From contig JAAOMT010000502.1 in the NCBI GenBank assembly GCA_016748015.1, positions 186,001-250,000 of the forward strand: a DNA stretch of 64,000 nucleotides, given 5' to 3'. Below are positions 1-64,000 of the stretch, in pieces. The position numbers were made by a program, and so were the translations under genes. Below the pieces are notes generated by a model. It saw only the letters and a program-made list of their open reading frames with translations, was not told the origin of the DNA and did not search any database. Source of the DNA: Geosiphon pyriformis uo1. Lineage: Eukaryota; Fungi; Glomeromycota. Each line of letters begins with the position of its first letter. Within the stretch, counting starts at the first letter, position 1.

Positions 1-299
1 AAAATAAATTTATTTACATATTCTTATAAGAATCATTAAATAGTTTATGTAATATTAAAAAAACTTGTAAGAGTTATTTGTTTTTGTTTATCTTATATTT
101 TTTTATAAAGTATACATTTAATATAAGCAAACTTAATAATTGCATTATAAAATTTTTTGCTATTAAGCTCTATAAACTGTTTAAGATTTGTAATAACAGT
201 TAGTGTATTTTTAATACTTATTATTTTTTGTACTTTTGTTTTTTATTAAAGCTATCATGTTTTATTTTACAATTTATTATAATATAATTTACAATCTTA

Positions 300-1560
300 T
301 TATTATCCAAATAATTCAAAATAATTGTATTGTATTTTCCAAATAGATTTACCAACTCTTTAATTAATAAGTATATACAATTTAGTTATATGCAATTAAA
401 TTTTTTGTAATCCTTAATTTTTTCTGATATTATTTCTTAATTATAATTAGCTATTATTTCTAAGTTTGTAGTTTATTCTAAAAGTTGTTATTTGTATTAA
501 TTAAAAAAATGCCAAATTTGTGTCAGCAATAAACAATTATTTTATTTAAAACATTTTTTCTTGTTTTATAAATTAGACACATTATTTAAAGTTAGTTAAT
601 TATATAATATTATCAATATTATTATTAAAAAAATTTAATACATGGTAAAAAAAATGATAATAATAATATGCTTTAAAACAATAAATAATTCTAATATCTA
701 TAGACTGAATATGTACTGTTAAGTTAGATGTAAACTATTCTATATAAATATTTGTAATAAATCTTATATTATAATTGTATTAGTAAAATTGTCTATTAAT
801 AATAATATATTTTGGTTTTTTTATGTAGCTGATAATCCTAATTAACAAATTATTATTGAAAAATATTACTAATCATTTAAACACAAGTGTTTGAATAATA
901 CTGAAAACCAAGTTGTTTTTCTGTTTTCTTTTAAAAACAGCATAAATATTTAGCATAACTAATAATAAGTGGTGGCAAATACTTAATTTTATTAGTATTA
1001 GTTGGAAAAACAAATGTTAATTACATTTTTGATTGTTTGATACTATAATATAATATTGTAGTAAAATCTTAATTTAGTAATATAACATAAAATAATATAG
1101 TTTTATCTATATTAAAAATAGTATATAACTTTTAATTAGCAAAAAATGTTATTATATACATTTATTTATCTTCAATATACTTAATATTGACTAATAATAC
1201 TCATTATAAAAATAAAGTAAATACAATTTAATATGGTTTTTAAAGCTTTCAAACCAGTTATTAAATAGTTTTTGGCACTTATTTTTTGGAATATTCAATT
1301 AATTATAGAACTTTATATCAATAGCTAAAATTACATCTTTAATAAATATTATTTTATGTAATTTTGCCTCTTAAACAAAAATAACAAATTCTTTATCAAA
1401 GTTTAGATTACATATTATATATATATGCTTGCTAGTCAAGTCATGTATTGTATTTATTTATGGATAAAAATTTGGTTTATTTTTGATTTAAGCCAAAACT
1501 AAAAACTGTTTTATGTATAAAAAACCATTTTTTTTAAAGTGTCTTATAGTTTTTGATTGG
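300..1560 (-). mobile_element. Degenerate pogo/Tigger (CENP-B-like HTH + DDE_1) transposase relic
   Basis: Minus-strand translation gives 'LFNNWFESFKN' (HTH_Tnp_Tc5 'SNGWLESFK'), 'IFNIDKTILFY' (~1090-1120; 'xFNMDETGLFY'), 'YLPPLIISYAK' ('KLPPLIIGKS') and 'HIQSIDIRIIYCFKAYY' (~665-715; 'HLQPxDAGIIRxFKAHY'). Many stops; deviations are mostly C->T/G->A. Confidence 0.75.
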
Positions 1561-1735
1561 TTTTTATTATTTGTATGATATTAATTAAGCATTATAAGCT
1601 TATTATAAAATATAGTATTTTTATAACTTTGTAAAATACAAGCTAAAAAAATAATATGTTTTTTACTATTAGACATAGTAAAATTAAAAAACAAAAAAAA
1701 AACTTTAATCACATAAAACTAATCCAAAAATTCGA

Positions 1736-2105
1736 TTTGATTACTTACACAATTAATAATAATTTAAAACTTAAAACAATTTAAAACTTTAATTTGATTA
1801 CTTATATAATTAATAATAATTTAGAGCTTAAAATAATTTAAAACTTTGACTTGATTGCTTATATAATTGATAATAATTTAGAACTTGAAACAATTTAAAA
1901 CTCCAACTTAATTATTCATACAATTAATAATAATTTAGAACTTAGAACAATTTAAAACTCTAATTTGATTACTTATATAATTAATGATAATTTAAAACTT
2001 GAGACAATTTAAAATTCTGACTTAATTACTTATATAATTGATAATAATTTAAAACTTAAAACAATTTAAAACTCTGACTTGATTATTTATATAATTAATA
2101 ATTAT
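1736..2105. repeat. 57-bp tandem repeat, 6 full copies plus one partial
   Basis: Units start at 1736, 1793, 1850, 1907, 1964, 2021 and 2078 (exact 57-bp period, no indels). The most GC-rich reconstruction is CTTGATTGCTCACACAATTGATGATAATTTAGAGCTTGGGACAATTTAAAACTCCGA. Confidence 0.95.
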
Positions 2106-2399
2106 TTTGTTGAATAAATAATATTATATTATTATATTGTATTTTTAATTATGAAAATATTGATTTGCTTTACTATAATTTTATAAAAATTAGCAGTATT
2201 TAAACTAAATCTAATACTTGAAATAATCCATATTAATAGTAAAAAGTTATGAATTATTAAGTATTACAGATATAAATTATAAACATGAGAATTTTTTAAC
2301 TACTAAATTGATAAATTCAAAATGCTATAATTTATTACAAGTTATGAGTTATTTTAATATGAATTATCTTAAGTTTGACTGTATATTAATTTGTGAAAT

Positions 2400-3450
2400 T
2401 AATAATTTGGTTTTAAAATAATAATATTTTAATTAATCTTTATATGCAATTTTTGCTAAAATTTTGTTATCAAGTTTTAACTTGTATAATCTATTGTTTA
2501 GAACTTTATAAATATAAATAGTCTTTTTTATTAATGATTAAATTTTCCACTTTATTATTTTTAGTCTTAGTTCTGTTTAAGAAAACTTTATTTTTAATTT
2601 TGAATTTATTAGTTTATTATCATGTTGTTTTTTTTGTTGAGCTTGAAAGTATTCAATATAAGTGGCTACAATTTGTTTTTTTTAATGTGTTAAAAAGAGT
2701 GTAAACTCTTTATTAAAGTGTTTTTTGGAAGTTTTTTTTGTAATTGGTTATACTGAGTATATTTTTATAGTAAAATTAATCAATAATATTGTTATTTCTT
2801 TATAAATCAAATTAAATAATATGTACTTTATTGTGTCTTGTTTTAGTATTTTATATACTAATAACATTAATAAAATAAAGATATTTTATTCTTATTTAAA
2901 GTTAGTTGAGATTTTGGCTAATAATTCATATAATGTTTAATTAAGTTATTTTACATGTCTATTTTTTTATAAATAATATAGTAATAATAAAAATTATTTA
3001 ATGTTAAATTGTTTACAAATTTTTTGTATCAAGTTATTTACAAAATATGTTTTTTGGTTGGATAAAAGTTTGATTAAACATTTATGTCTATAAATAATGT
3101 TTTTATAGATAAAAATTGTTATTAATTTGTATTTACTTGTTAAATAGTTTTGGCTTCAAGCTATTTGGTAAGATAATCTATTACAATTAAAATATAAAAA
3201 TTTTCTTAGATTGTGATAGGTAATGATTTAACTAAATTAATTCTAATTCTGTCAAAAAATTGTTCAATTTTAATTGGATTTAAAAGTTTAATAAAATAAG
3301 TTCTTTTTTTTAACAACTATTACAAGATTTTTATATATTGTTAAATATTTTTTTGCATATATGGCCAAAAATAATGTTCAAGTATTTTTTGAATAGTATT
3401 ATTTTTCTTTAAATATATTGATAAGAAATCTGTATATATGTTGTATAAAA
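2400..3450 (-). mobile_element. Degenerate Ty3/gypsy integrase region
   Basis: 'ILEHYFWPYMQKNI*QYIK..CNSC' (H2C2 zinc-binding), 'FDRIRINLVKSLPIT...IVIDYLTK*LEAK' (rve core 'GIDLVGPLP...DYLTKWPEA') and a C-terminal 'IYKVLNNRLYKLKLDNKIL'. Confidence 0.85.
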
Positions 3451-4325
3451 TTGTTTTTTTTTGGTTTATTGTATTAATCTGAGTAAATTGTTTAGGTTTA
3501 GCAATTTCAATAGTAAATTTTGTTGTAATATAAAAAATATTGTTTTATTTGGTATTGTAATTAGTGTTTTTTGGTTAGAAACTAATTTTTTGGCATGGTA
3601 AAAATTTTCAAATAGTTTTTAATATTGTTTTAGTTTTTAAAATCTATTGTTTATTAATTGTTGTTTGTTGAGTTAATAAATTTATTAGTGTTGTTTTTAA
3701 TTTTGCCTTATTTTTGAAAAGCTATTTATATTAATATTATTATCCAAATAGAAAAATCAATTCGAAAAATATTGGAAAAAATATGATTAAAAACATAATA
3801 ACTTAGAAAAATATAATAATACAAAATAATACAGAATAATGTATTATAACTTAAGATAATATAAGATAACACACAATAACACAAAATTATTAATTATAAT
3901 ATAAGATAACCAGTTATAATAAAAAAAATAAAGCAATAACAAAAATAGTAAGCAATAATTAGTAATAACAAATAATTGAAAGCAATTTTGTAAAACTAAA
4001 AATATGTATAAAAACAAGTAGTTTTAGCAAAAAAGAAAAAAACAGACAAAAAAACAGATAGATAGAAAAATATATTCTTTTATTCATATTTGTTAGATCT
4101 ATTTTATTTATATATTTATATTACTTTAAATAAAAAAAATATTCAAAACTCATACTTACTTCTATATAATTCACAAATTTTGTGTTTAATCTGAATTAAT
4201 TATTTTTTTACTTTTATTTCTGGCCAGATGTTTTTAGCATAAAACTGTCTTAAACAATAACAACTTGAATCAATTGCTCCTAATTATAACAATTAACAAA
4301 ACTAATTTTTTTTTATTTTTCTATT

Positions 4326-4327
<2 letters not shown>

Positions 4328-4360
<33 letters not shown>

Positions 4361-4725
4361 TGGAGTAATAATATTATAAAATTAACTGTCTAAGAATAAA
4401 CTTTGTAATAGCCTAGTAAAAAAGGAAAGCTTTTTTTAAGATTAGATATTAACATTATCTTATTAATTTATTAGGAAAACAAAAAGACACTGTTAGACTC
4501 TAGTGACTGTATTTAACTAGCTTAAAGAAGATAACTTATATACTTAAGTTACAAGCAGCCAAATATTTTTTTGTGCTTTATAATCAAAAAACTTTATAGA
4601 TAAAACTAACAAAAAAAACCTTTAAAGATTGATATCAATAACTTATCTCAAGTATCCAAAATAGAAATCTCAAACTTCTCTTATTCAAATTTAGAGCACC
4701 AAATATTATCACAATATTTTACTAA
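4328..4725 (-). mobile_element. Probable 5'-truncated LINE 3' end with poly(A) tail, between the gypsy RNase H and integrase
   Basis: T32 run at 4328-4359 (poly(A) on the minus strand). The adjacent ~360 bp starts abruptly after the gypsy RNase H and reads 'CDNIWCSKFE', similar to the 'IWxxR' motif at LINE ORF2 C-termini. Confidence 0.5.
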
Positions 4726-7700
4726 GTTTATCCATAACAATGTGTAATTTTTCTGGTTTGTAGTAAACAATATATTTGTAGTTAACTAAAAAGTTAATCT
4801 ATTAAGATTGTTTGATATTAAATTCTGCATTCTTTTTGCTAAGTTATTTGAGGTTAATATTGTCAGTAATAATGTCAAATTTTTTTTTATAGGTACTGTT
4901 GAAAATATTTGAGAGCCCAAATAACAGCTGCTGTTTTTAATTCAATAAAGCCATATTTGAGTTCTGTAAATTTGAGTGTTTTGCTAGCATATACAATAAT
5001 TTGTTTATTGCTATTATTATTTAATTGTGATAAGATAACACCAAATACTATATATAAAGCATTAATAACTAATTGAAACTGTTTGTTAAAGCTAAGATAA
5101 ACAAAAATTAAAGCTGTTGTTAATTTTTCTTTTGAAGTATTAAAGGCTTTTTATTGAGTTAATATCTATTAGTATTTTATGTTTTTGTTAATTAGGTAAT
5201 TGAAAAATTTGGTGATTATGAAAAAATTTTTAATAAACTTTTTATAATACAAGACTAATTTAGTGAATTCTCTTAATTCAATAGTGTTTTAAAAAACTTT
5301 GAAGTTTTATATAGTACTGATTTTTCTTAGATCTGGCTTAATTCTATTTTTGTTAATAATATAGTCAAGAAAAACCAAACTTGTTTTTCTTAAATAATAT
5401 TTTACAATATTTAATTTTAATTTTGCTTTTTGTAATTTTTGAAATACTTCTTATAAGTAGACCAAATAAGCTTTAAAAATTGAAAAGTAAACATTAGTAT
5501 TGTTGAGATAAATAATTATTAATTGTTATAAAAATTTTTTATAAACAATATTTATGAATTATTAAAATGTTGTTGGTATATTATAGAGTTTAAAAATATT
5601 ATAATAAATTTGTAGTTCTTTTTTTAGGTGGTAAATACTATTTTTAAATAATTTTTGAGATCTATTTTACTTGTTAGTATCTGTTTTCCAAGTCTAAAAT
5701 TAAGAAAAATTTGGTTTTTTATAAAGTATTTAATATATTGTCAATTTTTGAAAAAAAAACATTTTTAATTGTTATATTGTTAAGTTGATAATAATTTACA
5801 CAAAATCAAAATTTTCTGTTTTTTTTTATTAAAACTATTAGTAAAGCCCAAAAGCTTCTTAAAAATTAAATAAAACTACTATTAAGCATTTATTGAATCT
5901 TTTTTTTGATAAATTGATAACTAACAAATAGAATTTAATATGTTTATTGACATTTTAGTAGAATATCTTTTATGTAGATTTGGTATTGAATAATATTTGT
6001 TTTTTCTAGATTATTGTTGTTTTTAGTAAATATATTAGTGTATTTAGTAATAAGTTGTTTCAATTGTCTTTGTTGTTAAGGTTCTAAAGAATTTATATTA
6101 ATTCAGACAAATTTTTTTTCAATAATATAATAGTTTTCAGTACTTAAAGTAATGTTTAGATTTGAAAAAAGTGTGTATTTTACAATTTCAATAAAATTTA
6201 AAACAATTTAAAAGATTTCTTTCTAAAAAAATATTGTTATATATAATTTTAATTTTCAATCTATTTAATAAAACAATAAAGTAATTGTCAAGATTATAAA
6301 ATATTACTTAAAACTTTTTTATTTTGATTCTTTTGCTGGTTAAGAATAATTAAAAAACAATTTGAACTATTGCTTTTAGTAGAATTTTAAGTGCAATTTT
6401 GAAGTTAATTAAAAAACCATGTATTTTTTTCAAAATATTATAAATTATATTCTGTATTGATTTTATAAGCTTTTTTTGGTTTAATTCTTTAGTTATTATT
6501 ATCAGAATACTTAAATTATATAATAGATTGGTTTTTAAGTAAATAAATTAAAGTAGTTAATAATCTTATTTTTGGTTTTTATTTTCTAAATTTGATTTTA
6601 TATTTATTATTTTTGCTGGGTAAAAAAATGCTAAAAATATAGTATTCTAAATATTATTTATTATTATAAAGTATGATATATTTTTTGCACAATTGAATAT
6701 TTATTGATTCTAATTATTAAATTTAGATTTTTTGGATCAGATAATTGTAACTGGTAATTTAATAATATATTTTTTTTTATCTTTATAGTTAAATCTGACT
6801 AATTTTATTATGTATTTAATATATTTAGCTTTTTTCATTTAGTAAACATTTTTCTGGATGGCTTTATTAATTAAAGCTATAATAAAATTATAGATTATTT
6901 TGGCATTATATAAATAATAATAAAGTTTGTTAAAAACACTATTATATACTATATTAAAAAGAGTTTTTTTTTTACTTTTTTTAAAATTAACAAAAAATAT
7001 TAACAAGTTTAATTACAAACTTTTCTTTTCATTGTAACATCAATCTAGTTGTATTTTTTAAGTAATAGTTTTTTACATATAAAGCAAAAAATTTGGTCTT
7101 ATTTTCTATTTTTTTAACTAGAATTTAATATTAGAATATATCCATAACTAAAACTTTAATTAAAATAATGATTTTATTAATTGTGAAAAGAAAATTTTCA
7201 ATTTTTTTTAAAGTTTTTTTTAAAGTTTTTTTCATATTATTGGCGGTAATAATTACTGTTTGGGCTAATCAGTTAACATTTTATTAAAGTTGCTGTATTA
7301 ATTAATAAATAATAATGCTTCTAATAGATTTGTTATCTAAGATTAATCAAATTGGTTTTTCTTTAACTTTTGTTTTAGTATACATAGTAGTAATTGCTTT
7401 TTATTCTATAATAGCTGTATTGTTAAGCAAAAATAGTAATTTATTCACTTTGAATTTGAATAAAAAAATATTTAAAAGATTGGCATTTTTGGTAATCTTA
7501 GTTAGTAAAATAGTGTAATTATTGTTAAAAAAGATTTGTTTTATTGCTGTAACTTTAACTTTAAAAAGTACAGTTTGTTAAAAATCTAATTTTTTAGATA
7601 ACTAAGTTAAGTATAATAGTATATAGGTCTTTACTACAAATTACTTTGAGAAACCAATAGATTGTTGTAATTAAATCTGTTGTTATTTATTAAAAATTAG

Positions 7701-9700
7701 TTTTGAAGTAAAATTGGTTTTGTTAAATCAATTTTTTAACAAATATTTAATATTGTTAAACAAGTAGTAGTTATTAATACTGTTGTAAAATTGGTTGTAA
7801 AGCAAATTAATAATAATTATTCTAATATTAAGATTTTGGAAAATAATATACTAATAGTAAGTATTAATAATATTATTAATTATTTTTTGCTTGTTGGTTT
7901 TGTTATATTTCTCAACAATTTTGTTTTTAGTGTTCTGAAATTTTACAGTAATAACAGTTTTGAGATTAATTATTAAATAATAATAAATAGTTGTTTTGAT
8001 TGTACTATTAATATAGCTTGTATTTTTGTTGCTGTTATAATTGTTAATTAGTAAAATAGTTTTTGACTTTTTTAGTCAATTAGTCAATTTTTTTTTCAGC
8101 TGCTAAGCTGGTTTTTTTAATAATTATATTGACAAGTTTAATACAGTTGGTCTTTTCTATGGTTATTTTATAGACTTTAGCATATTAAATAACAATTATT
8201 AAATATTTTAAAGCATGTGAACAAACTTTTTTAATTAATTTGTCTTTTAATTTAGTAATAAATTGGTTTAAAATTTGAGTATTAGAATAGTAATTGTTGG
8301 TCTTTAACTAACAAATTTGTTAGAAAAGTTTATTAAACTTCTTAAGATAGGTCATAACAGATTTAAAGAGTTTTTGTTTAATGTTTTAAAATTAATTTCG
8401 AAAAGTAATAAAAATGTTGTTGTTTGTAAACTGTTTTAAGAAAGCATTTTTAAATGTTTGTTAATTTTTAAATAGTTTATTTAAGTTTTTAAACTATTTT
8501 TCTGCTGTTTCTTAGAAAAAGTAAGAAATTGCTTCTAATATTTTTGCTATATTCTATTTATTAGTATCATCTGCTTTTAAGACTTTATTAAGCTATTTTT
8601 GAAGACTGGTGTTAATATTTTCTTCTATAAATTTAGTGATTTTTATAATATAAATAATTGTCATTTTTTTTGTACATTCATTTTTAGCAGTTTTTTCTCA
8701 GTGAATTCAGAAATGTTTTTATTGGTACTTGTATTGTTAAAGTAATTATTCTGGTTTTTTGCTAAAAAATTGAGAAGATTTATGCTAGTAAAAATTTGTT
8801 CTGGCTGTTGGATTAAACTTTTTGGTAATGTAAAATTTTCTAGTTTCAAAAAACGATTAAATGATAAATTCAATGTCTGAGCTTGAGCAAATAAAACTGA
8901 AAATGGTGTAATAGAAAGTGGTAATTTGATACTGGTTTCTTATTCTGGTGTTTATAAGTGTTTAATAGCTATTCTTGATATATTGTAAGTGATGTAGTTA
9001 ATTTAAGATGGTTTTTTCTTTTGTTTTTTTTTCCAGCTTCTGGTTCTAATTCTAAATTAAAAGAGAATTTAGATTGTACTAAGTATTTTTTTTCACAATA
9101 TTAAAAAATGTTGTAGTCAAGTTCTTGAAAATATGTGTAAAAGATTTCGTTGTTGCAATTTTCAGTGCTTATACAAGATAGTATAATAAGTTTTTATAAA
9201 GATTACTTTTGATTTCTGAAACATTGTAGTTTCCAAAAAAATAATTGTTAATATGATTTTTAATGTATTAATAAAGTGTTTTCTTAAATATTTCAATTCT
9301 ATTTTGAATATTAAATTTTTGTTTACAATAAGTATAAATTGATTAATAATACTTTAAAGTTATTGTGTTTGCTAGAATTTCTACTTTAAAGTTGTTGCTG
9401 TATTAATTCGTGAAAAAGCACCAAATATTACTGATAATTTTTGGTCTTTTTTTGAATGTTATGAATATTGTTTTTGTTGTTAATTTATAATTACTAAAAG
9501 CAGTTAAATCTTTGATAACTGAATTTATTTTCAAATTATAGAAAATAATTTAAACTACTGGGCTTATTACTACTCTTCCGAATTTTTTATTATTTTTTGG
9601 TTTTTCAATTCATATTATTAATATTTTATGTTATGTTTTATTTTATTGAATAAGATATTAATTTTATTATCTGATTTTGTTTTTATTATGGTGCTAATTA
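4725..9700 (-). mobile_element. Degenerate Ty3/gypsy LTR retrotransposon internal region: gag - protease - dUTPase - RT - RNase H
   Basis: Gag ~8150-8630 ('TFKNAFLKQFTNNN...KSVMTYLKKFNKL...ILNQFITKLKDKL'). Protease ~7050-7400 ('LILDNKSIRSII' for LILDSGSAGSII). dUTPase ~6310-6480. RT ~5340-5870 ('FWALLIVLIKK..FCVNYYQLN', 'LDLENRY*Q', YLNN at 5499-5510 for YLDD). RNase H ~4725-5150 ('VINALY..FGVILSQ..IVYASKTL..ELKTAAVIWALKYF..ITDN'). Integrase lies further downstream on the same strand, giving gypsy order. Confidence 0.9.
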
Positions 9701-10099
9701 AATAATAAAAAGTATTATATTGTTAAAGATTGGTTTCAAAAATAGTGTTTTAATTAATTAAATATTTTAATTATGTTTTCTTATGAACTCTTTTATAATT
9801 TTTTTATTTTTACTTTTAAAATAAGCTTTTAAATATCACACTTTTTTGATGACTTTTTAAAAAAATTCTAGTTATTCTTTGGTTAAATAGTTTATTTTTT
9901 GGTCTCAATTTATTTTTTGTGTTTTAAATATCAATTTAATTTAATTTTTTATAAAACTTCTATTAAGACTGGTTTTTGTTTAAAAATAAATAGTAATAAT
10001 AATTTGTTTAATATTTTTTTTGTTTTTCTAAATACTAAAATAATCTATACAATTATATATATACTATAGTTAGTAATAATATATATAATTATATATATT

Positions 10100-11700
10100 G
10101 CTAAAAAAAAGTATTGTTATTACTAAAAAGATTCCCAAAATTGTGTCTTTTTTTTAATAATAACAGTTACAATTTTTAAATTTTTAAAGTTATTTAAGTT
10201 TTTTTATTATGTCTAAAATTAGAATACTTTTAATAACTTAAAATTAAATTTAACAAATACTATTTTATCTATTTTTATTATAAAAGATAAAACTTTTTTA
10301 GCCATCTTTTTTTTAAATCTAAATAAAAATTATTTTTTAATAAAGCCATTTTTAATTCAAAAAAACTTATTATAGTCATATATACAAATATTAAAGTTAA
10401 TAAACTTATTATCAAGTTAATTTTAGATAATAATTTAATAAACAGTATTATTAAACAGTTTATAAATTAATTAGGTATTAAATTGAATAAGCTGTTAATA
10501 TAAACCTTAATAGAGCCATAAAAATTTTAATTAATAAAATTAATATTTTTTTTGAAATTAATAATAATATTATATTTATTAAAAGAAATTATACAATATT
10601 AAATACTTATTAGTAATAATTGGTTGTTCAAAATAAATTTTATAATCGATTAAAATACTTAAAAATTTTAGTTAGAATACAATAAATAATACATACAAGT
10701 ATTAACAATCTGTACTTATTTTAAAACAACTATTATCAAAATATTTTTTATAAAATTTAAAAAAAAATTTATGTTTAAAATTTATTAAGTTTTGTGAACT
10801 AATAATTTTAGAACTGGTTTATTTTTATTATTAATTTAAAAAAAAAGACAAAAAAAACTACAAATAAGTTTTTTAATATACTTATTACTATATTAAAAAA
10901 ATTAATTAATCAATATATATTAATACAAAATATTAAAAAATTTAAAGTATTAATATTTAAAGCTAAAATATTTTAATTGTAAAAAAAATTGTTATCTATA
11001 AAAACATATTATAATAATAATAAAAAATAACAAATATTACTGTTAATTATATATACTTAACAATTTAGCCAGCCAAAAAAACAAAACAAATAAGACAATA
11101 AATCATGTTTTATTTATAATACTACTTTATTTAACAAAAAAATATGGAATAACATTTTTTTAAAAAAAAATATATTATAAATTATATTAATACACAATAT
11201 TTATTAATAATTAAATCAGAAAAAAACTGTTTTTATAGTTGTTTATAATTAAATTCTTTATATTTAAACAGTTATTTATAATAAATATAAAATTAAAAAA
11301 ATAACAATCATAAAAATCAATAGTATTATTTTAAAAAAAATTTATAATTAAACACATATTTATTTATAATTTTACTAAAAATTTATCTTTTATATTACTT
11401 AATAATTTAGTTAAGTTTAATATATATTATTAATTTTTAGTATTAATTAAAAAAACAAAAGCAATATTTATAAAATTTAAACACCAAACTTTATAATTAT
11501 TATTATTTTTTTTTAAATTTAATAAGTATAATTTAACTATTACTTAGAATTTTAAAACAAACTAAGTGTTTTAAACTAACTGTAATTTACATATTTTTAT
11601 ATATAACTAGTTATTTGAACCAGTTCAGACTATATTATATTGCTACAATAAAAATAAATTTATTCAAAGCTGATATTTTTTATACTATATCAAATATATT
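10100..11700 (+). mobile_element. Second degenerate Ty3/gypsy fragment (protease region), opposite orientation
   Basis: ~10360-10450 reads 'KKLIIVIYTNIKVNKLIIKLILDNNLINSII', homologous to the protease at ~7320-7400. It is followed by 'LISNNWLFKINF', similar to the 'LxGxDWL' protease C-terminal motif. Confidence 0.7.
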
Positions 11701-11729
11701 AATATTATCTATGCAGCACTTTTTTTTCA

Positions 11730-13640
11730 GTTAAATCACTTTTTTCTCTAACTTAATAATAACTTTGCTAAAAAAACTTATATAAACTATAAATTCATTA
11801 ATTTTAAAGTTAAAAACACTGTTTAAAATCAAATCATTATTGATAAACTGTTTAAATGTTGTAATCAAAAAGCTAACAGACTTAACAATTAATCCAACCA
11901 ATACAGAAGATTTAGTCAGATCAAATTTTAAAAAAGACAACCAAAACAACACTAAAAAGTTATTAACAACAACAAAAAAAAAGATAATAGTTGTTAGAAA
12001 TAGAAAAAAGCTCAAAGAAACAGAAATTTTAACATAAAACTTAGCACTTACAAAATATAATGTAAATATTTTAGAAGTTTTAAGAGAAAAAAGTGGAGAC
12101 ATTTTACAAATTACAGCCAAAATAATTTACTTCTTAAAACAGCACTAACAGTTAAGAGTTTCCTACCAGATACAATACTTTTTTAATATATCAGTTTTGC
12201 TTACAGCAGTATTCAAATCCACTTGAAATCCAAATGTAATTAAAATAAACTGGAAATAAAGACCAGAATTAGAAGAGCAAAAAATAAAATACAATTAATT
12301 ACCAACTTGAAATATTATATTACTAATTTTAAAAGCCATTTAGCCAAAAAAAAAGTTGATCAACTTGGTCTTAAGCTTATTATAAGATATAATAATTTTA
12401 TTTTGATTTATCAAGAGAAAGATCCTAATACTATTTTTATCCATTAAAACCAACCAATAATTTAAAACAAACACAACAAAATTTAATTTATCAAAGTGAA
12501 TTATTATGTATTATTAAACACCAGCAGATTTTAATACAACACAGACAATTTCACTAAACACACCAAAAGCTGTTTTAATATTAGCAATAAATATACTCAA
12601 AAGCATATTATGTAGTATAATAGTATCAAAAAAAGAACCAGTCTTAAAAACCACCAAAAATTTGGCAATTTTGAGAGTAGTCAAGCAAACAGTATTTGTA
12701 AGCTCTATTAAAAAAGCAGTTTTTAAAGACTTTTGAAAAGCAAGCTCCATACAAAAAAGCTTTATATTGTCTTTTAATACCAATTCAACACCCAAAAAAC
12801 CATATACAAACTGAAAAACAGTCTTAATATAAGCCAATTTGATCTTAAAAATAGTATCAAGTACCAAAGTAAAAACCACTTACTTAGCAAATTTTTAATA
12901 ACTAAAAATAGTTTTCCAAGCATTATTAATGATAGTACTAAAAATTAGCAAAAGAAATAATTTAGTTTCTATTTGGTTAGCCCAGTTTTTAAGAATAAAT
13001 AATTCTATAAAAAATAATTGTTTTGCTTTTAAAACTAATAATAATTTGCTAAAAACCATCATATTTGACAACATAGTCAATAGTTAATCTTGGCCTATCT
13101 TGAATTGCATGCTAAATAATACAACAGAGATCTTATCTAAAATTTTATTAGAAATCACAAAAAAGTTTAATATAATAATAGTAAAAACAAATAACTGTTT
13201 CCACTTTTTTGAATTTTTGGTCTTTTTGACTATATTTTTGAAAAACTGATGCTAATAGCACCAAGTATAGAAATTATAGAAGAAAAAACTAGCTTGTTGA
13301 TTGATCTGTTATTAAAAATTTTTGGGTTTTTAAATAGAATGGAGACAACATTAAAATTAATTCAAGTATGTCTTTTTAAAAAAACTTTGACTGGTAAAAA
13401 ACCAGTCAAAAATAAGAAAAATGCTTTAATAGCTACTAAAGACAACTTTTCACGATTATTAGGTAAGAAAAAGGCTTCTAAAACGTTTTGTCTAGTTGCT
13501 TCTACAACAGAAAGAGGTTTTTTGGTTAAAATTTTGTTAAATATCTTAAAAAAAATATTAAATACAGCTTTTTTGCTTTTTGTTCTGGTTGTAGTCATAA
13601 AATTAAGAAGACAAAAAGTTTTTTGTTTATATAATTATTG
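11730..13640 (-). mobile_element. Degenerate LINE ORF1 (RRM-like region plus CCHC knuckle remnant)
   Basis: ORFs 13362-13598, 12895-13080, 12514-12879 and 11731-12120 are co-directional pieces of one broken ORF starting 'MTTTRTKSKK'. There is a Cys remnant 'C*CCFK...LAVIC' at ~12105-12155. The LINE ORF1 assignment rests on recalled similarity. Confidence 0.6.
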
Positions 13641-13649
13641 TTTTATTTT

Positions 13650-14420
13650 ATGTTAAATTAAATATTATAATAAGTATAATTTTATTTATAATTTATTACT
13701 ATGTATTTTTTATTTAATTTTTAAGATTAACAAATTAATTAATAAAAACAAATAAGAATTAAAATTAATACTTAATTCTAATTTAAATATTGTTTTTAAA
13801 TTTAACAAAAATTTAAATACTATTTTTGATATTAAATAATATATTATATTTTAATCTATTAAAAAACAAAAACTTAAGTAACTTAATAAAAATAACAAAA
13901 ATTTTATTTTTAATTAAAATAGTTAATTAATTTTAAAAAAAAAATTAGAAATAATAGTAAAAGAAATAAAAAAAAATCTATTTTTGTATAAATTATAATA
14001 TTATTATAATAATAATTACTTATTTCTATATATTCAAAAATTGTTTAATTTTTTTAACAGAAAAAAATAATTTTTAATATTAGATTTAAATAATAATTAT
14101 GATAAATAGTTATAAGTTTAAATAATAATAAAAAAACAATAATTATTATTTAAAAAAAAATTTTGAATTTAATATAATACTATTTAACTTGATTGATATT
14201 TTTTTATTATTATTTTACAAATATAGTACAACTACTATTTAATATATAGAAACAAACTAAATAATTTTAATTAGATATAACTTATGTATTTTTTACATAT
14301 AATTAGTTACTCAGATTAATTAAAGCAATACTATATACTTACCTAAATCTTTGTACTATTATTCAAATCTGAAAAAAACAAACAAATTTTATATAATTCA
14401 AAACTAACAATAAAAAACTC
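13650..14420 (+). mobile_element. Heavily deleted continuation of the plus-strand gypsy pol (RT fragments)
   Basis: 'FLILDLNNNY' (~14071-14100; LDLxSGY), 'FEFNIILFNLID' (~14162-14197; FEFNVMPFGLTN) and 'KLEIIVKEIK' (~13942-13971), similar to the start of dUTPase motif 5. Confidence 0.55.
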
Positions 14421-14449
14421 TACAATACTTAGCAAATAAATCACTTTTA

Positions 14450-17400
14450 TTAACAAAATTCTAAGTAAAATTTATATATTACTAATCAGTTTATTTTTTT
14501 TATATTTATTCTGAATTTTAACTTAAACAACTATAACTTACTTGAATATTTTTTAGCTAAATAATAAATAAAATCAACTATTACTAATACAAACTTTTTT
14601 TATTACCAAAACTAATACTGTCTTATTAATTCAGTTTTTAAAAACAAAACTCTTATATAAAACTATATAAATATTTATATTAAAATTCTCTAAAAAAAGT
14701 ATATAATATTAATAATAACAATACAACATAAATTTTTACTAAAAACTTTTACAACTTAATATGTTTATACAAAATTTTTAATATACAGAGACATTTTTTA
14801 AACAAGTAAAAGATTAAATAATTTAATATTACTATATATTAAACATAATATACTTAAATAATCTTTGTTGTAAAGTTTTTTCCTAATTGTAATTGGCAAC
14901 TTTTTATAAACTGCTTTTATTAAATATATATAAAAAGCAGCTGATGTCTAATTAATAAAACCAAAAAGCATGTAAGAATTTAGATGTTAAATTAAAGCAA
15001 TACAAGCTTAATCTATATCTTAAATAAATAAGTTATCTAAAATTTTTGTATTAAGACCTATTTTCTATTAAGCATAACAAATAGTTTAATAAATATTACA
15101 AACAAAATAATGAGTATTATTATATACTATTAAATTATTAACTATAACAAATTTTTTTCAAACTCTAATAGAAAGAGCCAAATAAGACTGTATTGTATAA
15201 TATGTTAAAGTATTAGCTAAATTATTACTTATATTTTTTAAATAAATTTTAATCTTTATTTACTTCACTAAAATATTTTTTGATCTTATTAAATTAGCTA
15301 TATGCTGTCTTTTTACTTAATACTTGTTTCAAAAATCAGATAAACAAAACTTAAACTCTAAAATACATGTACTAATAGCAGCTTAGTTATCTGTATATAA
15401 AACTATCAAGTAAAAAAAAGAAACATATTTTAATATTAAGACAATTACTTATAATTTTAATATTGTTAAAGACAACAATTCATGTATCTTAGCTTTTACT
15501 CTCATTTTAACATTAAAAAATACACTGCTGCTACACCAGCCATCTTTGCAGTTTTTAATTTTTTTAATAAACTATTAATATAAATGTCAATTGTTTTAAT
15601 TTACAATTCATATAAATATTCTCAAATATTTAAAAATTTTTTTAAGCAGAAAAAATTTGAGCATTTAGATTCAAAAATAAGCTTACCAATTCTAATAGAA
15701 AAATTACTTATGTATATTAAAGTTTTTTTAAATTACAATAGCACTGAATTTTAAAAACTCAACTTTTTCTAATAACAAAACATCTTTTAATTTACAATCA
15801 TTTTATATTATCTAATAATCTGTTTTTAAAGACAATATAAGAACTTTTTAAAAAACAAACCACATCAAAATAATAAAAATTTCTCAGAATTACAAATATT
15901 AGAAAGTGTCTAAACTTATAAAATACACTAAACAAATTGTTTACCAAAAAAATTTTATTATTCAAAAAGATTTTTACAATGTCCACCAAAAAATTATTAA
16001 TTAAGTTAACTCTTAACTTAATTAGATGCTACAATAAATTTATAAACATTTAATTTAGAACTTGTAAATTTAAAAAACAATGCTCAAATAACTAGTCAAA
16101 AACTTCTATTGTATTAAAAAAATCAGATTATTAAAGCCACTTTTATTTTTATTTGTATCTGCTCAAAAAATTTTAATTTATACAGAAAAAATAATACAAA
16201 GTCTTATTAAGAAAGTTTTTGGCAAATTGGCCTTAGATTTAAGCACTTTTTTTATTATAATATTCTATTTTTGACACATATTTTTAAAAATAAAACTAAA
16301 CTATAGCCAGTAATTTATTATAGGCTGTAAAATTATTAAAATCAAATAAGAGAATTGTTTATTTAATAATCTTTTTCTAAGAACCAAATTTGAAAAAAAT
16401 CTGATATCTGAATAAGTTTTGACAAAACTTGGCTTAAACATGCTATTTGTAAACAAATAAATTTCCAAATATTTATGAAATTTATCATGTTTAACAATAA
16501 AAATTGGCTAATTGCTGATATACAAGAAAGTATTAACAATTCTCTAGTTAATAAAAATTTTATTGATTTTAAAAAACTTACTAACAATATCAAAAATATA
16601 TTACATTAAAGCTTAATTATTCTTCATTCAAATTGTATTATTGATAAAAGTACCAACTACAAAAAAAATAATCTTTTTTTACTGATTTCTACCTTATTCA
16701 TTTTTGTTACAAATTTTATATTAATTTTATATTTACAAAAACGCTTATTCCTCTTTATTTTGCACAATAACTGATCATAAAAAATCTTTTAAAGAAGTGA
16801 TAAGAAAACTTTATTTTGATTTAACCCATCAAGCATATTATAACTATTTAAAAAACCAAAATTAGTTATCATATTATTAATCTTGCTTATGTAAATATTA
16901 CCAAAAAATTTAATAAACTTGTAATATATTTTAATATATCTTAAATTAATTTTTAAATAATGCCATTTAACTAAATTATAAGTTTATACATGTTTTACAA
17001 AATTAATTAAAACTCTTAATTCTTTTTTTAAAATATTTTTTACAACTAAACTAATAACAACCACAGAAAATTAAGTTAAATACTTTTTAAAATTAAGAAA
17101 TAGTTATTTTAAAAAACACTAAGCTTACTATATATAGACAAAATATAATTCAACAAAATTTTAAACAAAATTTTCTTAGCTGTTTTAATTAATACAATAA
17201 CTTAAGTATTTGTAAAAATACTATCTTAATTATAAAAATTAAAAATTATTGAAACTCATTCTTCTTTTCAAAGATCTAAAATATTATTAATAGTCAAACA
17301 AAAGTTTAATAAATTTAAAAAACAATTTATTACTACATTATTACAATGTTTTTATAATTTATTGAAAATATTAAATAGGCTAACTGTTTTATTATTAGGT

Positions 17401-18660
17401 AGATTACTAATTATTAAAGCCAATATGTCTATGCTAATATTATTTATTACACCAAAAAAACATTATTTTATATAACTCAATAATACATATTAACAAAACC
17501 ATAAATTAAACAAAAATAAAAGTATTTTATGTTTTTTTATCTATTTTATTATAATTTTATCAACTTTAAGCTTCACTTTTTTTGGCTCTAAAATCAAGTT
17601 TTTTTTTATTATCAAATAATTCAAAACTATTTTACAAAAAACTATTCCAAAATACTTTATATTATGTTTTTTTATTAAAATTAAAATTTTCTATTTGCTT
17701 TTCAATTTTTTTTCTAATAAATATATCTTTGGCCACCTTTAACTCATAGTATTTAGACTTATAATAGTCTTTTTTGATTTTTGACATATATTTAACTATT
17801 TTAATAGACTTCATATTTTTGAGAATTATAAAATTAACTTTAAAAGTTTCAATATTATCTGTAATCAATTAAATTTTGACAAAACTATTAAATTTAAACA
17901 TATTATTTAAACTTAATCTTTTTATTGTCTTAGCAATTAACAATTTTAGCTTAAAAAACTTCAAAGACTGTTTGTTTTTTAAAAATCAAATTTACTAAAC
18001 CAATATCTTGAAAAAATTTCATTAGCTAAATTCAATATTACTTCTTTTAATACTTTTTATATTGTATCTAAATCTTTAAAATTTTTAGCAATATTAAACT
18101 CATTTTGTATCATTGACAATTTATTAGATAAACATTCTCCAAAATATGTCTATTTAGTTTTATTTATATTTTTTGTTTTGAACTTTTAGTAATTTCTATT
18201 AGTTTGCTTGTGAATACAATTCAGATAAGCATTTAATAATCTTTTTAAGCCAACTAAAATTATAACTGCCTTGTAATCTGTTTTAAAAAACTTAGTTACT
18301 AAATTAATATTATGACTTATAATTGCTAATATCAAATATTAACTTAAAATAGAAGTTTTAACCAAAAAGTGGCCACAAAATAAATTAACCAACCCCAAAT
18401 CCAAATATTTTCTGAGACTTATGCTTTTTTTGGATTTATCTTCATTAAAATTACCTTTCAAAATTACAAAAGATCCAGAATTGGTTGTCTTATCAATAAA
18501 AGTTGACCTTAGAAGCTTGATCAAGCTTAGCATCAGCAAATGCTCTAATATACAAACCCAGAACCATGATCAAGAATTTATTCTTAAATAAAAGACAAAC
18601 TAAAATAATTTTACAAAGAATCTCATCAATTTTTGAGACATTTTAAAAACAATAAGGGAC
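14450..18660 (-). mobile_element. Degenerate LINE ORF2: APE endonuclease - RT - RNase H - C-terminal Cys motif
   Basis: 'VLGLY...FVILKGNFNE' (~18440-18565; APE GDFN), 'GTFINNTI*' (~16628-16654; GAFVDDTIW), 'LIVLYTDN*AAI' (~15373-15408; RNase H YTDS) and 'VYKKLPITIRKKLYNKDYLSILC...FTC' (~14800-14912). Confidence 0.85.
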
Positions 18661-20189
18661 TTAATTCTATAATTAGGACAATAAATATCAAAAAATTCTT
18701 ATAATTCAAAATGCTTCTTTTATGAAAGCGAAACCTAATTAGAATTTTCGAATCAGAAATAAGTCAAATAATTAGTTTAAAAAAATTATGAGCGAGAAAC
18801 AAGTTAAAATTCGAATATATTATAGTTTATAAAGAAAAATATTTTTTATATAAATTACAAAAAGAACGCAAAAAAAAAATCACTTAAAAATTTTTATTAA
18901 ATTAAAAATAAAAATTTCAAAGAATGATATAACATAATTCTGCTTGAGTTTAGAATGGTAATAAAAAAACTTGAACTTATAATAAAATTAAAATGTAAAA
19001 AAATCTTTAAAATAAAAATTATCATGATGTTTTTGAAAATTAAACAATATTAAAATCTTTAACCAGTTTTTTTTTACATCGATCACTTTAAAAACAGCTT
19101 TAACAAACTATCACAGAAAATTTTGATATTCGTATAAAAATTTTCTCTTCAAGATTTTATCATCTAAATACATTCAAAGTATTAAAATTAAACCAATCAT
19201 TGGATAAAATAGTGCTTTAAATGGTTTGATTGGGTTGGCCTCAAATCTGACTTACAAATTTTGAATCAATTAAAAAATTGTGATCATTCATTTAATTTTA
19301 AGTCAAAAATTGAAGAAAATTTGCAATATGCAAAATTATATTATAAAAAGTTTATTTAAAACACTAAAAATAAATATTTTAGTAAGAATATATAAAAAAT
19401 CTAAAAACTAATTTTAAAAAAGTACTTAAAGGTAACAAATAATTTATTTTTTATCATATTGACTTTAGAAAATAATATTCTTGGTTTGTTTGTAAATTAA
19501 AACAATTAATTCTGCATAATAAATAAGATTTTTAAAAAATTTCAAAGAAATGTTAATATTATAAATTATTTATCTACCAATAATATTGTAAATTTAAAAA
19601 TTTGCTAAAAGCTTAATTAATAAGTTACTGAATTGAATTGAATTGAATTATTATTTAATAATATAAATAACTAAAACCTAAATTTAAACACAAATTATAA
19701 ATTATGAATAAAAAAATATTATTTGAAAAACTACAGAATTTTGTTACTTATTATAAAAGCAATTTTTTTTTATTGCATATCAAAAGTATACTATTTAATA
19801 AATCAATCAAAAACAGTCCTGATTATTAAAAAATAAATGTAATTTAAACAAATTTTAAAGTTATAATTGGTTACATTTTTTTATAGAATACTTTACTATT
19901 TTAATTGATCATTTAAGTTTTCATAATATATTTAAATAAACCTAGTTTTGCAAACATTAAATTAATGTTACAAATTTGCTTCTTTTATAAATAGTAAATA
20001 GTATTTTTGATCATTTTTTTAAAGTTTGGTAAACCACTTTTTTAACTAGAACAATATATTAGATGAATGATTGCTGTGTCATCATCCTTCGTAATATTTG
20101 TTTAAATAATATTCGCAAAGCAAATGGATTGCTAGGCGCAGATAAATCCTCCCATTTTGGTGGTATTCTTTATTCTTCGAATTTACAAT

Positions 20190-21225
20190 ATGCATTTTTG
20201 CTTTGATTATTAGCACTTTTTCGATTATTGTTTCATTTATCACTTGAGCCTCTATTATGAGAAATAAAATATAACAGAACCATTCCTATACAAGCAATTG
20301 CTGCGAGATTTGAAAGTAATTCACCAAAAGAGAAATTTGAACGGAAACCACGATATTGTCATCATTATCAATAATGGGAGAAATCTTGAAACCTTCTTTG
20401 GACATTCCCTTATTTTGCGGGAAAGAAGCCCATATTTTATGTTCATATTGTAGGGATATTCCTCTTCTGAGGTAAAACCTTTCCAGGTTGAGATAAAAGA
20501 TATCGAGCATCAGTGTTTGAGGAACTTTCAAAATAAAAGATTCTATTTCTTTCGTAATAATTTCTTGACTTCATTATGAACAGGTCACTATTTTCAAAAG
20601 CTTCTTTGTAGATATCTTTACCCTGGTAAAATTTCTCTCTCCTGCCAAATACCTGATTTGAAATTAATTAAGGCAGCTCATAAATTAGGGGTCTAGCAGG
20701 TGGTTTTGTATTTATAAGACCAAAGTATCAAAAATCACAAAGAATGGTTGCATAAAAATATAAATTAGGTCTATCAATACAGTATTTCCAACATTGAATG
20801 TGAAAGACTTGCTGTCTATTGTCAGTATCAATTACTCCAAAGGCTCCTTGAGGTATTTCAAGATTCAAAATTCACCCCTATTCCTGATAAGCTATTGCTT
20901 TCCTTATTGGAAATTGATGATCTGAAAATGGAAGAAATCGAAATTTGGGAAAAGGTATTGGCATGGAGTTTAGCTGAGCATTAATGGTCTGATAGAGATG
21001 TCGAAAAATGAACAGCTGGCAAGAACGCTTCAGCCGTTCATTCCATATATCCGATTCTTTGGCATATCTCAAGAAGATTATTATCGAAAAGTCAGGCCTT
21101 TAAAGTTTTGCTTGCCAGTACAGCTGAAAGAAAATTTAAAGAAGAAACATTATTTGCTCGAAGTCCCTGTCAATAGCACAATCTTGCCTTCTAGGACAAA
21201 GTGCAAGTGCAAAAATTCAGTTTAG
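20190..21225 (+). pseudogene. BTB-BACK pseudogene, paralog of the gene at 34134-35238
   Basis: Colinear with the intact paralog: 'ETFFGHSLILRERSPYF', 'YLYPGKI', 'DKLLLSLLEIDDLKMEEIEIWEKVLAWSL', 'TLQPFIPYIRFFGISQEDYY..VRPLKFCLP'. Stops at 20451, 20694, 20715, 20982 and 21009, frameshifts, and the intron donor reads AT instead of GT at 20533. Confidence 0.88.
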
Positions 21226-21856
21226 AAAATGGATTTTTAAGATTCAAGACAATCTAAAAAATACCCCTGAGTGGAAAACCCTTTTTTTAGTTTGCAACTA
21301 CAAACCTCAACATTACTATGAGATTGAAACGTTAAATTTCAAAACGGCTAAGATGAGGAACTGACGTGATTTTCAAGTAATGGCCTACAAGACCCCGAAG
21401 AACATGAAAGATGCAAAATTTTAATTTAGAAAATTTTGTATTAAAACTGATTTGCTATCTTTTAAACTTCAGAGAAAGATCTTCCATTTTGAGCTTGTCC
21501 TTTAAATCAACAAAAAAATAAATTCAAAATATAAGAGAATTCTTAAGAAATTGTTTTACAAATTTGTATCTTGATTATTTTGATAAAGTTATTTTATAAA
21601 ATAGTTTGAAATAAACTTTACTTATTATATTATAAAAAATATAATAATTTTTGGTTATATTATTAACAGTTTAAATAAATTTTAAATATTTTAAGAAAAA
21701 TATAATTAAAAATTTAAATTGCGGTGTAGTTTGGAATTTTTTATAGTAAAAATACATATGAAATTTTTATAATTGTTTTTTTTAATTATATATGTTTTAA
21801 TACTTAAAATAAATTTGCAAGAAAACATATTAAGTAAAAGTAATAATTCCCAAAAC

Positions 21857-21872
21857 TTTGTCCCACACTGTA
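21857..21872. repeat. Orphan Tc1 terminal inverted repeat end
   Basis: TTTGTCCCACACTGTA is the exact reverse complement of 23718-23733 (TA plus the left TIR of the young Tc1). Confidence 0.7.
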
Positions 21873-21959
21873 TTTGATCAATGATAATTTTATTGATTAT
21901 ATGCATTAGTAAAAAATTAACTTTACAGTGATAGGCAAAAAGCAACAAATTTTATAAAA

Positions 21960-22770
21960 TTTAATTCGCAACGTGATGACTAAATTGATCAACATAGTTT
22001 TTTTGACAAATCATCCATATTTTGCGGCATTTGTTTTTCTAGTTCACGTTTAACGATTACCCACGACGGCCAGTCAATAAATTTGGGTAGATCTTCTGCA
22101 AGAAACGCCTTAGCTACTCGACTTGCTGAAAGCGCCACTTCTTACTATGTATCCCATTAACTTCATCAACATGCTTTTGCAAATTTCAACATCAAACTTA
22201 GCCTCCATGATACGCCGAAAACCACATAAGCTAAGTTTTCCTTAATACAAAAACCACTCACGCAAGATTTTGTACGATCTTTTGGTCTTGGACGAACGGC
22301 CTTTTTCCCTTATACAAAAGTTCATTTGTATTTGGAACAGTTGAAATGCTGTTTCATCAGAAGTAAGGTTTTTTTCCAATTATCATAAAGATGAAATTTG
22401 GCTCATTCAACACCTTTTCTTTTGAACTTTTGTCAGTATTAGTAAGTTTTTCATATATCCAAATGATTTAAATGTCCCCTAATTGTGCAATATGAAATGT
22501 CTACTCCCTCTGTACCTAGTTAGTAGCAATCTTTTTGGCAGACAAAAAAGAGTGGTTATGAACATATTGACCTACTTTTCTCGATACATTTACCGTAACC
22601 TTGCCTTTGTACAGTTGAGACAGGTAGCTTAATGAGATTACTTAATTTTGACACGGAATCTTCACTCCAGAAGGAGATCAGCTTTTACTTGTTATGTTCC
22701 TTGACCGACAGATTCAAATTAATTCCGCTTTAAGAAATAGTAGAAAAGTTTTATGTGGTAGCTTATGCCT
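21960..22770 (-). mobile_element. Tc1-family transposase relic (deletions and frameshifts)
   Basis: 'SDETAFQLFQ', 'RPRPKDRTKIL', 'KKWRFQQ', 'FIDWPS' and 'WVIVKRELEKQMPQN' are directly comparable to the 23852-24685 protein. Confidence 0.85.
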
Positions 22771-22771
22771 G

Positions 22772-23717
22772 TACATAAAGTACCCCAAAAAGTAACGCCC
22801 GATTCAAAATTGGACACAAAAATTCTAATTTACTTTTCTAACAATTTATATACTAAATAAAAAATTAAATCTAATTAATAATTTGTCGCCCCTCTATTTG
22901 ACTTTAATATTGCTTCAATCCTCCTTGGCATCGAGGCAATAACCTCTTCGAGAACAGAGGTATCAAATTTTCTTATTCCTCTTTTAGCGCAAACTTAAGT
23001 TCGACCACAGACTTCAGAAAGACTTCATGTTTGGATATTATTCTTCAATTGGTTCCAATTGGACCCAGGGCCGGCCAGTTGCTAGTCGGAATTTTATTTC
23101 TGTTGATTATTTTTCGATTTTCCCCACAGTATAGGTCGACACGTTATCTTGCTGAAAAATTCCGTAGCTTCTAGTTCATGCCTCAATTGCGTTCTAAAAT
23201 GGTAATAGGTTAATTTTTGAGATTTCAAGGTAGTATTTGTATTTTTTTTACCATTTTTTTTATTCATCACAAAATACTAATGGTCCTTTTAATCCTCCTG
23301 TGAAACACCCAAACCATTGTGGATTTTCGTCCATTTTTGAAAGTAGGCACTAAGCAATTAGCATTCAATTTTTCTCCAGTGTGTCGTCAAACTCTTGGTT
23401 GCCTTATTGCTTCCCAATTTTCACACTCGTCTCATCAGAAAAGATAAACATATGTTTGCCGCGATACGTGAATGAAGTCCCGAGTTATAAAGTACATTTG
23501 CGGTAATTGACAGATTATATTTAAGACCTAAACTGTTGACAATTTCGTGAAGTGTGGATGTCGTTTTTCCTTGGCTTTACATACGAGTAAATCTTTTTTA
23601 TGGTTGCTAAGAATTGGTGGTCTTCTAAAAATGTGGTAAGTTTTCACTTTTCCAGTTGTTTGGTATTGTTTAAAATGTTAAAAAATTATTAATAAAATAC
23701 ATAACTTTTTATTGAGA
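22772..23717 (-). mobile_element. Second Tc1-family relic, cut at its 5' part by the young Tc1
   Basis: 'FIFSDET', 'WFGCFTGGLKGPL', 'IFQQDN', 'NWPAL' and 'EEVIASMPRRIEAILKSNRGATN'. TIR-like start TACA... at 22772. Confidence 0.8.
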
Positions 23718-23719
23718 TA

Positions 23720-25002
23720 CAGTGTGGGACAAAAAAAATTGGACACAAAAAACTAATTATTGTGCTTTAATTAATGGACCAAATTTTACAAAAAATATAT
23801 CATTAGAAAGATAAAAAGCACATTATTTTATTAAAAAAAATTAATAGAATATTAATATGATATTCTTTCCCTCTTATTCGCAATCACCATCTCACAACGC
23901 CGTTTCATTGATCCTACTAACCCGATAAGGGTAGATCCGGAAATCATCCGCCACTCTTCTTCCATAAACTGCATTAACTGGTCACAATTTTCGGGCATTC
24001 GCTTTTCTACCTTATTCTTGACAATAGCCCACAAGTTTTCAATAGGGTTCAAGTCGGGTGAGTTGGCAGGCCAGTCAAGAACATTATTAATATTGGCAGC
24101 TATAAAGGCTTGGGAAACTTTGCTTTTGTGTTTCGGATCGTTGTCTTGCTGGAACCGCCACCTACGCCCAAGCATTCCTCTAATTTCAGGCAGGTGAGTA
24201 CGAAGAATTTCTATGTAAAAATGACTATCCATTATTCCAGTAAAACAAAATAAACTTGTCTTTCCTCCTTTATAGAAACCACCCCAAGCAAAGACTTTTG
24301 TTCGATCTTTTGGAATGGCACGGGTGGGCCGTAAACCTCTATACCAACGCTCTAGTGTGTTCCGGAATAAACAAAAGGCCGTTTCATCTATAAAAACAAT
24401 TCGGTCCCAATTGTCATTCAAGTTTTGGTAAGCCCATTCCAAACGCCTCTCTTTATGTTTATCAGTAAGCATTGGGATGGCCCGAGGAAGGTCTTTTTTG
24501 TAACCAAGAAATGCTAAATGCCTCCCAATTGTTCTATAGGATACCTCTACATTTATTTTTGACAACTTTGTTGTCAAAGTTCTCGTTGAAATTGAGGAAT
24601 CCCGTTTGATGTACGATCGTAATACTCGCGAAGCAACCCCTTTAATCTTTCTTGGCCGACCATTTCCACCTGCATGCTCCACCACCCCGGTTTTTTAAGA
24701 ATATTGTAAATAGTAGAACGTGGTATATTTGTTCGCTTCTGTATTTCCGCTGCAATTCGTATTCCTTGGTTCCAAAAATACAATACTGTTTGTCGTTGCA
24801 TTTCATGCTTGGATGTTGCCATTTTCGCGCGAGAATTAAAAAAAAAATTAATAAAATGCACAAAAAAAATATATAAGCCAATAGCCACTTACCTTCGCAT
24901 TCATTTCCAACTAACCTCGCCACAATCTAACCAAAATTGGTTAAACTAGATCAAATCTTGTAAGATGCATTTTTTTGTCCAATTTTTTTTTGTCCCAGAC
25001 TG
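23720..25002 (-). mobile_element. Young, full-length Tc1 (DD34E) DNA transposon, 1283 bp
   Basis: TIRs CAGTGTGGGACAAAAAAAATTGGACA (from 23720) and its near-perfect complement ending at 25002. TA target dinucleotides at 23718-19 and 25003-04. Confidence 0.95.
23852..24822 (-). pseudogene. Tc1 transposase with one frameshift near 24690
   Basis: The N-terminal HTH 'MATSKHEMQRQTVLYFWNQG...IPRSTIYNILKK' is in one frame and the rest 'GRPRK...FIDET...FQQDNDPKH...WPANSPDLNPIENLW' in another. There are 34 residues between the second D and the E. Confidence 0.9.
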
Positions 25003-26038
25003 TATTTATGAGCTGTTTAATTTGAGAAGAAAATTGTTAAATTAAAAAAAATTTTTTTTTTTAATTTTGAAATGCAATTTAAGTGGTCGCTGTCGTGACA
25101 CAAAAGAAATCTATCTAATCTGAAATCTGGGGGTAACGCGATTTTAATCGGTCTGTTTATATGAAAGAATAGGTCTTCTAACCATTGAAATAGGCAAAAA
25201 CTAATAATCTAACTTTAGGAGGTATATTATCCTATTCACAAAGGTTTCCTTCCATTCCTTGTAAGGTTGAAAAAGAATATCTTTGTCTAGCAGATCTACT
25301 ATTTTTTTATGCAAAAAATTAGGACTACTACGTAATCAAAGAACCTCACGTTCATTAGCCTCAATAAATTTATGCACATGATCATGAAAATTTGAAATAG
25401 TTTACGCCAAGATAAAATCATTTAACAGCATAATTTGATTCGTTAGAGCAATTTGCTATGAGTTAATAACCATAATTTTCATTTGGTGAAAGTATTCAGA
25501 CTTAGCAATTGAACAAAATACAATGACTTTTTATAAATAAGTTACACCTTTCTTTTGCATTTAGAGTAACCATTATAATATTTAAGTGTTTGGTTTTCAA
25601 AATTACTAAAGTTTAATAATCTTTTTAGAATAACCAAAAAGTAATTATAAAATTACAGCTTTTTAAGTTTTGAAAAAGATTCTTAAAATGTGCATTCCGT
25701 TAAAAGCAATTCGACGAAGCAGCTCAAATCTTCAAGTTCAAATACTGCCATATCGGGCAGAGAATGATACAATTGTGCGTTGATCCTTTTTAATAAATAT
25801 ATATCTCGTCAATCCTTGCTTTTAAGGGTTCCATGCCCTTTTTGATAAAACGGTGATTGGCTGTTCTTTGAATTTAATTTGCTCAAGATGGTTGCATATC
25901 GCGAATATTTATTCCCCAAATAGGTACAAGTATGTGAACTTTTCGTACGCTTACAAATTAAAACCAATTTCGAGATTTTTTCAATAACGATAAATATCTG
26001 ATTTCCTTTGTCTCCAAAGCAAAATATCCAAGACATAA

Positions 26039-27813
26039 ATGTCTTCAAAGAAAAAAACAAAATCAACTGTTCAAAAGCCTGGAGGCTGGACAAATTATGG
26101 GGCTGTACCCCCTGGTAATATTGAATAGTCCGTTCATGAATTTTTTCTCGTAATGTTTCTAACATAAATTTTTAAAGCCACTGAAGATAGTATTGTTGAG
26201 GAATCTATTAATGCTTCTGCCGAACATCAAGAAGAAAAAGGATCAAATTGGACTGCTTTTGTTCACATAGTGTAAGTCATTCAATTTGAATTTGTGAGAT
26301 AAAATTCGTTCTTGCTATTACTAAATTTACCCACAAAATTATTACCGCAAATTTCCATTTTTGATAATTAAATGCGACATCTTATGCTTTTATAGATGTA
26401 TAATTGCTGGTTCTGGTACTTTGGGTATTGCGTATGCAATTAAACAAGGTGGTTGGGTTTCTATCGTTTCCTTGATTGTTGCAGCAATTGGTGCTGTTTA
26501 TTCGAATAACAAATTAATTGAAACTTTGTATTACGATAGGTAAATGAAATATTCTTTCTTATAAAGTATTCATTTGCTTTTCACTTGTTTATAATAATGA
26601 TTTGGCCATATTTTTATTTTACCAAAGTAAAACTCGTAAAAATTCGATAACACAAATAGCCCAAGATGCATTTGGAAACCTTGGCTTTATAACTGTTGGC
26701 TTCTTCTCAAGTTGTATCACGCTCGGTTGCCCAGTTCTCTACCTTATACTATCCGGGGACAACCTACAGATTTTGTTTCAGAATCTCGACGTAGATTTGG
26801 GTATGAGGAATTGGGTTTATATATGTGGTGGTGTGATGGCTATTCCTTTTGTTTTATTAAAGACGATGAAAGAGGCCGCTTGGCTGAGGTAACAGATTAT
26901 TTTTTATATCATAGTTCGAATGTTTCTTCAAAATGATACGCAGAAAATTCATTGGCTTTTTTAATATTTTTAGCGTATTTGGAGCATTGACCACCTTTGT
27001 TGTTGTCATTGTGGTCTCGTTTATGTCTGTAGCTGATTACTCCGACCATCCAAACAGTGGTCATGATATTATCAATTTTCGAAATATTCCTTTGGCTATG
27101 GGAACTTTTAGCTTTAGCTATGGTGGGAATGTTGTATTTCCGAACGTAGAGGCTGGGTATGATTAATTTTAAATTTTAAATTATTGCTTTACTTCGAGAA
27201 ATTTACTAATATTTTAATTAATAAAATCTGAATATTCGTCAGAATGAAAAATCCATCAGCTTGGCCTCGAATCAATTTTCTCGCCATTCTTTTCATAACT
27301 TTAATGTATTTATTGATTGGTATTCCTAGCTACCTTACTTATGGTTATGCTACAACTTCTCCGATCTACCTTAATCTTCCAAGCGGGTGGACCGTCACTG
27401 CCTCGATATTTTTAATTACGGCACATGTCCTTCTTGCGCTCCCTATCTATCTCACATCACTCGCTCTAGAATTGGAGGAGTACGCCGGGGTTAACGTGTC
27501 AAATCTCGGAAAATCCCGGGAATTTATCGCCCGTATTCTATTGCGTACGTCTTTGATGATATTAACAGTTTGGTTGGCTATTAGTGTACCTTATTTTGCG
27601 GATGTGATGGCATTGATGGGTGCTTTTGGTAATGGATTATTGATCATAGTTGTTCCGATTTTGTTCTGGATTAAATTGTATGGCTGGAATCGATTGAACG
27701 GTCCTTTGGAGAAAACGTGGGTAGTTTTTATCATGATCTTAGCTACAATAGGAGCTGTGATTGGTACCTGGGATGCTTCAAACTCGCTATGGAGACGTAT
27801 TATCAAAGGCTAA
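26039..27813 (+). CDS. Amino-acid transporter, Aa_trans/AAAP family (AVT1-like), 6 exons, 442 aa
   Basis: Exons 26039-26114, 26178-26271, 26396-26539, 26628-26888, 26974-27156 and 27243-27813 (all GT-AG, in frame). Motifs 'VCIIAGSGTLGIAYAIKQGGW' and 'FSYGGNVVFPNVEAGMKNP'; many TM segments. Confidence 0.93.
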
Positions 27814-30800
27814 GAATTGAAGAGTCAAGTCAAATTATTTTATCATATAGAAATGTCAAGATTAAGTATCTTTAAATAAACAATTGTCCAAAAAAATTAT
27901 TCATTAAACTTTTAATAGAATTAGATTTCATTTGAGCCTAAGACAGGCCGTAAATAAACATTTTCAAACTTTGAATCAAGGATCCGGGATTGTAAATCAA
28001 GGTGCTAGATAAAATGACAATAAAATTTCTTCTAGTTAATAAAGGTTTCATATATATCTGTATCTTGGGTTTACACCGTTTTAAAGCACGTGATAATAAG
28101 TGTAACAATTAAAATGGGGTGAACAGTATCGTTGTTTTATAATAAAATTGCAGATAAGAAAATTCTAATCTTATTTTTATTTGCAATAAAATTTACACAA
28201 ATAATTGAATAAATATAAAAATAATTAAATCTGAAAAAATGCAAATTTTAAAAAAGATAAGATTTTTTTTTACTGTTTCTTCCTGTTTAATATATGAAAG
28301 TATAGTATTTAAACAATTAAATGATCTTTCTGATTCTTATAATATTTCAAATTTTTCAAAATTTCATATATCATTACAGCTTTAATAAATATATGGTTTT
28401 AATTGGTAAAGTAATTCATTAATTAAAAATTAATTAATATATATATTGCATTTTTATTAGATTCTGATATAATTTTGTATTTCCGTTAATTTTTATAGAG
28501 TTAAATAATGTTTGGATATTAATTGTAAAAACCAATTAGATTCATAATGATTTAATTCATTTCCTTTTTAATTTTTGCAAAAACTCGCATTGATTGAATT
28601 TGAAAATATTTGCGAGCTTAAGGAATATTTTTCCCTAAGAAAAAAAATAAAGTTTTTGGAAATTTCGATTCTTTTGAATCAAAGATTATTTAATTGACTT
28701 GCACAAATTCTTTGGATTTTCTCAGTAGAAAAGCAAATCTGAAATTGAACATTGAGCAAAAGCTTACATGTGAATAGCATGTCTCGAAATTTCCAAATCT
28801 TCTTGAAAAGGTGATTGTTTAAATTTTTAAAATAATTTTGAATTCTATGAAATAAATAAAAAGTAGAAAGCTATCTTTTTAACAAGAGATCTTTGTGTAT
28901 TCTTAAAAATTATTCCAAGAAGGCCTCACCAAATGAGAATATTAAAGAAAATTTGTTTTAATTTTCTTATTTAAGAATTCCATAATTAAAACCTCTAGAT
29001 AAAACAACTCATTTTAAATTTTTTAGTGTGATCATTTTTTATTCACAATCGGGCTCTAAATTCATCCACTAAGTGTGGTGTTTCCTCGTTCTCACACACC
29101 GAGATATTCTTCTCATCAGATACTTTACCGCACTTGGAATATCTATCGAATTTTTGCTTCAGAAAAAACTGTCTATAAACAATTAACATTAAAGATATTA
29201 TTTAAAACACGACAGGCCAAAAAGGTGAGAATGAATGATCTTAAGAGCATATTGCATTTAAGAGTCACAATATTTATTTTTGAATAATAAAAATTTCAAC
29301 CATATCCAGATCTGTTACGCCTTTTTGTGTCTGAAAACAGGGATTCAGAAGTAGGATGAACGAATAATAGTGTAAGAAAAAATAACCCAAAAGACAAATT
29401 TCGTAATTTCACTTTACAGAAGTAAATATGCAAAAAGGAAATTTCTAGATTCAATCTGATTCGTCAATTGAGTTGTCGTCTTCATCATATAAATCATTTT
29501 TAATGTTTGTATGCCTTTATTTTGATATTTCCTCAATAAAGAAAAAGAAGTCTTTTAAATAAGCCATTAAAAAGCTTCAATTTATTATTTCAGGTAAAAT
29601 TAACATACTTTAATTTTTTAATTTCACAAATAAATCGAGCAGAATATTCATTTCGGCAAAAATTTGTTTGGCTAAGAGCAATTCTTGTAGCTTATGCCTA
29701 CGCCAACAGCCAAGGTCGGTTATTTTTCCAAATAACTTATGTGTATGCCCTTTATAATTAAAAGATTTTTGAGATCAAATATTAAAAACAAAAATTATGA
29801 AATTAGATGCAGTAAATATTACAAATAATATTATTTAAGATTATTATAAAAATTTAATTGCTTATTAAAAAAACAATCTTTGATAAAATATTATTCATTC
29901 GTATTTTTAATTAATTTTTTGGCAATAAATAATTATGTTTTATTTTTATGTGTGCATTTGTTATTAATTGTTATTGGTTATTTTATTTATTATAATAATA
30001 TTTATAAAAGATTTTAAATTATATTTTTGTCGATATTTTTTAATTATTTTAAAAAAATTATTAGTTTGATTATTCATTTAATCATTAATTGGCTGTTCAG
30101 TTTTTGACTTGATTATTAATATGTGTGTAAAAAAACGGCATTAAATACAAGTAAATAAAAACAATTAAAAGATTATTAAAATAAGCTTTTTTTTTTAACT
30201 GTATTGCAAAGTTAAATATATTTTATTTGTTTAAATTCTTAAAATTTATGAATTATTTTCTTTTATAATTTATCTTATTAGAATTAATTTGTTTTTATAT
30301 ATTTATTTTTTATTTTTTTGTAATTATATTAATTTCTTGAAAACTGTTTTTAAATACATTATTAAATCCAAAATTTTTGAATTGAACACTTCAATTTAGG
30401 GTTTTTTTGTTTGATTTTGCTATTCACCATTTTTTATGTTTTGATATAATTAGTTGAAAAAATCAAAATAAATTTTTAATAATCAGTAACTATATTTGTA
30501 GCGATTAAAAAATATGTTTAATCTGTAATTTTCACAATTTTTAATACTGATGGTCGTGAAATAATTTAGGGAAGCGTATTATTCTAACGTTTTATTTTGC
30601 CTTTTTATACTTGTTAGCTCAAGGTTTAATTCCAAATTCCACAATTTGGGAATGTTTATAAATTTTCAAATCTTTTGTTTGGAGGTTTCAAGAACAAAAT
30701 TGTCGCACATCATGTTGACTATTTATAATGAATTTTGATTTCGAAAATTATAAAATTAATTTTTAAATGCAAAGAATTATTAAATTAATATTTGGCAACG

Positions 30801-31945
30801 TAATTCGAAAATAAAGAATTTTTTTCTTTTTTTATAATGATAAATTTGAAAAATTAAATCGGGATCAGCATTCATATTATCTATTTTGGCAATCGAAAGA
30901 TGCTAGAATATATTATTTTATAATTGAATCTTTTTCGTTCTTTTTGGAAAACTGTATTTGCTTTTAATTAATCTACCGAAGATATTTTTTATTATCAGCT
31001 AGTTTCTTCAACCTGAAATGACCAGGATTGCACTTAAAACAGATAAAACCCTTAAAATGATTTTCATTTAACTTTTTCACGCTCAAATCCTCAATTTTAT
31101 TCCTTTCATAACTTGACGTCAATACAACACTAATGTAGTTTAAAATCATTACTCTTCTCAAGATTCAAGTAAAAACTTGAAGCAAAGATAGAGTCCCATA
31201 CAAAATTTATTGAAACTGTGTGAAAATGGGTTTTAGAATTTTCGTTCATATCAATTTTTTTCTTTATTAAACTATGTTCCTATCGCGAATGATTGATTTT
31301 AATGCAAGCTACATAAAAAGTATTGTGGGTTTTCAAGGACTTTGCAATCTAAAATTTACGATTAGCTTATTCCAAGCATATCTAAGACATTTTTAATCCA
31401 TACTAAAAAACACATTTTTAGTTTTTTTTGGAAGAAAGCAGGTGTAAAATGATTTTAAAGTCATATGTGCAAAAAAATCATTTTCTCCATTGAAATCCTT
31501 TTACAAAAACAAATACTAAAGAGCAAAGTACTTTTGTTTCTCTGGACAATCTACTCAGCCCTTTTTTTTTTTTTGGTATAAAAACCTCTTTGTTTACAAA
31601 AACCAATCAATGCCATTACTAAGAATCTCGGCTAATAGGAAAGCTGCAAAATTTCCTGAAATTGAAAATCTAGTTGGACCTGCATTTCAAAAGTCTTATT
31701 TTCGACTGTTCGATTTTCTTTCATGTCAAGTGATTTGTCAATCATGATCAAAAGTCCACAATGTCGGTGTTTGTTGACAAAACATTTGTTATACTTTTCA
31801 GATGGTTTAAGTTTATAACATATATATATGCTTTTAAATTAATTGTGGTAATTCATAGATCTCACATTATTTCATTTTGTGATTATGCAGCTAAAAAAAT
31901 CTGAATTTCTCATTGATATAAATGAAATCTGAACCACCCAAAGTC

Positions 31946-31966
31946 GGGGGGGGGGGGGGGGGGGGG
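31946..31966 (+). repeat. G21 homopolymer
   Basis: 21 consecutive G in AT-rich intergenic DNA. Confidence 0.95.
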
Positions 31967-34133
31967 AAGGGTAAGTTAAACTCTTAATAGCATAGCATCA
32001 TTATACTTCTTCCGATAAACATATATCTGTTTCATGTAATGATAACCAGATTATTTTTTTATTTTAGTTTTATAATCTACTAGGATAAGATAGTGTCTAC
32101 AAACATTAAAAAAGTTTTTTCTGAAAATTTGAATAAGACCTCACTTTTTTCGATATAGATTTTTAATCGGAAAATTTCAATTTTAAAATAATATTTAAAA
32201 TTTTATTTTTCTAAACATTTTGAGTTTATAGAGTAGAAAAACATAAATATCTTTTCATTTTAAATAATTAAAATATTACAAAAACCACCTTACTTTTAAC
32301 TTTTTTTTCAATATATTTCATAACTTTGGTCTAATAACACATTTTTCTCGAACAATCAAAAATTATTAAAACAAAAACTCGTGAAAATCTATTAGTTAGA
32401 TTTTTAATAAACATAAAAAATTAATATTTCCAAATTTACTCTCTAAACATTATTATTTGTCAAAAAAAAAAAAGAACAATCAATCTCACTTTGTTCTGCA
32501 AAGAACCTTTCACTCCCCAAACTGAAACATCTTGATCCTTATTTTTTTGAAACAATTAAATTTATGTTTTAATAACCAACTCTTAAGTTTATTTACTTAA
32601 TCTCAATTGAAAATAACAATCATAATAATAGAGTTAGAGGGTTACGTGAAAAGATTGATTGGTGAAATAATGAAAGGTTCACGGGTAAATATGAGATCAA
32701 GAGATGAATTTTATCCATATTATTGGGAAATAACTTTAAAACCAACCATAACTGGATCTCATGAGAAAATTAAAATTTGAACAATATCAATGGCTAATAA
32801 ATTTGCCGAAAAGTAAAAAAAAAACTGTTTGGATATGTTTTTAATGTAAATAATAATTTATAAAGTGCTTAAATTTTTAAAATGTCTCCCAATTTTTAAT
32901 AATAATGAAAAAAAATATATTCCTTAAAAAGGTAAGTGTCTTTAAATAATTTGTTTTAATTTATAAATGCTATTTCAAATCGATTCTTAAAATGTTTCAC
33001 TTGAAAAGGCAGATTGATTTCCCACGCAAATTTTTAAATTTTCCATCAAAAAGCCCGAGAATTTCCAAAGCTGTGCTTAAAAGCTTAAGAACATCCTATA
33101 TCCTGTTTTTAGCAAGTTCACCAACCCAAAATCCAAAACTTTGAGTTAGAATTTTTAAAAGAATGAGAAAAACGGAAAAATAATAAAAATGATTGATAAT
33201 TGGTTTGAATGGACAATTCTGGCTTGTTGACAAAAAAAAGTTTGAGTAATTTTGGCAAATATTTTCAATTAGGCAGAGAAGTGTGGGAATATTTTCAATC
33301 AATGGCAAGTAGTTAGTGTATTTCAAAAGCTCGGGAATTTAGATCTGCTCTTTCCGGTTTTGTTATACAGGGTGAAACGCGTTTACATGAAATGGTTATC
33401 TTAAAAGGAAAAGATCAGATACTGTTGCAGGTCTCAACAAATTATTTAAATTTAGATTCTTTTTGTTAATTTGTACTCTTCAAGCCTCAATTTATGTTTC
33501 AAATTTACGCCATTTGAAAATCTAAATATTTCTTTCCATTAATAGTATATCAGCTATGTGATGGGTCATTATTACTGCAGGTTTATTTTTTTCTCAATTT
33601 TTTTTTTGAAAGTCACTCTTTGATAAGAAAAGCCTGGATAATGCAATTATTGAAATCGTGGTATTAGGTTAGAAAGGAAATTGATCTTAATAATCTCTTA
33701 ATAAAATACGTTTCAAGATTTTTACAATTTATACAGTTTCTTGTTTTAAAATGAATAATGACTTGTGATCAAAGATGAAATTGATAAAGCTAACGTGTTT
33801 TCAAAAAAAAATGAAAATGAAAAGGCTTAGTCGCTATAAATTTTCCATTTTCGCTAATGAGCAATTTTAAGCAGCGGTCCTTACCCGGGCTGCCATAAAC
33901 TAAACAAACAATTAGCAAACAACACGCTACGATCATGGATAATGGCATGATATTCAGCGTTTCGATCAGCTAATATTGATAAGGCTTTTTGAATCATTGA
34001 CAGTTAATTATATGTCATCAGCAGTGATATGAATTAGAGTACACGAGGATGATCATTGAAACAATAAAAATCGCGTAGGCTGACGAACCATTCTTCATAC
34101 CAATTCGTAAACTTCAAATTTCTCTTTTACAAA

Positions 34134-35238
34134 ATGTTCAACCTTTTCCCAATAATCTTTATTCTCTCCTATTTTATAATCAAATATGGACTATATGAGC
34201 TCTTGTTTTTGTTTATTTACATCGGGATTGTGTTGTTATTTTCCTATTTTACAGGAAGCTTTAGTCTTTGGAAGAGCAAAAAGTCCACCGACAATAAGAA
34301 TGAAGAAACACTTCTTACTCAAAGACTCTTGAATGATTTGGAGCTCCTCTTTAAAAACCGAAATGTGACCAATTGTGATTTGGAAATTACAGTCGGGAAA
34401 GCACCAGCTTTCGAAACCTTTCATGCACATTCTACTATTTTGTCCGCGAGAAGTCATTATTTCAGCAAGCAGTTGCCCAAAACCTCTAAAATTCAGTTCC
34501 AGGATATGAGTCCTACAGTTTTTGAAACTCTTTTAAAGTAAGAGATGTTGAATAAAATTATTCATATCAAATCACAAATCTTTACTGACGAATTTATTTA
34601 AAAATTAACGTTTCAGGTATATGTACACGGGGAAAATTGATATGACTTGCTACAAACCAGACTTGTATTTGCTAAAAGGTGCCAAATATTTAGGAATCCC
34701 AGGTCTTGCTTTGTATTTGCAAGATTATATGATCAAAAACGATCCACTCTGGGTCAATGAGAACTTGCCCTTTGTACTACAACAATGCCATTCTACGCCT
34801 GAATTCGCAAAACTCGTGGACTATTGCCGTTTTCAATTGCGTAAAAATCCTTCCAGAATTCTCAGAGGTCCAACTTTCACTTCAATTTCTGAAAAACTAT
34901 TGCTTTCCTTGTTGGAACGTGATGATCTTGATATGGACGAAATCGAAATTTGGGACAAAGTATTGGCCTGGAGTTTAGACAAACATAAAGACTTTGATCC
35001 AGATGTCAAGAAATGGAGCACAACGGATATTGAAAAGATGTATAATACGCTCAGCCCTTTTATTCCACATATAAGATTCTTTCAAATATCTCAAGAAGAT
35101 TATTTCCTCAACATTCGACCATACAAATTTTGCTTACCGGCACAATTAAGGGAAGATTTGAAGGTGCGACATTATTTACCGGGCAGCACTGTCAAGACTA
35201 CTATTTTACCACCGAGGGTACGATCGATGGAAATTTGA
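34134..35238 (+). CDS. BTB/POZ-BACK protein with hydrophobic N-terminus, 2 exons, 341 aa
   Basis: Exons 34134-34537 and 34617-35238. BTB 'DLEITVG...FHAHSTILSARSHYF...SPTVFETLLKYMYTGKI'. BACK 'LLERDDLDMDEIEIWDKVLAW...IPHIRFFQIS'. Confidence 0.92.
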
Positions 35239-36839
35239 TGTATTATAATGTGTGTTGACATGATGTATAGGTAAAGACATATTGAACAGCAGGCTATTCA
35301 ACGAAAGGCGATAACTTCAATTTTCACCATATTTTCGACATTTATCAAGGAATTACATATAACATTGAAAATCCGTTCAAAAAAATAAAGTTCATTTTTC
35401 ATTTAGTACACTGAACAATAGTTTCCTAAAGCTCCAAATTATCTTTAGCTTTGTTATCATTTCTGTAATAATTTAATGTTAAACTAGCAAATGTACACCC
35501 AGTAATATATTGGGAAAAAAAAATAGCATTTATTGAATAAAATTCTCAAAATTCGAAAACTCATTTTGCAAATGACTAATCTTCCAATGAAATTTCTGTT
35601 CTTCAATTTATCAAATATCGGAAAATTGCAAATATTATTACAAATTAAAACTTGCGACTTGACATAGATTCAAAAGTGACAAATTGACATCAATATCTTT
35701 TTACTTTTCTTTGAAAGTAAGAAAGGGGCAGACATTCAAAGATATATGATTTCCTATATTTACAAGCTTAGTAAGGCTTTTTCGTTTTTACCATCACTAA
35801 TTGTATTCCCAAATTTTGATCCAACTTCCAAATATTTGATGTATGCTGTGTAACAGTACTCTTGGGAAATTTGAGCCTTCCCAAGCCAAACACCTTGTCA
35901 CACGCTCAAGTTCTGTAAATTTGCCATGTTTAATAATTGTACGTCTTATCTTCTAGCTAGCGTTACACGATGTTGAACTCAACGGAAACTACATCTCATT
36001 AAAATTATAGCTTTCGAGATTGCATAAATTAGAACTTTATAAAGTGCAAATTCCTTAAATCCTCACGAATGAGGAATTTTGAACTTGAAAATTTTTGGTC
36101 TTTCACCATGTTATCTTTTGTAGTTTGAAAATCGATTTTATAGTCTTGGAAAGTTGTCACAATCTGCGGGGCGGATGAGGCAAAAAAGACTTTCCTCTAA
36201 TTTAAAATTGTCTCTTATCATCATTGAGGAAATCTTGTCCCATACTAAATACATTCGAAATACAATTCAATATGTGCAAAATCCATAGAAACACACTTTG
36301 AAATTTCGAAAATCTAAATGGACCAAGATTCTGCGATTGTTTTACTATTCATCAAGCACAATTGTTATCGAGAAAATTGAACTCCATTTTTTTGAATTTA
36401 AATTACACATCATTTTAATCTTTTACCTTTAAAAACCTCTTTAATTTTTATTTGCTTTTCAATTTATTTTCTTTTGTCTTAATTTTTTTACGACAAATTT
36501 TACGAACACGCAATCACATTGAAACAAAAATAATATACTCAGGTCATCATAATAGTTTTAAATATAGCAAAAAAATTAGCGAGCAGAATTTAATTTCAAT
36601 AATTTCAATTTTACAATTTCCATAACTTTATTAATTAATAATCAAAAACAGATTTTTATTTCCAAATAAGAAAATTTGTTTTTTAAAATAAATAATTGCG
36701 ATAAATTTGGTATTTTTCAAAAGTAGTGATCTTTTTGGTTGCAATTTTTTTTATTTGACATTTTAAAATTCAACTCACAAAAATATTTATTATTTAAATA
36801 ATAGATTAGATTAAAAAAATTTCAAGTCAATTTTTTGAA

Positions 36840-37145
36840 AAGCTTTTTTTTCTTTTTTCAATTGCAATAACGAGGGTGATCCAATTGCTATCTAAAACTA
36901 TACAACATGCAAGTCATAAATTAGATGCGACTCATGCCCTTGCTACACATGACCAGCCACCCGAGCTGATCAAAGCTACACTATACCCCTAAAACCGAAC
37001 CCAAAGAGCCCACATTACCAGGTAGGCCATGGCCACTGAACAAAACACCAGAAATTACGCAATTAACAGCACTCATACCAAAATAAATTAATAAACCCCT
37101 GGCAAAACATCCTTGCAGACATCCACCATATCGTTTAAAGTGTTA
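36840..37145 (-). mobile_element. Possible short retroposon 3' fragment (GC-richer island with A-rich end)
   Basis: Abrupt ~300-bp strand-skewed, GC-richer island. On the minus strand it ends in AAAAAGAAAAAAAA (36844-36858). No protein motif recognised. Confidence 0.3.
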
Positions 37146-37869
37146 CATAATCTAATTATAACATTTAATTACATTTATGTATCATATATTAATTTATTAA
37201 TTAAATAATTTTTATTAATTTTTTTAAATAATAATAAAAATTATAAAACTAACTTAATACTAATTTTGATTTAAATTTTAACAAAGATATTGGTGTCTGG
37301 TTTGCTTAAAAAAATTATTAAAATTCAAAAAGAATATATTATGTATTTTTATATGCTAATAAAATAAATAATAATGTTAAATTTCTCATATATTGGATAA
37401 GATATAGCCAAAAAAATATCAAAATTTCGATAAATAAATTTATTTAAAACAATACAACTTTAAATTATTTTATAAGTAAAATAAATGTAAAAGAACTATT
37501 TCTATTAATCAACTTAATGTTAAATTCGGAGGGCTGGTTATGTGTTATCAGTATACAATCTATGACGATTGGCTTATATAAGAATAGTTAAAGTCATATT
37601 TTTAAGTATAACCATATAAAACATTATGTTTACAAGTTATAATCAAACTAAAATTTCTGGCTTTTACAATATGATTATTAATTCTATTGCTTTATTGAAA
37701 CAAAAAATTATTTTTCAAATTATCCAAATAAACAAAAATAAAGTATATTTCATCTGTTTATTATCATCATCTATAAAATAGAGACTTTTTTAAATAGGGT
37801 ATATTCATATAATAATGTCTAAATTATTTTTTCTTTTTTGTAAATATTATTAGTAATTGATTATTTTTT

Positions 37870-39460
37870 TATTTAGGCCTGCAATGTGTAAAATCTTAAA
37901 TCTTAATTTTTGGCAAAAAGTGTTAAATAGTTATATTAAATAATTCTAAATATACTTGAAATCTTGTACAAAGAACTTAATTATTATTATAAAAACTATA
38001 TTACAGGATTTTAAAACAAGATTGTTATTTTAATATATTTATTTTTCTCAAAATTTGCCACTAGAAAATTTCAAAATACTATAGAATTTACAAAACAATA
38101 TTTAAAGACTTATCAGTTAAAAATGTTTAATATTAATCTAAAGTATAAATCAGATCTTTATTTAACTATTAATAACTAAATCCTCTAAAAACTTCCTTAG
38201 AAAAAATAAATTTAGACAACATTATTACAACATATAAGCATTTATTTCTATAAACAGTTTTCAAATTAGTTGTCAAATACTATATAGTAAATCTAAAAAA
38301 TACTACAGTTTTTTTGGTTATTAAAAATTTGACAAATATTATTAAAACTTCAGACAATATGTTGAATTCAGTCTTTTAGTTTTATTAAACATTATTTTAT
38401 ATTACTGATTTTGTATTAAAAATACTTTTCTAATTTTATGTTATATTACAATAATTTCTAATTTTTTCTTGAGATCATTTTCTTAAAATAACATAGATCT
38501 GTTTATTTTTTTGTATTTTTCATATATTTTTAGAAATGGAATTGAGAAAAATATTTTTTAAGATAATTATATTTTAAATACTCTTCTTAATAACTATAAA
38601 AAACATAAAAAAGCTCTCAAAATATTTAAAAAAACTTTGAATAAAGATAATATTAAATGTCATAATATAAATAATTTGCATTAAAACTTTTTCTGTAAAT
38701 ACATAATGTTTTTAAATTTAGTAAAAAAAAGTTAAATTATTATATAGACTATATTAATTTAGTAGAACATATATTTTAAAACATTTTTACAAGTTATTAA
38801 TTATAAACTGATTAATTTTGATCAAATAAACAATAGTACAATAGAATTTTTTACTATTTTATATATTTAAATCTGGTTAATAATACAAAAAATTTTTAAA
38901 AAAGTACTTTATTGCTTTAAAACTGGTAATTTAAAGAATATGGAAAATACAAATTAATAATAAACTCTAATTTATAACTAAAAATCTCAATTTTAAAAAA
39001 ATTTTAAAAATTTCATTATTTAATGCTATGAATATTAAATGAAAACAAATAAATAACAATTAAAAAAATTTATGTTATTGTTACTGTTAGTAGATACCAA
39101 AAAATGAATAGAAAAAATTCATATTTATTTAACAATACAATACAAGAAAAGAAATTACATTAGATAACAATTTTTAATTTTCTACTTAATTCAAATTTGG
39201 CTGGTTATTTTTGATAAAAATTGGTATTATGTAGATAGCTTAAACTGAAAAAGTATTTAAGACTATTTGTTGAAAGAACATTAAGTTTTTTTTCTGTAAG
39301 CTTTTTAATATATAAATATTGTCAATTTAAGAAGAATTAATAAAAACTTAACAAATAAAATAATATTTAAAAGACCATTTAAAAATATTAAAGAAGTAAT
39401 AATAAGAATAAATATACTTAAGCCAACTTTAAAAAAATTTAAATTTTCTAACATCTAAAA
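37870..39460 (+). pseudogene. Hypermutated Crinkler-associated P-loop NTPase-type gene with HhH-like C-terminus
   Basis: 'IYLFFSKFATRKFQNTIEF' (38033-38089; the 3' part restores to TGKSRNATEF by transitions only, Walker A), 'NTTVFLVIKNL' (Walker B-like), 'LLNNYKKHKKALK' (~38583-38621; LLDDCGGHGRALE), 'N*K.YLRLFVERT' (NWxxYFGPFAGRA) and 'IIFKRPFKNIKE'. Family motifs are from memory of glomeromycete CRN-type proteins. Confidence 0.62.
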
Positions 39461-42189
39461 TTAGAATATAATATTAAAGAATTAATAAAAAATATTATAA
39501 TAAGATATATTATATTAATAGCTTTTATGTTATAAAAAACGATAAATAATATTAACATAATTTGAAAATAGTCATTTTTTTTGTTATAAATTAAATTTGT
39601 CTAATTAAATTTATTTATATTACTTCGAATTTCTAAAATATTATTGTATTTACAATTTATTAATACTAAATCTAAATTGTATTGTCCAAATAGTTATTTT
39701 ATGTTATGAATATTTTAACAGTTTTATTTTTAGTCTTATGTTTATGAACTTAAACAATATTTACAACAAATATCACTAACCAAACCACCAAATTATAAAG
39801 CAATTTGTAAAAAAATATATTGAATAAATAGTCAACAAAAAACTAATAATTGATATACATATAAAAAAAATATTTATCTAATATTTTTCAGTTTTTAAAA
39901 TAATATTTTAATAATTAATTTATTATATTATTAAATTTAACAAAACCAAAAAAACTGTACATAAGAATATATATATATAATAAATAATATAATTATAAGT
40001 AAATATAAAAAGCTTTGTATTTTTAAACTAGACTATAATTGTAGTTGCTTGATTAAGATATCCAAAAAAGAATTTGCCAAATTGCAAAAAGCTTTTTAAG
40101 CTCTTATTGAATTTAAACAAATATGTTTTTTAATAATGCAACAATCAATATTAAAAGACATTTAAAAAAATGTTGGGTTAATAAAAAAACTTTTTACTGC
40201 TAAAATTATAACACATTTATTTGTTAAAAAACATATTTAATATGTTTGATACTAATTGTAACTACTTTTAAAAATATTTAAGAGCATTTAATAAAAAAAA
40301 ATCTTTTTTTTAAATAAATGTTAAAATAAAAATAATTTATAATAAAAAACCAAGATAATTATTAATATTAAATTTAACCAAAGTTTATTGCTTACTCAAC
40401 TCAATAAAAAAGTCAATTATATAATTCAATCAATTATTTTTTTACTGAAAATTTTTGACAGACTTAAAAAAAAGTAATGTGTATATTTTTAAATATAATG
40501 TAATTTAATAATAATTAATTTCACAAATCCAAATTATAAATCTGGTTGAAAATAAAATAAAATTTCAAGAATAAAAAATCAAAAGCTTTTGCTCTTTATG
40601 TTAAAAATTGTTTTAATTCTGAATTTGTAGCAAGCTTATTTTCTAAATAAAAACTAGAGAGATAATAATTACTGAATAAAACACACCTACTAATAGCAAA
40701 ATTTCAGACGTCATGGAAAGTAAATACATAGCTCAAAAACTTTGTAATTCTGAAGAGTATGAGAAAATTTGAGATAAACAATAATGGCATTGATAGTATT
40801 TTTAATTATAAAAAAAAATTGGAGACACTTATACCTATTTCATCAATTGAAATTTATTTTCTGATAAAATATAAATCATAAAACTATTTTTTAATTAGAT
40901 AAATTAAATTTCAGGTTCTATTTCAAATTGAGTATTTTTAAAAAAAAAATCAAAATAAATAAGAGTTTCAGTTTTATTATCAGTTTGAAAAAGCCAAAAA
41001 TGAAAGAACTAAATATTTTAACTTTTTCTTAAATATTTACTTGGTTTATTGGATAGATTAAAATCATTTGATCATACTAAAAACTGAACATCAATATTTT
41101 TTAAAGCACAATGGAAGAGCAATAATTTATTGTTAAAATTTTTATTTTTAATATTTCAAAGATTTTCGGTTTCTTGAATATTATTCTTCAAAAAAAAACT
41201 TTTTATATTAATTTTTTATTCTTTAAGAATTTACATTTTTCAGTAAGAGCTTTTTACTTTGTTTATATATTTATTCCTGGAATAGTTTGTTTTGGCAATA
41301 TAATGAACATTTCTAAGATAAAAATTAATTTTAAAATAATAATTTCAATAGTTTTTAATTTCATGCTAATATTCAAAAAAATCTTTAGAATCAATATTTC
41401 AAAAAATTTTTATCTCTTTCTCCTTAGCTTAAAGAAGCTTTAAATTGTGCCAAAATATTTTATAATAATCAAAAAAATACTTTCACTCAAAACTGTATTT
41501 TTATATGTTTCAAAAGATTTAACAACAAATATTTTAAATTGGTAATTAACATAATAAGTTTAGATATTTAAAAAGTTCTTCAAAAGAAAAAAAATATTGC
41601 TTTTATACTATTTATACTCAAAAATACTAGATATTAAAATAATAACAATTTGATAAATAAAAAAGTCTTTTTCTTTTTCTATAAATATTTTAATGATTTA
41701 TATAAAGTTTCATTTTAATAGAATTTAATCACAAAATAAAAGAGATTATGACATCAATTGTTGTTAAAATCTTAATAAACATTTTGAAAGATGTTTGAAA
41801 AACATGAAAATAAAACTTTTGTTTTGTGTATGTACAACTTAAAAATAATTTTCAAGTCTCTTTGATTTTACAAATTATATAATCAATCATCTCAAAAAAT
41901 GTGTTTATTTAGTCTTTACTCTAAAATTATAAGAGTTATTTGAGAAAAAAAATCTTAATTCAAAACTTTAATCTATATAAATTACCTTAAATTAAAATTA
42001 GAATATTTGAATTAAAAAGATAGAAGCTTTTAATTCGAGTTAATTCTTATGTTTTTATATTTATTACAGAATATTTTAAGAGATTAATATAGTACATATT
42101 ATCTTAACTTACATATTTTCTACAAAGAGACTAATTTTTTTTAAGCTGTTTTATGTAATCTAATTAAGTAATTTACAAGTAATATGTAA

Positions 42190-44195
42190 ACATATATATA
42201 TATATATAGCAATATTCTATTTGGTTAAAATTTGTTTTATAATGTCTACTGGATATAGGCATATGTTAATATTATATCAATATATATTTTTTATTCAAAA
42301 ATATTATAATTTGTTTATCTAATAATAAAAACATACATATATATATATAGCCAAATATGTTGTTAATATTAGTAATATTTTAAGTGGTAAGTGGTTACTG
42401 TTTGGCTAAAATTTGTTTTTTAGTGTTTACTAAATATAAACATGTGCTAATATTATATTAATGCATACTTTTTATTCAAAAATATTATAATTTGTTTATT
42501 TAATAGCAAAAACACACACATATATATATATAGTCAAAAATACTACTAATATTAGTAATATTTTAAGTGACAAATAATTACTATTTGACTGAAATTTGTT
42601 ATATTATATCAATATTTACTTTTTATACAAAAATATTATAATTTGTTTATTTAATAGCAAGAATATATATGTATGTATAGGAGAGTATAAAAAATATTGG
42701 ACACTTTTATAATATGTTATATAAAAGAACTAACTTATGAATCGTTAATTTTTTATTATTATATTAAAATACATGTTAATATTTTGTTTGACCCCCATTT
42801 GCTTCAAGAATAGCTTGAATTTGACGTGACATAAACTTGATCAAATTATGATAGTAATTTACAAGTATCACATCCTATTCTTCCTTAACCCACTGTTCTA
42901 ATTGTACAATATTTGAGCATTGTGAATTATGTTGACAAATTTTAACTTCAATATATGACCAAAAATTTTCTATTGGAGTAATATTAGGACTTTGTGCTAG
43001 CCAAGAAAGTAATTCAACATTTGAAAAGGTAAGAAAAAAACATGCAACTTTTGATGTGTGAATTGATGCATTGTCTTCCTGAAAAAAAAACTTTTTTTTA
43101 GTTTTTTTTGCATGAAGTTTTACTGTAAGAATTACATAATTAGCCAAGATTTCATAGTGTATAACTTCAGTAATATGACTAACCAAAGGAACTAAAGAAC
43201 TCAAACCAACCCATGAAAAACATCACCAAAACATGCGACCAAAGCTTTTTCTAACTGTGGCTGCAATACAATCCTTATGAAACTCTTTGGAAGGTTTACG
43301 CCATACACGTCCAAATCTTGTAGTTCTTAATTGTGTATATGTAGATTCATCTGACCAAACACCTCATTTAAAATCTTCTATTGTCCAATTTTAATAAGTA
43401 CAAGCCCATTATAACCGTTTTTTTTTATTTGATTTAGAAATTAATGGCTTGAAACAAGGAATGCACGAGTGAAGTCCTTCTTAAGCTAATCTATTTTAAA
43501 TAGTTTATATAGAAATAGATTTGTTGATATCTTTAATAAAATTCAATTGTATTTGAGAAAAAGTTTGGTGGTAGGTTTTTTTATTCTCCATTATTGAATA
43601 TTTGAGTTGTTCATGTGCACATTTGTCAAGAATTTGTGGTCAGTCTGTTCATTTTTTAGGAAGTTTTTTTAGCTCGTATAACTTCATACATGCATTACAG
43701 AAGAACGTGAACATTCAATAGTCATGGAAATCTCACTGTTTGTATGTCTTAATTTTTTTGCTGAAATAATCTTTCCTTTTTGGTATTCAGAAAGTTTTTT
43801 TCCAAGACACATTTGATGCGGTAAATTTTTTCATGACAAAAATGTTTGATATTTTATATATACACATATGATTTACTGTTGTGTTTTACAAGAACGCGAT
43901 TTATGTTGATTTGTAGATTATAACTATAAGTAATTATAAAAAAAGTTATGGGTTAAATTGGTAATGGTATAACAATATATAGCCTTTTTTATATATTATA
44001 TCCCCCTGTATGTATATACATACATATAGTCAAAAGTATTACTAATATTAGTAATATTTCAAGTAATAAATAGCTGCTATTTGGCTGAAATTTGTTATAT
44101 TGTGCCAACTAAACATAAGTATATATTAATATTATATAAATATCTACTTTTTATTTAAAAATACTACAACTTGTTTATCTAACAAAGCAAAAACA
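42190..44195. repeat. ~180-bp tandem repeat (about 4 units, each with a (TA)n tract), split by a Tc1 insertion
   Basis: Recurring blocks 'TAATATTAGTAATATTTTAAGT', 'TTTGGCTAAAATTTGTT' and 'AAAAATATTATAATTTGTTTAT' at 42190-42677 resume at 44009-44195. Confidence 0.85.
42678..44008 (-). mobile_element. Degenerate full-length Tc1 element inserted at a TA
   Basis: Ends TA|TAGGAGAGTATAA and (reverse complement) TA|CAGGGGGATATAA. Transposase motifs 'VWSDES', 'MFW*CFSWVGL', 'FFQEDNASIHTS' and 'WLAQSPNITPIENFW'. Confidence 0.85.
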
Positions 44196-44449
44196 TTTCT
44201 GTAAAATTTATACTTTTTAATAATTTTGAATATATTAGATTTATTATAACTAAAACTATATATAGAAATATAATGAAAAGTTTTTCATAAATAGACTTAA
44301 ACATGCTTGATAAGAATATTATCTAGAATCTTTAGAAATTTTTTTTCTAATAAGCCAAATTTGTAATTACAGTTTACTTGAACTTTTCATTTTGCTTCTT
44401 TCTAAATTTGTTTAATGAAATTACATTTACAATAAAACTTGAAATACAA

Positions 44450-46480
44450 TAAGAACTCATGTTTACTAATTGTTTTTATGGCTTGTTGCAATCATATTTT
44501 CTTAGCCAAAAAGTTTGATTGGTTTGCAATATAATGCCAAGTACAGTATATAGGAAAAGAATCGATTTCAGATAAAATAAATAGTGTTTTAGCTTTATTA
44601 TAATTACAATTGCTATCTGAATTCTTATTTTTTTTGAATTACTTCTTTGTATACATAAGATACAGACCATTAATTCACAAATTTTGTTTTTGTAGAATGC
44701 AACACAATTTTTTTGGTTTATTATTCTTATTTTATATATCTTGACTGATCTTTATTTCATCTTGAATAAACCATATTGTATAACATTTTTATTGTTTGTC
44801 TTTTTCTTTAAGATTCAGTTTTGTCAAAATCAAAGCATCACTTATATAAGCATTATGATTAGATGATTGATTAAAGCAAATATTTTTTTACAGTTGGAAT
44901 AAAGATATTCAAAAAGAGGAATTGCTTTCTGTACTAACTTGTTGATTATATTGTCACTTTTTTATCAGCTATTTTGGGATGTTTTTGGCTTAATAATAAC
45001 TTTAGCTTTTATTGAAAGATTTAGTTTTTTGTTATTGTTATCACTAATATGCAATGTTTCATAACATAGACACATAAAATTAGAGACTATTAAGACTTAA
45101 CTTTTGCCTTTTTTCTTGATATGTCTTTCTTTTTCTATGAGTCATATACTGGATTGGTCATTAAAGACATAAAAGTATGTCTTATTATAAATAACTAAAA
45201 CATGTTCTGTAGAGTTAATAAGTAGATTTAAAATTGGTAGTATTATTAATTTCTTATTTTTTGGTTTAAATAACTTCATAAAATGAGCATATTACATTAT
45301 TTTTGTTGTAAATATTTAACAATATGCTATAACATCCTCTTGTTTGTGCTCATTATAATAAATGTTTTGCTCATTTCTGTAAAATGTATAACCTTATTTT
45401 CGCAATTATTGAATTATAGTAGATTCTGGAACATAATAATTATTAATATTGAAGTATTATGAAATGACCTTGTCACAAAAAAAGACTTGTAACAAAAATA
45501 CTTTTTGGTTCTAAAATTTTGCATTGTGAAGCCATTTTAAGCATGTTTTTTTAATGTCTTCATTTATGAACAATGAAATATGCTTAATATACTTGCCTTA
45601 AAATCTTGGAGGAAGTTGGCCATAAAGAAAAAATAGTCTGTCTATTTGTATAAACAATGAACAGCTCATTTATTTCTCTGATTTTTTTGCTTTCCAAGAA
45701 CAGAAAGTACAATATGACTGCTATTTTTGACTTTGTCTTCTTCATTTAATATATTTGTAAAGTATAAGATTAAGTATTGCATATGAAAATAATTAAAAAT
45801 GCTTAAGGATAAAGCTTGACATTTTCGTTCATTATGTAAAACATTAAGTTTTTTTTGCAAAAAACAAAGTTTTTTTTTCATATTGCAGTTGGCTTCATCT
45901 TTTTTTTCTTCATAATGACTATTTGATTCTGGTTTTTTGTCTTAATAGGAGATTATAGAAGCAAAAAAAGTGGTAATTGGCTTGCATGTTTTTGCAATTT
46001 GCATATGCTTCCTTTCTATTCTTCTTTTGCACTTTAGACTGCTTTGAAATTCACTTGTGTATGCTTTTCTTAGATAATATCCAGCTGAATCTTCCCATTT
46101 CAAGAGTTTCTGTTCATTTTCATAAATCAAAAAATCAAGTTTTGCATTTGAAATTATATCTTTACTTTCATCTAGTTGTTTATCTTCACAATGTGATAGT
46201 TGTAATGTTGCCTTTACTTTTAATTCTTTCTGTCTTTTTTTCATATTTTGAGCTTTTTTATTTCTAATCAAATAAATAAAAATAATCAGCACATAAATAT
46301 AAAATTATACAAAAAGAAATGTTAATATATACATACAAACGAGGCAATTTGTATTTAGAAAGCTATTGATATGAAAAAAAGATGAAACTATTGTATTACT
46401 CAAAGTATGTACAGTATACATCTATATTTTCGACCAATTACACAAGATAATATACACATGACCTTCTCATATAACCTGTA
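44450..46480 (-). mobile_element. Degenerate large IS630/Tc1-related DDE transposase relic (HDE / FDQSSNH / PKGL type)
   Basis: 'NIYYNEHKQEDVIAY' (YxDGHERxDV), 'HVLVIYNKTYFY' (VTHDExxF), 'LIVSNFMCLCYETL' (MVSDFxCPCHG), 'KAIPLFE..CFNQSSNHNAY' and 'KPKKLCCILQKQNL*' (PKGLxxxLxERGLW). Exact subfamily not determined. Confidence 0.7.
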
Positions 46481-47929
46481 GTAAGAGGTCCAATTTGTTT
46501 ATTAGCTATATAAAAGAAAGTAATTTTAAAATACTATAACTCTATCAATACTTGTTCAATTTTTAAAAGGAGAAACAAGTTTTAATCCTTAGAAGCAGCT
46601 TAAAAAGACTTATTTGATAGTTTTTGTCTCCTTATACTGAATAAGATGCCTTAGCATTTTGAATTCAGATCTTAAAATATGTGTGTTAAGGTGATATGCA
46701 CCATATTTGTAAATAATCTCAATAAAAAAGTTTTAGTTATTAAACATTTTTAACAAGAAAATTTTACAATAAATATTCAGCCATTTTTAAAGAAAGTTGG
46801 AATTTTAACTTCCTATTTTTAAATCCCATAGTGTTCTTGAGGTGAGGCAATTTCGTCTTAACCCGAGAAGCGTGATTGATTTTGTTTTAATTTCTCTTGT
46901 TGTGAAGTTGTCACTTCATATCAATGAACAGTTTCTAAATAAAACTGAAAATAAATATTATAAGTTGAAAGGCTTGAATTTTTTTAAAATACCAAATATG
47001 GATGATGAGCCTTAGCAGAACTCATTTCCGAAGCGGTTTTGGAGAAATTACTTTTTATGAAATCGATTTCGCTGAAAAATTATACAATGGTCTCTCGATT
47101 CCAAATATAAGATGTTGATTTGTATAAAAAAAGAATTTATTCTTCCCGATTATCTCTAATGTCTTTAGAGTTTCAAATTGGTTGACCAACAAGGCAAAAT
47201 ACCTCTTTTTAGTGGCAAAATATAAAGATACCCATTTTTAGTCTCTTCTCTTTGTTATCCAACAAAACCTTGATAACCTCCGCATTCAGTCATAGCAATT
47301 TTAAAAATCGTTTGAAATGACCAAAAAATTAATTGCCAATAATCAAGTTCTCTAGATTTTTCAAGATTTTATCACAAAATATCCTCAAAATAGTTTTTAC
47401 TTAGAATTCTCCCATCAATTGGCAATTATTATTAAATATTTTTGTGAGAATTAATTATTGTTAATGAAAAATTTTTCGTTATCTATAAAATCCTTTTATT
47501 GCTTTGAGAATTATGTACTAGTTATAAATTTATTTATTTTATACTTAGGTTAAAAATTGTGTTTATTTCAATTTGGCTTATTTTTACTTGGAAAATTTCA
47601 AAGGTAACGAAATTTAATATACTTAAGGTTGGAACTAGCAACCTGAATATTACAGATTCTAAAAATTAAATACTAACAAAGAAAACTAAATAATAAATGC
47701 AAATATAGTCATAAAAACTAAGATGCCAACCAAAAAGTCATTATCATTTAATATAGACTGGAAATTTTTCTTTCGGAAAAGTCAAATCCTCACATTGAAA
47801 ATTTTATTAATCATATCCTGAAAATCGTCTTTCTAGATATTTTAACATATTCTCAATATCTTTTTCAACTCATGAGAATTTTCTATAAGGCTTTTTTCTC
47901 ATTCAAAATTTAAAAATGTATCATTTCAC

Positions 47930-49525
47930 TCAGCCCAACCGCTCAGATTTTTTTGAATACATCATTGCAATAATAGCAGCACCAAGACATCCACCATCCT
48001 GAACTCCAACAATCTTCACTAGGGTACTTATTTTTTCACCCAAGATCAATTTCAAAGTATCCTTCATTCCTTGAGAGAATTGTTGATATTTGTGATATAT
48101 CGATCCATCAATAGCTATGGTAATATCTGTTTCGATTTTTGAGAAATCCCCGTATCTTAATTTCAGCAATGAGGCTAGACCCGCGGCGGCGAGTTGAGAT
48201 GCTCGAATAGTATAACATCTGATTATAGATTTGAGAATTTGGATATCAAAATGGCTAGTTATTGATGGATTGATTGAAAGTTTTTCGTTCAGGAGTTCAA
48301 TAATTTTTGCAAAATTGGCCTCCCTTAAAAAAATTCAAAGACTGTTAAATATAACCTTATAGTAACTAAATTTCAAGAAATTAATCAAATATTCAACAGT
48401 TACCCATCGATTTTCGAAATCAACTCAGTATTAATCGAATTCTTTTCCATAAATGCGCTCGGTAAAACGTCACCAAACAACCCCAAATTCTCAGCAAAAT
48501 CAAGCAGTGTCAAACGAACCAATTCACCGAGATAATATCCACCAATCATCTTTTCATACGGTTGAAATTTTGGTTTATCACTTTTTTCATCAAGCAATAA
48601 ATCATATTTGGTAAAAGGTAAGAAATCGTTCTTTATAAGGCCCCATTCGGTATTAATTAACATGATATCTTCTTCCAAATTTAAAGAAGTTGCCCTAGGG
48701 AATGTGGTTTTTTTAATGGAAGAAATTGGAACAATGCAAGCTGCATTTGTGCCAGTGGCAAAAACTGCAGCAATTACGCTTTTTGGGTCGGTATATGCTT
48801 GAGCTACTAGTGTGCTAATTGTGTCGTTTACAATTGCAACTATTTTAATCTTCAGATTCTGTCATATTTTAGGACTTATTATGAGTTATTTAATATATTA
48901 TAAATCGACAAAAGAAATTTATCTTTCTTACCTGACGATCAAATGCAGAATTTAGAAGCTGGACAACATCATTTCCTACCAATCCAGGTACTGTAAAACC
49001 TTTTCCCATTTTCATTGCGATCCCTTTATCAATGGCAATCTGTCTTTAAATTTAAGATGTTCTTTGTGGATGAAAATTTTTGACTGGAACAAAAGTTATG
49101 TAAATCACTTACTGAACCGGGAAGCTAAAGGTTACGCCCATTTTTAATTCGTCACAAATAATATCAACTCCTTCAACCGACTTTTTAACGCATCGAGAAA
49201 CCCAATCAAATAAAACCTCAACAGCCACGGTTTTAGATTCCTCGGGAATGCGAAAATGATTTTGTTTAATTTCAAAATTTCCATTGCCTAATAGACGAAC
49301 TACAGCAACTTGTAAATTTGTGCCACCAAAATCCATTGCAAGAAAAGTACCAGTTTCGTTTCCCGTTGGCAAGCACGTAACATAAGATGGTATCATTATC
49401 GTCTCATCTTTGCTGAGACCATTTTGATAGTTAGCAACGAAAGCAGAAATTATATTTGAAAGTGATTCACATGTTTGTATAATATTTTGCTCGAAGGCTT
49501 CGATTTTGAGCCGTTCGGTAGGCAT
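47930..49525 (-). CDS. Hexokinase-family sugar kinase (MGKGF type, possibly N-acetylglucosamine kinase), 4 exons, 457 aa
   Basis: Exons 49525-49113, 49043-48932, 48858-48404 and 48323-47930 are in frame. Motifs 'FLAMDFGGTNLQV', 'GVTFSFPVQQ', 'MGKGF', 'AIVNDT', 'ATGTNA', 'INTEWG', 'YEKMIGGYYLGE', 'IAIDGS' and 'DGGCLGAA'. Confidence 0.93.
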
Positions 49526-51458
49526 TTTCACAAAATGAAAATTTGTTCAATGTCCTATGCTTGTCATTAAGCCACATTATTTAGAATATGTTTATTGCGC
49601 TACCTCTAAAAAGTAACGCCCGATTTGCATGTGTAACCATTGTAAAAAATCAAAGATATCAAGTTTTCTCACTTTTGAACAGATAAACTTACTTTTTACG
49701 ACTCGCCAACATTATTTTTGTATAAAAAATGAACCTGTCAAATGAAATTAACGACGAGAAGATTCTGGGCATGCATGGAAAGAGCAGGAAAAATGCAAAC
49801 TTATTTGTTCTATAATTTTTTGTTTGATATGTTAATTTACTTTATTGTGCTTTAACAAAAAACTTCAAATATCTTTTCATGCTTAAAATAAGATTTTTGC
49901 CTAAACATGAATTTCTTATCAATAATATTGTTAATAACTTTATTAATTCAATAAAATATATAAATATGTATTGTATTTAATCATATTTTTTCAATACCAC
50001 TTGATATATCAAATATCATATGATCAGATAAAAACGTCTCATGTGATAAAGTAATAGTTGATGCATTTCATCAGAAATGAGGTTCTCACATAACAAATCA
50101 CATTTAAAATATCTCAGGAGACATTTAAGGCAAAATGATAGTTGAGACACAACATAAGAAAACATAAAATTTACAAAATTTCTTTGGCATTACGCCAAAT
50201 ACTTTGCTAAAATGTTTTCCATAATTTTAAATTATTATTTTAATTGACTAAATATGAATTAAATGATAAGAAGTGTTTTTAAAATTTTATTTATTCATAT
50301 TTTCATATTTTGGTTTACTAAGTTATTATATTTAAAATTTTGAAAATTATTTTATCGATAATATTAATTAAAGCAAGTTCAATTTTACATTTTAATTTAA
50401 CCTGTATAAAATTAATAAAAATAATTAAACAAAATCTACTCCTATATATCTTAATTTAGTTAATTAAATATGTTCAATTTTTATTTATGCTTTTTTATTT
50501 GTAATCGTGATGAATAACGATAGTAAAATAAAATATTATAAAGTAAAAAACAACAAACTGTTTATATATTTCAAAGTAAAGACTATATTTGATACGATAT
50601 ATTTCACATTATTTTGCAAAAATTAATCTTAAAATTAATAGAATACAATAGACAAAACTTTAAAATTTGGTTGGCTCTGTGAATAAATCTAATGTTTTTA
50701 TTGATGATTACATGAATCTTGGAAATTTATGCATTTTTAATCCCAAAATTGAGTTTTCTTTTTTAAAAATGAATTATTTTCTTTTTGAGAAATGAACAAA
50801 TTGGCACATTTGATAATCTAAAAAACCCGTAGCTGGCAAATTTGAAAATAATTAATCAGATATATCCTATATTGTTACTTTTTGCAGCATAATTTTCACT
50901 ATAAATAAGTACTCCTACATTTTACATTTTTGGGTTTTAAAGAGCAATCCAAAGATCTAACAACTCTGCGTGACCCCCCAATCAAACATTCTGTGTGAGG
51001 GATAACTTTACACGCATCATTTCCTTATTTCGATTCATTCCTAAAAAACATTCACTTGATCAATTCTGCCAATAACCTCTAATATTTATTGTAAATGCCT
51101 TGTACTACACTCTGCGGCGGTTTTCCTAAAACTTTTGGGAATTTATTTCTTTGTTTAGTCCCTATTCTCAATAATTACTATATAAATAAAGGTTTCAGAA
51201 AGCAAATTGAAATAGAAAGAGCATCAAATTTATAAACATTTTACCAAAAAGGTTCCTAAGCTTTTATTGATGTCATAATTTGACATGATCAGTGATACAA
51301 ATCCGCCACATGAGCATCACAAGGTATCTCTTGTCAACACACATAGCTTTAAGCAATGACTTCAATAAGAAATAAAATCTGGATTCCTTTCATTTTTCTC
51401 CCCCGATTCAAATTTACTCAAAAATTTTTACAGCTCATCTTAATAGTTTTCATTATCA

Positions 51459-53099
51459 ATGTTTCCTAAATTCTGGAACACATTCTCCCATGACATTAGT
51501 CAACTTCTTGAAGATTCCGATGAATACAATGTTATAATAGAAGCAGGTCAACCTCCCAATTTTCAAATTTTTCATTCACATTCCATCCTTTTGCGAGCAC
51601 GATGTCCATATTTTAAGATTGGTCTTTCGAGCAATTGGGCAAAGAAAGAAGGAGAGACCACAATATTCAAGAAGCCAAATATTTCCCCAAAGGTCTTTGG
51701 AATTATTTTAAGGTAGGCATGCAATAATTTTTACAATAAACCTTTAATTCGATCTATCAAAAATTGAATTTTGAACCCGGAGATCCTGTTGTTATCTAGA
51801 TTCATTTATAGCGGCAGAATATCACTAGAAGGAGAAGACATCCCCACAATCCTTGACCTCCTAATAGCAGCCGATGAACTTCTGCTAGATGAAATATCAG
51901 ACTACGTCCAAGACCATTTGCTTGAATACGAGTCAGAATGGCTTAAATCAAATTTAGTGTTTCTATGGAGTAAAATACATCCATATGAATCCTGCAAAAA
52001 AATGCAAGAACGATGTCTCAAATTAATTCTCAATGAACCACTAATGTTATTCGAATCTTCGCATTTTCTAAAACTTGAAGAATCGTTGTTGGCCCCGTTT
52101 TTGAAATTGAATGGACTGCAAATCGAGGAAGTTCAACTATGGAATTATATTTTGAAATGGGCGGGTTCAAAGAATCCGAGAATTGACAAGGACGTTAAAT
52201 CGTGGTCGACAGAGGATTTTGACGTGATGAATTCAACACTGCAGGAGTGTCTACCTTTGATTGATTTTGAACATATGTCCTCAAGAGATTTTTATGATGG
52301 AGTATGGCCCTACAGGGCTCTACTTCCTGAAGGGCGCCTCGACGAAATTATAAGGTATTACAGCGAAATTTTTAGGCCCCAAATTCTTGGACAATCCCTT
52401 TCGAGAATTTTTTTTTCATAACCCTAGGTTCCATATGAAACCAGAAGTCTACCCTAAAGGCGTTACTCTTGCATCACGATTACAATTTGATTCAGCTCTC
52501 ATAAGACCATTGCATGTAGCCATGCTAGCAAGTTGGATAGATCGTTTGGGTCAAAAACGTTATTTGCTTGAAGAAACACCATACAGATTTCAGCTTCTTT
52601 TGAGGTATGACATTGAATGAAATTGGCTAATATTCCAAGCTCCATCTTAATATGTCAAAATATACCAAATTTTAGAGGCACAAGAGATGGATTTGATTCA
52701 GAAACATTTCACAAAAAATGTGATGAGCTAGGACGAACCGTTGTGATTATGCGAATAAACGGCACCCAAGAAATTATTGGGGGTTATAGTCCTACAACGT
52801 GGAGGACCACATCTGGTTACTGGAATACAGAAGATAGCTTTCTATTCTCATTAGGAGCTCGAGGATCGATCGAGGATGCGAGACTTAGTCGTGTTTCACG
52901 GCCACGTTCATTTTATGCAATCCGGTTAAATGGGCCTGAACATGGGCCATGTTTTGGTGATAAGGATTTGATAATGCGTGGAAAGTTTGATCAGGAAGGA
53001 AGCTGTTCGTGTCAGAAAGATGATTATAGTGAAAGTATTACAGATGTTGGCTCGTTTGCTGTTGAAGAGTATGAAGTTTTCCAAGTTCTTAGGAAGTGA
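51459..53099 (+). CDS. BTB/POZ-BACK-TLDc protein, 4 exons, 469 aa
   Basis: Exons 51459-51712, 51800-52354, 52428-52604 and 52676-53099. BTB 'FHSHSILLRARCPYF', BACK 'IEEVQLWNYILKW', TLDc 'LLRGTRDGFDSETFHKKCD...IIGGYSP..W...DSFLFS...GPCFG...EEYEVFQV'. Confidence 0.95.
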
Positions 53100-54652
53100 T
53101 GGAATCTACAGCTGCTGAATCAATAAACTGTCTCTTTCATATACTTAAAACGCCTTGAGCGATAGCTATTTGTAAAATGTGGTGGTATTCAGAATATTTT
53201 TTGATTGTTTGCTTATGATAGCGAGGATTAAGCTCGAGAATTATTGTGGCTAAAATTTTAGGTATTATTATCAAAAAAAGGATGTGCCATTTTTCACAAA
53301 TCCTAGTTTAAATTGAATAATGAGAAAACTTGGTTTCTTCATTTGAATTTTAATAAGCCAAAATTTTAAAATTGAATGTGTTTTATACTTAAAGTTCAGT
53401 AATATTGTACAAACAAGGTTTTGAAAAGTTATTCTAATCAGCTCGATTAATTTTTTTTTCGCTTAACAAGATAAAATGAGCAGCTCTGGGCAATGCATAC
53501 AGTCGAAAAAAGGTACTTGCATGAGTTTTTGACCTAACCTCCCAATTTTCTCTTTTAAATAAATCTTATGCTTTGTGTAACTTTGTAATATTAAAGAGAT
53601 TTTGGAACTTTTAAAGGTTTAAAATTTTATTTCAGCTGCGAAAAAAAGAACATGAAAGAGTAAAATAGTTTGTTTTAAGAGATTGAATTGCCAAAAAGTC
53701 CAAAAATAAGCAACTGATTATTCAAATTAAGTTTTAATTTGCCTAAATCAAAATTTAAACGTTTGACCATTTTTATAGATCTTGAGATTTCGACACAGCC
53801 AATAATGCCAACTCGAATTATATCTTCAACCTTTTTTAATTAAAAAAAAAATCATTAATTCTGAAATTTGATTTAAATAATAAGTCCGAGTTAATATTCA
53901 ATTTTAAAAAATTTAATAGGTAATGACGAAAATTAAAATTATAAAATCAGCGAGGTAACTATTTTTATAAAACCGAGTTTGATTTGCTTTATATACATAA
54001 TATTTATTCTAAAATTTAAAGAAAATAATATTCAATTCTAATTTTAATTTTCTAATCTCAACCATTTTGTGTAAGATTTTTTGATCAATCTCATTTCTAT
54101 ATTTAATAATTTAATAATTTAAAATTTAAATTACAAAATAAAACGCTCTAGGTCTCAAGCCAAGATTTCTATGAAAAATGATATGTCTGGAAAATCTCAC
54201 ACGAAATTTCTTGTTGAAAGAAGCCTCAAGCTTTTGGAGGTAATAATTTATTCCATAAGAAAAAACATGAATTTTAATATTCAAAGAAGTTTCTTGGGTG
54301 ACTTATAATGTAGGACTGCAAATATAACCTCGAATAAGTGTTCAGATTTGGTCCATAAAAACATTTAGAATAAAAGGATTCCTGATCTCAAAAAATTATT
54401 CAACTTATATTTTGAAATATAAAGATCGTATAAAGAAAAATCCGCTTGAGGTTTTTAATTTTGTTAAATTTGTAATCTTAAGTAAATTGTTAGCATCAAG
54501 GGTTTGGAGGTGAAAAGAAATATGATTGTTTTGCACTTCATGAAGGGTATTTCTCTTTAAAACCAAATATCATGCAAGCATTATTCTACATTTTGTAAGA
54601 TTAGTAAATTTAAAAGTTGCAATTATTTGAATTCAAAAGGATGGGAGTAAAA

Positions 54653-56211
54653 TTAGCAGCAGAAAAGTTTTATGAATCGAATCAAGGCAATTTTTTGTAC
54701 ACGAAGAACGACACCATTGCTAGTTCTTGAGCGATATTTCAAAGCCCCAGGATTAAGCCGAAAGCTAAATGATTTAAAGAAATCACGGTGAATCTCATTA
54801 GCATTTGCCTTTTTGTTTCCATTATTGTGTAAAAAGTCATAAAGCTTTTTCAAAGGTTCTGCCAATGTATTTACCTAGAGTCAAAAATCGAAAAATGGTG
54901 GAAAGCCGTAATTTTGCTTCGAACTTTAACGTGGTTACTTTGTCGATTTGAAGCAATAATCGTATTCATTTGGGTGGCAGCTTTTGAAAAAACACCCCGT
55001 GTTTAGATGCTTTATTATTGAGCTTTAGTTTCAAACATAAGGCAAATGTGATCAAATCCTCTTGACATGGCTGTGATTTTATTTAAGTTTAGCCTGACCA
55101 ATTCTTTCTTCTGTCAAATTTGAAGGTGGCGAAGTCCTTTTGATGTTGCTAAAAGATCTGGACTTGCATAATTTATACTCCCACTTAGAGTCAGCGAAAT
55201 AAGAGTTGTCTATAAAAACAATCGGAAAGAGTGACCCATTTGACCTCGAAAATGCCTCCTTTAATGATAATTTTGGCGCTTCATCTTCCTTAGAAGAAAC
55301 TTTTTGGCTAAGGTGTTCTTGGGACAACTTTAAGTTTAAATTTTGTTTGGGGTAAGTTAACTTTTTCGCTTTATTCAAGAGACGTGGTCGTTCTGTAGCT
55401 TGCTTCACCGATTTTTTTGCTGGCAGAGATTCAGACAATTTTGAGCATGACTCAGCGATTTGATTCGGTGAAATTTCATGATTAAGATCCGCAGAAAATC
55501 TTCCATTAATCACTTCACAGCAGCTTGTATCAGAAATCATCCAAGGAAGAATGTCCAAATCAATCTTCGGCTCGTTGAATTCAGGTGGAAATATCGAGAT
55601 AAAATCGATCTCTGGGTCTTGGAAGTCTCTTGGAATTTGCTGTGTTGATACTGCAGAATCAAACCGATTATGTGGATAGTATTTCTCCTTTATAAGATCT
55701 CCTTCAAATGGTGAATTGACTCGGAAACCAGTTTTGTGCTCAAGAGAATTGAACAGCAAGTCAAATTTCAGAATATTATCAGGCACAATAGTCGATTTTG
55801 AAAGAGTATTTGATGGGTCGACGTTAATTTCTGCAACAAAAAGCATACCCACTCTATTAGAACAGCTTAATTATCTCTGTTTAAAGTTCAAGATATATGT
55901 ATATATATATATCATTGAACCTTTTAAGCTAGCCTCCATATCTTTTAATTGAACCCATTCCGCCACTCGAAGCATATCTTCCAATAAGTCAGGTGGAAGT
56001 GGATCGGCATTTTTCCTTGATTGATTTCGGCCGAAATCTTTCATGCAAGCAACATATTTCGAGTCAAATAAACTGTTGTAGCTTACCAAGTTACCTAAAT
56101 TTTCAAAAATAAAATCCAGGACCTTAATTCATAGGAAAATTTAAGGATAGGTACTTTAGGTGTCTTACTTTTTATATTCTCTTTTGTGTCATTCTTTGAA
56201 TATCGTTTCAT
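54653..56211 (-). CDS. Hypothetical multi-exon protein; structure uncertain
   Basis: Candidate ATG at 56211, GT-AG intron 56168-56095, then co-directional ORFs 55871-56089, 55079-55852 (257 aa, S/K/E/P-rich) and 54653-54865 with gene-like GC. No domain recognised and the 3' splicing is unresolved. Confidence 0.5.
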
Positions 56212-56774
56212 GGCGTTTCATTGTAAACAGAAGAGAGTTTGGAAGTAAATAGATACACAAAAATTTGTCATGAACTTATCCCCATCATGAAAATCACATG
56301 CTACAATGATCGATTCTTTTTGAGTCATAATATCAAATAAAGTGAGAAATCCAAACTTTTGGCTTCCAAAAATATATGTATAATATAATGAATTAGAGCA
56401 CTTCTGATGATTTGCATCCTAAGGCAGGACCGTTTTGAATTTTCTCAGAGGAAATAATATTCAAAATAGTTATTTAGCTCCATCTTCCCCACGCCTTCTA
56501 AATCTTAAAGATAAAATAAGGCTTTGAAATTTCTTTCCGAATTTGGGGAATTCTAATACTCCAATATTTAATTGATTATTTTAACGTATGTAATTTCAAA
56601 ATTTACAAGCAAAATGACCTAGAATTCTAAATCTAATAGATTTAAATCGGCTGTTTAAAAAGCTATACAATTAGAGAAATTTGAATAGAGGGCAGAGATA
56701 ATATCAAAGCTTATAGAAAAAGAGTTTTCTCATTTGAGATTGAGCCTAAATAATTATCTGCAACAAAAATATTC

Positions 56775-58490
56775 TCAGAAGCGTTTTCCAAGTGATTCTA
56801 GATAATCAAAGTCCTCAATTATTGTGAAATTTATTAAGGTCTCGGCTTTGGCGAACAGCTCATTTCCAAGGCAATGTTGATTATTAGATTTCCAATTCGT
56901 TAACAAACTAACTTCATTCAACATTCCAGGATTTGCTTCAGCAAATTTAACGAGAGGTAGCAAATGACTGGAAAAAAAACATCCACTTTTCAAAATGATT
57001 CCCAAACAAAATAGTGGGAATCTGAGGTTTTTAAGCAATGCTGTCACTTCTTCTGCTTTCAAATGGTATAGTGACAGACAAAGATATCGACAACTTTGAG
57101 GCAGAGATTTAGCAAGACTTTCAAAATTTGAACCAGCGAAATGCATATTCCAATCCCATTGTTCTAGTTCCTGTATTTGGATTTGATTTATCTTAGGCAT
57201 CATTTTTATAGAATCGCAAAGTGCATTGGCATTTTTGGAGGTTACTTCAGCTGCTAAAGACACAATGTTTTGACAGCAGCGGCCGATATTCAATAGTAGC
57301 TCTGATGAGGCTTCGAATTTCAGAACCAAATCTGTTAGATGTTCTCCACAAGCTTTCTCAAAAAGAGGCGTACCTAAATTTTGATCGTTTCGCCAGCCTT
57401 GTAGAAAGAGGTACTTGAGTTTGAACAATGAATTTTGTAAAGATGACCAAAGATAGGGAGATCGAATATCGTTTTTCCATTCAACTGGCTTATATGTAGG
57501 ACTGATGTATTGGTAGCCTTGCGAATATTCGATTAGATGTTCTTCAGCCTCAATTATCACAAGTGTTCCCAATTTTTTTAAATGAGCTAAAGGTGTTAAA
57601 TCGACTCCGGCAAAGAGTGGTTGATGAAATTCTAATCGGGTGAGATATTTAGATTGACTGCTCAATGCATTCAAAGCAGGTTGATCGAGATAAGAAAAGT
57701 TTCTAATTTTAAGTATTTTCAACCCTCTTTGAGAAGATATTAGACTGCCAACAGATTTTGGAAATTTCTCGTAGTCAACACCGAAATCTATAGAGATACG
57801 ACTAATATCCTTACAAGTCTTGCTCATCAATATCAAAAGTGAGTTTAATCGAGGATTTTCTATTTCGCTAAGAGATCCATTTGCAGCAGAGCATTCAAAA
57901 TGCCGTATGTGAGAAATTGATTCGGCAATACCAGGAAAAGTAACAAAATCAGGTATTTCTGCATTTATCCCTTTTTCAAGGGTTAAAAATAATTTATTCA
58001 AGCCAACAGTTTCAGCAAAGAATTCTTGCATAATTAATGACAATATTTTGGTGCATTCACTTCTTTGTGTTGAGTCTTCGAGTTGATTGGACTGCGTCTG
58101 CGTGTAAAGCCATCCCTGGATTACCAGTTGAAGTTGCTTCATATCCATTTCTTTTAGGTAAGATGCATAGTTAAAAATAGGACTCTGTCGAGATTTCGAG
58201 TATTTATTCAGGGCTGGATATTTGACCTTCAACTCTTCAAACTCTTTGTGTTTAAGGCCTAAAAGATAGGATTCTAACAAGATGTTTTCTCTTCCTCTCA
58301 GACTTCCAATATATCTGAAAGGATTCTTCCATAGTATTGGTATAACCCTTTTTGCCCAGCTTCGGCAAACGAATAAGAATCGATATAAGGACTTGGGGTC
58401 GTTTGTTCGAAAATCTTCAAAGATTTGGTCGAGAATTTCTGGTAACAAGTCTGGAACATGCTTGTGTGGATCTTTTGAGTTTATCTCCAT
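56775..58490 (-). CDS. F-box / RNI-like LRR protein, intronless, 571 aa
   Basis: N-terminal F-box 'LLPEILDQIF...SLYRFLFVCRSWAKRVIPILWKNPF' and 'FNYASYLKEMD', then repeated LxxLxL units. Confidence 0.9.
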   Translation of the reverse strand: MEINSKDPHKHVPDLLPEILDQIFEDFRTNDPKSLYRFLFVCRSWAKRVIPILWKNPFRYIGSLRGRENILLESYLLGLKHKEFEELKVKYPALNKYSKSRQSPIFNYASYLKEMDMKQLQLVIQGWLYTQTQSNQLEDSTQRSECTKILSLIMQEFFAETVGLNKLFLTLEKGINAEIPDFVTFPGIAESISHIRHFECSAANGSLSEIENPRLNSLLILMSKTCKDISRISIDFGVDYEKFPKSVGSLISSQRGLKILKIRNFSYLDQPALNALSSQSKYLTRLEFHQPLFAGVDLTPLAHLKKLGTLVIIEAEEHLIEYSQGYQYISPTYKPVEWKNDIRSPYLWSSLQNSLFKLKYLFLQGWRNDQNLGTPLFEKACGEHLTDLVLKFEASSELLLNIGRCCQNIVSLAAEVTSKNANALCDSIKMMPKINQIQIQELEQWDWNMHFAGSNFESLAKSLPQSCRYLCLSLYHLKAEEVTALLKNLRFPLFCLGIILKSGCFFSSHLLPLVKFAEANPGMLNEVSLLTNWKSNNQHCLGNELFAKAETLINFTIIEDFDYLESLGKRF

Positions 58491-58904
58491 TTTGCAACTC
58501 CGTTCAAACCCTCAGCAAAATTTGGTACAGACAATCGTAATGTGTATCATAATACATGTGTTAATAGACCCCCATAATTATTTGAGTGATGCAATAATGA
58601 TTTCATATTATTTTCCTCATTTGGAAATTGCAGAATCATTGGCTGTAATTCAATTAGAATTTTCGGGTTTTGGAGACTTAGTGCATAAAGACATGTCTAT
58701 AATTGCCCAATATTTTGAAAGACCACAATTTTTTCTTTGAATAGTTTCCAAATAAATTTTTTCCAAGTAAAATAAAAACTTTGGCGAAAATATTAATTGA
58801 TTGAGCAAAATTTTTTATTAAATTTCCAAGGTCTTTTAAATCAACTATTTTAGTTTAGAGTTTTTGAAGAAAAAACGTAGGGGGAAAGATTGTTGAGATT
58901 TAAC

Positions 58905-59897
58905 TTTATACGGCAATAAAATGGACAAAACCTTTTTTTTCAACAATTCAGGGCATTGATTTTGTAAATCATGTTAAATATAAGGGATTTACAGCATTCC
59001 ATTCCTCTTTATCATTTGCTCTAACTCCTGAATGCTGGATAATGTTTACGAAGTCCTGACTCAACCATAGGCCAGGTATTCTCAATTGGATTGATATCTG
59101 GAGTTTGGGGAGACACGCTGAGAAGTGAGGAAATTCTGGGCAGCTGCATTATCCTCTTGAAAGCGGGTTTTTTTTTACATTGACGAGCATGTGCTTCAAG
59201 TGTTGGAATGGCATAAAATTCCAAGGTTTTGTTAGTGCATTCCTGCTTAACAGCACCAACTAATTGAATAATAGGATTTAAGCCCTCCCATGAAAAGCAT
59301 GACCAAAACATACGCGAATCGTTATGCTTTATTGTTGAAGCAATGGAATATTCATAAAATTCTTCACCTAGCTCGACTCATCCTGACTTTTGGAATTGAA
59401 AAAAATGGATTCATCAATCCACAATACTCACTTCCTATTTTTTACTGTTCATTCACTTCGTTCTAAAGCCCAGTTTAGACGTTTGGTCTTTTCAATTCCT
59501 GAAATGAATGGTTTTTTCGTGAGTGGCGAGAAGGAATATTTTCTTTTTAGAGAACCCGTCGGATGAAACTTTTTGTCCATTATTAAGTGTGGTAAACATT
59601 TAGTTGCCCCGCTAAAATTTTTGTGCCGAGAATCTTGGGTCTTGAGTATTAGTCGCTTTGATGCATCAATAATGCATTGACGGCCAATCCTTTTTTGGGA
59701 AGCTGATTGAATTTATAGGCCGTAAGAACGCGTGTTATGGTTGAATTAGAATGATTCCTTTTTATCCTGCTTGGGTAAGATTTTTCACGATCCATAATCA
59801 GAAATTTACATTTTATAAAATTTTGTATTTTATTCCTTACAAAGTATTGAATACCCATAATATGATTTTCGCCATTTTAATAATCTATTCCCCTGTA
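58905..59897 (-). mobile_element. Tc1-family relic
   Basis: 'KKPFISGIEKTKRLNWALE', 'VLWIDES', 'RMFWSCFSWEGL' and 'PQTPDINPIENTW'. TIR-like end CCCCTGTA at ~59890-59897. Confidence 0.8.
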
Positions 59898-60826
59898 CAT
59901 TTATCACTTATCAAAAATCTTTAATCTTTCTAAAAGAAGCAATTATTATACTAAATAAGATACTTTTCATTCCGATACTTTTTATTATCTTCTATGGCGC
60001 TTTGATCTTGAAAGAATAAAATTTACATTGATTAATTTGATATTACTCCTCTCGTTATTAGCTATTCTAGCTTTATACAAGAAAAAAAAATTTATTTACT
60101 CTAAAAGCATGACATTACAGTCTTTGAATTTTTTGTCTGCTGGAAAAAGTTTTTTTATTCACGAAATACCTTTTACTCAATATTATTTATTGGTTTCGAA
60201 TAGAATTTACAAAAGAAGTGAGATTTAAGTACATGTAATGTAGGAATATGTTTCAAACACAAATTTGTCCTTCACTCCTAACATTAAACCGTAGCTTTCC
60301 AAATCCCTTCTTTTCCCAATGAATAGAATATGCAAAGATAAATTAAAATTTAATCATTATCTTTAAGATTTGGAATTCTGCTGTGTGAATTCTCGAATTT
60401 AATTATACTGCTTTGGTGTTTCGTTTTATAGTTAAACGGGAAAGTGAATAAATTCCTCCTCAATTTTGATAATTAGAAAGTTACACTTTCCTGATGCTTA
60501 CAATGGATTGAAAATATGTACTCATAATGAAAAATGTTTTGGTTGTTTTTTCTCGAATGCAAAGCTTTTTTTAGACGCTAAAAGAATTCCATTGCATGTT
60601 TCAAGTCACCAGAGCCTATCAGTTTGATTAAAGCTGCTTTTTTATAAATTCTCCCAATTATAGATGTTAAAAGCTCAGCTATTAAATTTCTCTTGAATGC
60701 ATTCATAATTGTACAAATTTTTTCGCAAAGTTTGGTTCAAGCACAATAATAACTATAAAAATAATCTATTTGAAAAGCTTTCTGCAAGCTCGCTCAAGAT
60801 GCAATAATTAATTTCTCATATACAAC

Positions 60827-60828
<2 letters not shown>

Positions 60829-60880
<52 letters not shown>
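60829..60880. repeat. (TTA)n microsatellite, ~17 units
   Basis: Perfect trinucleotide run. Confidence 0.95.
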
Positions 60881-62020
60881 CAAAAATATTGGTGCGTCGC
60901 AATAAATTTTTACTTCTTAGAAAGACTTTGAAGAAATGCTATTCTGTGAAACATATTAGTAAACAGGATTATTATGGTTCCAAAAAGCCTTGTTCTACCT
61001 CAAAGGTTTTCTTTAGAAAGCCAGGTATTTGTGATTTGTATATAGTACATAATAGACAGAGCCTTGTTATTTTAATGGGAACAAATTCCTTGTAAATGCT
61101 CAATTAATTGTGTTAGCATGAAGCATATACATAAATGATATTTATAAATATTATCTTTTTCTGACAAATGTGTATGTGGAAAATTTTCCTCAGAATTAAC
61201 CGCCACCTGGGTAACTTTTTATGAGCCCTTCAATCTTTATGCAGTTAAAATTCCACAAATACTCGCAACAGATTTTAAGCATCTGATTTCAAGATATAAC
61301 AAGCAGTTATCTGCATTCATTCTATATCACGACCTGATTCGGTAAGATTTTTCAGTATCAAAATTGTGACTTTGATTTGCAGTCTTCTTGCTCATGCAAA
61401 AAAAAAAATTTCATGCACATTCAAAGAATTTGTTTGTCTTGTAAAACTAGGAAATGTCAAATTTGAAAATAAGGTGGCATAATAGACTCAAATGAAATCA
61501 ACCTTAAAAATGCTTTGCATTGACGTTCACCGACGTAGTGAAAATTTTCTTTGATTTGTATTGGGTAGGTAAAGCCATTATTGTCATGCACTGCAATGCT
61601 GAAAATCTTGAATAGGGTTCATTAAAAAAAATTATCATTTTCATAATCCTTGCTAATAATTAAGGAGTAAAATGCAGCTAAATTTTAGCCCCGCTTGAAT
61701 CTAGCACGAAAAAGTTCTGATAGCATTTGACTTACTTTGAATATGATTGGTGTTTAGAAACCCTTTTTTGGCAGGTTCAACCAAATTCCCCAAAAAGAAC
61801 TTCATATCACACCGTTTGCTCGCACGGAACTCTTGAATTGCCAGGATTTGGGGAATAATTAATGTATAATATGCAACCATTCATTCCCAAAAAAAATCAT
61901 TTCAAAATCTTTAATAAGGTTTGTTCAATTTCTTTTTAATAGAGTGTTAAATCAAAACGTTCCAAAAATTAAACCTGCAAGCGCGTTTTTATTTTATCAC
62001 TTTTTAAAAGCAAAATCTTG

Positions 62021-63285
62021 ATGGGAAATTGTATCTCGATTGATCCGAATCATAACAAAGCTAGTAACAGCGTTGGAGGCCATAATTTTATCTTATTAAA
62101 GAATAATAATGATCCCAACACTAATAATGCCACAAAGAGCAATGTTTTTAAGAAATACAAAGATGGAACAACCAAAAAGAATACTGAACAAATATCTTTG
62201 GATAAAGCCGATAGTCTACGTTTTCAAATTTTTGAAAACCCCATTTATCCAGTGCCATCTATGGAAGAAAATATGGATCGATTGCAACTACTTCACTATA
62301 CCATTCGTTACATATGGCAATCAAACTTTTCATCCCCAATATTGGACCAACTTAAATTTAGTGGTGGCAGAGTTCTTGATATAGGGTTGGGTTCAGGTTT
62401 ACTTTCAGTTTCAAATAATTGTTCTGATATTTTATTCTATTTATAACATCTGCTTTGCTTCAAAATAAAATATTCAATCAGTTGTGGAAATGGTACATGG
62501 GCATTAGAAATAGCTAACGATTTCCCTAAAACAACTGTCATTGGATTGGACTTGAAGAAGATTCCAAAGGATCAAAAAAAAACTGAGAATTTAGCGTTTT
62601 TTGAAGCCGATGTTTTGGATGGGTTACCATTCGAAGATTGTACATTTGATCTGGTTCATATTCGTCATTTAGTGAATGCATTTACATCTACACAATGGGA
62701 GCGTAATGTCATTCCAGAAATGGTTCGCGTGACAAAACCGGGAGGATGGATAGAGATCTGTGAGACAGATCTGAAATTCTTTAATGATGGTCCAACATCC
62801 CAAAAATTAATGAGTGCATGTAAGCTTCATCTTTAAATTAATTTCTCTAATTTTATGATTCATACTAAAATTGAAACTCAAAATATTTAAAATAGTTCGA
62901 ACATTAAATCAAAGTCAGGGCGTTATGACAATTATTACACCATTCATTCCAAAGTTTATTCAAGCCACCAAACAGACTACTCACATTCAAACCATGACAA
63001 GAGATGTCCCAATTGGAAGCTGGGCAGGCAATACTGGCTTAATGGCAATAAAAGACACGGTAAATATTTATTTCGCGCTTTTTCTACTTAAAAGATCTAA
63101 AGAAAAGCCAATTAAATACTCTGCCTTTTTTTGAGATTCTAACATTTAATGCAGCTCCAAATCTTGCGGCAATTCTCAATGTCAGTCAAGAAAAATTCGC
63201 GGAGCTTCTCAATGAAATGACCGACGAAATGGATAAAAATCGAGCATTTTATCGTAATTTTAGATTTTATGCTCAAAAAATATGA
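62021..63285 (+). CDS. Class I SAM-dependent methyltransferase (LaeA-like / Methyltransf_25 fungal family), 4 exons, 338 aa
   Basis: Exons 62021-62385, 62482-62819, 62896-63059 and 63136-63285. Motifs 'ENMDRLQLLHY', 'VLDIGCGNGTWALEIANDFP', 'GLPFEDCTFDLVHIR', 'RVTKPGGWIE' and 'PIGSWAG'. Confidence 0.93.
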
Positions 63286-64000
63286 TCCCTTCCCGTCCAT
63301 TTACTCAAACCTTAAAATAAGGCTCTAAAGAAGTCTTTTGCTTTATATATCTTATGATTCTATCTTACGATGCGACTAGTACATTAATCATTCCACCCCC
63401 CCCCCCCACCCCCATTTTAATACCTTATACTTTTATTCATTCAAAAAGTTTATTTAAAGAACTATAAGAATTTTTATTATTCAGGACAAAAGAAGACTTG
63501 AGAGCTTTTATGTCTTTGAAAATAAGACTAATATTATTATTATTCGGCTTTTTAGAAGATGTAAAAATACGTATTTATGAGAAAAAGTTCTTCTATTCCC
63601 TTCTTAATCTTCCGCTTAAGATAAAATTGTAATATTTGTTAAAACAATACTGGATAAAATATTGTTACATGTTTACAAGATTCTAAAAAGCATATGTATT
63701 TGGGAAACAAATTATAGCAATCTATAAAGGGATCAAACTTAAAAGATTCACAATAAGGAAATAGTTCATTAAGTGTTAACAAATTCAAAAAGTTTTAACA
63801 AAAAAATTTTATATCCATTTATTTTTGATCAATCAAAGTAAATTGGATAAATAAATTTATTCATCAATTTACATGATACAATTGAAAAATTATCGAGCTT
63901 CAGAAAAGATTCAGGATTCAGTTATATGGGAGATTCTCTTATTTTCCAAAATTAGCATGAAACCTGAAATCAAAATAGTTTTCTTAAATGATTTCCAAGT

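Follow-up and report, generated by a model that had tools for sequence, protein, structure and literature searches.

RIP-like C-to-T hypermutation of transposon islands in Geosiphon pyriformis that may follow chromosome domains

Introduction

RID-dependent RIP of Neurospora and other Ascomycota erases all classes of transposons by almost pure C:G>T:A change, hitting copies independently and leaving AT-rich blocks beside GC-normal genes. In Neurospora it stops near an identity of 80–85%. A heterochromatin-related C>T pathway of Neurospora, a form of RIP dependent on DIM-2, DIM-5 and HP1, was reportedly described by Gladyshev and Kleckner in 2017; it is still triggered by repeats and acts in the premeiotic cell. 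The sequence context of RIP is CpA or CpT (Amselem 2015, PMC4352252). Beyond the Ascomycota, transposons of Pucciniomycotina show TpCpG hypermutation (Horns 2012, PMC3318451) in genomes that carry only a DNMT1-class enzyme (Amselem 2015, PMC4352252). The transposons of Rhizophagus irregularis are 5mCpG-methylated (Dallaire 2021, PMC8647823), and a passage of the same paper, citing Venice 2020, states that RIP was not detected in Gigaspora or Mucoromycotina. RIP-type hypermutation is seen as confined to Dikarya; arbuscular-mycorrhizal relatives are reported to be without it.

Here we analyse a stretch of 64,000 nucleotides (the window) from Geosiphon pyriformis, contig JAAOMT010000502.1. A preliminary description, made from the letters alone, had taken the source for a probable glomeromycete, and the species indeed belongs to the Glomeromycotina; one ORF of the window matches a Geosiphon pyriformis protein at 100% identity. 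Its genome is AT-rich (28% GC), and no sexual stage is known for it.

Results

Base counts give 17.5% GC for positions 1–18,660 of the window, with a CpG o/e of 0.08 and exactly 12 CpGs, which the preliminary description had put by eye at about a dozen. In the remaining window, which is flanking genic DNA, CpG o/e is 0.78. The right end of the low-GC island lies beyond 18,660, at about 20,000, and a genomic copy (L045) shows that the island extends leftward past the window start. Short-read unitigs from a public run match positions 15,555–21,499 with no differences and with coverage equal to that of the flanks, so the island is not an assembly artefact. This run is probably of the source sample, and public read contigs containing the island stretch come only from that probable source sample, with no variants and no RNA data set listed among them. 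Over 312 kb, the (TpC+GpA)/(ApC+GpT) index drops from 1.25 to 0.53 with declining GC.

The transposon relics of the window are collected in Table 1, and the converted motifs that had been reported earlier are in place. For both family B and the possible LINE relic the profile search gave no Pfam match and identity is motif-based. Family B is probably the gag region of a retroelement, as a CCHC-knuckle relic legible in one genomic copy (L030) suggests; a gap-free search found neither inverted nor long terminal repeats around it. The pogo copy of the window has 50–51% of its ancestral C and G converted and differs from a GC-rich genomic copy (L017) by 170 C>T and 157 G>A changes, 18 T>C and 15 A>G changes, plus 17 transversions. 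In its 57-bp tandem array, transitions account for 19 of the 19 variable columns. The intact Tc1/mariner element has genomic copies at 98%, 85–91% and 67–73% identity.

Table 1. Features of the window (positions are those of the 64,000-nucleotide stretch)
Feature	Position	Strand	Remarks
AT-rich hypermutated transposon island	1–20000		13–21% GC, CpG o/e about 0.08
pogo DNA transposon, hypermutated copy, family A	1–2436	-	DDE_1 and HTH_Tnp_Tc5 in GC-rich copies
57-bp tandem array within pogo element	1737–2107		6.5 units, without indels
Ty3/gypsy pol relic	3344–5856	-	domain matches and converted motifs
Integrase_H2C2 in gypsy relic	3344–3544	-	weak match
RT_RNaseH_2 in gypsy relic	4890–5150	-	frame still open, E=1e-18
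YLDD>YLNN in gypsy relic	5499–5510	-	motif
SPWASP>SFWALL in gypsy relic	5839–5856	-	motif
Family B	11688–13985	-	10 other genomic copies, 72–77% identity, Ts/Tv 16
Possible LINE endonuclease relic	18342–18588	-	motif only
GDFN>GNFN in possible LINE relic	18444–18455	-	motif
Intact Tc1/mariner transposase ORF, contrast in GC-normal DNA	23852–24685	-	DDE_3 and HTH_Tnp_Tc3_2
Second AT-rich, CpG-poor island	38000–46000		CpG o/e 0.11–0.46
Tc1/mariner DDE_3 relic in second island, SPD>SPN	42878–43222	-	

The genomic DNA sampled comprises 61 loci, and the pogo comparison rests on 29 genomic copies, picked by similarity searches that scored the best candidates only, with mutations called against per-column reference states. 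These copies fall into two classes, 21 at 14–20% GC and 8 at 29–35%, with none in between. The AT-rich class has lost 46–49% of its C and G via C>T or G>A, and the GC-rich class only 6–20%. Per site, C>T stands at 0.459 and G>A at 0.490 in the AT-rich copies; T>C (0.005) and A>G (0.002) are not raised, and transversions lie at 0.005–0.010. Across each family as a whole Ts/Tv reaches 22.7 in pogo and 16 in family B, a near-exclusive C:G>T:A change as in RIP, which confirms the transition-only hypermutation of repeats first read from this window.

The two pogo classes are of the same age by transversions. The per-copy transversion load is 0.0058 against 0.0064 per site (p = 0.28), the pairwise transversion distance is 0.0107 among GC-rich copies, 0.0120 among AT-rich copies and 0.0114 between the classes, and transversion alleles held in common interleave the two. 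Hits are independent among copies, with the per-site mutated fraction spread evenly from 0 to 1 and a pairwise phi of 0.22 ± 0.04, and mutated copies are 80–85% identical to one another. The flanks of AT-rich copies are mostly CpG-free at 7–19% GC and those of GC-rich copies mostly normal, with the exception of three GC-rich copies (L033, L037 and L032) that are bordered, at one end or both, by AT-rich, CpG-poor DNA. A younger, pogo-derived family of at least 16 copies with 93–95% identity is unmutated, as are Tc1 copies at 98% identity; this younger family has about 4% non-CpG C>T, a 5' bias of nearly nil and a Ts/Tv of 2.9. The GC-rich transposon copies are also CpG-depleted (o/e 0.3–0.6). 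The transversion distance in family B is 2.7 times that in pogo, yet its apparent loss is similar; a single clock would serve both only if much of the divergence in family B predates insertion. A BACK-domain gene, tried as a paralogue control, was without close DNA paralogues.

A pair of segmental duplicates (L039 and L041) provides a control within one segment. Their AT-rich part differs by 271 transitions and 16 transversions in 2247 bp and the contiguous GC-normal part by 5 transitions and 3 transversions in 432 bp, an 11-fold difference in transitions at equal transversion density. Mutation thus continued after the segmental duplication, and by simple arithmetic with small transversion counts the post-duplication transitions fit a constant-rate exponential loss. 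In the pogo element of these duplicates, the final 300 bp are mutated at only 0.08 and 0.17, compared with 0.47 in the body, although this spared end belongs to a repeat with more than 28 homologues. The island edge therefore falls within the repeat and not at its end. Together with the same-age copies, this control bears out the earlier suggestion of a cytosine mutator that acts on repeats or heterochromatin beyond 5mCpG decay.

The context of the changes is set mainly by the 5' base. With CpG excluded, the mutated fraction is 0.66 after T, 0.54 after C, 0.35 after G and 0.33 after A, a preference of TpC > CpC > ApC ~ GpC that amounts to a bias of about 2.5-fold in rate and leaves RpC sites 33–35% mutated. 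Pyrimidines further upstream also help, TTCA being hottest, and this 5' bias is present at low dose in copies that are lightly mutated. The 3' bases rank G > C > A > T, which is not the 3' preference of RIP (CpA, CpT/CpG), and TCA (0.71) is mutated no less often than TCG (0.64). CpG contexts make up 4–12% of the C/G cells and 6–16% of the C>T changes, leaving 84–94% of changes at non-CpG sites, so that the concentration at CpG expected from 5mCpG decay is not seen. The preliminary description had named in advance two outcomes that would count against it, a repeat spectrum like that of the rest of the genome and changes almost all at CpG; we find a spectrum unlike the rest of the genome and changes that are not nearly all at CpG.

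No strand-coherent runs were found: covariance between neighbours is about 0, whether on the same or on opposite strands, although near-saturation blurs tracts, and local strand asymmetry falls short of the permutation mean, unlike the strand-coordinated tracts of RIP. C>T about equals G>A in every pogo copy, so the plus-strand-only G>A of APOBEC3-type editing is absent. Adjacent CC>TT doublets in AT-rich copies are not in excess (235 against 240 expected, and 320 against 318 expected), and a test for declining mutation at the edges along the element was negative, with a flat profile.

A PF00145 profile search of the genome found a gene of DNMT1 type at C371:420027-423692 that carries an RFD domain. 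The spliced methyltransferase model was queried exon-wise. A stand-alone C5-methyltransferase was also found; by similarity its nearest relative is in Ambispora, followed by phage and bacterial enzymes, and a close counterpart exists in Ambispora only. Among the PF00145 places read, no RID-type gene was identified, and the stand-alone enzyme groups with phage and bacterial enzymes by similarity rather than phylogeny. The OTT_1508_deam and NAD1 profiles had no genome match, a weak negative as control searches were also silent. The UDG family gave a single weak exon-level match, and Tet_JBP matches were all below the cut-off, with none near the methyltransferase places found.

Discussion

We lean towards a steady deamination of cytosines that is confined to a chromosome domain, with a RIP-like outcome that is not delimited by repeat homology, because same-age copies are spared, part of a duplicate is spared and the boundary falls within a repeat. 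On this view the island is a group of dead transposons kept in a stable chromosomal state, here named ON, in which cytosines of both strands and in all contexts would turn to thymine about 10 times faster than in same-age copies beyond such blocks, a rate about 100 times that of transversions per site. Conversion would be steady rather than episodic and would work site by site, without strand runs and with a 5' pyrimidine favoured, its limit being the domain and not the reach of homology. The ON state may correspond to silent chromatin and the chemistry to deamination of cytosine or 5-methylcytosine, either via dense methylation that includes non-CpG sites or via an enzyme recruited to silent chromatin. 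Rising AT-richness may in turn reinforce the ON state, which would account for the two classes of copies. The three GC-rich copies with an AT-rich flank are not predicted by a purely positional model. CpG methylation as the main driver fits poorly since CpG is hardly hotter than TpC within ON copies; a 5'-pyrimidine preference is not known for DNMT1-type enzymes, which also counts against this reading.

True RIP would require that duplicates be recognised by homology and mutated premeiotically, in a cryptic sexual cycle, by a RID/Masc1-like or DIM-2-like methyltransferase. The two footprints have much in common: C:G>T:A changes only (Ts/Tv 16–31) in elements of both class I and class II, copies hit independently, AT-rich blocks like RIP isochores beside GC-normal genes, certain island edges near transposon ends, C5-methyltransferase genes in the genome, and an identity among mutated pogo copies close to where RIP ceases in Neurospora. 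However, 8 of the 29 equal-age pogo copies escaped and are interleaved in the genealogy with the mutated ones, younger repeats at 93–95% and 98% identity are untouched, and homology does not limit the mutated tract, as seen in the spared contiguous part of the duplicates and the spared end of their repeat. Furthermore, strand-coherent runs are absent, the context is 5'-YpC rather than CpA, the rate looks steady, and in this lineage outside Dikarya the sole stand-alone methyltransferase found sides with phage and bacterial enzymes rather than RID. We therefore consider true RIP unlikely. Of the three options in the preliminary description, dense methylation with deamination and a deaminase both stand, whereas homology-triggered RIP with cryptic sex is the least favoured because copies and families escape, the GC-normal duplicate is spared, the edge lies inside a repeat, strand runs are lacking and the context is 5'-YpC. 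The heterochromatin-related pathway of Neurospora is similar in that mutation is linked with silent chromatin, as may be the case here, rather than strictly with the duplicated segment, and can reach non-trigger DNA; in Geosiphon, in contrast, accumulation looks continuous, as judged from sequence.

A DNA cytosine deaminase, APOBEC/AID-like or of a double-strand type descended from bacterial toxins, could act at silenced transposon chromatin without methylation as the chemical cause. Some deaminases prefer TC, and the order TpC > CpC >> RpC with its TTCA maximum is reminiscent of these; that CpG is no hotter than TpC also speaks for this explanation. Strand symmetry in a DNA transposon permits a double-strand DNA enzyme and rules out cDNA editing; APOBEC3-type editing was rejected on this ground, the best-sampled family being the cut-and-paste pogo. 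However, the bias of about 2.5-fold is far below that of known APOBECs, clustered strand-coordinated hits are lacking, and neither deaminase profile matched the genome, with the weakness given above, so that this explanation appears unlikely. Ordinary neutral decay, in which aged sequence moves towards the AT-biased equilibrium expected at 28% genomic GC and 5mCpG decay adds to the loss, would suit the AT-rich genome, the CpG depletion even of GC-rich transposon copies and the shared 5' bias of lightly mutated copies. This reading is contradicted by the finding that mutated copies are no older by transversions than spared ones and by the 11-fold transition gap within one duplicated segment; neither A>G nor T>C is elevated, most changes are non-CpG, and the ON signature differs from background decay because the younger unmutated family has a low Ts/Tv and scant 5' bias. 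We regard it as highly improbable. Just as improbable is sunlight as the cause, with UV lesions at dipyrimidines in heterochromatin that this soil-surface fungus would repair poorly: mutation of C after T or C, helped by upstream pyrimidines, is a dipyrimidine pattern, but CC>TT doublets are not in excess, the bias is only about 2.5-fold and RpC sites are still 33–35% mutated.

Like Pucciniomycotina, Geosiphon has a RIP-like footprint beyond Ascomycota in which a 5' T matters; there, however, the target is TCG and depends on CpG, whereas in Geosiphon TCA rivals TCG and most changes are non-CpG. Rhizophagus irregularis belongs to the same subphylum and Geosiphon also has a DNMT1-type gene, but CpG decay alone cannot yield the loss seen here. 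In the literature searched, which excluded the Geosiphon genome paper (Malar 2021), we found no published description of such hypermutation for Glomeromycotina. More tentatively than for domain-confined deamination itself, we propose that Archaeosporales (Geosiphon, perhaps Ambispora) possess an undescribed, self-reinforcing C-to-T defence coupled to chromatin domains, continuous and sexless, with a 5'-pyrimidine signature and enzymes unlike those of RID-based RIP. Candidates would be the stand-alone C5-methyltransferase, which is restricted to this lineage, or a deaminase of double-strand DNA that has escaped recognition.

If true, a C>T mutator in Glomeromycotina would alter current ideas on the distribution and origin of genome defences in fungi. 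Because the process follows domains rather than homology and seems continuous, it would be a natural example of mutagenesis coupled to chromatin that can be separated from sex, and the two-state behaviour of same-age copies would provide a direct experimental handle. Transposon age landscapes built on divergence, for this genome and related ones, would make ON copies look older by an order of magnitude than they are, and the mutator may thus account in part for the 'old LTR expansions' that have been reported in Geosiphonaceae and Ambisporaceae (PMC11952901).

A minor observation concerns the 57-bp array, which is more mutated in GC-rich pogo copies. Local targeting of this repeat was considered and rejected, as the excess is largely due to three CpGs per unit.

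Composition of the AT-rich islands

The G. pyriformis assembly (Glomeromycotina, order Archaeosporales) spans 128 Mb in 792 contigs, with the window at C404:186001-250000, and the product of a 571-aa open reading frame in the window (56775-58490, minus strand) is 100% identical to the NCBI Geosiphon pyriformis protein G9A89_001853. Positions 1-18660 hold 12 CpGs (o/e 0.08) at 17.5% GC, which bears out the CpG scarcity noted there by eye in the preliminary description; in the remainder of the window GC is 28% and CpG o/e 0.78. Binned at 2 kb, low GC and absence of CpG persist unbroken from 1 to about 20000 and return in a second island. Within 1-18660, TpC (o/e 0.74) and GpA (0.72) are depleted, both being about 1.0 beyond it, and GpC is over-represented. 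A public sequencing run, probably of the source sample, yields unitigs that match 15555-21499 with zero differences and are covered as deeply as the DNA on either side. The converted motifs that had been read from this region were also recovered: SFWALL (5839-5856) and YLNN (5499-5510) on the minus strand in a Ty3/gypsy pol relic, and GNFN at 18444-18455.

Features of the window and candidate enzyme genes of the assembly (G000; C, contig; L, extracted locus)
Feature	Coordinates	Strand	Remarks
Family A, pogo DNA transposon	1-2436		GC-rich copies with DDE_1 and HTH_Tnp_Tc5
RNase H part of Ty3/gypsy pol relic	4890-5150	-	Pfam match still E=1e-18
Family B, probable retroelement gag region	11688-13985		CCHC-knuckle relic in one copy; no Pfam match
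Tc1/mariner transposase, intact ORF	23852-24685	-	GC-normal DNA
Second island, AT-rich and CpG-poor	38000-46000		From composition
DNMT1-type gene	C371:420027-423692		PF00145; catalytic motifs plus an RFD domain
Stand-alone C5 cytosine methyltransferase KAG9301204.1	L061:1763-3090 = G000:C657:788262-789589		PF00145; intron-bearing
Uracil-DNA-glycosylase (UDG) superfamily, single weak match	G000:C621:250264-250581		25 bits; stop or intron inside

Pogo copies fall into two classes

Searching the window against its own genome returned two many-copy families, A and B. A second genome search, with the GC-rich pogo copy L017 as query, gained extra GC-rich copies and revealed family C, a younger, 1-kb pogo derivative. 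Among the 29 distinct pogo copies compared, 21 are AT-rich (GC 14-20%, CpG o/e 0-0.26) and 8 are GC-rich (GC 29-35%, CpG o/e 0.3-0.63), and none of the 29 lies between 20% and 29% GC.

We took the 8 GC-rich copies alone as the reference state, which is therefore independent of the scored copies. Across the 21 AT-rich copies the per-site frequencies were 0.459 for C>T and 0.490 for G>A, compared to 0.005 for T>C, 0.002 for A>G and 0.005-0.010 for transversions (Ts/Tv 22.7). The pogo copy in the window differs from L017 by 327 C>T or G>A changes, 33 reverse transitions and 17 transversions, and Ts/Tv in family B is 16. Loss of C and loss of G each amount to 40-59% in every AT-rich copy, with the strands equal, and only 6-16% of changes are at CpG contexts. 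By our arithmetic there are about 100 C>T changes per transversion in the AT-rich copies and about 11 in the GC-rich copies and family C. The RIP-like, transition-only hypermutation that had been proposed for 1-18660 is thus real, strong and confined to C:G>T:A; it is like repeat-induced point mutation in outcome, but differs from it in signature and in what delimits the mutated DNA.

All 19 variable columns of a 57-bp array at 1737-2107 are transitions. The 57-bp unit holds three CpGs. In L017 and two further pogo copies, L032 and L033, the array forms the first ~440 bp, and in otherwise lightly mutated copies it is mutated 2-6 times as heavily as the remainder, chiefly at the CpGs of the unit.

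With CpG excluded, the mutated fraction depends on the 5' base (T 0.66, C 0.54, G 0.35, A 0.33), so that TCA reaches 0.71 and ACT and GCT only 0.27-0.30. The preference for pyrimidines extends to positions -2 to -4, the hottest tetranucleotide being TTCA (0.80) and the coldest GGCT and AACT (0.19). Trinucleotide context accounts for about 44% of the between-site variance beyond sampling noise, and the context order in family B is that of pogo.

Domain edges and the timing of mutation

Hits are independent from copy to copy, with per-site mutated fractions evenly spread from 0 to 1 and a pairwise phi between copies of 0.22 +/- 0.04. Transversion alleles shared between copies are few, and their patterns interleave the two classes; the copies had therefore already separated when the mutational state was set.

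Two loci, L039 (C722) and L041 (C692), are segmental duplicates of at least 4.2 kb. Their alignment shows 271 transitions and 16 transversions over 2247 bp of AT-rich sequence, compared to 5 and 3 over the 432 bp of contiguous GC-normal pogo end and flank, a comparison shortened on the GC-normal side by runs of N (137-1134 bases; present in L002, L025, L029 and L041). Transition density is thus 11-fold higher in the AT-rich sequence, at the same transversion density. The final 300 bp of pogo in the two duplicates is mutated at 0.08 and 0.17, compared to 0.47 in the body. Together these results indicate that the process ran on after duplication and that a domain edge lies inside the repeat. By our arithmetic, based on small transversion counts, the post-duplication gain fits a constant-rate exponential loss of cytosine.

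Beyond the edge in L039, the GC-normal, CpG-rich flank of the hypermutated pogo (3873-5319, minus strand) contains open frames (58-210 aa) that carry a CxxC motif and match no Pfam family. It probably represents a further mobile element, in which case the spared side of the edge would be repeat-like and not a host gene.

Candidate enzymes

PF00145 matches seven places in the genome. The sole close relative of KAG9301204.1 among 1.8 billion representatives comes from Ambispora leptoticha (56% identity), followed by a phage-like multi-methylase and bacterial enzymes; it has the look of a horizontally gained gene confined to Archaeosporales. A second copy of this type lies 32 kb away, and there are more elsewhere, some with stops. 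Eight matches to the Tet_JBP dioxygenase, all below cut-off and in open frames of 126-176 aa (on C727, C692:1518538, C551, C657:288247, C506 and C332), could be relevant to cytosine modification; none was found near the methyltransferase places. None of these matches, nor the single weak UDG match, singles out the mutator.

Alternative explanations

We lean towards a steady deamination process coupled to a chromatin domain. Next to AT-rich copies the DNA is mostly 7-19% GC and lacks CpG, and next to GC-rich copies it is mostly normal; a purely positional model nevertheless leaves unexplained three GC-rich pogo copies that adjoin AT-rich DNA. Homology-triggered RIP, which we regard as unlikely, would produce a similar outcome, but homology does not delimit the hypermutation, since the spared pogo end has more than 28 genomic homologues. 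Along pogo, the density of mutations is flat. In Pucciniomycotina a RIP-like hypermutation of TCG has been described (PMC3318451), and CpA/CpT signatures go with RID/Masc1 in Ascomycota (PMC4352252). Transposons of Rhizophagus irregularis bear CpG methylation (PMC8647823), and the same paper reports that RIP signatures had not been detected in either Gigaspora or Mucoromycotina; a subphylum-wide transposon survey (PMC11952901) and two genome papers make no mention of RIP.

A deaminase recruited without methylation seems to us rather doubtful: the OTT_1508 and NAD1 deaminase families had no match in a genome search whose controls were silent too, and no strand-coordinated clustering of hits was found in its copies. 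Mutations at neighbouring cytosines are independent of each other (235 vs 240 expected; 320 vs 318 expected), and to UV damage we give very little credence. Ordinary decay is also highly improbable. In the non-hypermutated family C, C>T stands at about 4% outside CpG and 10% at CpG, with almost no 5' bias and a singleton Ts/Tv of 2.9, so the hypermutation signature differs from background. Nor is the hypermutation explained by copy age, as transversion-only distances (0.0107 for GC-rich pairs, 0.0120 for AT-rich pairs, 0.0114 between classes) and transversion loads per pogo copy (0.0058 vs 0.0064; Mann-Whitney p=0.28) are alike.

Other mobile elements in the window

The second island contains, at 42878-43222 on the minus strand, the remains of a Tc1/mariner element from another family, with an SPD>SPN conversion. 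Genomic copies of the intact Tc1/mariner ORF form three identity groups, of 98%, 85-91% and 67-73%, and those in the last group may be hypermutated.
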